A DNA stretch of 59,658 nt from Folioceros fuciformis. Its lineage: Eukaryota. How positions within the stretch are numbered: position 1 is the stretch's first letter; every line of letters begins with the position of its first letter. The position numbers were made by a program, and so were the translations under genes. The stretch spans positions 657,261-716,918 of the forward strand of contig JBNGIO010006314.1 in NCBI GenBank assembly GCA_049999805.1. Reading direction: 5' to 3'. The notes beneath the pieces are model-generated. The model did no database searches. It was given only the letters and a program-made list of their open reading frames with translations, and was not told where the DNA came from. Shown piece by piece: positions 1-59,658 of this stretch.

Positions 1-372
1 GAGTTAAGACTGATTCACTCTGGTATTGCGAGGTTCATATGCGGGGGTAGGCAACCTCGAAATAGGGCGGATACGCTGTTGTCGACATCCTAAGTTTGAA
101 ACCCCTAATGTCAGGATTAGATTTGCATTGAAACGTGATCGTTAAGTACAATGGTGAAACGCTGCGAGCGTACGCGTACCCGTCCGCTTAAGTTCGACTT
201 TTGGTTTTGGTATCTATTCTGTAGACCGAAACCTGCCCTAACCTGGGCAGTAGATATGCATTAATAACACTCGCAACTTCACTTCTTAGAGAGGACCTGG
301 TGCTCTGCACACACAAGTTCAGAACAAAGAAATACATATGTAGAGGGCTCGGTCGGCGGGCTTGTTGAAACG

Positions 373-2152
373 TCAAACTACCTTGTAGGTGCACACCTCT
401 CCTGCACAATGCTCCTTTTGCCGGCGTAATAACTTGGAGGTGTGGTTCCTGGCCTTGACAGATAACTTCAGGATTGAGTCATCGTACTCCAGCGCCTCCA
501 TGCCAGAGTTGAATCGAGCAGACAAATTTTTCGTTTCATCTCGATTCACCCACTGTTGACAAAGCTCAGACGTATTTCTGTTGATGCTGTTGTGGTAGTG
601 GAAATAGGAGGCCTCGGAACTGTTGACGACAGATTTTTTGTGGCGTGCTCCAGGCATTGCAAAATGGACAGAGGCTGCTGATATTTTCCTTGGATTTGCA
701 GCCCATTTATGCTTGCTGTAGGTTGAACCTCCTTTAACCGCGAATAGCAAGGTTTCTATAGTCCATTTGTCCTCCCTGCTGTCAAATCAAAGCATTTAAA
801 CAGTAGTAGAGCAACTGGCAAGGGCAACACGAAAGAGAGGAAAAGGTGGAAAAGGTTCAGGTTTTGTACCTCTGCAAAGTGTCCAGTAGAGGACATAGAC
901 TACTTGAGAAGAGGCGCTGCTCGAATTGGACTTCTCCCACGTTCCTATATTTCTCCAAAACTTGGTTGATGTCGGTGAATGGAGGCTTCACAACAATGTA
1001 CTCATCAACGTCAAAGAACCAAACCCATTCCGCCATGTATCTCGATTTCACAAGGCAATCGTTGAGAATCAGGTACTGGTTGTGGTAATAGCCATCGAAC
1101 TGATTCAAGTCCCTCACATCCTCAATCGTAAGAATCCCCAAGTCGACCCACGGACTCAAAACCTGTTCACCATTACAACAACTCAAACTTTTCACACCGT
1201 GTGCTTGAAACATGATTCCTTGCCTTGAACTGCCAAGGATTCTTCGATAGACTATGAGACCAAAGATACAGGTGTGAAAGAACAATCTCAAGCTCAAAGC
1301 ACTTACTCGTCTCACATCTTTCGACAATCCGCCGGCATCATGCAAAATGAAGTGCGATCGATTACCAAACCCGTACAAGTGGAATGAGAGCCACTCATGC
1401 AGCGCAGGCCCATGCAGATTGCCATAGAGGGGAGACCCGCAATACAAGTGCTTATAGGCATAAGGCGGCTCAAAATTGATAGCATTGTAGTCCCCTGGCT
1501 TCTCCGTGGCAGCCAACACTTTCAGAAGTCTGAATCTGTCAGAGGCAGCCTCCGGTTGAGCTAGCAGCCATCCAGATTCATCAACCTGGCCCATGTCGAT
1601 GGCCTTGGCGTGCAGAACAAGATTCCCCCCGAGTCCATCGCTCCCAACAGGAGTCGGGAATTCGCACTTGATCACAATCGGAGTGTATGTCTGCTTGTAC
1701 CCCAGCCCAGGTTTCTCAACCGTGACAACAGCCCTGGTGCCATTACCTCTTTCGCCTCCTCCAGCTGAAATCCACTGGCAGCTGTACGATCCGTCATCGT
1801 GTTTTGCAACAGGTCCTGACACTAAGATCAAAATTTCCCAAACAGCCGGACCGCTTCGAGAAGCCCCGGTGACCACCACAGAGTAAGCTGCCACTCCTGC
1901 TGTCTCAAATTTTCCACTTCTAGACGATGCTCCTGAAGTCACAGTCTGGTCGATTTTGTGGCAGGGACTTGGTGATAAAGAAGTGGACGTTAGAATGAAC
2001 GGGGATCCGGACCAGTCCAGATGATGGGGACTCAGCAGCTCCGCCACAAGGAAGTAGGTTGTAGTCAAGGCCACCACAACTGTGAAGAGCGGGTGGCCGA
2101 CAGGGCAAGCAGACTGTTTGCTCATTGTCAGTGTGGCAGGTTGCATCCACAT
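373..2152 (-). CDS. Glycosyltransferase family 92 (DUF23), GALS beta-1,4-galactan synthase-like; 3 exons (1307-2152, 870-1162, 373-775)
   Basis: N-terminal TM anchor; motifs YLYCGSPLYG-like (HLYCGSPLYG), HFILHDAGG, FDGYYHNQYLILNDCL, WFFDVDEY, YFHYHNSI typical of plant GALS. GT-AG introns 1163-1306 and 776-869 join the frames. Start could be 2152, 2146 or 2125. Confidence 0.88.
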
Positions 2153-3299
2153 CTTCTAATCGACGAGCACGACTGCTGCCGGGTTCTTAACTCGGCTCGC
2201 TGACCATCTCCTGGAGCTAACACCCTCCTCCAAGGCCGGCAGGATTGTGGGATACCCGTCCAATTATTCGGACTCATCAGTTTCGTCCGGGATTCGTAGG
2301 CATGGATCTGGCCGCTCTCAGAGCTGTGCAAGCGCTTGACCAACGAACCGTCTTTGTGCCTCAGTCAGGAGCATTGATTCTCTCACAAATGAAGGCTCGC
2401 AACGCTAGCTCAGGGCTACATACATGCATGTACTCGCATCGTCATGCTGATCAAAGTCGAGCCATGTCCTCTGAAAGGACGCGAGTCGAGACGATATCTT
2501 GTGATTGTCGAAGCCAGACTGTTTACCTTCGTGGGAAAGTGCGTCCCCAAAGCTACGAGCAATTCCCTCGTGAAGAGAGCTAAGCCAAGAGGATTGACTT
2601 GGAAATCATATCGAAAGTGCAGATTCATGAGTCTGTCTTGCCTCATGCCTCTCGTGTCCTATTTCTTTTGTGAAATGAGAAAAACATTGTGCCTATAGTC
2701 GTGCCGCTTACGCAAAGGAGAACTATTCGGGCTTTGCGCCTGGTTATCCGAAGCCTAAAACTGGGCCTCGAAACTGCCTTGACCTCATAATTAACGAGTA
2801 CATCAACATATTCAAACTGTTCCAGACCTCTGTAAAGATGTTCCAAGCAGTCATCTGGCATCTGCAAGATGCCGGCTGTGGTTGGAATTCATTAGTCCGT
2901 CCTGCGTCTACAGAATGCTTCTCTACAATGTTGAAATCAGAGTTGATGCATCGTTTTGTAATCAAGTGCCGACTGTCCCCACGCACAAGTAGTGCCGTCA
3001 AGATTTAGTCCAGAGTGATTTGGACGCTTGGTGCATCTGCTAGGGTGTTCCACGGAGGAAGAAAATCGCTCTTTCTGCCATCGAGTTTGTCCTTACCGGC
3101 GCTCGCAAGGAATCTCTCCAAAGACAGGACAAAGGTTCTCTGAGGTCTGTGGTAGGCAAGGCCCTCTCACGGCGTTTCAGACTTCGCATGCGTAGAGACG
3201 CGTGGGGACTTTGGGGGGATATGCAGTCATATCAAGCGTGGTAAGCATTCTTTTTGGCTGGGGACAGGATCCTACTGGAAGAAGGCGTTCGAGCCGATT

Positions 3300-3800
3300 G
3301 AAGCCATACTGGTTGCAGCTGCTTCCAGACACAAGCTCAGGCACTTTATAGGTTACTCATAGGGATCTGGAGGCTTGCAAGCACCTGACAGCCAAGCCGT
3401 CCACACTGTCTACTGGTGCCCTCCCACTGGCTGAACTAAAAAAATCCATCATCTCAGAAAATCAACAGCCTAGATTTTGCGCAAAGAGAGTTCCAGTAGC
3501 ACAAAAACGCAGCTGTAGACATGGGTCCTGCGAGTCAGCTGGAAGCTCTCAGAATATTCCTGCTCGATGTAGCCTAGGTTGCTTGAGCTTCTAACAGTCC
3601 AGACATAAGTGGCTGCCTTGCGAGGAGGCAGCTTGGCAAAACCGAATCCTGGCACCGTACTATTTTGGTCATCGTCGAGGAGAAGATTCAGCGGGTTGAC
3701 ATATCGGTGGACGATTGGCAGGGTTGGCAGCAACATGAGGATATCTCAAAGGCATCCAAGTCTGAGAGAAAACGTTGTTCCTTACTGACAGGAGACAACG
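3300..3800 (-). pseudogene. Receptor-like kinase domain pseudogene fragment (subdomains VIb-IX)
   Basis: PIVHRYVNPLNLLLD...GFGFAKL...GYIEQEY...QLTRRTHVYS...LLEL matches the HRD/DFG/GY.PEY/DVYS layout, but catalytic residues are mutated and stops flank it. Boundaries are approximate. Confidence 0.75.
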
Positions 3801-4795
3801 TTTCTTCCGCCCTAGGCTTGGAGATGTTTCTTGACTGTGGCGTTAGGGCAAACTCGAAGAATATTGAGGAGAAGAGCTAAACTTTGTTTGGGCAACAACG
3901 GACCACAGTCAGGAAGTTCAGAACACAGTACTGTACCGTCTGTGAGTGGTAGCGCCTAAAGATACAGTCAAGCACGCGAAAAGAGTTTGAATCGGGAGTC
4001 GTGAAAGGCAGACAGACGTAGTAAAACGGCGGGAACTGGGCCGGCTAGGTAAGGCACGTACCACCGTGCCACTGCGATAATGAGAGCACACGGAATGACC
4101 AAGGTTCATCAGTTTCTGCGGGACGACAAGCCAGGTGCAGTGTCCTCCGAAGACTTCCACATAGAAAACGGTCAAGCCATTGAGGCTCACGGTACAGCAT
4201 CCAGATCCTTGCCAACGCGTACAGCATCAGGATTGAGGAGAGCGGACGAGACAAGGGTTAATGCTAGGTTGTACCACTAGAACAGTACAGCAACAGTAAA
4301 GCTCGTAAAGCTATGAAATCACTGACCACATACAGTATCCGGACAGTCAGCAGGTGCACATTGTCGGCAACAGAATGTGAAGCGATTTCGAGGGACTGCT
4401 GAGAGAATGTGGCCAAATATCAGATGTGCTACGGTGCAGAACCCAACACAAGAGGTCCTACCCCAAGAAATCAATACCAGCCAGTCTGGATACTATGACT
4501 GTGCACCGTTCCCTGACCGCACCCCAACGGCACAATGGCCGTGCCAAGGTATGGTTGCTGTAATTTCTGGAATCCGTGTGGGAGGATGTTTGGGGAATTG
4601 GGAACACGACCTCTTTCGCAGACCTCTTGGATGCGCGATGACAGAACCTGGGTTTGTGTAGTGAATTGGTCAAGCGTTGCATTGTAATCGTTCTTAGCCG
4701 AATAGCGCAACTAATACATTGGCTCCTACCAAAATTCCACTTCACTTGCTTCTTGTTCTTTTTAGGGGGTGAGAACAAAGGGTGCCACTCTTTTC

Positions 4796-5727
4796 ATCCT
4801 GTTGTCCCCACGTTGCTTTGCAAGGAGAAGAGAGGTGCCCGCTCGCCATCTATGAGCTGCACGTCTTGTGCAATGACCTGTTTCAAAGATAACAGAGTTT
4901 GTTCTAAGAGAACCGACGCATGGGATTGCAGCTTAGGATACTGTTTGATGAGGTCAGATATCTCGTCCATAATGAGATGACCTCCTGTTTGCGAATAAGC
5001 TTATGATTGTGGAGCACAAATTATCTGTGACTGTGAATTATGTAAGTTTGAAAGTCTATAAGTACACCATAACCTGTAGAAGAACACACATTGTGAGACA
5101 CAAGGCATCAGCTGAAGTATCTCACCAAGATTGAGTGAGTCATACCTCGTGAGTTTGCAGGCCGTATCGTGCTTGGGAAATAGAGGTCCCCAAACAACAA
5201 ATGCGTTCTTCTTATTGGTCACCACAGAATAGCTTGTGGGAGCGTCAGACAGCTCTCCCATCGCCGTCATGAAATCTGGCACACGCATCCACGGGATGAA
5301 AGCTGTTTGCATTTCCTTCTCCACACTTGGTGCAGAGCTGTGTCCGCATTTTGGCGCAGAGCTGTGTCCGCATTTCCTTCTCCATACATTTCCAATTGAG
5401 AGCAGTGACATCAAACAAACCAAGCGGCACACTCTGCACCACGAACGGGCAATCTGCGGGCATTTCGGCATACATCAGACCGCACTTTCAGCAGTTGCCT
5501 TCAGTTTTTGGCATAAACTTGTTCAAGCTGTCGAGAACCAGGTTTAAGGTTGATTCAAGTGCCTCACCGAAACGATCCCTAGCCGGGGGAGAAGTATCGG
5601 AAAAGGAGAGATGGAGAGGGGGAAGGGCATGGCTCACCATGTCATGGAGGTGGCGGGCCCCTGGGCTGGCCAGGCTATCTTTAGCTTCAGGACCGGCATC
5701 ATATCTCCCCCTTTTCGGATATCTCAC
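4796..5727 (-). pseudogene. Disrupted gene of unknown family
   Basis: ORF pieces 5488-5727, 5245-5475 and 5001-5471 join into one frame if a stop is bypassed and a 61-bp templated insertion (5309-5369) is removed. A further protein-like segment lies at about 4796-4985. Confidence 0.35.
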
Positions 5728-6532
5728 AACCTACTACTAATTAAAGACACGCTCCTGTAAATATCGTGTAATTTTTATTCATTCATTTTGCAACTGGTAG
5801 TTTTTCCAGCAATTATGACGACTAGGTTTCCGGACCGAGGGTTCCCACTTCTAGGGCACCGCGATGAGGACGAGAAGATCGGAGGATGTCGATCGCACCC
5901 GTTTTGTGCGTGTGGGAGGCCAATGGGGGACGAGGAGCGGAACGAGCGTCCAAATAATGCCCGCAGGATGAATGGGTGAAAAAAATCTTGTCGACTCACA
6001 TCCGGTGCGCCTCACATCAAGGCTTTGATGCAAGAGGGATCATCCCCCGAGTCCAGGTTCGCGAGTCCCCATATCCGCACCGCTGGGAGTGCAGTGCACG
6101 CGGAGGTCGATTCGCAGGTGCTCCGCTTGTGATCATCCATCCGTTTCCCTGATCCAGACCCCGATTACGAGCTTCAGCATCAATTTCTACGCAAATCCGC
6201 AGATGGAGCCATGCAGGCCTCCAATAGTCCAGGGCATGGGTGAAGAGCAGACGTGTAAAGCTCGTGGGATGGGCTGGTGGCTAAGGAAACTATGTCTCAT
6301 GAGTGAAGGAATGCTTTCAGGCGTTGTCTATCTCCTGTGCCCTTCGCAGTGAGCAAGCGTTTGGACGGGCCAACGGCGGACCTGTACAGTGTGGTGTTTG
6401 GGAGTGATGCCACATGTTGGCAAGGACTTCATGAGCTAAAGCCTGTAACTGCTGCAGCTGCTGGATCCATCGATCACACAGCTGGGAGTGCTTGCTCGAT
6501 CCCGAGGACCCGGGGTCTGGGTATACTCTGGA

Positions 6533-9127
6533 ATGAGGAAGAATCTGACAGCAAGCGCTTCTAAGGCGGGGAGGGTGACACTGCTGAAAGGCGTCCTGCT
6601 GGGGCTGGCCATCGGTGCCTACTGCTGGTTCATGCAAGATGTCGTTCTCACCACGCTGCTTCAGATGCCCTCCAAGCTACTCAATTTCAATGCCACAGGA
6701 GCTTCGAGGGCAGGCCTCGATGAGATCGGTACCCATTCTGCCTTCGCAGGCTGCGTTTGAAGCTGTCCGAGCGTCTGGATTGAATTCGGATTCGGTTAAT
6801 TGTGTTCGCAGGATTGAGTAACTCGCACTGGTTGTCGGATGACGGGCCCCCTTTGCCCTCGGAGGAGCAAGAGGTTCAGTGGATTCTCGCGCTATGGGAG
6901 GCGTCGGCTTCGCTGAATTTCTCCAGGGCTTCGAATGACACTCTGGTCCAGGAGGCTGAGAAGAACCTGGGCCACTTGGGCCTGAAGCCTCCTCATCTGG
7001 ACGACTGCGCAGCCCGAACTGAGGAGTACAAGAGACTGGATTCTCGGAACCCCGATGGCAGCCGGCCCCAGTGGACCTTGTGGAAAGGCCGGACGGCGTT
7101 TATTCCTCACAAGAACCATGTACAGGTGGACGATACAGAAGAACCACTAGGGAACGCATCAGGTCTGGCATCGGGCCCGCTTCCTCCTTGGGTGAGTCTA
7201 TCCCCCTTCGATTCTTATCGATGTCGGATTCTGGGTTGACATCCAGAAGCCAATGTTCCTCTTGGATCGTCGTTTGCACGGATCCGACTCGGGTATGACG
7301 GGACGTGCCCCTGCATCCTTGATCGCAGGTTGAAGGGGGCGAGGAGGATAACTTTCCTATGACGAGAAGGGTGCAGCGAGATCTGTGGCTGCTCCAGCAC
7401 CCTCGCAACTGCAGTCACGACAGCGTTCGATTTCTGCTCGCCAATTGGCCATCTTCCGACAAGTTCGGGTTGGGCGCACAACTGGTGTATGTGGGAGGGC
7501 TTCTCTCCATTGCCATGCAACAAAAGAGAGTTCTGGTCCTGGAAAACATGGATCGCGCGGGACACGAAGGGTGCCGAGGTCTCACTCTCATGAGCAGCAA
7601 ACCAGTGAATTGCACAGTGCAGGCAGGCTTCATTGATATTACCTGTCTTGTCTTAAAAGCGTTGAGCCCCTGAACGGAGTCCTTGTTGCAGGCTCGGACT
7701 TCAAGAGGTGGTCCTGCTATTTTCTACCTGAGACGACAGCCGAGTGTCGGGAGGCGGTTACCGAGTTGAAGAAGAACGAAACGGGGGCGCTGGCTGAGGG
7801 GAAAATTCTGATGGGCGCAGATGCAAAGCCCAATCCGTGGTTTGTGCCGCCGCCCAGGTACTTTCACAATTCACGCTCTTTCCAGTATCATGGTCAGACT
7901 TGGACAGCTTCAAGGCTTGCTGTTGCTCAAGCTGAGCATCCGCTTTTGGTCCGCCTGGAAGCGGAAAATGTGATTGCAGCTTGGAAGCCTGATCCGCAGC
8001 TCCTGACCGTACACTCTCACTCTCATCTATTCTGGATTTTAGCTTTTGGGGCGAACCTTGGGAGGATCTGCAACCCACATCGGAGGTCGGAGGAGAGCTG
8101 GTGGTTAATTACAAGAAGAAGCATATAAGGTGGTGGCGGTCGCAGGTTTGTGTACCAAGTTCCCTTCAGAGATTGGAAGTCTTTGATATCATTTTGCGAA
8201 CATCCCACATGCGTGAAGCACTAGAAAGGCCTATCAAAGTCCTCAAACCAGAGTGTCGCGGATTTCCTTTCGAAAAATGCAGTCTGTGCGATACTTCATG
8301 AGGTTTCCCGGCGAGTACACATGCACAATGCTCAACCAAGCTCGGCACGACGCATTCGGAGTGAGAGCAGCCACCAAGGTGCTTCGCGCTGCGCGTCAGA
8401 CCAAGCTGTCGGTGAGTTGTGATGACATTCAGCCAAACGCTGGCCGGTCGGTGGCCCTGCTGAGTCGATACCCTAAACCCTAAACCAAATAATGGGACAC
8501 TATTGTGTGTGTGTGAGATGCGCAGATCAGGAACCAAACCACAGCCAGTGAAGCAGACATGGAGAAATGGGTGTGGCCGAGTCAAAAGCCCTGGATTCCA
8601 AGGCCAATGCTGAGCGTCCATGTGCGGCTCGGAGACAAAGCGACGGAGATGAAAATGGTGGACTTCTACACTTACATGGACCTGGCCACCAGGCTGAGAA
8701 CCCGATTTCCTCATTTGCAAAACATCTGGCTATCGTCAGAAATGCAGGTACCATCCCATCCGCAATTGGTTGTAAACCATCCTTGCACACCCCAAATGGC
8801 GAACCGAATAGTGGCACACTGGTTCCCCCCTGCTCGCTTGTTGCGCAGGATGTGATCGACTCGTCCAAGCTGTACCAAGGGTGGAATTTCTACTACACCA
8901 AGATCCCTCGCCAGACAGGCAACACGAGCATGAGCAGCTACGAGCGGAGCCTGGGAGGCGAGCGCTCCGCCCGAAACAGCATTGTCAACTTCCTCCTGGC
9001 CTCCGATGCCGACTACTTCGTTGGCGCCCTGGGATCGACCTGGTGTTTCCTCATCGACGGCATGCGTAGCACATCCGGCAAGCTCATGTCCGGCTACCTC
9101 AGTGTGAACAAGGACCGCTTCTGGTGA
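6533..9127 (+). CDS. Putative alpha-1,6-fucosyltransferase-like (FUT8/GT23-like) protein, copy 1; 8 exons (6533-6728, 6812-7191, 7329-7578, 7692-7857, 8043-8145, 8283-8411, 8526-8747, 8849-9127)
   Basis: Type II TM anchor; SVHVRLGDK GDP-fucose motif; C-terminus ADYFVGALGSTWCFLIDGMRSTSGKLMSGYLSVNKDRFW as in the plant At5g28910-type family. All splice sites are GT-AG and in frame. Confidence 0.85.
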
Positions 9128-9821
9128 CGATGAGCGCCTCCTGCTCCTTCTCCGTCTCCGTCTGCTTCTCTCTCTACCGGTTCGTACGGGGCACCGTACG
9201 TAGCTCTCACGTCTCATACACACTCCCAGCCGTATTTCGTGCCGTGGGAAGAGGCCAAGATGGGACGGCCATAAAATACTTGTTCACTACCTGCAACATT
9301 ACTTCACGCCCAAACCAGACGTTAGGTAAGTTGCCGGCGCCAAATCCGTCAGTTACAGAACTGTAAGCACGGAGCTTTGCGATGGCGGGGGAAGCACGAG
9401 CTGATGGGCCCGCCCGGATCCAGATCATCCGAAAATGTCTCGGCCGCACGTAGAGCGTCGTGGCCAACCGTGGCCACACGACACTACTCAAGACTCGGCT
9501 CCAGCCTACCAACTCCCGGTCCAGAGGCCCGGGCCCCAGCGCACAGCGCCAGGCTCCATGTCGCGGGACTGTAGTTTTTACCTGACGTCGACCCTGCTCA
9601 CATCCTGGTCGGGCCGATGAGCCCGGATAGAAGCTCGTGTAGTCGATGCGTTCTGGAGCCGGATTTCCATCCTGCGCCCGCGCAACCCGAATAAGGAGCG
9701 TCTCCTGCGAATGGGAGGGGAGCGCTGATTCTCTCTCGGACTGTGGTGCTCAGGCTCAGCTGCGGGAAGGAAAGGACAAGGTGGGATCCTGCTCATCAAT
9801 CTGTCTGGCTCAGGGGAGCAG

Positions 9822-12244
9822 ATGTCGGACAGCAGCGGCTTCCATGGCGCCAAAGAACGGCCTAGGAGAGCGCCTCTTCCGGCTCTCTGCAATGTGCTGG
9901 TGCTTGGGATCGTCATGGCAGGGCTCTATTACGCCTCGACTCCGCTCTGGCCGACAGCCAAGTTCAGGGATTTCTACGGTGTTGTGGGAAACGTGACGGA
10001 GTCCAGGCACGGTGAGATTCGGATTGAGATGAGCATGGAGGGGAATGGAGTGGTCTGCCGTACCGTCTCTCCCCTTTGCGGCTTACGAGAATGCGCTTTG
10101 ACTTTTTTTTTTTGCTTGTTGGCTGCAGGGCGAGGTGAGGATGGGCTTTGGTTTTCGGGGGATGCGCCCCCGCGTCCTGAAGAGGAGGGGCGTGTGAGGA
10201 GGATTCTGGCGCTGTGGGAGGCGTCGCCGTTGCTGGGCGGGGAACGGGATCCCAACGACCCCGTTGTGAGGGAGGCGAGGGAAGAGTTCGGGGGCCTCAG
10301 CCTGAAGCTGGGTCTGGGAGCTCCGCATTTGGAGGATTGCGAGGCCCGGGTTGCGGAGTACGTGAGACAGGATTCCCGGGGGGAGGATGGGAGCCGTCCG
10401 GTTTGGTCTTTGTGGAAGGGGCGGACAGGGAGTCTTCCGCACGACAGGCATATGGAGGTGGACGATTCCGAGGAGTTTCTGGGCAACAAATCCGGATTCG
10501 CTTCCGGCCCGTTTCCTCCTTGGGTGAGCCCAGTCATAGCTGCTGCTGAAGGTTGATCCGGGTCTCTGCAAATGGGCTGCTTTTGCTCAGTGCTTGGACT
10601 GCAGGTTGAAGGGGGGGATGAGGATAATCTGCCCATGACAAGGAGGGTGCAGCGGGACTTGTGGCTGCTTCAGCATCCGAGGAACTGCAGCCATGACAGC
10701 GTTCGCTTTCTGGTGGCTCAGTTTCCGCCTTCAGACAGGCTGGGGCTGGGAGCGCAGGTGGTAAACGTGGGAGGCCTGCTGGCGATTGCTATGCACGAGA
10801 AGCGTGTGCTGGTGCTGGAGGACCTGGACCGGGCTGCTCACGAAGGCTGCGCAGGTTTGTCGGTCACTTCCGCTCGGAATGTAGCTCTCTCTCTCTCTCT
10901 CTGTAGCACCTGCTGGGCTTGACTTGCATGCCTCTAGCAGGCAAGGATTCCTTTGGGAGATGGTCTTGCTACTTCTTGCCAGAGACCACCGAGGAGTGTC
11001 GGCGAATTGCTAACAAGTTGCAGAGAAGTCGAGCGGCTCATGCTCAAGGGAAGGTGCTGCGTGGGAGGCAGGCCGAGCGGCTGTACAACCCATGGTTTCC
11101 CCCAATGCCAGAGTACTTGCCCAGCCCAGCTTTGCAAACGTTGCTTCTACCTTCAAGTTCCGAGTCTCATGCATTGTAGGCCTGATGTGGTTTTTCATCC
11201 AGTTTGTGGGGACAGCCTTGGGAGGACTTGCAACCCACAACAGAGATCGATGGCCGCCTTCTCGTGGACTACAAGAACAAGTACGTCCGGTGGTGGCGAT
11301 CGCAGGTGCACAGTCCTAGGCCAGCCGTCCCTTACCGTCTTCACACTCTCGCACACGCTCGCGCTCATGGTTGCACTTGTTGCATGCTCTTGTGCTGCCA
11401 GTCTGTACGCTATTTGATGAGGTTTCCAAACACACACACCTGTATGATGCTCAACAAAGCTCGGCACGAGGCCTTCGGAGTCAGGGCTGCTACCAGGGTG
11501 CTCCGATCTCTCACTGCCGCTCAGGTCTGTACCCACAAGGTTTGGCTTGTAAGTTTTCTTGTCACCACAGCTTGGTGCCTCAACCTAACAAGGACGCACG
11601 TCGTCGAGCTCATTCCTGCCAGGCGAATAATTCCGCAACGGAAGAAGCAGACATGGACAAGTGGATCTGGAGGGATCACAAGCCTTGGGTACCCAGGCCG
11701 CTACTCAGCGTTCATGTCAGACTGGGAGACAAGGCCAGAGAAATGAAGATGGTCAACTTTGACACCTATATGAAACTTGCTAACAGATGGAGACTACGAT
11801 TTCCACACCTCGAAGACATCTGGCTTTCCTCAGAGATGCAGGTACTGTGAAAACAAACCTCTGACCTTGCAAATCGAAAAACCCAGCAGCACTTTCGTGT
11901 GAAGTTGGATGATAATGGGTCACTTGTCACACCGTTCTGAGGTGGTTGCCTCTGACGTCCAGGATGTGATAGAATCCTCGAAGCTGTATCCGGGATGGAA
12001 CTTCCACTACACCAAAATCCCACGACAGACGGGGAACACATCCATGACCAGCTACGAGCGGAGCCTGGGAGCGGACAGATCCATGACCAACTCCATTGTC
12101 AACTTCCTTATGGCCTCCGATGCCGATTACTTTGTAGGAGCGCTAGGCTCCACCTGGTGTTTTCTCATAGATGGAATGCGGAGCACATCAGGAAAGCTGA
12201 TGTCCGGCTACCTCAGCGTGAACATGGACAGGTACTGGGTTTGA
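9822..12244 (+). CDS. FUT8/GT23-like fucosyltransferase, copy 2; 8 exons (9822-10011, 10129-10523, 10605-10854, 10941-11112, 11203-11305, 11402-11524, 11623-11841, 11963-12244)
   Basis: Same motifs and intron positions as copy 1 (PPW|VEG, RSQ|SVRY, EMQ|DVI); SVHVRLGDK present. Confidence 0.85.
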
Positions 12245-13008
12245 GAGTACAGGGTTACCAAGTGAGCCCGTGCAAGGAAGCCAGCAGGATTCTAGGTATA
12301 TTCTCCTCATCCTCTCGTCTTCCTCACCTTCCCTTTTTGGTTGTGAGTTGTCCTGTATAGCACGAAAGACGTGAGTCTCTCTCACAGCTGCTCTACAGCA
12401 GGGTTTTGAGCTGTGGAATACTGTACCAGTATACGTACTTGTACCCTGTACAGGACTGGACTAGGCGAATTTCATGCGGCATGGCAGGAGCGGTGATTGG
12501 CTGGGTGGGCTGGGCGGATCAGGGGAGAGCAGGCAGGGCGGTGCCGTGGGCCTGACCCCGGCACTGATTACATTGCAGAAGCGTGAACGACCTGCAAAGA
12601 CGGCCGAATGATGAGCGCCCGCCGACAGTTGAGCCCGTTACGAGACTCGGTCTCAAAAAGTACAAGACAGAAGCGCGGCTGAGGTCCTGGACGCCAGCCA
12701 GGTCCAGCCCCTGCCTGAGAGCTGCAGCACGTGCGACCATGACCGCACCTCTGGAGCCTCCGCTGAAGAGAGAGCCGGAAGGACGACCCTGTGTGCTCGG
12801 CGTTGTCGGGATGATGAACCTTTATCGCAAGGTCATCCGTGTTGTTTGTGCTGCATTGCCGATCACAGCCTGATCTGACACCTCTTTTTCGCCTGATCTG
12901 GCCCCTCCGATTCCTCACCACTCCCCGGAAGCCTGAAGTCATGTGCGGAGGTTGCGGGTAGCAGTTGCGCACGCAGATGTCGGGGCAGTTGGCTCCGCTG
13001 ATGTCGGC

Positions 13009-15497
13009 ATGGCCTCTCTGCCCGGCCCCAAACCCGGAACCCACAGTCAGTCCGACAATGGCCTCAACTTCCGCCCGCTCTGCAAGGGCCTCACTGTCGG
13101 AGCCGTGATCGGGATCTTGTACTGCTTTGCGATGCGGGATTTGGGCGTCGGGTTCGAGATGCCCCGCAATATCGTGAATTTCTATGGCCCGGGCCCATTG
13201 AATTTCACCTCCATCTCTCCCAGTTAAGCTCGCAGCCGGACCAGCCCAGTGCAGTGAAAGTCTGTCAAGAATTCTTTTTTGTGATGCCAAAATTGTGACA
13301 TCTGACTGCATTGCAGGTGCAACTACGTCTTTCTGGCCTGAGGAGCAACGAGTTAAGTGGCTTCTTGCTCTCTGGGAATCCTCCGCGCTGTTGAACTTCT
13401 CGAGGACACCTGCGGATCCCCTCGTCGTGCAGGCTCAGCACATTCTTCACAATGTGACGCTTCCACCCCCCCATTTGGAGAATTGCGAAGAACGGGCTGT
13501 GGAATACAGGAAATTAGATTCACGAGACAATGATGGCAACCGGCCAGCTTGGTCCCTGTGGAAAGGTCGCATTGGGTGGTTGCCAAGGGACGATCCCATT
13601 GACGTTGATGAATCAGAAGAGATGCTGGGGAACCACACGGCATTGCTGTGGGGGCCGTTTCCTCCTTGGGTAATTTTCCACACAACGCTCCTCTTCAATA
13701 GAGACTCCTTGTTTGCTTGCGTGAGCTGGATGACTAGCGTTGCATCGAATGACCTCCAGCTCTTAAGCTTCTCTTGGTGGTTGCTGTTTTCCCAAGCACA
13801 AGAATAACATTGCACCACAGTACTGCAGATCGGAGGGGCCGAGGAGGATAATCTGCCCTTCACTCGGAGGGTGCAGCGGGATCTCTGGCTTCTTCAGCAC
13901 CCACGTGACTGTGCGGATGAAAGTGTCCGCTTCTTGGTACTGGATTGGGAAACCAGATCGCATTTAGGGTTAGGGGCGCAGATAAATCATATTGCCGGAG
14001 TGTTCGCATTTGCCGTGCGTGAAAGGCGTGTGCTAGTGACACAGAACTTCAATCGGGCAGAACATGAAGGGTGCCAAGGTGAACACTGTCTCGCTCTCCT
14101 TCTTCAAGCTGGCAGCGGATTGCAGCAACAGCTGAATGCTCGGCTTTGGTTGGCGCAGGTTCAGATTTCATGAGGTGGTCTTGTTATTTCGTGTCCGAGA
14201 CAACACAAGAATGCAGGCACAGGGCTGAACAGCTCATAAGCGATCAGAAGGCTTTGGCTGATGGTCGGGTTTTACTCGGTGGCCGTCTGAAAGGACCACA
14301 GTATGACGCATGGCTGGGCCTGCCTCCAGAGTATGTTGCCACCGCTCTTTGACTTCCTTCCTGAGTATTCGTCTCAGCATCTCCACTGACTCTTCATTGT
14401 GGGCCTCTGCTGCTGCTGGGCAACGTGACACACTAAGGCCTTACCACCAGGGTCCCTTGTCTTTCCAGACTGTGGGGTACTCCCTGGAATCTCATGCAAC
14501 CTACATCCGAAGTGAGTGGCAAGCTATTGGTGGACTACAACAGAAAGTACCTGCGATGGTGGCGTTCGCAGGTGCTGTATGCATATTCAACCATGTGATT
14601 GTTTCTTGACATTCGTGCAGCGAAAGCTCACGTACTGTCCACGCCTTTTAGGTTATCCGGTACTTAATGCGATTTCCCAGCCAACGCATGTGCATGCTCC
14701 TCAACAAGGCCCGGCATAAAGCATTTGGAGTAAGGGCTGCTACTAAAGTACTGCGGTCTGCCACTCAGGTACCGGACACTGTCTGGGGAAACCTATGTAT
14801 TGACGCAAGTCTCACATTTCTTGTAGTACTACGGTATACTTGTGTGGACCTTGTTGACGGTGTCTGAGGTCTCTCCAGATCGGAGAGCACCACATGGTAC
14901 AGGAGGCAGACATGGAAAGGTGGATATGGACAAGCCAGAAGCCCTGGATTCCCAGACCCTTGCTGAGCGTCCACGTCCGTCAGGGCGACAAAGCCAAGGA
15001 AATGGCCATGGTAGATTTCCGGGGCTACATGGCTCTTGCGAATAGGCTGCGGAACCGGTTTCCCCAAGTTGAAGACATTTGGCTGTCCTCCGAAATGCAG
15101 GTGACTCCTAAACCTCCTCGTGCAAGGAAACCTTAAACTGGGTAGTGGGATTTCAACTTTATCTCTTGTCCATCAAGCCCATGAAAGCTCATGGCATAGT
15201 CACGTGACTCACCTGCAGGAAGTGATTGAGTCTTCTGCAACATACCCCGGCTGGAACTTCTACTTCACCGAAGTCCCCCGCCAGTCTGGCAACACCACAA
15301 TGCGCGCCTACGAGGCAAGCCTCGGAAGGCAAAGGAGCTCCGAGAATGCGTTCGTGAACTTCCTCATGGCAGCCGACGCCGACTTCTTCGTGGGCGCTCT
15401 GGGCTCCAGTTGGTGCTACCTCATTGACGGAATGCGTAGCACCGGTGGCAAACAAATGGCTGGTTACCTCAGTGTGAACAAGGACAGATACTGGTAG
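13009..15497 (+). CDS. FUT8/GT23-like fucosyltransferase, copy 3; 8 exons
   Basis: MASLPG start, TM segment, GPFPPW|IGGAEEDNLP, SVHVRQGDK, ends GYLSVNKDRYW*. Intron positions are conserved with copies 1 and 2. Confidence 0.85.
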
Positions 15498-16661
15498 TAA
15501 AGCATCAGGCAGCCATGCCCCTTCTTTCAATGGTCACCACAGCAATTCCTGTGCGTCTCGTCTGCTGCGCTGCCAGCCCATTCACCTCGCCGGTTGAAGG
15601 CAGCGGTTGGGGGTGGTTGGTGCCACAACCAGGCGAACTGGAACTGCCAGTAGTAACGGTGAACTGTCAGCTGTGCTCAATCCCGTGACAAATGTGAGTG
15701 GAACCGCACCGCGCCCCCCACCCCGTTCCGTTATCCCGGCTGCGGTTAGCGCCATCTGGCCGGCACTTTTGTCCGCGTGGCAGCCTTACGGCGGGGCGTG
15801 ACGCCACATCAGCTGCTGCTGTCCCCGTGGCGAGGAAAGGAGGCTCGTCATCACTGTTCGCGGTTTCTGAGGAGGACAGCCCGGCCAAGGTGGAGGGAAG
15901 GCAGATCGGTGCGTGTGCTCCGGCGGCCCGCCCTGTGATGAGTAATCTACAATCGGGCAAGCAAACAAGACAAACCAATCCGGTGCCTTCCAATTACCTT
16001 GATGAATGCCTGTGGGACAAGGCGCTCTCTCTGGTTGCATTGCTCGAGCCTATGGCCGTGATTTTCATGAGGTGAAAGCGAGCTTGCAACGGCACTGCTG
16101 GCCATGGAGGCATGTATGTGGGAAGCTCTAGCCGCTTGCATGGCATGGCACGGTGGGTTATGATTGTGCATGTTGTTACCGGTGATGACAGATAGTGCGC
16201 TGAGTTGGCGTTTCTGTGTCATCAACAGCGACATCCCCTTCTGCTACACATGGAAGTGTGCTCGCAATCATCTTGTGTTTGCTGTCGCGGCAGGGCCCAG
16301 GGACGATGTCTGGACGAATTTCAAGATCTAGAGCTGTGGTTTTGAAGCTGAAGCGAGGCTCAGACTTGTGTGATCTTAGAGCTCGTGGCTGCCCTGCGGG
16401 GTTGAGCAAATTGTCAGTCCGAGTGTGAACTCGTTGTTCTTGTTGTGATCGGGTCTTTGGGGACTCCGTTCTTCGCAATCCTTGCCCCAGCATTGAATTC
16501 GTGTTGAGGCGGAGCAGCTGACAAGATTGCANNNNNNNNNNNNNNNNNNNNNNNNNNNNNNNNNNNNNNNNNNNNNNNNNNNNNNNNNNNNNNNNNNNNN
16601 NNNNNNNNNNNNNNNNNNNNNNNNNNNNNNNGGGACTCCTAGGAGAAGCTTTGGTGAAGAG

Positions 16662-18704
16662 ATGGAGCAGATTTGGCAGCGGATGGTTGGCAAGCACCGC
16701 TTCCTCGTGGCAATGGCTATCTTCCTCGCATTTCCCCCCCTCCTTCACCTGGTCGTCTACTTTTTTCCTCTCCTGCTTTGCACTGGTCTGTGCGTGGCTG
16801 TTTTCAGATCAATGGGAGACGAGGTTGAGAAGGATTGTGCAAGCGCAGGAACTCCAATGGCAAGCAGCCTGGAGAGATGGTTGACCGAGGTATGCGCCTT
16901 CCCCAGGTCTGGACCGGCGCCAAGGACAAACTTGATGCCCAAGGGGTCTCGGAGAAACCAGTTCCCGCCTGTTGCTGGATTCAGCTTTGCAGTCATGTCT
17001 GAGGCTCGGGGAAGTGGGAAGGCAGAATCCGGCTACGGCCAAAAGCACCCCGAAAACATGCAGGGAAACGGGAGTTCATCTCAAGCAGAAGCTGCTGGAG
17101 CGAAAGCACAAGGAAAAGCTGTGGATCCCCGGATTTCTTCTGAAAGTGCACAGCGTGCACGTGGAGAAGAACGATTTTCGATTTGGTCACTTGGAAAGGA
17201 TCTGGAGCCCGACAGCGTTTGGGCGAGAGGGAACGCAGAATTCGGCTACAGGCTTATTCGCGAGCCAGATGTGCAGGAGAATGATAATCCATCGGGTTCC
17301 CAAGAAGAAGCTGATAGCGCTGGATCAGAAGCTGTGCATTCCCAGATTTCTGCTGTACCTGCACAGCATGGGGCAGCAGGATTCGCATTTTGGCATCAGG
17401 AGAGCATTGTGGTTCCGTCTCCGAACCGGGTCACCTCAACTCCAGAGAGTAGTACTTCACCGGTCTATGCTCGCTGCGCGAGAGTGACAGCCCAGTCTAG
17501 GAGAGAGAGAGCTAGGATCGAGAAGCTGCAGGCGAAACAAGACGTCCCCAGAGAAGAACTTGCGTCGCCTCCTAGGGTGCAGCCAGACCTGGAGAACCTG
17601 GAAATGCTTGGGGCTCTCGTCGAGACTTCGCCCGAGCGAGTATTCGCTTTACTTGGTGAAAGACACCGTCAGGAGGGGAGGCTGCGTAAAGTTCGGAGGC
17701 TGAAAGGGGAGCAAATGCCACAAGAGAGGTCACAAGAGGGTAAGGAAATGCAGGCAGATGTCGAAAGGATTGCGCAGAGTACTAGGTGGGAGGAATGGCT
17801 GGCAAGCTTCGGTCCAGAGGGTAAGAGAGCGCAGGAACGTCTTGACAGGTTTGCAAACAGTCAGGCGGGTCTGGACGAGCAAGCTGTCAACGGGCCCGCC
17901 ATCTCAGTGAGCTCCGTGCAACAACCTTACCGTAATCAAGCAAGCGTACGCAGGCCACGGTGCTCAGTATCACCCGAAGACTGTATGTCCGTCCTGGAAT
18001 GGCCTAAATACAGCAGTTCTCTCGAGGCTCATGCTCACGCTCAATCTGCCAAAGCAGTCTGCTGCACAAGGGAAACGTGTGGAGTACATGAGATCAACCC
18101 TGCATCAGAGATTCCTGCACACGACAGCATCATGCTTCCTACGCCATTGCTGAACAGGGAGGAATGGGTGGAAATGGAAGGGGAGAGGGGCACAGCGCCA
18201 AGGACGCTGGACCTCAGAATGCCTGTTGCTGGAGCTGGAGTCATAGCACAATTACCTCATCGTGGACATTTCACGTTGCAGGCAAGGGTGCACAATGCAA
18301 CGCAGGATTTCAAGGGCAAGAAGAGATTACTCGTGGAAGACTCCAAACTCAACCTGGGTGTAAATGTTGGTGAAACTGGGCAGCGGGAGTGGGGCATGTC
18401 GTCAGGACTGGAGGCCGTTACCTCAAAGGACAAGCCTAACCCGGTGCCAGTGCCACCACGTTCTACCACACCTGCGGATGCACCTCTCCACCTGTGCAAC
18501 AAACCTAGTACCATACACCACGGGACCAACAACAGCGAAGTGGCGGCAGTAGGATTCTCAGTCTCAGAAGTTAGAGGCAGAGGCAGGAAAGGAATGTGCC
18601 AATTGCAAGGCCTGCCAGTGCAGCCATTGCCACAGGGGGACCCGGCTAAGAGGTATCTGCATATCAAGTATCAAACCCATCACTGGAATGACCTCAAATC
18701 CTGA
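16662..18704 (+). CDS. Uncharacterised protein with N-terminal hydrophobic/TM hairpin and long low-complexity charged body
   Basis: About 680-codon open frame directly after a gap; KHRFLVAMAIFLAFPPLLHLVVYFFPLLLCTGLCVAVF hydrophobic stretch. Possible small introns are unresolved. Confidence 0.6.
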   Translation: MEQIWQRMVGKHRFLVAMAIFLAFPPLLHLVVYFFPLLLCTGLCVAVFRSMGDEVEKDCASAGTPMASSLERWLTEVCAFPRSGPAPRTNLMPKGSRRNQFPPVAGFSFAVMSEARGSGKAESGYGQKHPENMQGNGSSSQAEAAGAKAQGKAVDPRISSESAQRARGEERFSIWSLGKDLEPDSVWARGNAEFGYRLIREPDVQENDNPSGSQEEADSAGSEAVHSQISAVPAQHGAAGFAFWHQESIVVPSPNRVTSTPESSTSPVYARCARVTAQSRRERARIEKLQAKQDVPREELASPPRVQPDLENLEMLGALVETSPERVFALLGERHRQEGRLRKVRRLKGEQMPQERSQEGKEMQADVERIAQSTRWEEWLASFGPEGKRAQERLDRFANSQAGLDEQAVNGPAISVSSVQQPYRNQASVRRPRCSVSPEDCMSVLEWPKYSSSLEAHAHAQSAKAVCCTRETCGVHEINPASEIPAHDSIMLPTPLLNREEWVEMEGERGTAPRTLDLRMPVAGAGVIAQLPHRGHFTLQARVHNATQDFKGKKRLLVEDSKLNLGVNVGETGQREWGMSSGLEAVTSKDKPNPVPVPPRSTTPADAPLHLCNKPSTIHHGTNNSEVAAVGFSVSEVRGRGRKGMCQLQGLPVQPLPQGDPAKRYLHIKYQTHHWNDLKS

Positions 18705-19882
18705 TTGGCAATCTACTATTTCGACTGTGGACTCTACATTGAAGGGCGGCGGCAAAGTGCACGCCAATCTCACCTTCCAGTCTGCAACTGCCGTTGACAA
18801 ACTCTCACCCATGCCTCCTTCAAAATGCTACTGATCTGCATCTGCTCTTCCAGAATTTCGAAGATGCAACTTGCTTTCCAGGTCCTGTATTAATGTGGCC
18901 AGAGATTGCAAGCTGTTCTGTCGACCAATCAGTCCATGGTCTTCTCTTGCTCCAAGTCTCCTGCGTACTCCAGCTTGACATTTCTCACGGCATTGGAAAC
19001 CACACAGCCAGTTGCGCTCTGATCTCTGCATGTAACATCCATTGTTTCGCTACCGCTTACAATTCTGCTATCGCCCACAAGTAGCGGCAGACACATCTTT
19101 ACCTGAGAAGCCAATTCTGCAATTTCTGGAGTGGACGAGAAGACAATCTGCAATTTGACCGTCTTGGGTAAGGCACAAAATTCCGAGAGTAGCTCCTTTT
19201 CACCAGACAAAGGTACAGTAGCTATTGTGCGGTTCCGACACCGGCGGATAGTAGGGAATAAAAATGACATACATGGGGATATTATCTTTAGATACCTAGT
19301 TAGTTAATTGAGTGGCAGCAAGAAGAAGAGTGCATAGGATACAATAAAGAAGAGCATAATGTCTTTCCTAAAATGAAGACTCTATCCCATTTAAATTGTT
19401 AAGTTGTATTAAATTTTATTTAAGTTATAAGTAAATTTATTTTTAAGCTATCTTCTAAGCATCATACTTTAGATTATTTTGAGCCCATTCTACTAAAAGG
19501 CAACTCAAACATATATGCATGGTAGTCTTTCTTGATAAACTAGAGTCTAATATATTAATTTATATTTCTAGAGTTTAATTAACTTTCCCATTTCTCAAAC
19601 TGTTATCATAGTATCCTTTGATGTCATCAGTTGTCCTCATCCTCTCAACAAAGAATTCACATCCATACTCTCATATGTTTCAACCTACAAAAAAAAATAT
19701 GATAGCAAGGGTTAGCATATATTAAAGTATACTTTTGTACATATGTTAAGTGCATTGAGATAACTTAGACAAGTTTGATATAAGTACCTAAGAATAAGAG
19801 TACAATTTCTTGAAAGAGAACTCATGGAGATTTGGAATGGGTACATTTGAATGACTTCAATAGCTAGTTGCCAGGATTTCTT

Positions 19883-21259
19883 TCATGCAGCTTCACAAAG
19901 CATATCACAAAGTTTTTTGTGCACACTCCATTTTGAAACTTGACAATCTCTACTGCAGTACCATTCACTTTTACACCTTGAACATCTTTGCACAGCAGGA
20001 GTTCCACAAGCTGCACAAGATGGAGCATCCATCATTTCCCCAAACTCAAAAATCCGCATCATTTCTTGAGCTCGCTCCCTATTAGCAGCAAATGTGTCTT
20101 TTGAAAAGTTAAAGACATTTTTCATATGTGCCTTTGCCAATTCCTTCCAATTGCTCGAATGCAATATCTTTTCCCGGATTTGTGGAACTTGTTCTAATAT
20201 CAATCCTGACTTGTCTCCTGTAGATGAGGGTACCATTAGTGTAAGCTCTTCCAATGCCCATTGTAAGTCTTTCAACACAGGTAACTGGTTCAAATATATC
20301 TCATTGAGGTGCTTCTTAAGTTTAAGGATTTGTCCTCGTCTGAACTCAGAATAATGGTATTTAGCACGACATTGACTGTCAACAAGCAAGTTGTTCAATG
20401 CCAACCAAACTTGTGCATCAGGCTTCATCAATTTGAACTTGTCTTGAGAAGGGATTTCAACCCATTTTCCATCCACATATTTTTCAGTGACATACTTATC
20501 ACATTGTTTCCTCTGTCGCTCCCAAGGAGGATTTTCAATAAGAGGAATCAGAGCCATAATAATGTCTCTAGAGTCTAGAAGTCTAGACATTAATGATAAA
20601 GAAAGCTCACTAATGTGATCTGTTAGGTACCTCAAAATAGTCAGTGCACAAATGCCTGTACAAAATTGTGTGAGACTTGCTTTCTCTCTTACATCATCCT
20701 TAGGCTTTATGTTCAATAACTCTTGAGCACTCTTTTCTCTATAAGCACCATCTTCTGCTGCTTGGGTGTTGAGGTATATCATTTTGCGATAACAATAGTC
20801 AGCAAGCTCCAAGAGCCCATCTCCTCCAAGTGCTTCACAAGCTTCTCTATGGAAGAACATGATTTCAAACATGTTCACTATTGTAGTTTCTTGATATAAA
20901 ATCAAACTCAAAGTGATTGTCGAATTTTCTAGATCAAGGTTCTCAAAAATCAATGGCAGTATTTTTTCTTGCCAAATTTCCACAACTAAAAGTTCATGCA
21001 ATAACACTTCCATTTTTCCATAAGAGATCAATGCAACCATCACAAACTCATCTGAGTTTGCTAAAGTGTTATAATGAGCTTGAAGATTCAATTTCTCTAG
21101 CTGTTGATGTTGTTTCAACCACGCTGGGCTGCCTATCTCATGTACAGGAAATACTCTAAGACTTTCTATTATCTTTTCAGCTTCATAACAGGATAATAGA
21201 ACTCCATCTTCACTCTTTAGGAATCCAGGTCTAGCACTTGTGTTTGCATCTATCTCCAT
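19883..21259 (-). CDS. ZMYND10: Zinc finger MYND domain protein 10 (BLU), axonemal dynein assembly factor; intronless
   Basis: IGSPAWLKQHQQLEKLNLQAH, LLELADYCYRK, LTILRYLTDH, QVWLALNNLL and C-terminal MYND CAACGTPAVQRCSRCKSEWYCSRDCQVSKWSVHKKLC. Confidence 0.93.
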   Translation of the reverse strand: MEIDANTSARPGFLKSEDGVLLSCYEAEKIIESLRVFPVHEIGSPAWLKQHQQLEKLNLQAHYNTLANSDEFVMVALISYGKMEVLLHELLVVEIWQEKILPLIFENLDLENSTITLSLILYQETTIVNMFEIMFFHREACEALGGDGLLELADYCYRKMIYLNTQAAEDGAYREKSAQELLNIKPKDDVREKASLTQFCTGICALTILRYLTDHISELSLSLMSRLLDSRDIIMALIPLIENPPWERQRKQCDKYVTEKYVDGKWVEIPSQDKFKLMKPDAQVWLALNNLLVDSQCRAKYHYSEFRRGQILKLKKHLNEIYLNQLPVLKDLQWALEELTLMVPSSTGDKSGLILEQVPQIREKILHSSNWKELAKAHMKNVFNFSKDTFAANRERAQEMMRIFEFGEMMDAPSCAACGTPAVQRCSRCKSEWYCSRDCQVSKWSVHKKLCDMLCEAA

Positions 21260-21572
21260 CCCTAAGTACTCAATAAAAACACAAGAGCAGAACTCAAACA
21301 ATTCTTCCTCTTTCTTGACCCAGGATTACATAAAACAAGAACGAGACAAAAGGCATTCAACAAGTCTTCTCAAAACAAATCATCCACATGCCATTCATCC
21401 TTATGTAGTCCTCTCCAACGCCAAATTGATAAAGCTTTAAATAATTCAATTCTAACTATAATTTAAAATGCCTCTATAACTACATAATTACACATTCCAA
21501 ACTTCCTCTAAGACTTGATGTTTATGTGATGCACTTCAGAAGGGTGGGAAGGAGTTGTCAGGAGTCTCGAAT

Positions 21573-22697
21573 TTATCGGACAACGACAGTCTGGACCTTC
21601 TGGGTCTTCAGGCCAAGTTCGCCTCTTGTCTTAGTGACGAATAAGTCGTTGCATTTGATTGCAGCTGGTATTTTCCCACTAAAGGCGCAGCAGGGAGTAT
21701 GGCAGATTGCGCTGTAGCGGCCCAAGGTGACGATGGCTAACACGAAACTAGAGGGCTTATATTTCTTGAGCTGCTTACATTTAGGGTCCTTGATGAGCTT
21801 CCTTATGTTCTGAACCGCAACATCAGCGTGTAGGCTAGCGAAGTAGCCTTGCTTGATCTCTTTGATGTTGGTGATGTCACCGACGGCGAATACATTAGGA
21901 AACCTTGGCAGCTGAAGTGTGTCTTCCACCTTGATCCGCCCGTTCTCCTCCAGCAAATCTTTGAAGTCAGAATCCTTGAGCCAGGAGTTGCCAACCTTCT
22001 TCCCAACGCACATGAAGTAGGCATCGGCTTCAATTTTCTTGCCTTGCTTCGTTGTGTAGGGAGATTTGCCGAAGTCCTCCACCCTGTCGTCCAGGATGAC
22101 CTCTACGTTGCGGGCCTTGAGCCAGTCCAGGGTCTTCTTGGATGCGATAGGGCCGATGAATTCTAACAACCTGCTTCCGGAATGCACTAGAGTAATTTTG
22201 ATTGCAGGAAAATCTGTGGCCACCTCCCCGGCTAGCTCCACCCCAACCGGTCCCCCTCCGACGATGAGAATGGCCTTGGAGGAGGCAAGCTTCTGGTTCA
22301 GTTTCATATACTCCTCAAGGCGGTCTCGCCTGGTAAGAGGACCGTTGTATGCGGTGCCTGTGGCAATGACAAGGAAGTCATAGTCAATGTGCTCTCCATG
22401 ATCTGTGACTACCTCTTTGGCGGACGCAGATTTGGCACTGTTGGTGACTAGCACAGACTTTCCCAGGTAGTCTGAGTGGAAGAAGCATGACCTTTCCCCA
22501 AAACTCGGCTGCACAATGCACCTCATGCCTGCGTAGGGCACCTCGAAGAAGTCCTTGGCATCCACGAACAATACTTCCGCATCATTTTCCAATTTCTTGG
22601 CCACAAGTGCGCCTGCAACACCACCCCCAACCACCACCACTCTCTTCTTGGACAGTTTCTTCTCCAATCCTGCTGTCCCAAGGGTGCTGATCGACAT
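21573..22697 (-). CDS. AIFM2/FSP1 (AMID)-like FAD/NAD(P)H oxidoreductase; intronless
   Basis: Two Rossmann motifs (VVGGGVAG, IVGGGPVGVELAGE), DFLVIATG, VFAVGDIT; 374 aa. Confidence 0.9.
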   Translation of the reverse strand: MSISTLGTAGLEKKLSKKRVVVVGGGVAGALVAKKLENDAEVLFVDAKDFFEVPYAGMRCIVQPSFGERSCFFHSDYLGKSVLVTNSAKSASAKEVVTDHGEHIDYDFLVIATGTAYNGPLTRRDRLEEYMKLNQKLASSKAILIVGGGPVGVELAGEVATDFPAIKITLVHSGSRLLEFIGPIASKKTLDWLKARNVEVILDDRVEDFGKSPYTTKQGKKIEADAYFMCVGKKVGNSWLKDSDFKDLLEENGRIKVEDTLQLPRFPNVFAVGDITNIKEIKQGYFASLHADVAVQNIRKLIKDPKCKQLKKYKPSSFVLAIVTLGRYSAICHTPCCAFSGKIPAAIKCNDLFVTKTRGELGLKTQKVQTVVVR

Positions 22698-23286
22698 CCT
22701 CCTTCAGCTTGCTACCCACCCTGGTGTGTGGCAGCTCAAACCTAATTAACATGCTCGCATAGATTCTGCTCTGGCAGGCTAAGCAACGAAAACTCCCAGA
22801 GCCAAGGTCGGTCCACAAATTGTCACAGTTGTGGGCCAGTTTACTAGGGTCCTACATCAGAGGTCGCGATGTTTCACTATTCCGGCTACTGAATAATATA
22901 CTTCATGCTGGTCCTGACTCCTAATTGGCCGCTCTGTCGCAGTACCCGTTGCCCCAGACTGTGCACACAAACCTTGATCCTCGTGATGAGCATCTGATGA
23001 GTGAGTTCAAATTTCTCCTCCCTTTCCAGCCTCCGGACCAAGGCGGGCAGTGTTGTAGGTCTACCATTCAACTGACCAAGAGTCATGGACTGGCAGGACC
23101 AAGCTACGGGTAAAATTCCCAACCAAACGACAAGATGAAGGCCAAGGCCAGGGTTGGGGTGCGATACAGGTATAGTCTAACTGAGTGGTACTGCCGCCTC
23201 CACTTCGAAGTTCGGCTCAAGATCAATGAAACTGCAGATACATGTACAGTACAGCAGTCATGTGCTGAGCTAGGTTTAAATAGGAT

Positions 23287-23796
23287 CTATGGCGTCAGGG
23301 TAGCTGCTACGGTATAGCGCCACAGTCTCGGCACCTGGCAACTTGAAGACTCATCCGGTGCATCTTTGCACGAAGTTGGCAGCACTGCTACACAACGTGT
23401 GAGCTCACTGAAACGGTGCAGGAAATACAATGCTTTCGCCTTCCGAAGCAGGCTCAACGAATGGAACGGATTCTGTTCCAATGCCGCCGAGCTGGCTGCC
23501 AGAGCCTCCTCAAGCTTTTCCATGCGAAGCAAAGCCTCAGATCTGTTGGAGTAGGCCTGCACAAGACGCTTGGTCCGGACAGCACTCCTCTCAGGATCGA
23601 TTCGTGAGAGGAAGCTGTTGTCATTTTTTGTGACAGCGAGGCTCATCTTGTAGAAATCACTCGCCACCTTCCAATCTCCCTGACGAAGCCTCTCGCCCCC
23701 CAGCCTGATCAACGTGCCTGCATATTGCTCGCCAGTGTATCTGTGCGAATTAGGATCTCCACGACTACTACGTCCCTCCGAGATGGGAAACCACAT
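23287..23796 (-). CDS. Short TPR-repeat protein, possibly a truncated fragment
   Basis: TPR consensus AYSNRSEALLRMEKLEEALAASSAALEQNPFH and SLLRKAKALYFLHRF. No downstream domain recognised. Confidence 0.6.
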   Translation of the reverse strand: MWFPISEGRSSRGDPNSHRYTGEQYAGTLIRLGGERLRQGDWKVASDFYKMSLAVTKNDNSFLSRIDPERSAVRTKRLVQAYSNRSEALLRMEKLEEALAASSAALEQNPFHSLSLLRKAKALYFLHRFSELTRCVAVLPTSCKDAPDESSSCQVPRLWRYTVAATLTP

Positions 23797-23924
23797 GGTT
23801 GAAAATTGACGGTTAATAAGCACAAAGCACTCAAAAGATGCACGATCGGGTGTCTAAATCCTCCGAAACCTTGACATTGAGAAGATGGATTTTCCGTGCT
23901 TCCAAATTGTAACAACTAGCAAGT

Positions 23925-23996
23925 TACACCTCCATACGGAGATATAGCAAGGCAACAATCAAATGGTCGCAAGCTATATCTCCATACGGAGGGCAT
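23925..23996 (-). ncRNA. Candidate miRNA-like hairpin
   Basis: 23930-23948 and 23973-23991 pair over 19 contiguous bp on the minus strand (2 G:U), with extra inner and outer pairing. Confidence 0.3.
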
Positions 23997-25063
23997 GCGT
24001 CCGGCACGCAACCGACAACCAGTCCAGCTTCTGGGGCCCGGCCTTGAGCCTGCCGCACTGTGCTGCAGGTGGACGTTACATGGGATGACCTCTCGCATTC
24101 GTACTTTCATCTGCCTTGGTGACCATTTCAATGGCGGACTGGCCACGAGGCTAGACTGAAGGAGTGGGCCGATCGGCACCAACTCTTCAGTCAGGCCAAA
24201 CAGTCTGAAGCATCTAGGAATCGGACTAGAAAGACGTCTCTCGCTCAGGATCGTCCACTAAATACTGCCGTCTCAGGCAAAATACTGCAGCAGTGACAAA
24301 GCTCTGTCCCATTCAAACGACAGGCCATGCCTCGCTCAACCTGCTCTCCAACACCTGAATTCAACTAGCGAAAGAGCTGGAAGGTTCCGAAGTGCCTCCA
24401 CTGGGGATGGCATTTTGTGTAAATCAAAAGAATGACAGACTCAAGACAAGGTCCAAGACCCAGGAGGTGTGGGTGTTTCAGGACAAGACGACACTAAACG
24501 CACGCAGCAGCCTGAACAAGGGTCGCTTTCTTCATTCGGAAACGGCAACGGAGACATTAATAGAAAATCAGGTCAAAAATAATCATTCAAACCTAGTATA
24601 ATATTCTTNNNNNNNNNNNNNNNNNNNNNNNNNNNNNNNNNNNNNNNNNNNNNNNNNNNNNNNNNNNNNNNNNNNNNNNNNNNNNNNNNNNNNNNNNNNN
24701 NNNNNNNNGTATAATATTCTTACTATTGAACCTAGTTAGTTTTATCATACCTTTTATTAAAAAGAAGACATGAAAAAAAATCAGCCGTCTCAAAACGAAG
24801 AGAAACTTCCACAACCACGGGGCATATATATACACATATATGAAGAAAATATTTACATAAAAATATATAATAATAATAATATTTTATTCAATATATTTTA
24901 TATAATATAATATACCATGAATATAAAAATCATGATATTATATTAACTATGGTGCTAAGATAATAAATAAAGATTTTACACAAAACGTTACTCCAGGATA
25001 TTAGTATCATACAATATGCACAACATATTATTTATATAAGCTAAGAAAAAATTATATAAAAGA

Positions 25064-26165
25064 TCAATACCTTAAATATTTTTTCAATGAGTCTAAACCC
25101 AAAAAATTAATTAACCTTAGTAAAATACGTTGATATCTACTTCCGATGACTTCATTCATACATTTGATATCCAATTTTTGTGTAGTATTAGAGCCACATA
25201 ATTTGGAACTATAAGGCCTACCCCTTTTTGTTTTCTTCTTTCTCTTTCTGGGTTCAATTTTAGTTTCTGGTACAAATTGTTTCGTTAACACATGGTTATG
25301 CATTGATGAGGTTGCACACAGATCTTCCTTAAGAACAACCTTTTTTATGTTTAGGTTTGGAGTCTCATCGGGCTCATATAAACACAGGATTAACTCTTTA
25401 AACATATTTTGTGATTGTGTGGATCCTTGAGAAGCTATTTTAATTGATTTGTTTCCATTCGCGCAATAAAATTTATCCCTCTTTTCTTCACTTGGAAAAA
25501 TAGACTTTGAACTATACCTTGTGGTATCATTTGTCTCTTCTTTCTTATTTTCATTTTGTAAAACTAAACCATCCGGGTGGAACTTATTCCAGTCACTATT
25601 GGTGTTTCCAGCTGTTGTCACGCTCATATTTCGCCCTGTACATTGATTAAACATGTTCATGTCTTTTGTAGTCAACTTGTGTTGTTTTTCGTCATGTGAT
25701 TGCCCTAATAGTACTCTTTGAGGCAATGCAGTTTTCAGTTTCCTCTGAGCAACTTTTGTAGATATCTTACTTACTTGAAACAAAGGTCTTTTGTTTAAAC
25801 ATTCATTATGCATTGCATTTATTGAAGGTCTCGAAGAAGAACAAGTATTATAATTGTTTTGTACAATCTGTTTCCAATTCAAAGTTGTGATAACTACACT
25901 CGTGGTTATCTCATTTGCTGATGATGTATTATTTAAAGTCGGAAAATCCTCGTGAGAATATTTGAGCTCTAATTGAACAAAAAAACATGACACATATTTA
26001 GTTAGAACTTAGCTAGAAATTTTTACATTCATGAAAAATATGCTTAAATCAACAACCTGGTTCTTGAGAGGACAAAACATTATCTTGCGCTTTTGCAGTT
26101 GAGTCGTTCATTGTAATGATTGAGATATTCAACACATATGAAGTGTTTGAAGTCACATCATCAAT
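25064..26165 (-). CDS. AT-rich gene of unknown function (exons 26057-26165 and about 25064-25968); ends uncertain
   Basis: 309-codon ORF in very AT-rich DNA. An upstream exon splices in frame (CCAG|GT...AG|AGCTC). EDFPTL and basic KRKKKTKRGRP motifs. Confidence 0.5.
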
Positions 26166-28542
26166 CTAAAATGGACATGACCTATTGGAAGTGTCAAGTT
26201 TCATTGATCCAAAAGTTCTTAAGTAGTTTCTTTAGCTCTATTATTATTATAGTTGAGCTATAAATATTAAATGTTAGATTTGACTAAGTTAAACTTCTAC
26301 CCTAGTATTCCTGGTGTTGTTTACCTATCACAGAATAACTCTCAAATCTAAGATGTTAGTATCCATTGGGTTACACAAGATCTCAAAGTCAAAGGGGAAG
26401 ATCATGTCATATAGAATTAAAAAATATAATTTGAAAATAATAAAAAATAAAGTAAAATTAAAATTTATGCATATGATAATTTTATTCTTTTTGTTCTGAC
26501 TTTGTACATAAGTTTGTAAAAAGTTTCTTTTTAAGATAGTCTGCCATCGATGGGTATAAGAATTTTGCATAATATTACTTACATATTGTGCATTACACTA
26601 GTTATTCGACTTGCTAATGTATTTCTACTAATCTTGTCCTTATGTAAGCTATATTCATTATTGACTAAGTGGACCTACTTACCTATGATTTTGTTGTATA
26701 TAAATTTATTATAATATAAAATAAGTAAGAAAATATATCATATATAACAAGCCTTGTTTTAAAGTTTGCAATGGTTATCCCGTCATTCTAAAACCAAATA
26801 TGAACCCAATGGTTACATTGACGAAACAAGTAGCGGTACAACGCAGAGTTAAAATGTACACTAATCCAGCCTAGTTAAGTTGGCTTCACACAGTGACGGG
26901 GTTGACGGTAGCACAACGTTGGCAACGGAGGTACAAGCCAAGTCGAATGAGACGCTAAAGCCATGAGAGACTCGCGAGAATGACGGCCGGTGTTCATGTC
27001 AGGGGTTTGCTGAGACCCGGTGCAGACCGGCAAGCGTGCAAGCGAGGGTGGAGGAGAGAAAAAAGTGACGAAACCCAAGGCTTACCCTTCTGCAAAAGGG
27101 GCTCACGTGGAGGTAGGGCTATTCCGAAAGCTGTGAGCTGCGCAGCTCCAGTTGGGGTAGGGACAGAAACCGGGGCAGCAAGCAGGCTGAGGCTGCCAAG
27201 CCCATGTCGCTCCCTGGGACCAGAGCGTCGTTGAAGAGGGTACCGTACCTGCTAGAGGTTGCACAGACCGCACCAAAAGTGCGTAACAACAGCCAGGCTC
27301 CACCTGTGGCAGAAGGCACGAGCAGAGCTAGAGCTGAGGTGCGGCAAGGGCAGCGCCACGCAGCGGCAGGTTGCAACCAAAAAAGCTGAAGAAGGTTGGG
27401 TTGTCCACGCTTGTCTCCTCGTCCAGATCTGAATTCCTGTTGTCTTCAGCTCCGGTCAAACTGGCTCCAGTAAACGCAAGTCTGTCAGACAATTGAGTGG
27501 GAGCAGAGAGATGCACAACGCGGCGGGGCCCAGAAGGAGTCAGTCTTGGAATATCAGGGGTGATGCTCAAAGCCAGGAACTGCGAATTGGCGGCGCTTAA
27601 GACAAAGAATCCTCGGCTTGAGGGATTGGGAGCTCAGCACATCAGCATGCAAGAGACCAGGAATGTCGTTCTACCATGCCCAATGAGTCGGGCGAATTCG
27701 TTTGCCGGTCGTTTTTCAGAGTGTGGTGCCGCTCTCCAACTTTTGCAGGGTTTTGCTTAGGAGGAGCTCCTTTGAACCTGCATCACGTGCTCCAGGTGTC
27801 CTAGCCTCGGCCTGATATCACCGCAGCCTTCCTTGCACCTCTCATCCTTCGCTAGCACAAGAAAGTGATAGAGTGACAGGTCACATGCATGATCTGAGTC
27901 CATGGAAACTCGCTGAGACCAGTGACCTTCCTCGGAAAAAGATGCATCAAACTCCTCCATCGCCAGAACAACACGTCAACACAGTCACAGTACAGTCAAG
28001 GAAAAGGGCACCACGATAGCGAGATGCTGATTTCATATGACATTATCTGCACAGCATCCAAGAGCCGGAACCTTTGGCAGCTTTCAACAACCACCTACAA
28101 ATGCTTAGGGATTAACAATGACAGACAGCTGCCCTCACATGAGTCCCCGGGTAGCACAGGGATTAGCAATAGGTGCTTTATGACTGTGACCGCAGCAATG
28201 CAAATTTTCTGCCACCCCGGCCCTATCTCTATACGCCTACTAGAGAGAATGTCACCATCACGCCGCTCAACGCAACAGCATGAAGAACGCAAGCTTCACC
28301 TTTTTCCCAAGTCCTCAAAGCCAATAAGAGATCTGAGATGCATTTCTGTCCCAGTACCGTGATCTACACCTTACCCAACAAAAACGAAGAGACTGTCACT
28401 GCCAAGAGACTAGCAGCTTCAATTCATAATCCCTGACTCCCTCCCTTGTATATCGCCTCCCACGACCTCAGGCTTCCTGCACTCTCACATGCCTCCATGA
28501 GTGTCTTCCCGTCGTGAGTCCCCAACAAAGAGTACAATGTTC

Positions 28543-31500
28543 CTAAGTCAAAGAAAAGCTCAGCGACGATCCCGAAGTGCTTGGATGAAGAAGCCTTCTT
28601 CCATCTACTTTGAGCTCGTCGTCTGTATGTACATAGACCTGGCCCCTAATCATCCTGCGAAGATCTGGCAAGAAGTCGTGAGCAGCAGGACAGCCAACCA
28701 CATTGAGAACTTGAAGCGAGGGTAAGAAGGTGATCTCTGTAGGCAGCTCCGCTAACTTCGAGCAATAGCTCAGGGAAAGCCTGAGCAAAGAGCCCAAATT
28801 TTCTATTCCCTTTGGCAACTTCAGCAACTGCTCGCAGTAGTCCAGATCTAAGTACTGCAGTGACGTCAACTCACAAAGCTCCTCCGGCAAGGTAGCCAAG
28901 ACGCTGCACGAAACTAGTGACAGTCTTTGCAACGACGTGAGCCCCTTAATCTCCTTGGGAAGGGATTTTAAGCTCTTACAAGAGCTGAGGGACAGTCTCT
29001 GCAACGAGGTCAGGCTGCCAATCTCCTTTGGTAGCTTTTCTATCCTGGCACAAGCCGTCAGGGACAGCTCCTCCAACGCTGACAATCCACCAATTTCCGG
29101 GCACACCACTGAGATGTTGCAGTGGCCCAGGTATAACCGGCTCAAATTCTGCAATGAACCGATCTCCGGAGGCAGTCTGACAAAGCTCTTACATCGATTT
29201 AGATTCAACTTCTGCAACGCCTCCAAGCTGCCAATTTCTGCTGGGAGAGTCTTCAGGTTCAGACAACCTGAGAGATCCATTTCCTCCAGGGCTTGTAGCT
29301 GGCTGATAGTCTTTGGCAATGATCTGATGGTCCCACAGTCTTCCATGTGAAACCTCTTCAGGGAAGCAAGGTTACCCAAAGTAGAGGGCAGTTCTTGAAG
29401 TCTGCTCCAGCCAGTCAAGTGTAGCTCTCTCAAAGCACCCAATTGAGTGATAGGCTCTGGTAACCGCTCCATGTTTACACATCCCATCAAAGTGAGGTCT
29501 TTAAGCTGTGGTGGAAACTGCACGTAAGATTTGAACAGGTCAAGACTTTGAAGTCAATGCTGGAAAACGTAGCTTCAACTGTACGACACATGATCGTTGT
29601 TAAGCACACTTACCCGTAAACTAAGATCGATCTTATTACACCGTATCATAACCATGTCTAGCTTTCGACATCTTCCCAATTGAAAAGGGAACTTCATGTC
29701 CTGAACAGGCCTGCTCCAGCCCCAATAAATGAACTCTAAGTCATTCAGTGATTCAACACGATATCCTCGAACAGCTGTGTCCTGAAGGATTAGAACCCGC
29801 AACCCTTCCATCTTGTCCACGAATCGCCCTTGCAACGGATCATGACAATTTAATAGGGAGATGCCCTCAACCTTCTTCAGTTCCTGCAAGGAACATGGAA
29901 TTCTTCATTCAGCAACAGCTCATGCACCTGACAAACGCACAGACTTGACACCTCGTAAACAGACGCCATGTTCGAAAGAGCGAGTCATCTTTACCGTATT
30001 CTTGTCACCCAATATCTCGGGTAACTGGCTGGCATCTTCTGACCGGACACGAGTCTGCTGCGATAAGCTAGAACCGATGTCGGACAGCAGATCATGCATG
30101 CCTACGAGCTCCATCTTCCATGGGTACTCCGAATACCTTGTGAGCTGAGCAATCCCTGTAAGGCCTTCGGTATCTCTGGTCTTGACTGTAACCAATGCCT
30201 GCTCCACTAAGATACTCAAATTTTCCTTCCCCACAATCCGCTCCACAATCCTCCAATCCCAACCCCGGAAAAGTACAGCTATATCAAGGAAGATTTCCTT
30301 CATCTCTGGACTCAGTCTGTCGTAGCTCACTTGCAGCTTTCCGAAGATCTGGTCCTCTGGTAGTAGAAGCTCCTCAGCCTGCTTCATTTTCTTCCCAATG
30401 GCAACCCACTGCTCTTCCGCTAGATTAGCCTCATCGGAGAACAGAGAACCGATGATCTTAAGAGCCAACGGAAGGCCTTCACACTGGGGTACAATGAAAT
30501 CTAGAAGTGCCTCCACACTCTTAGTTGGCATATCAGTTCTCTTTGAAGCATGAAAGAGAAACAAGTCTCTTGACTGCTGGGGGGACAGGCAAGGAAGCTT
30601 GTAGGAGAGGTGAAAGTAAGGATGAATAGTGGTTTTACAGATCTGATCAAGCTTACTGACGACAGCACTGGAGCGAGAGGTAATCAAGACACTACTTCTG
30701 GGAGGCAGAATCTTTCCCAGATTGGGGGGGAGCAGCTCCACGACATGCTTCACTTCGAAAACATTGTCTATGGCAATGCGAGCCTGTTTGGAGCCCATTT
30801 TCAGGTTCACAAACTGATCCAGCAAAGCATTCCTTCCCTTCGAAGTATTTGAGAACTCTTTGCGACCTCCTCCGAGCTGTTGAAGAAGCGATGCTTGCAG
30901 CTTCCTCAAATACACATCATCCGGATTCTTTCCAACTTCGATGAAAGCGAAGAGCCTCTTTTCACTCTTCTCCACTGATGTAATCACCTCGTGCAGCAAC
31001 GTTGTCTTCCCTAGCCCACCTTGGCCGTGAATCCCAACGGTGCATATCCCTTCTTGCTGAAGGAAGTCCACAATGTGGTTGACATGCTGATCAATACCCA
31101 CACTGATGACAGGTCCCAGATCTGGGGTGTTGATTGCGTCAGGTGCATGAGACACACGACTTCTCACTGCAGCTAATGCTGCAAAAGTCAGATTGTCCTG
31201 GAGAGTCTTCAACTCGCAAACTGCCCTCTCCAGGTGCAGCTTAATGCCAGTATCCGCAGATGACACACAGAAAAACCTGCAAACACAGTTTCTGCATACA
31301 ATACATCAAATAGAGCTAGGGCAAACTTGGGGAAGAACACACTAATTTTATGTGACACGAATATGTAAAAGCATTCTACCTACAGACAAGCTACCTTTGA
31401 CAAGAGGTCGGCTTTCTCTCAAGGTATCTTATCACGGCAGCACAATAGAGAAGCGTTCCGGCAGCAATTCTAAACACGTCATTATCAGTGGGAAGGAAGA

Positions 31501-31971
31501 GCCTTAGCTCGCCGATTTGTTTGCCCACATGCTCAGTTTGACTAGTCAAGCTGGTCCACTTCTCCTCATCCCCAACATGCTCAACCTGATCAATTTTGGA
31601 GTTTATGTAAGCAGCCAACTTGAAGGCTAGGCCAAACCAGCTCAAGTTCCTCGAGCCATTCTTAATGTCAGAGACCAGAGTCTCAGCACTGGCAGAGGGT
31701 GTTCTCAAGTCGGTTTCTGGCACCTGCAGAGCAAAAGAACCAGAGACATTGCGTTACGCCGAGGCTACAACCTTCCATTCCGTTCCGAACATCAAACCGA
31801 ATGCTGGGGGGAGGGGAAATTTGCCTTTCGACGAAACTCTTCCAGTCGGTTACGATGATAGTCCAGTATGTCCCCGATCTGCTTAAGATGCTGCGACAGT
31901 ACCGGAGTTCCAAGGTCTGGGTCTACATAGTGAGCATTGCCATTTGGCTGCTGCTTATCACTGTCACTCAT
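28543..31971 (-). CDS. NLR immune receptor: helical N-terminal domain (Cbl-N/MLKL-like 4HB) + NB-ARC + LRR; 5 exons (31825-31971, 31395-31723, 29995-31276, 29614-29883, 28543-29517), about 1000 aa
   Basis: P-loop GQGGLGKTT, kinase-2 IAIDNV, RNBS-B VLITSRS, GLPLAL, RNBS-D FLDIAVLF, MHDLL; about 11 LxxLxLxxCxxLxxLP repeats. Exons join in frame, the first intron using a GC donor. Confidence 0.9.
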
Positions 31972-32848
31972 AGTGACAATCCCGGGTTAGCACCTTGAAA
32001 CCTAGCCCTTCCGCGTGATGAAATGCCTTGTTGCAGAAGGGCTCAAAAGGCTCCGGAATGTAGTTACGCCTGGGGAGTACCTGGTCTCAGCCAGAACTCT
32101 CTAAGACCCTCTCTTCCTTACTTCTCAATCACAAAGTAAAATGCCGGCAAGCAAACAATTCATGAGACTGGCTGAGCCCTGTCGTCTCGCCGTCACCGAA
32201 AGTCATGCTTGGCACGGCTGATGAACAGTAGCAGGGACTTTGAGCCCGACACTGATGCCCTGTCACATTCTCTGCTCCAATAGATACTGATTCCACGCGC
32301 GCTGCTCCACTTTCCGAATTGCAAGAGCTACCGTCCCTGATAAACTACCCCCGGCCGCCCCCAACCCCGTTCCTGCTGTGGCTATCCAAATAGAGTGATC
32401 ACTCCCCTGCTACACAAGGACCTTCCCCCTTGTCACGTTGATCTGCAACTCTGTCGGGTCCAGTATATTGGATATAACGCAAAGCAGAAATTCCTCATCC
32501 GCTGGCCGCTCTCCTTCCCACATGCCTGCGCGCAAGCCAACGATCCGCATCTCAAAGCCCCTCCGCCCGCGCCCGCATCTGGTGCCCACAAGGCCTGCAG
32601 CAATCCACAAAGCGGAGCTTAGGAAGCACGGAAACAGAGCCCAGAGAAGAAGAAGTAAATGCAGCCCGGCAGCAGCTCCAGGACTGCTCGATCTGGCCTC
32701 ACACGGCATAGCACTAACCAAACCTACTTCCCCGAGCAGGCACCACATTCAAACAGCAGCTGCAAGCCCCTGCGCCCAGCCGGAGTGGGAGCAGGATGAC
32801 AGGAAGCAGACGAGGTAGGATACGGAGCGGGAGCACGGAGGACCAGGC

Positions 32849-33260
32849 ACAGCAACAGCAACAGCAACAGCAGCTGCGGTTGACCAAGTACCGAATAGCA
32901 GGCCCAGCTCTAATTGCCCCACTCCGCGCCTCCCCCGAGTGCATTGCCCATGAAGCCTGACACCCGCATTGCAGGAGGCGGAGTGGCGCAGTGGCGGAGT
33001 GGCGGCGGCCAGATGCCCAGGAAAAGGTGGGCGCTGCTCTGCTGCGGATGCGGGTGCCGGGGACAGTGCCACTGCCAGCGCTGGTGCAGGAGAAAGTGCG
33101 AGAGCAAGTGCAGAGGTCGGCACACGCACAGGAGCAGATGCGCGGCCCAGAGAGACGTGTGCAGGCCAGGCCAGGCCAGGCCGCTGGGCTGGGCTCGGCT
33201 CGGCTCGGCTCGGCACCGAGATAACGCTGATCGCGCAACAGCAACAGGAACAGCAACAGC
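32849..33260. repeat. GC-rich microsatellite patch: (CAGCAA)n, (CCAGG)n, (GGCTC)n
   Basis: Short tandem runs visible at about 32849-32872, 33166-33212 and 33236-33260. Confidence 0.7.
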
Positions 33261-35020
33261 AAAACGCCAGTGCATCGGCCACAGTGTGGACTGTGGACTG
33301 TGCACTGTGTGTGTATTGCACTGAGAGCTCCTTCCTCCCTCAGCTGGCAATGCGTGTGCGCCCGCATAATACGGTTCTGGCCCGTCTGCCTCCTCGGCCT
33401 GGCGTCCCGGGACGCTCTTGCCCCGGGCGCTTGCGTGCGGCGGGTAAAACCGTCGGGTAACGTCGGCGGCTGCTGCGCCACCCGGCCTCCGGCTTCCCGC
33501 ACCCGGGACGACAATCAACGGACACAACGGACCCCGTCTAGCCCGGGCGCACCGGGGACCCGGACTCGGGACATACATACATCGGATGCTCATCCATCCG
33601 TAAGGCAGGCCTGGGGTGCGCGAAACGCTTTACACCTGGCTGGCGTTTTCTTTTTCTCGCTCCGTTGGTGTCTTTGGTCTTTGTGCGTGGTTGTAGCCCG
33701 AGACCTGGCGCGCCATCCAACCGGGCTCCCAACGGCAGCTGCACTGCCCACTGCACGCGCTGTGTCCACTCTCGGTTGAAAATCCAAGCGCACCAGCCTT
33801 CTGGATGACCGGGATCTGGTGCACAGTTCCATCGGTGATCAGATGCTTCACCTTGGGCCAAACTCCACTGTCACCAAGCGTATGTATGTTTGCACACGCT
33901 TCTTGTCACCCTCCGGTGCCTGCCAAACCGAGCCATAGCCCAGGGCCATATTCTGATGAACCCGTTTGGATATTCGGATGACACTGGGAGGAACATGAGT
34001 GTGCTGCAGTCTATTGATTCATGATGGGTACATACCTCCGGTGCTTGCAAGCCAAAGGCTGCCTGCTCTGGTCTTCTTGAAGCAGCCAGTACCTGTCCCC
34101 ATTTTGTTGGCTGGGAATTGAACATGTGTGTCCGACTCCCGTCCTGCCGTCCCCACCCTCCATCACCTACACCTACCTTGGGACGGGGAGGTCCACCGTA
34201 ATTATGCATTCCTCGTTGACGGGATTACACGGCTGCAGTGCCACAGCACAGGACAAGGAAGCACCTGGAGCGGGCGTTGATTCCCGGGGACGAAGGTGAG
34301 TGGGAGTTCGGCTGGGATACAGACGCCTTTGGCTGGGGACTAGTGTTTTTTTTTTATGAAGCTGGGCATGGAGAAAGGAATCCGCTTCACCGTAGGTTGC
34401 TTGCGGTGCTGGTGCTACACATGTTCCTTATTGCAGATCTTGCAGCACTAGCGAGAGGGATACATATTCCCTGGGAAGGGGGTGGAGCAGCATCATCCGC
34501 GTCACTATTCCGCCCGGCTGTGTCATGTATGCAAGATTGTCTGCTTGGCAGCCACTGCATTGCGTGGCATCATCTGTCTACCGCAGCCACATGCGATGGA
34601 GTGAGGGGGGACGCAAACTTGGGCGGTCGGTGTTTCGTCTTTTCTTGATCCTGCTCCCCCCTAATGGTGCTATCTAAACCTGTTTTTGCGTAGACTGGTT
34701 CCCCTGTTTGGGTTGATGACAATTCACGGCCTTCCGATGATCCGGCCCCTGTCGCCAGGGGGGAAGCTATGAAGCCATGACCTCATAGCTCTTGCGGGCG
34801 CCGCCAAGGGCCCACCGGCTAGTGTAACAAAGATACACTGCCACCACGCTGCGAGTCGCGACAGGTGAGATGTACCGCATGCTTCGAGGCTGTGATGCAT
34901 TTGTTTCTGGCCGCCACATTCTGCGTTCCTGCGCACAGCAGCTCGTCCCAACCAACCAAATGTGTGGGGTGGGTTCATGGCCTTGTGGGACACATATGTG
35001 TGTCATGCCACTGGCACCGG

Positions 35021-35072
35021 CGCTGGCCCTGGCCCCGGCCCTGGCCTCGGCCCTGGCCCCGGCCCTGGCCTT
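35021..35072. repeat. (CTGGCC)-like hexamer microsatellite
   Basis: About 8 imperfect hexamer units. Confidence 0.75.
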
Positions 35073-37099
35073 GGAGTTGACATGACAGGCAGAGGATTGG
35101 CATAGGCTGGAATCCGCAGCCCACTCCTGGAGACGACAATCCATCATCGATCCAGACTGCGACAGCAGACCTATAAGTTGCAACAACAGCAACTCGTGGG
35201 ATGACAGGAATCTACGCTTTTTGCCCGCCAGTCTTCTCATGGCTGGGTATTGTAAAATAACTCTCCAGGAGGACGACTGAGCTCTGGAGCGCGTCTTTCT
35301 CGTCGGGCCCGACTGGTACTATGATTCCGGCTTCTTCCTTAGCATACCATCCCTTCCCGTCCCTCGAGGTCGATAGGATCCCGCTCACCGCAATCGCATC
35401 GGGTTTGGTTTTTCTCGGGCAGCACAGCATCAGCATCAGCAGGGATGTCCCGCGTACTTGGACACATACACGGAGAACAGGTGAACTACCACTAGTGCTC
35501 GTCGCTATCCAACAACGACCCATTGGGAACCCACTACTCCCAACACAATGCGTTCATGTGTCTACGTATTGCGCCGGTTGGGTATTTATTTGAAAACAAA
35601 TTCAAAAATATTATTATAAAAAATTTGTTCATAAATGGTGGGTCCGGGCGTTTAGTCTCGTTTTGTCTTTAGCCAACAAACCTCAGATAATATTTTTACT
35701 CGTTGTGTCATTAGTGATGAAGCTCGCCGTTTGAAAAAGGCGGTTTACTTCTACTTCTATCGCATTCTCTGGCTAGGCCTAAATGTCGGTTCGCCACGGT
35801 ATGGCCAGGCGAACTAACATGCCATGCCATGAGCATGGCCTTTCTCTCCCCTACTCCTCTCTCTCTTATCCGTGCCAACCTGCACCAATCCACTGGCAAG
35901 GACGGGAAATTAATTCAAGTTCCTGTTGCCCTGATTGTCGTGGCAATTCCCATGGCAATATTGCTCACCCTTCGTTTCGTTTCAATTGAGAATGAGAGAG
36001 GAGAGATCGCTATGCTCAAAGCAAGGCACACGGTAAGAGTTGAAAGATAAAAGGCTGGGGGGATGGGGAGGATGCACGTATTCTATACTGATCGTGCTCC
36101 ATTGATGGATGAGGTTGCAGCGCATTGTTCCTTTGCAGTTCAGAGGCATGGTGGAGGGAAATTTTCTTTCAATGAATTGGAATGGCTTGAAGGTCAACTT
36201 GGTAATGTTGCAAGAAGCTTCTAGGGCTGGTCGAGAGCTTTGCTTCCCAGCTAGTGGTGAGGGGAATGATTGAGCAAGTTTTGCTGACAACGGAAGAGGA
36301 GCTGAAGGATTGGTGCGGGGCGGGTCTGAAGCTTGCTCGTAACGCCTGCTGTAACGTCCACAAGCTTCCCCTTCCCTTATTCCCTAAACTACTGGCTGTG
36401 TTTTGAAATTCTGAGTGTGAAAGTGTGTAAGAAGATGAAGATTGAAGATGTGTGTGAGTGAGCTGAGAAGAGAAGGAGAGAAGGGCAGCCAAGCACTGAA
36501 CGGGATGCAAGGTGTGAGGCAAGAGAGGAGAAGTGTGGCTAATCATTGAACATGATGTGAGGTGAGAGGCAGGAGATTGAAGATTGAGAGTGAGGAGAAG
36601 AACTAACTACAACTAAATGAAGAAAATTGTTGGAGATTGGAGAGGATTTTTAGAAGATTTCTGAGCGATTTATAGGCAGTTGTGAGAGATTGTTGAAGAT
36701 TGTTGGAGATTGGGGGTGATTGCAGAGGATGGCAGAGGGATTGCTGGAGATTTGTGGACTTTGCTAAAAGATTGGAAATGTTTGGAATCAGGCTTATGAG
36801 AAACGAGTGTGAACCAGAGCTCTTGTGTGTTTTGCATGTGTGGAGAGTCTTGCGTGTGTGTGTGGGTGAATGTGGATCTCAAGATGTCTTTGGATACAAG
36901 ATTTCACTCCACACCCTCTGGTGTCCAAAAGGGGATGTTCAGCTAGGATATTAGGGTGCTTGCAAGGTTTGGTATACCACATCATGTGGGGATGGATGCA
37001 ATGCCCAATAATGTTCACATGTGGATAGAATTATCTTCAAAAAATTATAGATAATCCAACATACCTCCAAACATTTTTTTAGATTTTCTTGGGTATACT

Positions 37100-39240
37100 A
37101 CGCAACCAAGATGTCTGTAGGTAAATCATCACTCTTGTTGGGTAAGATATGTGGAGTCGCTACTTATTCATTGCTTTTCTCCCTTATAGCACCGCCTGAG
37201 TGCACTCCAAGTGTTGTGTCACAAAACTTTTCAACAATTGCAATGCACTCAAGTGTTGTGTCACAAAACTTTTCAACAAGAGGAATTGCAATCTCTCTTA
37301 TTTGCGGATTGAAGGAGATAACAACATAGGATGATTAAACGAACACTTGATGGTCTTGCTTCTTAGCCAAATAGTGGATACATTTGAACTCCTTCTCTCA
37401 CAAATCTTTGCTAACCTAATGCTAGTCAAAGTTGAAATGCACTTTCAGTTGACAAACTACCTTGAGGCGAAGATTTGCAAACAATTGGGAGTATACACCC
37501 CACTGAAGTATTCCACATCCTTGTCATCTACTCCCATCGGTACCCTAGTAGCTGCTAGGGTACTGAAAATTTCCTTTATTAGCACATGAGGATTCTTCCC
37601 TAACACAACGACTAGCAAGACCTTCGGGTCTGATGCAGCCAAAGCTAGAAATTGCTAAGAGTCCTTTCATCTCCTAGCCACCGAAATGGATACAAAGACT
37701 TGTTTCTCACAAACCTCCAACCTCCCACTCCATTCATCCAAGGTTGGGGGCGGTTGTGCCACAAGTTCGGAGAGTGCATACAAGACCTTGGGTTCAATTT
37801 CCATAGCTAACATGCCAACTTCCTCTTGAAGTGAAAATTTCCCTCTTCTTTGTAAGGAAGATCCATGAGAACTTCATGCCAGTTTGGATAGCTGCCATCA
37901 TCAATACAGGGTGTTGAGAACCTCTCCTCATCAAGCACAAACAGAGCAATGATTCTTGTAGCTAGACTAAGGCCTATATTGAGAACCTCTCCTCGTCGAG
38001 CACAAACAGAGCAATGATTCTTGGGCTCCTTGTTCTAACTAGTTTGTGAAGGTTGAACTCAGCCCTAATCTTACAATTGCCCTAACCTTACAATTGCTAG
38101 TAGAAACTTCTTGCTAGTAGAAACTTTACTGTGGTATATCTCCGGGCAAGTAGGAATCTTTTTGAAAACCAATTGTTTCAAGGCACCCTTGTAGACGTTA
38201 ATTATACTGGACGCATGATTATTTCACACATTGTTTATCCCCTTACCTTATTTGGCACATAAATTAGGGGTTGGCCTCTTGTCTTCCTATTAGGCAAGAT
38301 GGAAAGGGTTCAGGCCTCCATCCTTTGCTCCCACATTGCTTGTTAGCATTCCACATCCTTACTCATCCTTCATTCAATCCTTCGAAATTTACCACATTCT
38401 CTTGATGGTCTTTTCTCTTCTCTATCACATCCACCACCTTGTTCATCTGGAGGACCCCAATCTTGCTCTTATCATCTTTTTGCTCACATGTTTTCTCATT
38501 CCATATGGCTCAATAAGGATTGTCAAGCTTCTTTTTCCTAGCTTTCCCAACTTGTTGCTTGGAGCCTCAAATTCAAGTTTAGCTCTTGTAAGCTTCTTGC
38601 TTGGCTTACTCCTTTTTCCCCTACTCCATCTTCTTTTCATCCACCTTATTCACCTTATTCATCGGGTCATTTAGCTATCTTTACTTTTGTGTTACTTGGA
38701 ACCCCCTCTCATTTACCTTTGCCCTTTCACCCAATCTATATTTCTATAAAGAAGAGTTTTATATCATTTCTCTCTTTGGTTTACCTATCCTTCCTTGGTA
38801 CCTTAATTCTCTTTTCTTTTACAACCTTTGTAATCTTCTTGGTCAATTTCGTGTTACCTTGCATCATCTTTGCATTGAGACTACAAGATGGCTTCTCTTG
38901 TTGACTTCGTACTTCATCCAAAACCTCACTTTTTTTCTCACATGGGCCATATGTTATGTGCATACCTTTTCTTTTGCCATGTTTACGAGCACATCCATAC
39001 CCGTTACACTCTTCTTCTTGATTGTGTATGTTTTCTTTTGTACCGTTTTTTCTTCTTCCATATCTCTCAACTTATTGGCCTATGCTTCTATGAACACATT
39101 AATTATCGACACTGTCGGAAGTCTTTATAAGCCCTTTTGCTTTCTTCCTCCTTTTGGCTTTGTCCTTCCCATTACATAAATCATAGTTCAACTAGAGTCT
39201 TTATAAGTCTTTTTGCTTTCTTCCTCCTTTTGGCCTTAGC
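37100..39240 (-). pseudogene. Decayed K/E-rich coding region, probably transposon-associated
   Basis: Minus frame MGRTKPKGGRKQKGL*RLPTVSIINVFIEA*ANKLRDMEEEK... and LQEEVGMLAMEIEPKVLYAL...; many stops, strong purine/pyrimidine strand skew and internal duplications. Family not recognised. Confidence 0.3.
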
Positions 39241-39620
39241 CTTGCCCTTTAATTGATTAAGTCAATGTTGAAAATCTGGTTGACAAGGAAAGATGCAAGG
39301 AACCAGTCAATCAATTTTATTATCAATTGGTACAATTTGCATTCGATATTGATTTTTTAAAATTGATGATTGATTAATAACAAGTGTGAGTAAGGCATTG
39401 ATTGCCTGGTTAGTTATAGGATTGATTAAGGCTGAGAGGGTGGCGAGTTCATTCTTTGCCAAACAGTTCTTCTGAAGTAGAATTCTTCTTCTATACCTTT
39501 GTGGAACTAATTTCAACCGTGGCTTCATCAATTTTGGTGTCGAGGTAACTCTCGTGGTTTGATTCTTGCTTAGGGTAAAAGAGTTAGCGAGCTGGATTAT
39601 CGCTATGCCCCCTAAACCTT

Positions 39621-42603
39621 TCACTCAGAGCCACCACGGTCCTGGGCTTGTGAACTTAAAGTGGATACGGAACTTGGTAAGGGAGGGGTAATGCTGCGGA
39701 CCCTTGGGGTTGCTATTGTTATTTGTAACTCCAAGTCGTTCGTCCTCCCAGATTGGGATTCAGCGCTGCCACCATCTTCACGGCTGCTGCCTCGGTCGGT
39801 TTCGTCTCGCATCCCAAGCCGGTGCTGAGCTCGGTTTTTCCATCTGTTGAGAGCTCCCTTCACGTTTCCCCCTAGTTTGTAAGAGGAGCCCATCTGCAGC
39901 AGTGCGGCGGTGCTCCTAGGTCAAGTGCCGTGCCAGGATCATAGACAGTTTCCCATGCAGAGGGAAGAAGCATTCCCACGGCCAGGTCTGAGGTTGTACC
40001 TGGCTCACGAGGGCGTAGAGCGGCAGGGTGGTGTAGCTACAGACGACTTCAACCAAGAGCCTGTGCGAGAAAAGATCAGCTATTTTAAGGAGCGGAGAGG
40101 GACATACTTGCAACCTTTTGAGGGACGTTGTGAAATACCCGAGCACGAGGCGGATGATGGCATACGCCTTTCTTTCCAGAAAACATGTTTGAAAAGAGAA
40201 TTGCCACTGCCGAAGAGCCCACAACCAGCCAGAATTCGGATGAAAGCTCACTATATGCACGTAAGATAGCAGGCAAAGGGATCCGGACTGCTTCCTTACC
40301 GAGAACCAGATCAAGGTTGCCAACCCAAAGGCGTTCTGGCACACAACGACGGACGAGGGGTCAATTTCTGGCGATGCTATACCCAGAAACCACCACAACG
40401 ACGTGGACTTGAGGAGGTGGTAAATGGCCCGTGCATGAGAGTAGTACCTGGAACAGGATGAAGTGCATTAACCGCAGCACGAACCGAGGATTGTCAAGCC
40501 AGAAAAGCTCATCACGGGGCTGCACTGTATGCGGGGCATATCCATCTGACGAGCCTACACCTTCTATTGCAAGAGTGGCGATCACATGTTGCAGCTTTGT
40601 TCCGACTATGAGCAACATCTGCAGTGGAGAAGGAGTTAGCCTTGTGTGTATTTCAGGTCTCATGGATAACGCTGCAATTTCACACAGTGTAGGAGCTCTA
40701 CCAAGGGTGGGACGAGGAATATCCAGAAGTAGAACTCCGTGCCTGCAGACAGGAATTTTCAGTGGATCGGTTATTCCGCTATCCTATTGAGGATGCTCTT
40801 CGCACAAGCCAAGCCACGGGCTCACCATGAACATTTAAGAGCATGAAAATGACGGCGTATCCCCACATGAATGCACTGCCAGGGCCATAGGACAACTCGT
40901 TGACAGGATTTAGGACTTTCTGCTACGGTCTCTGTCTGACATACAACAAGCTACACATTAGCTGAAGAGCGAACACAACCTACCTGATTCCAACGATCTC
41001 TTTGTATTCGTCCTCCAGTGCCCACAGCATGTAGTCGTAAAAATCAAACTTTTTGTCCAGGTCGTGCTTCTGAACAATAGGATGGAGAAACGTCAGACAG
41101 GGGTTTATTGCCAAGCCCACTTTCACAATCGGGCAACAGGCGAAATCGAGATTGGTCAGCTGAGTTCACCGAATGAGACATACGCTGATAAAACCCAGTC
41201 GCAACGCCAGGTAGTCTGCCTGGGCCACGGATCGATAAAATTGCCTGAAGAAGCAAACCTGGCGGTAGGGTCGAACAGGTAAGCGGCACGCAACAAATGC
41301 AATGAGAAAGCAAACTTTCGGTAGACTGTGCACTCGTATGTGATGACCTATCTCCTGAAATATGGTATTATGCCTTACAATCCACAGCAATAAGCGATTC
41401 TTGCTCCAAGGAGTCGAGGTATGCAAGCGAAGGAACGTGGACTGACGGTTCAAGGTCAATGCGCTTGTGTGCTCTGCATGGTTTCCAAGGCAATCAGCAC
41501 AAAGGGATCGGCAATTCCAGGCATTCACAGGATTTGAAAGCCAAATTTGTGTCGGGCTCGTCCAATTACCTCTCAGATTATCGTAATTGTCCGCATGACA
41601 ATCCATCTCCCACTTTTTCCAGCTCCGTAGCTGCAGAATGATTCAACTGCATGAGCCAAGCATATGAATAAACCACATACCTTGAGAGAGCCTGCCGTTG
41701 ACATATTCATCAGATGGAGGAAGAGAGGCGTAGAGAAGTACTCTGAGCCTTGACAGAGCCATAGTCAGAGCTGAAAACACGACATGCACAACTGCTAGGA
41801 CGAAGATGAAGATATGCAGTTGGTGAATGCCTTCCATGGAGATGAGCGGTTGACGCTGCCCAGACGCAACACGGTTCCAGTAAGCTTGCCTGGGACCAAA
41901 AACGGAAAGGAGACAAATATGCTCCTGCACCTGACGGGAGTGAAGAACGCACCCCGGCGGAACAACTACCCTGGCATGCATCCGTGGCTTCCCCTTCACC
42001 TGCGAGAAATCTTCTCTGCACAAATTCTGCGGGGCCAGTCTCTAACCAACTTCGGTCACTTTGATCGAGTTCAGAGACCGACCTGGTCTTTACAAGGGCA
42101 CCACAAGCAAGGCCGTTGTGTTTATCATTCGGTGAGCAAGGCGTCCCTCTTCGCAGCACGCTGGCTGGAAGGCATATCTGGACGACGTAGGACTGCATGA
42201 CACTGACCAAGAGGGACATGAGCCCCAACAGCATCAACTCTGCAGATTGAACACCACGGCACACTGTAAGCGTGAGGCTCCAGCCAATAGTACCTTTCGG
42301 AATCAAAAAATGGCAGCAACACCAAATTCACCCACCGTCTTTTATTTTCTCCATAGCCAGGAACAGAGGCTTCTGCTTGGTTTCCTTAAGCCACTGCCGG
42401 GGATACCATGACGTCAGAGCAGACGCAGAGCAAAACTCGTAATGCAGCAACTCGTGGGCAAGAGAGGAGCAGGTCCCCACATGGGTGAGCCGATGAATGG
42501 CCCTCTCCACCATGAATGAAATGATTACGAACACCGCGGAGACCGTGGCGATGACCCATGACGGAGTGACGGCAAGCGACCTTCCCTCAGACCCGCCTGC
42601 CAT
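39621..42603 (-). CDS. MLO: MLO family seven-transmembrane protein, multi-exon
   Basis: RSLAVTPSW, EKIKD|ELMLLG, GIHQLHIFIFVLAVVHV, CFFRQFYRSVAQADYLALRLGF, VGTKLQHVI, PRDELFW, FQNAF, CSYTTLPLYALVSQ|MGSSYK and a CaM-binding ALNRWK segment. Confidence 0.95.
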
Positions 42604-43175
42604 TCTGAAGCCTGTCCTCCTCTTCCCGAGCTCGGTCAGGATCCAGACCCGGACTGTGCTCCCTCCTCCACGGCGTTGTGGGAAGCACTAATACTGCCCT
42701 TGCAGTCTTCCACGTCGACCCCCACGCTGAGGGCGTGTGCTTCGCAATCAGGCTCAGGTGAACGTCCCCGTCAGAGATGCCAGAAAGCACGTGACAGAGA
42801 CCGTATCCTTGTGCAGGCCTGGGGTGCTGCGTTATAGTTGGAAACGATAGAGGTTCCAGACCACTCAGGGGTAATGTGGCCACTGCTCCAGCCTCTCAGG
42901 ATAGCCGTCAGAATTTGATCATGCTGCTCCCGCAACCAATATTAGTTCATCAGTAACGTTCAATTGCGCATCCATCTGCGCGTCTCTGTCGATTGCTTGC
43001 TGACTTCCGTTCCATTTGACAGACATTGATGACGCCACTTCGGAGAATTGGGAGCTGGGATTATCCTCGGAACTGAATTTTTCTACACCCTGCCCTGGAC
43101 ACGTTCGTACCCGACGCCCTACTTAGAGCTCTTTGTTCTGCACAGACGAGAGGGAGCTGTTTCAGGGAGGGTCAG

Positions 43176-43297
43176 AACTGGCTCTAGCGTCAAATCACGG
43201 GCAGATGGTTTGTTCCAACGAGTACTATTTCAGTGCAACTGGCTCTAGCGTCAAATCACGGGCAGATGGTTTGTTCCAACGAGTACTATTTCAGTGC
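43176..43297. repeat. 61-bp perfect tandem duplication
   Basis: aactggctctagcgtcaaatcacgg...tcagtgc occurs at 43176 and 43237. Confidence 0.9.
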
Positions 43298-43992
43298 GCC
43301 TGTTTTGACTGCCAAGCAAGTAAGCTCCATGCAGAGGCATGTTTGGTTTGNNNNNNNNNNTTTGACTGCCAAGCAAGTAAGCTCCATGCAGAGGCATGTT
43401 TGGTTTGACTGCCAAGCAAGTAAGCTCCATGTAGAGGCATGTTTAGCAGAGCAGGTTACTAAGAGCACGAGAAGCCCTAGGAAAATGTGTGTGATAGTGA
43501 ATAATAGCTTAAGGTTTAAATAAATGCTTAAGTAAGTAGTTACTAAGTTAGTAATTTAAATTTGTGTATAAAAGGGGACCTAGCCAAGGGTTAAGGCAAG
43601 TTTAGTACAGTTGAGTTGAGATGGGTATCTCCTCAAAGCCTTGAGAGCACTGGATGCTTGGGCTATGCCTTGAGAGCTTGTGTTGCTTGGGCTGTGAAAG
43701 CACATAAAAGGTGTTATGAAGGAGCTGTGGGAGGAGGTCAAAAGAAGGGAGAGCTAAACTCCTAGCTTAGGCAAAGATGGGGAGTTCTCTCTAGCCCTCC
43801 AGCTCTGTATGTTCTTGTTGACTCGTGATTTGAATAAAGAGCAGCAGTAAGGGTGCTGGCTGCGAGTCCTCCTAGAAGAGGAGGGCGGGCTACTTGGAGG
43901 CCTAGTGCTGTGTTCGGTGTTTAAAAGTGACCCTTGCTTTGACTTCTAACTGTGTGGTTTTGCCCCACCCCATTGAAGGGGGTGTTACTTGT

Positions 43993-44004
43993 TGGTATCA
44001 GAGC
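43993..44004 (+). promoter_or_regulatory. Primer binding site complementary to initiator tRNA-Met 3' end
   Basis: TGGTATCAGAGC, 3 nt after the LTR end. Confidence 0.92.
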
Positions 44005-44042
44005 ATAGGTTGAAGCATCCTTGACTAGTACGCTAGTTGACG

Positions 44043-45158
44043 ATGACAGATCCTACTGAGCCAGGCAGAGTAGAGAGGGTGCGCCGCAGGAAGGATAAGG
44101 CCCCGCTTATCGAAGCCGCTGTGGAAGAGCCACAGGCGGATCCTCAAGTCGTGAGAATGACGGAGGAAGGAACTTCAAAGCAAAGGACCGGTACCACCAT
44201 AGAGGACCAGCTCCAAAAACTCATGAGGAGACTTGATGCCCTTGATCAAGAGATCAAAGGCAAACGTAGGCTTGTTGATGAAGAGCCAGAAAAAGTGGAG
44301 CCCGAGCCTAAGATTAGTGCTCCTAAGAAGGCCAAGAAGTTGAGATTGAGTGTTCCTGCGTCTAAGAGTTATAAGGGCGAGCGTGACGTAGAGAAAATCA
44401 GTTCTTGGTTTTTCTCTTTGGAAGCGTACTTGGAATCATGCGGAGTGCCGCAAGACGAGTACTTGAAGCACGTCACGAACTTCTTGGACGAGAATGCTCT
44501 TACTTGGTGGAGGACTTACGTAGAAAACGTAAGGCAAGGCAATCGCAGAGCAACAATCTTCACATGGGCAGACTTCAAGGAAGCGCTGCAACTTCGTTTC
44601 CAACCCACTAATGCCGCGAGTTTGGCGCGAAGGATGCTTGACAATGTCAAGCATACTGGATCTTTGCGGGAGTATGTGAGTGAATTTAGCTCTATTGTCT
44701 TGCAATGTCCTGATATGCATGAGCAAGACAAACTCCACAAGTTTACTACTGGCCTTAAGAGATGGGCTCAAAACAGGATTGCATTGACTAATCCTCAGAC
44801 GTTGCAAGAGGCTATGGCAGCAGCAGATGCCATACTGGACATGTTTGTCCAGGAGGCTCCAATCTCCAGGGGGAGATATCCTAGATCTCAGGGTAGATCT
44901 AGAGGTAGAGGACGAGCCACCACCACTGGGAACAGTGCAACTGCTGAGACTACTGCCAAAAGCCGGGGTAGAGGTGATAACAAGAGTCGTGGAAGACGAC
45001 GTGTAGCACCTACCTCTGGTGTATGTTATAGTTGTGGAGAGCAGGGACATTTTGCTAGAAATTGTCCACATGCAGGAGCTCCCAACTTGAATCTAGTTGC
45101 CGCAAATCCACCTGTTCCTAGAGCCAAGATCCAAGAGCTCCCTGAAGAGTCTAGGTGA
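44043..45158 (+). CDS. gag: Retrotransposon Gag with CCHC zinc knuckle
   Basis: TWADFKEALQLRF, KHTGSLREYVSEF, DKLHKFTTGLK, CYSCGEQGHFARNC. Confidence 0.9.
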   Translation: MTDPTEPGRVERVRRRKDKAPLIEAAVEEPQADPQVVRMTEEGTSKQRTGTTIEDQLQKLMRRLDALDQEIKGKRRLVDEEPEKVEPEPKISAPKKAKKLRLSVPASKSYKGERDVEKISSWFFSLEAYLESCGVPQDEYLKHVTNFLDENALTWWRTYVENVRQGNRRATIFTWADFKEALQLRFQPTNAASLARRMLDNVKHTGSLREYVSEFSSIVLQCPDMHEQDKLHKFTTGLKRWAQNRIALTNPQTLQEAMAAADAILDMFVQEAPISRGRYPRSQGRSRGRGRATTTGNSATAETTAKSRGRGDNKSRGRRRVAPTSGVCYSCGEQGHFARNCPHAGAPNLNLVAANPPVPRAKIQELPEESR

Positions 45159-45164
45159 CGCTAG

Positions 45165-48100
45165 GGGCCACATGTTGTGAGGACATGTGGTGAGTCATCG
45201 AGTGTCAAGGATGACACTATTTCCAGGGAGGGTGGAGACTTGATGTATATATGTGGCAAGATCAATGGCTTGGATGTTGAGCTATTGTTAGATTCTGCAG
45301 CCACCCATAATTTTGTGACTCCACATAAGGCAAGAGAGCTTGGCCTTGATTGGACTGAAACTTCCACGCCATATAGAATCAAGCAAGCTAAAGGAACTCT
45401 GCAATTTCTGGGTGAATTGCATGGAGTAAAGCTGCAAGTTGATGCGTGGCAAGGAAATGTGAGTTTTACAATCGTGGAGATGGATGACCATGATATCATC
45501 CTAGGTCTGGAGTGGTTGAGATCTAATGAAGTGCAAATGGATGTTAAGTTACGCACTAATGAGATATCCAGAAAGCACAAAGTGAGTTGTGCTAGTAGTA
45601 GCCAGAGGCTTGAGAATGTATCAGTACAGCTGATTACAAAAAGAGAGCTCAAGAAAGACCTTAGGAAAAAGAAGGAGTTCTACTTGCTTGTACTCCAAGG
45701 ACTAGAGGATGGTCTAAAAGAAGATTCCATAGAGGAGAAGGACATCCCAAAAGAAGTACAAGCTGTACTAGATGAGTTTAAGGACTTGATGCCAGATGAG
45801 TTGCCACCATTGCCGTCTCGCAGAATTGTGGATCATGAAATTGAGTTGAGGCCAGGGAGTACACCTCCTTCGAGAGCACCATATAGATTGTCACAAGACG
45901 AGTTGCAAGAACTCAAGCAACAACTATCCAACCTGTTGGCAAAGGGATAGGTTAGAGTTTCTAAGTCTCCCTTTGGTGCGCCTATGTTATTCACACGCAA
46001 AAAGAATGGAGGACTTAGATTGTGTCCGGATTACAGAGCTTTGAACCAGATCACAATCAAGAATGCATATCCTTTACCAAGAATGGATAACATGTTTGAT
46101 AGGTTGAAGGGTGCCAAGTATTTCACCAAGCTAGACCTGATGGCAGGGTACTATCAGATCAGGATTGCTGAGGGGCATGAGTATAAAACAGCATGTAGAA
46201 CAAGGTATGGATCTTTTGAGTTCCTTGTCATGCCATTTGGACTTACTAACGCACCTGCTACATTTCAGACTCTTATGAATACTATATTCATAGATCTGGT
46301 GGACAAGTGTGTTGTAATCTATTTGGATGACATTTTGATCTATAGTCATACCTTGGAGGAACATGTTGAACACTTGAGGAAAGTGTTATAGAGACTAAGA
46401 GAGAATTTTTTCTTCTTGGCAATCAAGAAGTGTGACTTTGTCAAGACAGAAATTCCATTCTTAGGTTTCATTGTCTTTGCCAAGGGCATTAGGATGGATC
46501 CTGATAAAGTTAAGGCCATTCAAGATTGGCAGCCTCCTCGAAATATTCATAAGGTGTGAAGTTTTATGGGTTTGGCTTCTGTGTATAGGAAGTTTGTACA
46601 TATGTTTGATAAGATAGCAGCTCCCATAACTGACCTCTTGAAGACAGCAAAAGCTTGGAAATGGGATGCTGAGTGTCAAGCAGCCTTTGAATGGTTGAAG
46701 AAGAAGTTGAGCACGACTCTGGTGTTGGGAATGTATGACCCCCAGAGAGATGTGGAAGTGTATTGTGATGCCTCAGATATAGCTATAGGTGGAGTTTTGA
46801 TGCACGACCAAAAGTCGTTAGCTTTTGAGTCAAGGAAGTTGCATCCTTATGAGAGGAAGTATCCCACCTATGAGAAGGAAATGACTACTGTCATCCATTG
46901 TTTGAAGGCTTGGAGACACTATCTCTTGGGTAGGTCTTTTGTGCTGTATAATGATAATATCAGCACGACGTACTTCTCAAACTAGTTGAAGTTGAATGTG
47001 AGGCAAGCTAGATGGCAAGATTTCCTAGCTATGTATGACGTGACTCTAAGATATAAACCTGGAAAAGAGAATAAGGTCGCAGATGCACTGAGTCGCAAGC
47101 AGAGTCAAGACATGAAAGCAATGACAACTGTGATTGAACCTTTGGATGCTCACAAAGAGATAAAAGACCCTTATCTGCAAGATCCTGAAGTGCAGGACTG
47201 GATGAATGGGGTGGCAGAGAAAGGAAGCAAGTTCAAACTCAGAGATGGTTTGTTGATATACAAACAGAAGAGAGTTGTGATCCCTAACTCTGTAGGCTTG
47301 AAGAAGAAATTGCTTGCTGAGTGTCATGATGTGCCAAGTGCTGGTCTCCGTGGAGGTGATTCAACTTAGGAGAAGTTGAGGAAATTGTTCTACTGGCAAG
47401 GAATGTATCAAGATACATTGGACTATGTCAAAGCATGTGCTGTTTATCAATAGGATAAGGTTGAGCAGGCTAAGCCGAGAGGTTTATTACAACCCCTACC
47501 TATCCCAAGAGGCCTATGGAAAAGTATTTCTATGGACTTCATCATGCCCTTGCCTCCCAGTAATGGATTTACAGCTATCATGACAGTGGTGGATAGATTC
47601 ACCGGACAAGCACACTTCATCCCCACCAAGAAGCGAGTGACCGCTTCTGAGGCAGCAAACTTGTTCAAAAAGTATGTGTACAAGTATCATGGCTTGCCCG
47701 TGCAGATTGTGAGCGATAGAGATCCAAGATTCACAGGAGAGTTATGGCAGCACTTGATGAGGAGTTTGAATGTGCAGCTATGCATGAGTACTGCATACCA
47801 TCCAGATACTGATGGATTAACTGAGCGAGTCAACCGAATCCAAGAAGAATATTTGAGGCACTATGTGTAGATTGATCAGAGAGATTGGGCTGATCACCTT
47901 GATGATGCGGGGTTTTGTTATAATAACACAGTACATAGCTCCCTGGGATGTAGTCCCTTTGAGATGAGTGGAAATTGAGCTTTGGATGTGGTATCCATGC
48001 TAAATGCTGAAGTTTTTGACACTACCACTGGAATCCACGCCAATTTGTTGAGCAGTTGAAGGCTAGACATGAGGTTGCCCAAAAAATATTAGCCAAGGCT

Positions 48101-48580
48101 CAAGCACGTCAAAAGAGATATGCTGATAAGCACAGGAGAGAAACTGTCTTCAATGTTGGAGATAAGGTTTGGGTGAAACTGAAGCATTTCACACTACCCC
48201 AAGGTTTGTCTTTAAAGTTGAGACCAAAGTTTGGAGGTCCATATGTTGTCTTGAAGCGCATTGGAGAAGTGGCTTACAAGTTAGACTTGCCTGATTGGAT
48301 TTTTACACACAATGTGTTTCATGTATCTATGTTGAAACCATTTGTGCTAGGCAAAGAGAAAGAAGACATAGACAGGAAGAAGTACAGTATCCTGGTGCAG
48401 CATGATCAAGGACTGTAGGAGATTGAGGAATTCCTTGTAGAAGGTAGCGTGGCTACGAGATGTGGAACTCTACCGCAGTATATGGTAAAGTTGCGTGGGA
48501 TCTCAACACCAGTTTGGGTAACATTAGAGGATATTCAGAGAGGCTCCTGGATGATTGCTCGTTACACTGGTTATCACTGA
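45165..48580 (+). pseudogene. pol: Pol polyprotein (protease, RT, RNase H, integrase, degenerate chromodomain) with multiple stops and a frameshift near 47970-48040
   Basis: [70 protein letters not shown]...QYMVKLRG. Confidence 0.93.
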
Positions 48581-49078
48581 GGACAATGATTCTTTCCTAG
48601 TGGGGGAGGAAGTAACAACACTGGTTTGAGTGCCAAGCAAGTAAGCTCCATGAAGAGGCATGTTTAGCAGAGCAGGTTACTAAGAGCATGAGAAGCATGC
48701 AGCCCTAGGAAAATGTGTGTGGTAGTGAATAATAGCTTAAGGCTTAAATAAATGCTTAAGTAAGTAGTTGCTAAGTTAGTAACTTGAGCTTGTGTATAAA
48801 TGGGGACCTAGCCAAGGGCTAAGGCAAGTTCAGTACAGTTGAGTTGAGATGTGTATCTGCTCAAAGCCTTGAGAGCACTGGGTGCTTGGGCTATGCCTTG
48901 AGAGCATGTGTTGCTTGGGCTATGAGAGCACATAAAGGGTGTTGTGAAGGAGCTATGGGAGGAGGTCAAGAGAAGGGAGAGCTAAACTCCCATCTTAGGC
49001 AAAGATGGAGAGTTCTCTCTAGCCCTCCAGCTCCGTATGTTCTTGTTGACTCGTGATTTGAATAAAGAGCAGCAGCAA

Positions 49079-49222
49079 GGGTGCTGACTGCGAATCCTCC
49101 TAGAAGAGGAGGGTGGGTGCTAGCTGCGAATCCTCCTACAAGAGGAGGGCGGGTGCTGGCTGCAAATCCTCCTAGAAGAGGAGGGCGGGTGCTGGCTGCG
49201 AATCCTCCTAGAAGAGGAGGGC
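49079..49222 (+). repeat. 36-bp tandem repeat x4 in the 3' LTR (single copy in the 5' LTR)
   Basis: gggtgctggctgcgaatcctcctagaagaggagggc units. Confidence 0.9.
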
Positions 49223-50120
49223 GGGCTACTTGGAGGCCTAGTCCGATGTTTGAAACTGACCCTGGCTTCTAATTGTGTGGTTTTGCCCCACCCTGTTGAA
49301 GGGGGTGTTACTCTCTCGGTCCTTATACACAATAAATATTAAATACATTATTTAAGAATCTAAATATAAATGTCTGGTATATTCTGCTGTATAGGCTGGT
49401 CCTCCCCGGCTTTCACAATACCATTCCATTTAACAGGAGCTTGGGACCGAGCTCGGGACTTGGTTATGGTAAGGGCCAGACCGTTCTAAGTGCTCCTTGA
49501 TAATGGTAGGGGCCACGAAGTGCAGGTTTAGGGTATGCACCCGACTTGTCGGCCTGATGGAAACACCAGCCTGCTAAAAACCTACAGTCATGGCCTGTCC
49601 TACAGCAACAGTGGGCTTTCGGTATTCAGAGCTTGCTTTTAGAAACCTATCCCAACCTGACAATTACCGCAAACCTGGAGGACCTGTTCATTGGACAATT
49701 ACAAGCAACGCATGTAGCTTGTTCCACAACCCAAATTAGTATACCGCATCATGGAATGCTTCACTGCTCTACTGGAGAAGACCTGTGACGCCAGTACATA
49801 CAGCTGTCCTGCTACGCAGATCTTCTCCGAGATCTTATCTGGGCATGAGACCTGCAGCATCTGCAAGTTCAGTCATCGAATCTCACGGCAGCCTGTCCAG
49901 CCTCGTTGATTGGCACTTCCTGGTGAAGTTCAAGTCCCTTAGCCTCCACTGAATACCGTCGCGTTGATCAACAAAACTGAAACCGCGACCTTCAGCCATG
50001 GCTGGCGCTGGTTGTGCAAATGCACCAGGTGGACACCTTGGAGTGGCCTAAGTCTCGCGCGTTCCTTTGCATCCTCCCCTGCTTCCTCATTTGAAGACGC
50101 TCACCAACGTCCTTAGGATA

Positions 50121-51836
50121 CTACTTTGGAGAATACACAAACTGAAGTATGTCAATAACAGTGGAGGTGATGGTGCAGATAGTGAGGACAAGGAACAGGA
50201 GGGAGCCACCGATAACCCACGGTCTGGAAGAGTCGCAGTAAGTTTGCTTGAACTCATACCACCTGCTCTGGACTACCTTGGTATAGTGCTTACACATAGC
50301 ACCCACCATGGCTTCCCAAGCATCGCTGTGAAGAGGTTCAGAGAAGCCATCACACATGTGGTTCCACATGTCTGCAGCTTTGTCGTCGTCAAGTAGATTG
50401 ACAAACACGCCCCGCTTGGAAAGCACTTGCACATCTTCCTTGCTGTCCACCAACTGGTCCATTAGCTGAAGGTAGCTCCGAACAAAGTACCTGTCCGGGT
50501 AGCACAGCTGCTCATACAAGCCGAGGTTGCGCAACACGGCAGCCGTGTTGTTGGTGATCTTGAGCTTGGGCAACCAGAGAGTAGGGTGCCGCCAAACCCC
50601 GCTCCTGGCCTCGAAGTGCACGTCCTGCACAGTCACAGCCGTGGCCCTAACCACGATCCCGGCCTCCGCAAGCTTGCTGGCAGGCAGAACCCGATACAGC
50701 TCCAATTCCTGCGCCCCGGTCTGATCATTCTCGCTGGTGGAGCGCCAGAAACAGTACAGGATCCCCCAACAGGACACCATGCGGCGGGTCAGGAGCTTGA
50801 GGAATCCCGCCTCCTTGCTGGGCACTGCGTTGTACAAGGACGTTTGCAGGGACTCAGTCTTGTCCGGGGTCGGCCCCCTCCCGCAGACCACCTTGTAGAC
50901 GCAGTCCAAAATGTGCATGTTCTCCGACAGCCCTATCACTACCTTGCTGTTGAGTATGTTGTCATGCAATCGAGCCCTGTTGCAGATGAAGGGGAAGCAG
51001 CGCACCACGGCCTGGGTGAGGGCAAATTCCAAGGAGTCGGTGTGCGCGGCGGTGAAGTCATCGTACATCCGGTGCAGCGCCTTGTTCACCATGAAGAGGA
51101 CGCCCATGGGGATCTGGTTCTCCAGGACCACTAGGTCGGTAAAGAAGGATCCCAGGCGGCCTTCCAGGCCCCCTTCCCGCACTACGTGCTGGAAGTGCCG
51201 CTGGAACAGAGCCGCAGGGGCTTTCCTGCGGAAAAAATTCGCAGACTCGTCCAGGCTATTGCTCAGGGTGCAGAGCACCACCAGCACGAACACTGCATCC
51301 AGAGCCAACCGGTGCTGGATGTCGGGACTGGCTGTCGCCAGCTGGAGGGACTCGGCCGTGGCAGAGTAAACAGCAAATGCTCCCGCCCACGGAAAATTCT
51401 TGTCCAAAATGATGGAGTTCACAAATTCATGCCAGCCAAGGATCACGTCGTCGGTGGAAGATCTAGAGTAACGCTCGATGTCTTGGTCAAGTTGTCGGCG
51501 ATTGACGTAGGATCCCACAGTAGCCGCAATTGAGCGCTTTATTCTCTCGGAGGTGGAATCCATGGCTTCATCGCTGGCGCTGTGGTGAAGCAGGCCCAGC
51601 CGGAATTCTTGAGGCTTGAAGGCATCGGAATAGGGGTGAGCGATGACGTTCATGTATTCAGGGACTGAAGGAATGGTCGTGTTTCGAACCCACCAACCCC
51701 GCCTTGCCATGTCCACACGTTCTTGATCCTTCCTCATAGCCTGTAGCAGGCGACCAGCCCACAGTCCCTTAAGCGTTCGCGTTCGACTGTCGTCCCCCTC
51801 CTTGTCCTCATCCTCTACCAAGTCCTGTAACATCAT
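50121..51836 (-). CDS. DUF247 (UPF0481) protein with C-terminal TM; intronless
   Basis: DLVVLENQIP, HILD, PASKLAEAGI, LRNLGLYEQ, SYLQLMDQLVDSKEDVQVL and a C-terminal hydrophobic helix. Confidence 0.92.
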   Translation of the reverse strand: MMLQDLVEDEDKEGDDSRTRTLKGLWAGRLLQAMRKDQERVDMARRGWWVRNTTIPSVPEYMNVIAHPYSDAFKPQEFRLGLLHHSASDEAMDSTSERIKRSIAATVGSYVNRRQLDQDIERYSRSSTDDVILGWHEFVNSIILDKNFPWAGAFAVYSATAESLQLATASPDIQHRLALDAVFVLVVLCTLSNSLDESANFFRRKAPAALFQRHFQHVVREGGLEGRLGSFFTDLVVLENQIPMGVLFMVNKALHRMYDDFTAAHTDSLEFALTQAVVRCFPFICNRARLHDNILNSKVVIGLSENMHILDCVYKVVCGRGPTPDKTESLQTSLYNAVPSKEAGFLKLLTRRMVSCWGILYCFWRSTSENDQTGAQELELYRVLPASKLAEAGIVVRATAVTVQDVHFEARSGVWRHPTLWLPKLKITNNTAAVLRNLGLYEQLCYPDRYFVRSYLQLMDQLVDSKEDVQVLSKRGVFVNLLDDDKAADMWNHMCDGFSEPLHSDAWEAMVGAMCKHYTKVVQSRWYEFKQTYCDSSRPWVIGGSLLFLVLTICTITSTVIDILQFVYSPK

Positions 51837-51857
51837 GATCAGCTACGAGCTTGCTGG

Positions 51858-52034
51858 CTGGCGAGGGAGCTCAGCGTCTCACCGGGAACAGCAATCTTAG
51901 AAACGCGCCGGGAGGTTGCAGCACCTTCGCCGACTGGCGAGGGAGCTCAGCGTCTCACCGGGAACAGCAATCTTAGAAACGCGCCGGGAGTGTGCAGCAC
52001 CTTCGCCGACTGCCGAGGGAGCTCAGCGTCTCAC
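51858..52034. repeat. 76-bp tandem repeat (about 2.3 copies) just upstream of the DUF247 start
   Basis: Units start at 51858, 51934 and 52010. Confidence 0.9.
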
Positions 52035-52188
52035 AGAGAGCACCAGTCTCAGAAACGCGACGGGCGGTAGCAACACGGAAGCAAGGACGTTGCAACAGCG
52101 AAGGTGCAGGTGTTGAATTAGTTCATGCAATTTTTTGGAACGTGGGCTCAAATTAATGTGCTCTAATATCCGATGATATTACTAACAA

Positions 52189-52822
52189 AGTAACGCCCCC
52201 TTCCTTACGCAGCGTAAAAGGAAGCAACGGCCTCGAATCTCGTCTAAACACTCCGCAGCGCTCCACTTGCAATTCACTCACTCCCTCTCACACGACTCAG
52301 CACTAGGCTCCAAGTAGCCCGCCGTCCACTGACGACTCGCATACCACCTCCTCTAGGTGTTGCTCTTTATTCCAGTTACTTACAAAAGAGTGGAGCGTAG
52401 GTTACAAAAGAGTGGGGCGTAGGTTACAAAAGAGTTTGGCGATCTATGCCCCACTGGCTACTGCCCTCGACTCTATCTGACAAGCTTGCTCTTCAAGCTC
52501 TCCACAGCTATGCCTCCAGGCTAGACTTCTCACTGTCTGCCTCTTTGTGTATCAGTGTATCACAGTATCCTTAAGACCCTAACACTGGCCTATTTATACT
52601 CCACAGCTAAGCCACTGCTAAAACTGGGAATGATACACACCACTCATTCTAGAATACTAGTGGTCATTACAACTCCATCCTTCTTAGGAGGTTTTGCCTG
52701 GAACACACATTTTGTTTCCAAAGGCAGCAAGAAGCATACTTGCTTCTTCATCAAGACAGCTCTAGATTTAGCTTTCACCTTTCTACTTTTAACTTTCACC
52801 TTATTTCACTTATGCTATTACT
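52189..52822 (-). mobile_element. Solo LTR related to the gypsy LTRs, flanked by AACAA duplication
   Basis: Minus strand shares GGGGG(C/T)GTTACT end, GGCGGGCTACTTGGAG(G)CCTAGTGCTG, GAATAAAGAGCA and a GTATAAAT TATA box with the full element. AACAA at 52184-52188 and 52823-52827. Confidence 0.85.
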
Positions 52823-53488
52823 AACAAGATTAATAATACTCTATGCTATTTATATAAATATTTTGGCTAGACCTGAAAGTGATCTTGTTACCTGAAAGCC
52901 TTGGAATCGAGAAGCTTTTGAAATCAAGTATATTTATATTTACGTTAAAAAAACTAAACTCTTCAAAATAACCTTTTTTTTTTAAGATTAAACTATCCGA
53001 ATCCCCTTCACAGCCAATTTCAAGGCCAATCCACTACATGCCCATAACAACAGCAAGTGATGAGGAATGCCCCAACAGATGCCACACGTTTCCAGGTGAA
53101 AGGATAGTCAAACACAGACAGCACATTCCCGGGTACGTGTTCATCCCTCGCATTTCACGTGTTATGTACCTCGGATAGATCAATAGCGGGAACTCCATCC
53201 AATTCCCTCTCCCGAAGGTCATGAAGCTCTAGAAGGCAAGACGACCTAACGTTCTCACCACCTCGAGGGAAGAGAGTCAACCCCGATCAATCCTCTCGTG
53301 AGAGAGAGGAACCAGCCATTTCATCCTGTGGAAGGAAGAGAGCAAGATTTCTTTCTACACAGCCTGAACGGCGTAATGAGATGCTGGGCGCAAAGTGCCG
53401 ATCTAGTTTCGTAATTGTAGGCCACCACCAGCACCTAACCAAAAAGTGGGAGGGATCCTGTAGAACACGTGTGGCCACACACCTCGAA

Positions 53489-56089
53489 CTACCTGCCAAG
53501 AAGACTTCTGATCCCGCTGAACAAGCCTGGTGAGGATGCCTTCACCGGACTGTCTGGGTCCGCTCCTCCGGCTACCGCAGCCCGCAACTCACGCAACCTG
53601 CTGCGCAGAACCTGCCAGATACAAGGCGTAAGTCACAAACACTGAAACCCTCCGGTGCGCCTGCACGATACCATCCCGTCCACACACGAGCACTCACAGT
53701 TTGCATACGGTACAAGATCCTGCGTTCGTTCATGCAAAGAAGAACAGCATTTTGCATCAGCCACTGGGCTCGTTCTTTGGGGAATTCTGAGGTGGCGGTC
53801 GCCTCATCAATGACGTTGTCGGCCAGCTTTTCCTTCCCCTGTAACACCGCACGCACTATGTTACTGTTCGAACAGCTCACCAGCAGAAGCTCTACTTGGA
53901 GTAACCGTCCATCACCTTCAAGAAGTGAGTGTACGAGGATATGGCAGCTTCACATGTTGCCAGCAGATGTTCGTGAGCCTGGATGTCAGTGGCTAACGCC
54001 AGCTGTGACAAGTACAAGCTGTCTTGTTTCGCAGACGCGTTCTCCGATGCAGCAATAGCCATCTACAACGTCACAGAGATAGAAGGCATTAAAAAAGGTC
54101 ACACAACACAATCCCCACCGTCCTCAGAAAACTCACTCGCTTACCTGTTTGAAAGTCGGCTCGAGTTCGGCTGGGCCTACAACTAGACGAGCATATGCCA
54201 GCATCTGTGTTGCCAAGCCATCCTTCCTCACAGGGAACCTTTGGGGACTAGGATACGGTCAAGAACCTCACCCTTAACAATCAGGCTTCGTTATTCAACC
54301 ATTGAAACACTGAAAGCACTCAAACTCCGACTCTTTACACTCTGTAGGATACGTAGCAAGGGCGCTCTCTTTCAAAGCATTTAGCTTTGCTTCATACATC
54401 CCATCTTGCGGGTCCAGTGCCAATGACAATTCTACCGCGTCCTCATCATTTACTTCCGACGGCACAAAGCCGTAAGCAATTAAGAGCTCACTGCTGGACC
54501 GTTTTCCATACGAGTTGAATACCTGACAATGACAGCCCTCCGAAAGAGTAAAAAATCAAGGTTCCACACACATCCAAGAACATCTTTGTGTGACAACTAC
54601 CTGCTGACCCTCGTCATAGTCTTGGCCCGCAGCCAGCTGAACTGACACTGAAGACGGATTGAAATCCAGGAACGTCTTGGCCTGCAATTTATCAGGAATG
54701 CAGCCACTGTAACTAAAAACTCTCAGCTGGCACTTACAAATCAGCCACTAGTAGACGGGGCAGTCAGCTAGGTCTTTGGTTGAAATGCACGTACCTCAGT
54801 ACTGTGATTGAACATATCTGCCAGCGGAACCAAAGCAACTTGGCCAAGAGTAGGTAACCTAACCTGGACGTACAATCTGTGAGGTTCTGAAATAAATAAA
54901 CAACCCTAACTCCCAATAACCAGCCTATGTGAGGGGATTGATTTGAGTACTGACCGCACGAGAGAAGAGAATACCAAACGCCCAAGTGAAAGTGCCCAAC
55001 TGAAACACCTGAAACAGGGGCCCAGCAAAGTTCAGTTCAGCACAATGAAATCGGGTACAAATGAATTCAGCACAGAAGTCAAGGAGAGAGCATAATCGTG
55101 CGGCATACCTGGGGTGGGAACAACTCAGGCCACTTGGAGAAGATCTTTGCTCTCAGGCTTTCAAATCTGGTACTCGACAGTGGTTGTGCAAGGATTAGCT
55201 CCAAGCTACTTGGCTCACTCTGAACAAGGAAGCCATGCACCCTCTTGCAGAGCAAACAAGGTGAGGGCCTCCAGACAGACTGGACTTACGAATTGGATGG
55301 GAGCATACACGTCATTTACGTCAGAAATGCACTCCGTAGCTCGTATCCTTGTGCACGACGCAGAGAGGTACTTGTTCACGTCAGCCAGAGACCTGTTGGG
55401 AGCCAACCACAGTGATGAAAACACATCAAGCCTCACCGCCACATCCACCACCAGCAACTTTGACACGCACCGTGCATACCACTGCAAAATGGAACTGGGC
55501 TGCTGGGGCAGGGAATCTATGTAGAGGCTCCATCTTGAGGTCTTCCCAAGGGAAGCTTCACTGACGAGATAAGTGGCGAGCATGGGCCACTCTGGGACCT
55601 CTTCCCGCTTCATTATCTCCCCGATTTCGGATGAGCTCCACCTCTGCCCAAACAGGAATCCCACCAAGTTCAGCACCACTGCCCTCACCATCCACAGGTC
55701 AAGGAGGAAGGGCTGAATCTTACGGAGTTCACAGTGATGATGGCTGAGGAAGGAACAGAAATGACCAGCTCTCCCCTTCGAATCTTGCGAGCCGCCACCA
55801 TCCCTCTCCCACCCGCGTCTACCTTCTTCACGGCCACCTTGGGCGGTGGCAGCCCTTCCCTGGCCAGCCATTCCTGGCACGCATTTGCCGTCTCCACCGA
55901 GTATACATCACAGCCCCAGCTGACGCCTGCATTCTTCACATTTTCCCTGTCTTGGGCTGGAGATGACACGGCACATGACGCGCCCAGTATCCGTCTCTGA
56001 GAACTCACCCGACGTCGCAGCGGGCTCTTGCATACGCGCAAGCCACTCAAATCAACGGGCCGCAAGAGACACATTTGTCCTGCCATCAT
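53489..56089 (-). CDS. Plastid-targeted SET-domain (Rubisco LSMT-family) protein-lysine methyltransferase, multi-exon
   Basis: Transit-peptide-like N-terminus; WGCDVYS, GRGMVA, WPMLATYLVSEA, WAFGILFSR, SYGKRSSSELLIAYGFVP, ERRILYR; resembles the At3g07670 type. Confidence 0.9.
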
Positions 56090-56829
56090 CCTCTCGGGGC
56101 TTGTTCCAGCTGAGCGCGGGTTGACGATGTGAATGGACACTCCCTCATGTAGGAAAGGGTACACAGTTCGTCTTCGAGTGCGCAAAATCAGGAGGAAATT
56201 TACCAGAAAAAGGATAGGATGGACTCCAACTTCGAACCACAACTAGTCACAGGATACCGTCTTTCGATTGTTCTACAAGGTCCCTTCTCATGACGAGGGA
56301 CGGTCATCTTTGCAGAGTGGTGATGCACAACTACAGGTAATACCGGAGGCACAAGGAAAACGTCTGATCTTGGGCAGCTCGAGAGAAAAAGCGGATTTTC
56401 AAGGCTGGGAAATCCTAAATCCAAAAATTGCACGTTTCCAAACCTTCGTTGCAAACAGTACAAGAATCGCCTGACCTGATAGAATCACGCAGAAACTGTC
56501 AGAATTTCCCAAGGAGTTGCGCTACGTACAAACAAGCACTATCTTTAACATCATACAGTCTCCAAGCTCCTATCTACACCTTAAGGCAAACCTGAAAATA
56601 GAGGAAAACGTTCCACAGAATGTAGCCCCCCAATATGTCTGCTCGTGAAAGGAAAACAAACCTTCACTGCAAGGGCATACCACGTCACTGCTTCAAGCAC
56701 TTGGATGAAGAATTCCTCACCATGAAGCACCGCTCCATAAACCCAAGACACGTTTCACAGGGAGTTCGGCCGAGCTGCAAGATGGAGCTTACTCGGGAAT
56801 GCAGTGTTGAGCTGTGCCACGGCTCCAGA

Positions 56830-58790
56830 TCAATCCTTGTCCGGATCAAATTGACGGAATATCCTACCAAATTCTTGCACCGTATTTGACTCTTCTTCCT
56901 TGCTAATTTTACACGCCTTCCAGTCACCTCTCTCCGGGACGTCTAGCAAATTTGCCAAAACTTCCCTGCCAAACTGCATTGGCATTTTTACACCAGAGAC
57001 CAATGGCTGGGCAAGGACAGTGCCATCAGGAAGCTCCACAGTAAAATAGTTGACGCCATCACCAAGACAATATTTCAAAGCTTGCTTCCTCTCATCGGCA
57101 TCTCCGGTTGGAGGAAACACCCGAAACTCCAATCCCACATCCGCTCCTGCTGACTCGAAAGCCCCTTGCACTTTGCCTGCCTTGGCAAGGGGAATAGGAA
57201 GAACCTGTAAGTGTGCATGTGTGCCCGCGCGAAGCTGCAAATACCTTTCAAAGAACACAACAGCCTGCCCTTGTCCGTTGAAGCACTGTCTAAGCGCCTC
57301 CTTATACTTGTCGATATCATCTTGGGCATCTGACGAGAGCGACGTCAATGAAGGCACGTGCTCTATAGGGATGATCAATACATGACCGGGTACCAAAGGT
57401 CCCTTGGCCAAAGCACAGTAGCAATGATCACCTACACTAATAACCAAATGTTTATCTACATCGGGATTTGAGAGACAGAACCAGCAAGGTTCCGCAGGCG
57501 CTTTCAGAACCTTGCCACCGCTACCTGGCTCTAAACTGTGTCTGTACCGACAGTCAGCACCCTTTTCGCAACTCCCTTTCGTAATGAAATCGAAACAGGA
57601 ACCTCTTTGAATAGGTACACCATCGATATCGTGCTTGAAATGACACCTCGGTTCCCTCGAGCATGAACCCTTGGAAACAAATTCAAAGCAGACTCTTGCT
57701 CCGCCAGTTCCATCACGTGTCTTCTGTCGTTTGTTGTCAGCATACCTCCAATACTGCCCCTCCAGACCATCTTCCCTTCCCGGCGCACTCTCCGCCTTGT
57801 TCTTTGCAGAAACCTTACCTGCATTTAGAGCTGCAGAGTTTCCCGCCACTTCATACGGAGACGGGGTAGTATTTGCGACTTTCACCCCTAATTCTGCAGG
57901 GGTCATAGCAGACGCTGGTGTAGGAGATAGGGCATGTAGAAATTTCTGCTTCTTGTCATTGCCGACAGCCCCAAGTCCGATGAACCTCGTCACATGAATG
58001 GAGCCATCGCTAGTGTACGGCTCCCGGGCATAAAAAACTCCACAAGAGCCTACTATGTGATACCGAGGTTTCAGCTCTGCTGCCAATTCTGCTACCACGG
58101 ATGTACCTGTACCCCAACACTGTCGTATTAGAAGGCCAGTTACTCACTGAATCCACTCGAGAAAGCTCAATCCCATCAGCTTATTCCCAGGCAACCAAAG
58201 ATTGTCTCACCTGTAGGTTGACTCAGCTCCGCAGGGACAGCTGAGAGATCGGCACCCGCAAGAATCCCACTAGGCCATTCGTTGGTGAGAAACACATCGA
58301 CGACAGTAGGATCATCTGCGCACGCGCGCAAAGCATCCACATCATCCTCGTGATGAGCACCTGCCACGGCCGCAGCTTTTGCATCATGATACAGGCTGGC
58401 ATCATACTTGCCACCCAGGAACGCTATCTTCAATCCTTTAAAATTCAGGATGCCGCTCCCCCTCAGCCAGAAGAGGTTCTCACAAACCCGAATCCCGTCA
58501 GAGGTGAGCCCAGCATTCGCAGCTTCTGCTCTGGCTGCTGACAGCAAAATGGCCGCACCTTCACCATAATCTCCCAAGAAATACGTAGGAATCGGAACAA
58601 CCTTCCTCCCTTCTACATACTCCTGGAACTCCTCAATTCCTTGAACAGCAGTAGGAAGAAACTGTCCGACGCAAAAAAGAGCATCAAAGGGACCATTACT
58701 CTTGTTCACAGACGCCACTCTCTTGGACAGAGCATTGAGCCTGCCAAACACATCGCCGCTGAACAACACTCTGGGCGCATCCTTGTTCAT
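56830..58790 (-). CDS. CWF19L1: CWF19-like 1 (Drn1/CwfJ family, with two CCCH zinc fingers); exons 58211-58790 and 56830-58106
   Basis: Metallophosphoesterase-like N-terminus (GPFDALFCVGQF, LTNEWP, KPRYH, TRFIGL), two C3H fingers, CWFCLSNP, HAHLQV, QFGREVLA. Confidence 0.93.
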
Positions 58791-58820
58791 CTCTGACCGC
58801 CAGCGAGAATGTGTCACTGA

Positions 58821-58829
58821 AACCCTAAT
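58821..58829. promoter_or_regulatory. Telo-box near the CWF19L1 start
   Basis: AAACCCTAA about 30 nt upstream of the ATG; this motif is common at plant RNA-processing and translation genes. Confidence 0.4.
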
Positions 58830-58968
58830 TCCTTCATGACAACAGCTCGCTGCATACTGTATTTTCAAGTATGCATTTTCACAATGCACGAGCGTTGTAT
58901 GTAATGGGATGAATGGAAATTGGGAAACAGGAATAAATAATTTTAATGTCGAGTTTCGCGCTGCACAT

Positions 58969-59041
58969 GCGCCTGTAGCTTAGAGGATAGAGCGTCTGCT
59001 TCCTAAGCAGAAAGACGCGGGTTCGATCCCTGTCTCGCACG
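58969..59041 (+). tRNA. tRNA-Arg(CCT): tRNA-Arg(CCT), probably a pseudogene
   Basis: Cloverleaf with D-arm GCTT/GAGC, anticodon arm TCTGC-TTCCTAA-GCAGA and T-loop TTCGATC. Acceptor stem GCGCCTG/CTCGCAC has several mismatches. Confidence 0.85.
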
Positions 59042-59093
59042 ATCAAATGAGGTCCTTCGTGTGTCTGGACGATGTAAGTAACAAGCTTGACAA

Positions 59094-59658
59094 GCTTGAA
59101 ACGAATGGTCATGCCAATTGACGCATATCAAGATAGTCCAGGTTGCTTGAAACGAATGGTCATGCCAATTGACGCATATCAAGATAGTCTAGGTTGCCAG
59201 TTAACATAATGTATATAATTTAATACTAGACAATCTCGGCCGTCACGGGGGCATGTTAGTGTTTTCATACTTCCATTAATTATTTTGCACTCCCATAGAT
59301 GTGTTAGTATTTTGANNNNNNNNNNTGTTAGTGTTTTGAGACTTCCATTAATTATTTTGCACTCCCATAGATTTTGAAGACAAATAGATTAGGCACAGAA
59401 GTTTGCTTTAACATGTTGACACTTCTTGGCTTTCATGGGCACAAAGACCATGGTTCATAGTAAGATTAACCAACCAACCGCGGCCATCAATCCCAAAATC
59501 TGACCTTAGACCCTCTAACTTTTGGGAAATGAGATTAGCAAAAATTATGCAACAATGCCCAACCCTGCCAGTCTAGGCCAGAATTAAACCCACATCCACC
59601 TTGATATGGGTTTATTTTGCACTCCCATAGATTTTGAAGACAAATAGATTAGGCACAG
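59094..59658. repeat. Repeat-rich tail: 51-bp tandem duplication (59094-59196) and recurring tattttgcactcccatagat... units
   Basis: Direct repeats are visible on either side of a gap. Confidence 0.8.

Follow-up and report, generated by a model that had tools for sequence, protein, structure and literature searches.

AGT...ACT ends as a probable family trait of a Ty3/gypsy retrotransposon from Folioceros fuciformis

LTR retrotransposons of plants nearly always carry TG at their start and CA at their end. In rice, about 99% are of the TG..CA type (10.1101/137141), and the REXdb survey, as excerpted, admitted TG/CA elements only (PMC6317226). AGT/AnT ends are described for errantiviruses in an excerpt of PMC5408687. 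The background given in the original prediction on this DNA, namely nearly universal TG...CA ends in plants and AGT-type ends in errantiviruses, agrees with these portions of the three sources. An element in the 59,658-nt stretch of F. fuciformis DNA analyzed here (contig JBNGIO010006314.1; referred to as the window) appears to be bounded by AGT...ACT. The question was whether these are the true ends of a family, or whether they reflect misplaced boundaries or the decay of one copy.

Structure of the element and its LTR ends

The window element is a Ty3/gypsy LTR retrotransposon carrying gag, PR, RT, RH, and INT. A direct LTR pair, a primer binding site (PBS) 3' of the 5' LTR, as well as a polypurine tract (PPT) 5' of the 3' LTR were found, and the Pfam matches along 44037–48418 run gag-PR-RT-RH-INT, which is the Ty3/gypsy domain order. 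The features are as follows.

43301–43989 (+): 5' LTR, truncated on its 5' side with the first 11 nt absent; ends ...GGTGTTACT
43993–44004 (+): PBS TGGTATCAGAGC, 3 nt (TGT) beyond the 5' LTR end
44037–45158 (+): gag ORF with Retrotrans_gag, Ty3_capsid, and zf-CCHC matches
45177–45950 (+): aspartic protease piece (Pfam)
45984–46391 (+): reverse transcriptase piece (RVT_1), terminated by an in-frame stop
46566–46985 (+): RNase H piece (RT_RNaseH_2), 53–57% identical to the best database relatives
47532–47870 (+): integrase core piece (rve); frameshift between 47870 and 48020
48056–48418 (+): integrase C-terminal SH3 (SH3_Tf2-1)
48422–48580 (+): candidate decayed chromodomain, 52 aa beyond an in-frame stop
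48602–48610 (+): PPT GGGGGAGGA, from direct reading, with AGTAACA immediately after it
48611–49312 (+): 3' LTR, 702 nt, complete; starts AGTAACA, ends TGTTACT
49066–49214 (+): tandem repeat of a 36-bp unit, present about 4 times in the 3' LTR and once in the 5' LTR

The copy is decayed; about 10 in-frame stops interrupt its coding sequence, along with one frameshift. It had been labeled a chromovirus, a label that this copy bears out weakly. Neither Pfam nor BLASTP detected a chromodomain in the last 52 aa, whereas hhalign aligned them weakly to the chromodomain columns of relatives (E = 0.045, probability 1.2%). PF00385 is present in several relatives, and the best RH matches include chromodomain-bearing polyproteins. 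Between the end of the pol-derived frame (48580) and the start of the PPT (48602) there is no space for an env ORF.

Direct reading and alignment agreed in placing the end of the 5' LTR at 43989, where it had been predicted, 3 nt ahead of the PBS: GGTGTTACT at 43981–43989 is followed by TGT and then by TGGTATCAGAGC. We take this 12-mer to be of the initiator tRNA-Met type; it also opens internal regions in a lotus TE library. The predicted start of the 3' LTR directly 3' of the PPT and its inverted terminus were likewise found, with AGTAACA at 48611–48617 and TGTTACT at 49306–49312. The first 7 nt are the exact reverse complement of the last 7, and 9 of the 11 outermost nucleotides pair. We calculate a chance of 4^-7 for such a 7-mer inverted match at any single placement, and of about 0.002 once the 28 or so placements around the PPT and PBS are allowed for. 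Both window LTRs end ...GGGGGTGTTACT, and beyond this shared end the sequences part immediately (TGTTGG... versus CTCTCGG...).

Three concordant ends were read in this copy; the fourth, the start of the 5' LTR, is missing. The 11 nt AGTAACAACAC that open the 3' LTR are absent from the 5' LTR, and homology between the two LTRs begins at TG(T/G)TTTGA (43301 versus 48622), so that position 43303, originally given as the start of the element, is not a terminus. The 5' LTR also contains a 10-N gap at 43351–43360 and a 43-bp sub-repeat that is present three times; the 5' edge of the element bears a perfect duplication of 61 bp (43176–43297). The duplicated unit was considered as a diverged LTR start and rejected, as its local alignment score of 16 equaled the shuffle mean of 16.0. 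For the target site duplication (TSD), expected to span 4–6 bp, the 3' flank CTCTC found no match on the 5' side, where the LTR start is missing or disturbed. With its opening 11 nt missing and with the N gap and tandem duplications next to it, the 5' LTR leaves the window copy with no readable TSD.

The LTRs are 92% identical across 496 nt and 84% identical across the last 139 nt. Candidate signals are TATAAAA (43567–43573) and AATAAA (43833–43838) in the 5' LTR, and TATAAAT (48795–48801) and AATAAA (49061–49066) in the 3' LTR. Most Logan contigs of the species skip 105–145 nt of the tandem repeat region (49066–49214). A second copy of the family was not found inside the window; the sole internal similarity is an 84-nt stretch at 52295–52372 that is 77% identical to the 36-bp repeat region.

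Ends of other copies in the species and competing readings

Logan contigs of the same species were compared with the window. The two runs used, X1 and X2, represent one sample, which is possibly the source of the window's assembly. A junction was positioned at the first or last fitted base and checked against X4 record 25. The comparison yields the flanks as a consensus, and no TSD was readable in any copy, so the family ends were placed where homology is lost and not from a duplication of target bases. Contigs with loose sequence before 48611 numbered at least 7 in X1 and at least 6 in X2, and those with loose sequence behind 49312 at least 6 in X1 and at least 7 in X2; a minority of copies may have boundaries 1–2 nt away. 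The loose parts had a median length of 255 nt and the flanks agreed at only 0.48–0.53, which indicates that the junction contigs represent different insertion sites. The ends shared by the window LTRs and by these other copies are neither TG nor CA, and the exact break of homology at 48611 and 49312 with unlike flanks argues for a family trait and against decay.

On this evidence, we consider it likely, with a probability of roughly 0.8, that the window element represents an old and non-autonomous member of a chromovirus-type Ty3/gypsy family of a non-seed land plant, and that the ends of this family are AGTAACA...TGTTACT.

Three other readings were weighed. The LTR might instead be of the known TG...CT type and start at the TG at 48622, which would make AGTAACAACAC internal sequence that follows the PPT and would reduce the 7-nt inverted match to coincidence. 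The homology between the window LTRs starts exactly at that TG (43301/48622), and among non-canonical types of lotus, TGCT is the most frequent as far as the tables and text of PMC9804982 go. The start of the 5' LTR is, however, visibly disturbed by the N gap and sub-repeat expansion, at least 7 junction contigs have their break at 48611, and 48622 is not among the listed positions where several contigs share a loose end. Moreover, depth rises from 566 at 48596 to 1772 at 48620, where 32 contigs lie, compared to about 5 contigs at 48583–48586. This rise lies upstream of that TG, so the repeat takes in bases before it. Together with the low chance of the inverted match (about 0.002, as calculated above), this makes a TG...CT type improbable.

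It is rather less probable that the true ends are G...C (GTAACA...TGTTAC), with the outer A and T being target bases that recur because the integrase favors T...A targets where the DNA is AT-rich. Other copies do have an AT-rich flank consensus, so that chance would often place an A ahead of an insertion and a T behind it. Against this, the A after the PPT (48611) and the T before the PBS spacer (43989) lie inside the element, where there is no target DNA, and both outer bases were included in all 7 and all 6 junction contigs listed.

Post-insertion decay or an assembly artefact of a canonical TG...CA element is the least credible reading: the copy is old, as judged from its LTR divergence, and has many stops, its 5' edge bears the N gap and perfect duplication, and a metagenome family with a single-copy ACA-to-ACT change is known from our scans, but three ends agree in the window copy and independent junction contigs of the species share both terminal bases. 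Single-copy decay would require three specific A/T transversions at terminal positions in LTRs that differ by about 8%, for which we estimate a chance of about 1e-6. The initial judgment that decay of one copy is unlikely thus stands, on the three agreeing ends and on the multi-contig junctions at 48611 and 49312.

Relatives and known types of LTR ends

Relatives from other collections carry the subterminal GGGTGTTAC with a canonical ACA end. When genome contigs were scanned with W as the last base, ACA was found in 15 of 15 loci and GGGTGTTACA in 13 of them. The closest RT loci, L026 (60% identity) and L021 (58.5%), being the two closest retrievable, both end with ACA. The original prediction suggested that the AGT...ACT ends may mark a lineage; with these two relatives ending otherwise, the ends may be confined to one family. 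These canonical Ty3/gypsy relatives (PBS-Met, ...GGGTGTTACA) share with the window element the domain order, the PBS 12-mer, the subterminal GGGTGTTAC, and an LTR-PBS spacer of 2–5 nt. The window family differs in its outermost bases: the first is A and not T, and the last is T and not A. An upstream search of all 30 loci for a sequence complementary and inverted to the final 10 nt gave no usable LTR starts, save for one candidate, TGTGACACCC, in the L021 family.

The metagenome scan could return the ACT form alone and hence gives no ACT:ACA ratio; it yielded 15 loci, none of which belongs to the window's family. The only protein-level relative with ACT among them was L010, the 3' LTR of which lies off the contig. 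An LTR pair was not found in L011 (11 kb). In the L008/L015 family, one LTR has ACT and two sister copies have ACA, which means that single-copy A-to-T changes at the terminal site do occur. Viral contigs gave 0 matches to the LTR-end plus PBS pattern, whether it was scanned for with ACT or with ACA.

The plant non-TGCA types named in excerpts of 10.1101/137141, PMC9804982, and PMC5659011 are TGCT, TACT, TGGA, TACA, TATA, TGTA, TCCA, TGGT, TGTT, TAGA, and AACA. AG..CT does not occur among those given in the excerpts of the LTR_retriever preprint (10.1101/137141), in the text, Table 2, and Table S3 of the lotus paper (PMC9804982), and in the excerpted part of PMC5659011. The same portions of the preprint and of the lotus paper state that LTRs invariably begin with T. 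The elements described in these portions resemble the window family in having family-level non-TG...CA ends, and a CT-3' right end is already known among them (TGCT, TACT). They are, however, mostly Copia elements with short LTRs, whereas the window element is Ty3/gypsy; for lotus Gypsy elements, TACA is the only non-canonical type in these parts of PMC9804982. The Rosaceae AACA families, as excerpted from PMC5659011, are plant LTR retrotransposons that also start with A, but they are Copia or TRIM elements, retain a 3' CA, and are not palindromic. Compared to the types in these excerpts, AG...CT alters both ends yet keeps the inverted repeat. Non-TG...CA ends are a known exception, and the AGT...ACT family is a rare variant among them.

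Chromoviral integrase motifs are given as TGTYANR...CNTNACA and Zam termini as AGTTAYRK...TAAYT (PMC3601003, the former in Table 3). With the Drosophila errantiviruses (gypsy, ZAM, and Idefix groups), as far as described in the excerpt of PMC5408687, the window element shares the AGT...ACT trinucleotides and several complementary bases behind them. It differs in having no env ORF, in its plant host, and in its RT and RH, which are nearest to plant elements. The likeness is convergent and is no evidence of membership.

Possible origin of the ends and consequences for annotation

The family would have retained the subterminal integrase-recognition sequence of its relatives (...GGGTGTTAC-), and the outermost base alone may have been altered at each end, with A for T where U3 starts and T for A where U5 ends. 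As these outer changes are complementary, both 3' strands presented to the integrase would end ...TGTTACT-3'. The first base of U3 adjoins the PPT and the last base of U5 adjoins the PBS; the RNA genome carries them at opposite ends, which points to separate origins and joint retention. After reverse transcription, the integrase would presumably trim TGT (the 3 nt between U5 and PBS) and any extra bases left of U3 before joining, and it may accept or even prefer CT-3' ends. To our knowledge, a CA-3' end is regarded as near-universal among retroviral-type integrases. A family that has multiplied with complementary changes at its two ends would be a natural test of drift in end recognition by integrase, repeating the course taken by insect errantiviruses. 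More tentatively, a Ty3/gypsy clade of non-seed plants might have independently evolved an errantivirus-like AGT...ACT att site with a CT-3'-adapted integrase and be widespread in bryophyte-grade genomes, though missing from classifications built on TG...CA; we regard this wider proposal as rather doubtful.

For annotation, the TG at 48622 and, around 49288–49289, the last CA are the nearest usable motifs in the 3' LTR. Pipelines that demand TG/CA or fixed alternatives would cut such LTRs by about 11 and about 23 nt. The trimmed LTRs would then fail the TSD check, and the family would be dropped or misdated, a loss that weighs most in poorly sampled non-seed plants.

Structure of the element and its 5' edge

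The element and the features marking the start of its 3' LTR are the following.

43301-49312, + strand: LTR retrotransposon with LTR pair, PBS and PPT
48602-48610, + strand: purine run GGGGGAGGA, directly before AGTAACA
48611-48617, + strand: AGTAACA, start of the 3' LTR, with no gap after the purine run

Likeness between the LTRs was 92.3% over 496 nt (43401-43889 versus 48622-49117) and 84.2% over the final 139 nt, and each LTR has a TATA box as well as an AATAAA signal. The 5' LTR is closed by GGTGTTACT at 43989, followed by TGT and the 12-mer TGGTATCAGAGC (43993-44004), which we take to be a tRNA-Met-type primer binding site; the same 12-mer occurs at the start of internal regions in a lotus TE library. 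TGTTACT closes the 3' LTR at 49312, past which the two LTR contexts diverged at once in the alignment. Within the 3' LTR, the first 7 nt and the last 7 form a perfect inverted repeat, and 9 of the 11 outermost start positions pair. The three concordant AGT/ACT-type ends of the original prediction (5' LTR end, 3' LTR start and 3' LTR end) could be read directly in this copy.

AGTAACA was not found at the start of the 5' LTR. LTR-LTR homology started at TGTTTTGAC (43301), paired with TGGTTTGAG at 48622, and the 11 nt AGTAACAACAC were missing from the 5' LTR; position 43303, proposed previously as the start, is not the true terminus. A 10-N gap lies inside the 5' LTR (43351-43360), and a 43-bp unit is present in three copies in the 5' LTR (43301-43443) versus one in the 3' LTR (48622-48664). 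Furthermore, a 61-bp tandem duplication of 100% identity was located just upstream of the 5' LTR (43176-43297), with the 10-N gap 54 nt further on. Given the missing AGTAACAACAC, the N gap and both repeats, the 5' edge is truncated, rearranged or misassembled, and the window copy gives no target-site duplication. The 61-bp duplication may be a local assembly artefact rather than biology. Its unit was rejected as a diverged LTR start (alignment score 16, shuffle mean 16.0).

Family-level position of the LTR ends

No second copy of the element was found within the window. Logan contigs of four public sequencing runs of the same species (X1-X4) were aligned to 48400-49500 at a likeness of at least 80%. 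X1 and X2 represent one sample, possibly the source sample of the window; X4, from another sample, also contained LTR pieces (12 contigs). X3 showed C-to-T at 35 places across 48400-49500, as in a bisulfite-type library, and the boundary argument was made without this run.

Among the loose ends listed, unaligned sequence stood before 48611 in 7 contigs of X1 and 6 of X2, and behind 49312 in 6 and 7 contigs, respectively, the place of a junction being the first or last fitted base, as shown by X4 record 25. The median loose length was 255 nt and the flank consensus agreement only 0.48-0.53, so the junction contigs represent different insertion sites. Judged by sequence, this loss of homology shows the integrated ends of the family to be AGT...ACT. 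The prediction that the ends are non-canonical rather than TG...CA hence holds at the family level, and contigs breaking at 48611 and 49312 with different flanks bear out its argument that the ends are not decay.

In an unlikely alternative, the LTR would start at the TG at 48622, giving a TG...CT element with AGTAACAACAC as internal sequence. No multi-contig loose end was found there among those listed. Depth rose from 566 at 48596 to 1772 at 48620 (32 contigs), with about 5 contigs over 48583-48586; this rise in depth and contigs places the start of the repeat upstream of 48622.

The 3' LTR contains about four copies (49066-49214) of a 36-bp unit, inside which lies a CCTCCT...AGGAGG palindrome; the 5' LTR has one. 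At this place 105-145 nt were skipped by most Logan contigs, and the single-unit form is therefore commoner. Logan contigs also showed joints that go back at the LTR start, one of them containing a second, inserted stretch that resembles an LTR start. The LTR start of the family seems prone to tandem duplication.

Ends of relatives and known non-canonical termini

Contigs were scanned for the terminal 8 LTR nucleotides followed by 0-6 nt and the PBS, yielding 30 loci. In prokaryote assemblies (with eukaryotic contamination), scanned with either A or T allowed at the last base, all 15 loci ended in ACA and none in ACT, GGGTGTTACA being found in 13; as 8 of the 15 belong to one family, they represent about eight independent families. 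The metagenome scan, whose pattern admitted the ACT form only, gave 15 loci, 12 with GGGTGTTACT. In one metagenome family (L008/L015), sister LTR copies end in ACA, so the T of this family is a change in one copy only. Viral contigs gave no matches to the pattern. In tblastn, protein-level relatives numbered only 3 among the 30 loci.

L026: RT 60% identity, end ACA
L021: RT 58.5% identity, end ACA
L010: 54% identity, end ACT, contig without a 3' LTR

The candidate LTR start of L021, TGTGACACCC, came from a motif search only. Eight prokaryote-assembly loci (L016, L019, L021, L024, L025, L027, L028 and L029) carry one eukaryotic Ty3/gypsy element with GGGTGTTACA and PBS-Met, in eight assemblies labelled as genomes of actinobacteria or other bacteria, which looks like shared eukaryotic contamination. 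Four metagenome loci (L006, L009, L012 and L013) form one retroelement family with long arrays of ~200-bp tandem repeats in the LTR, upstream of GGGTGTTACT and the PBS.

The subterminal GGGTGTTAC is common to the window's family and its canonical relatives. Only the outermost base sets the window's family apart from them; on comparison of the sequences, these differences are at both ends and complementary.

The first base of U3 is set by cleavage of the PPT primer near the 3' end of the RNA, and the last base of U5 adjoins the PBS near its 5' end. As these positions lie at opposite RNA ends, the two terminal-base changes would be separate mutations, retained together. Because both 3' strands end in TGTTACT-3', the integrase would have to join a CT-3' end, to which it may be specifically adapted or merely tolerant, and 3' processing would remove the TGT (3 nt) that separates U5 from the PBS. 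The originally proposed lineage with an integrase that processes CT-3' ends goes further than these data.

In the LTR_retriever preprint, seven non-TGCA types are described across 42 out of 50 plant genomes; Copia elements make up 89%, and the first T is given as the sole invariable base (10.1101/137141). The nine lotus types given in PMC9804982, including its Table S3, all start with T, and TACA is the only Gypsy type among them; in contrast, the window's family starts with A. TGTT and AACA were added from Rosaceae, in Copia and TRIM elements (PMC5659011). The terminal type matches that of errantiviruses, whose AGT/AnT ends, as described in PMC5408687, agree with the likeness originally pointed out; the Zam group motif is given as AGTTAYRK...TAAYT (PMC3601003). 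A limited full-text search, with Repbase, REXdb and Supplementary Table S2 of the preprint outside it, turned up no plant element described as having AG...CT ends, which does not prove their absence. Neumann et al. describe prediction of elements with TG/CA ends only (PMC6317226), so that reference set had no way to include an AGT...ACT family. TG/CA filters are likely to mishandle the ends of the family, in line with the expectation that TG...CA-based annotation misses such elements.

Coding content and genomic surroundings

The Pfam domain order (gag/Ty3 capsid/zinc knuckle, aspartic protease, RVT_1, RNase H, rve, Tf2-type SH3) is that of Ty3/gypsy elements and shows that the element belongs to them. 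About 10 in-frame stops break the reading frame from 44037 to ~47976, and the frame shifts somewhere from 47870 to 48020; the window copy is old and non-autonomous. By eye, the final 52 residues (48422-48580) resemble a chromodomain. They gave neither a Pfam Chromo hit nor a BLASTP match, and aligned to the chromodomain columns of a profile of seven chromodomain-bearing relatives with a weak score (E=0.045, probability 1.2%). The nearest RNase H relatives were 53-57% identical, and several carry PF00385. Of the predicted plant chromovirus, the Ty3/gypsy part stands, and the copy is likely a chromovirus, with a weak chromodomain signal.

Neighbouring ORFs encode NB-ARC, LRR, DUF247 and GT92 domains, and three host genes lie in long open exons.

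28543-31305, - strand: NB-ARC+LRR (NLR-type resistance gene)
50121-51842, - strand: DUF247
56830-58143, - strand: CwfJ/CCCH zinc-finger

The DUF247 protein gene is directly downstream of the element. The CwfJ-like protein shared 52-58% identity with proteins of mosses and liverworts, versus 44-48% with those of seed plants. The host is a bryophyte-grade land plant without a near proteome in the database; G+C was ~50%, which would suit a hornwort. At 6977-15494, a ~3.1-3.3 kb unit is repeated in tandem three times (60-80% identity).
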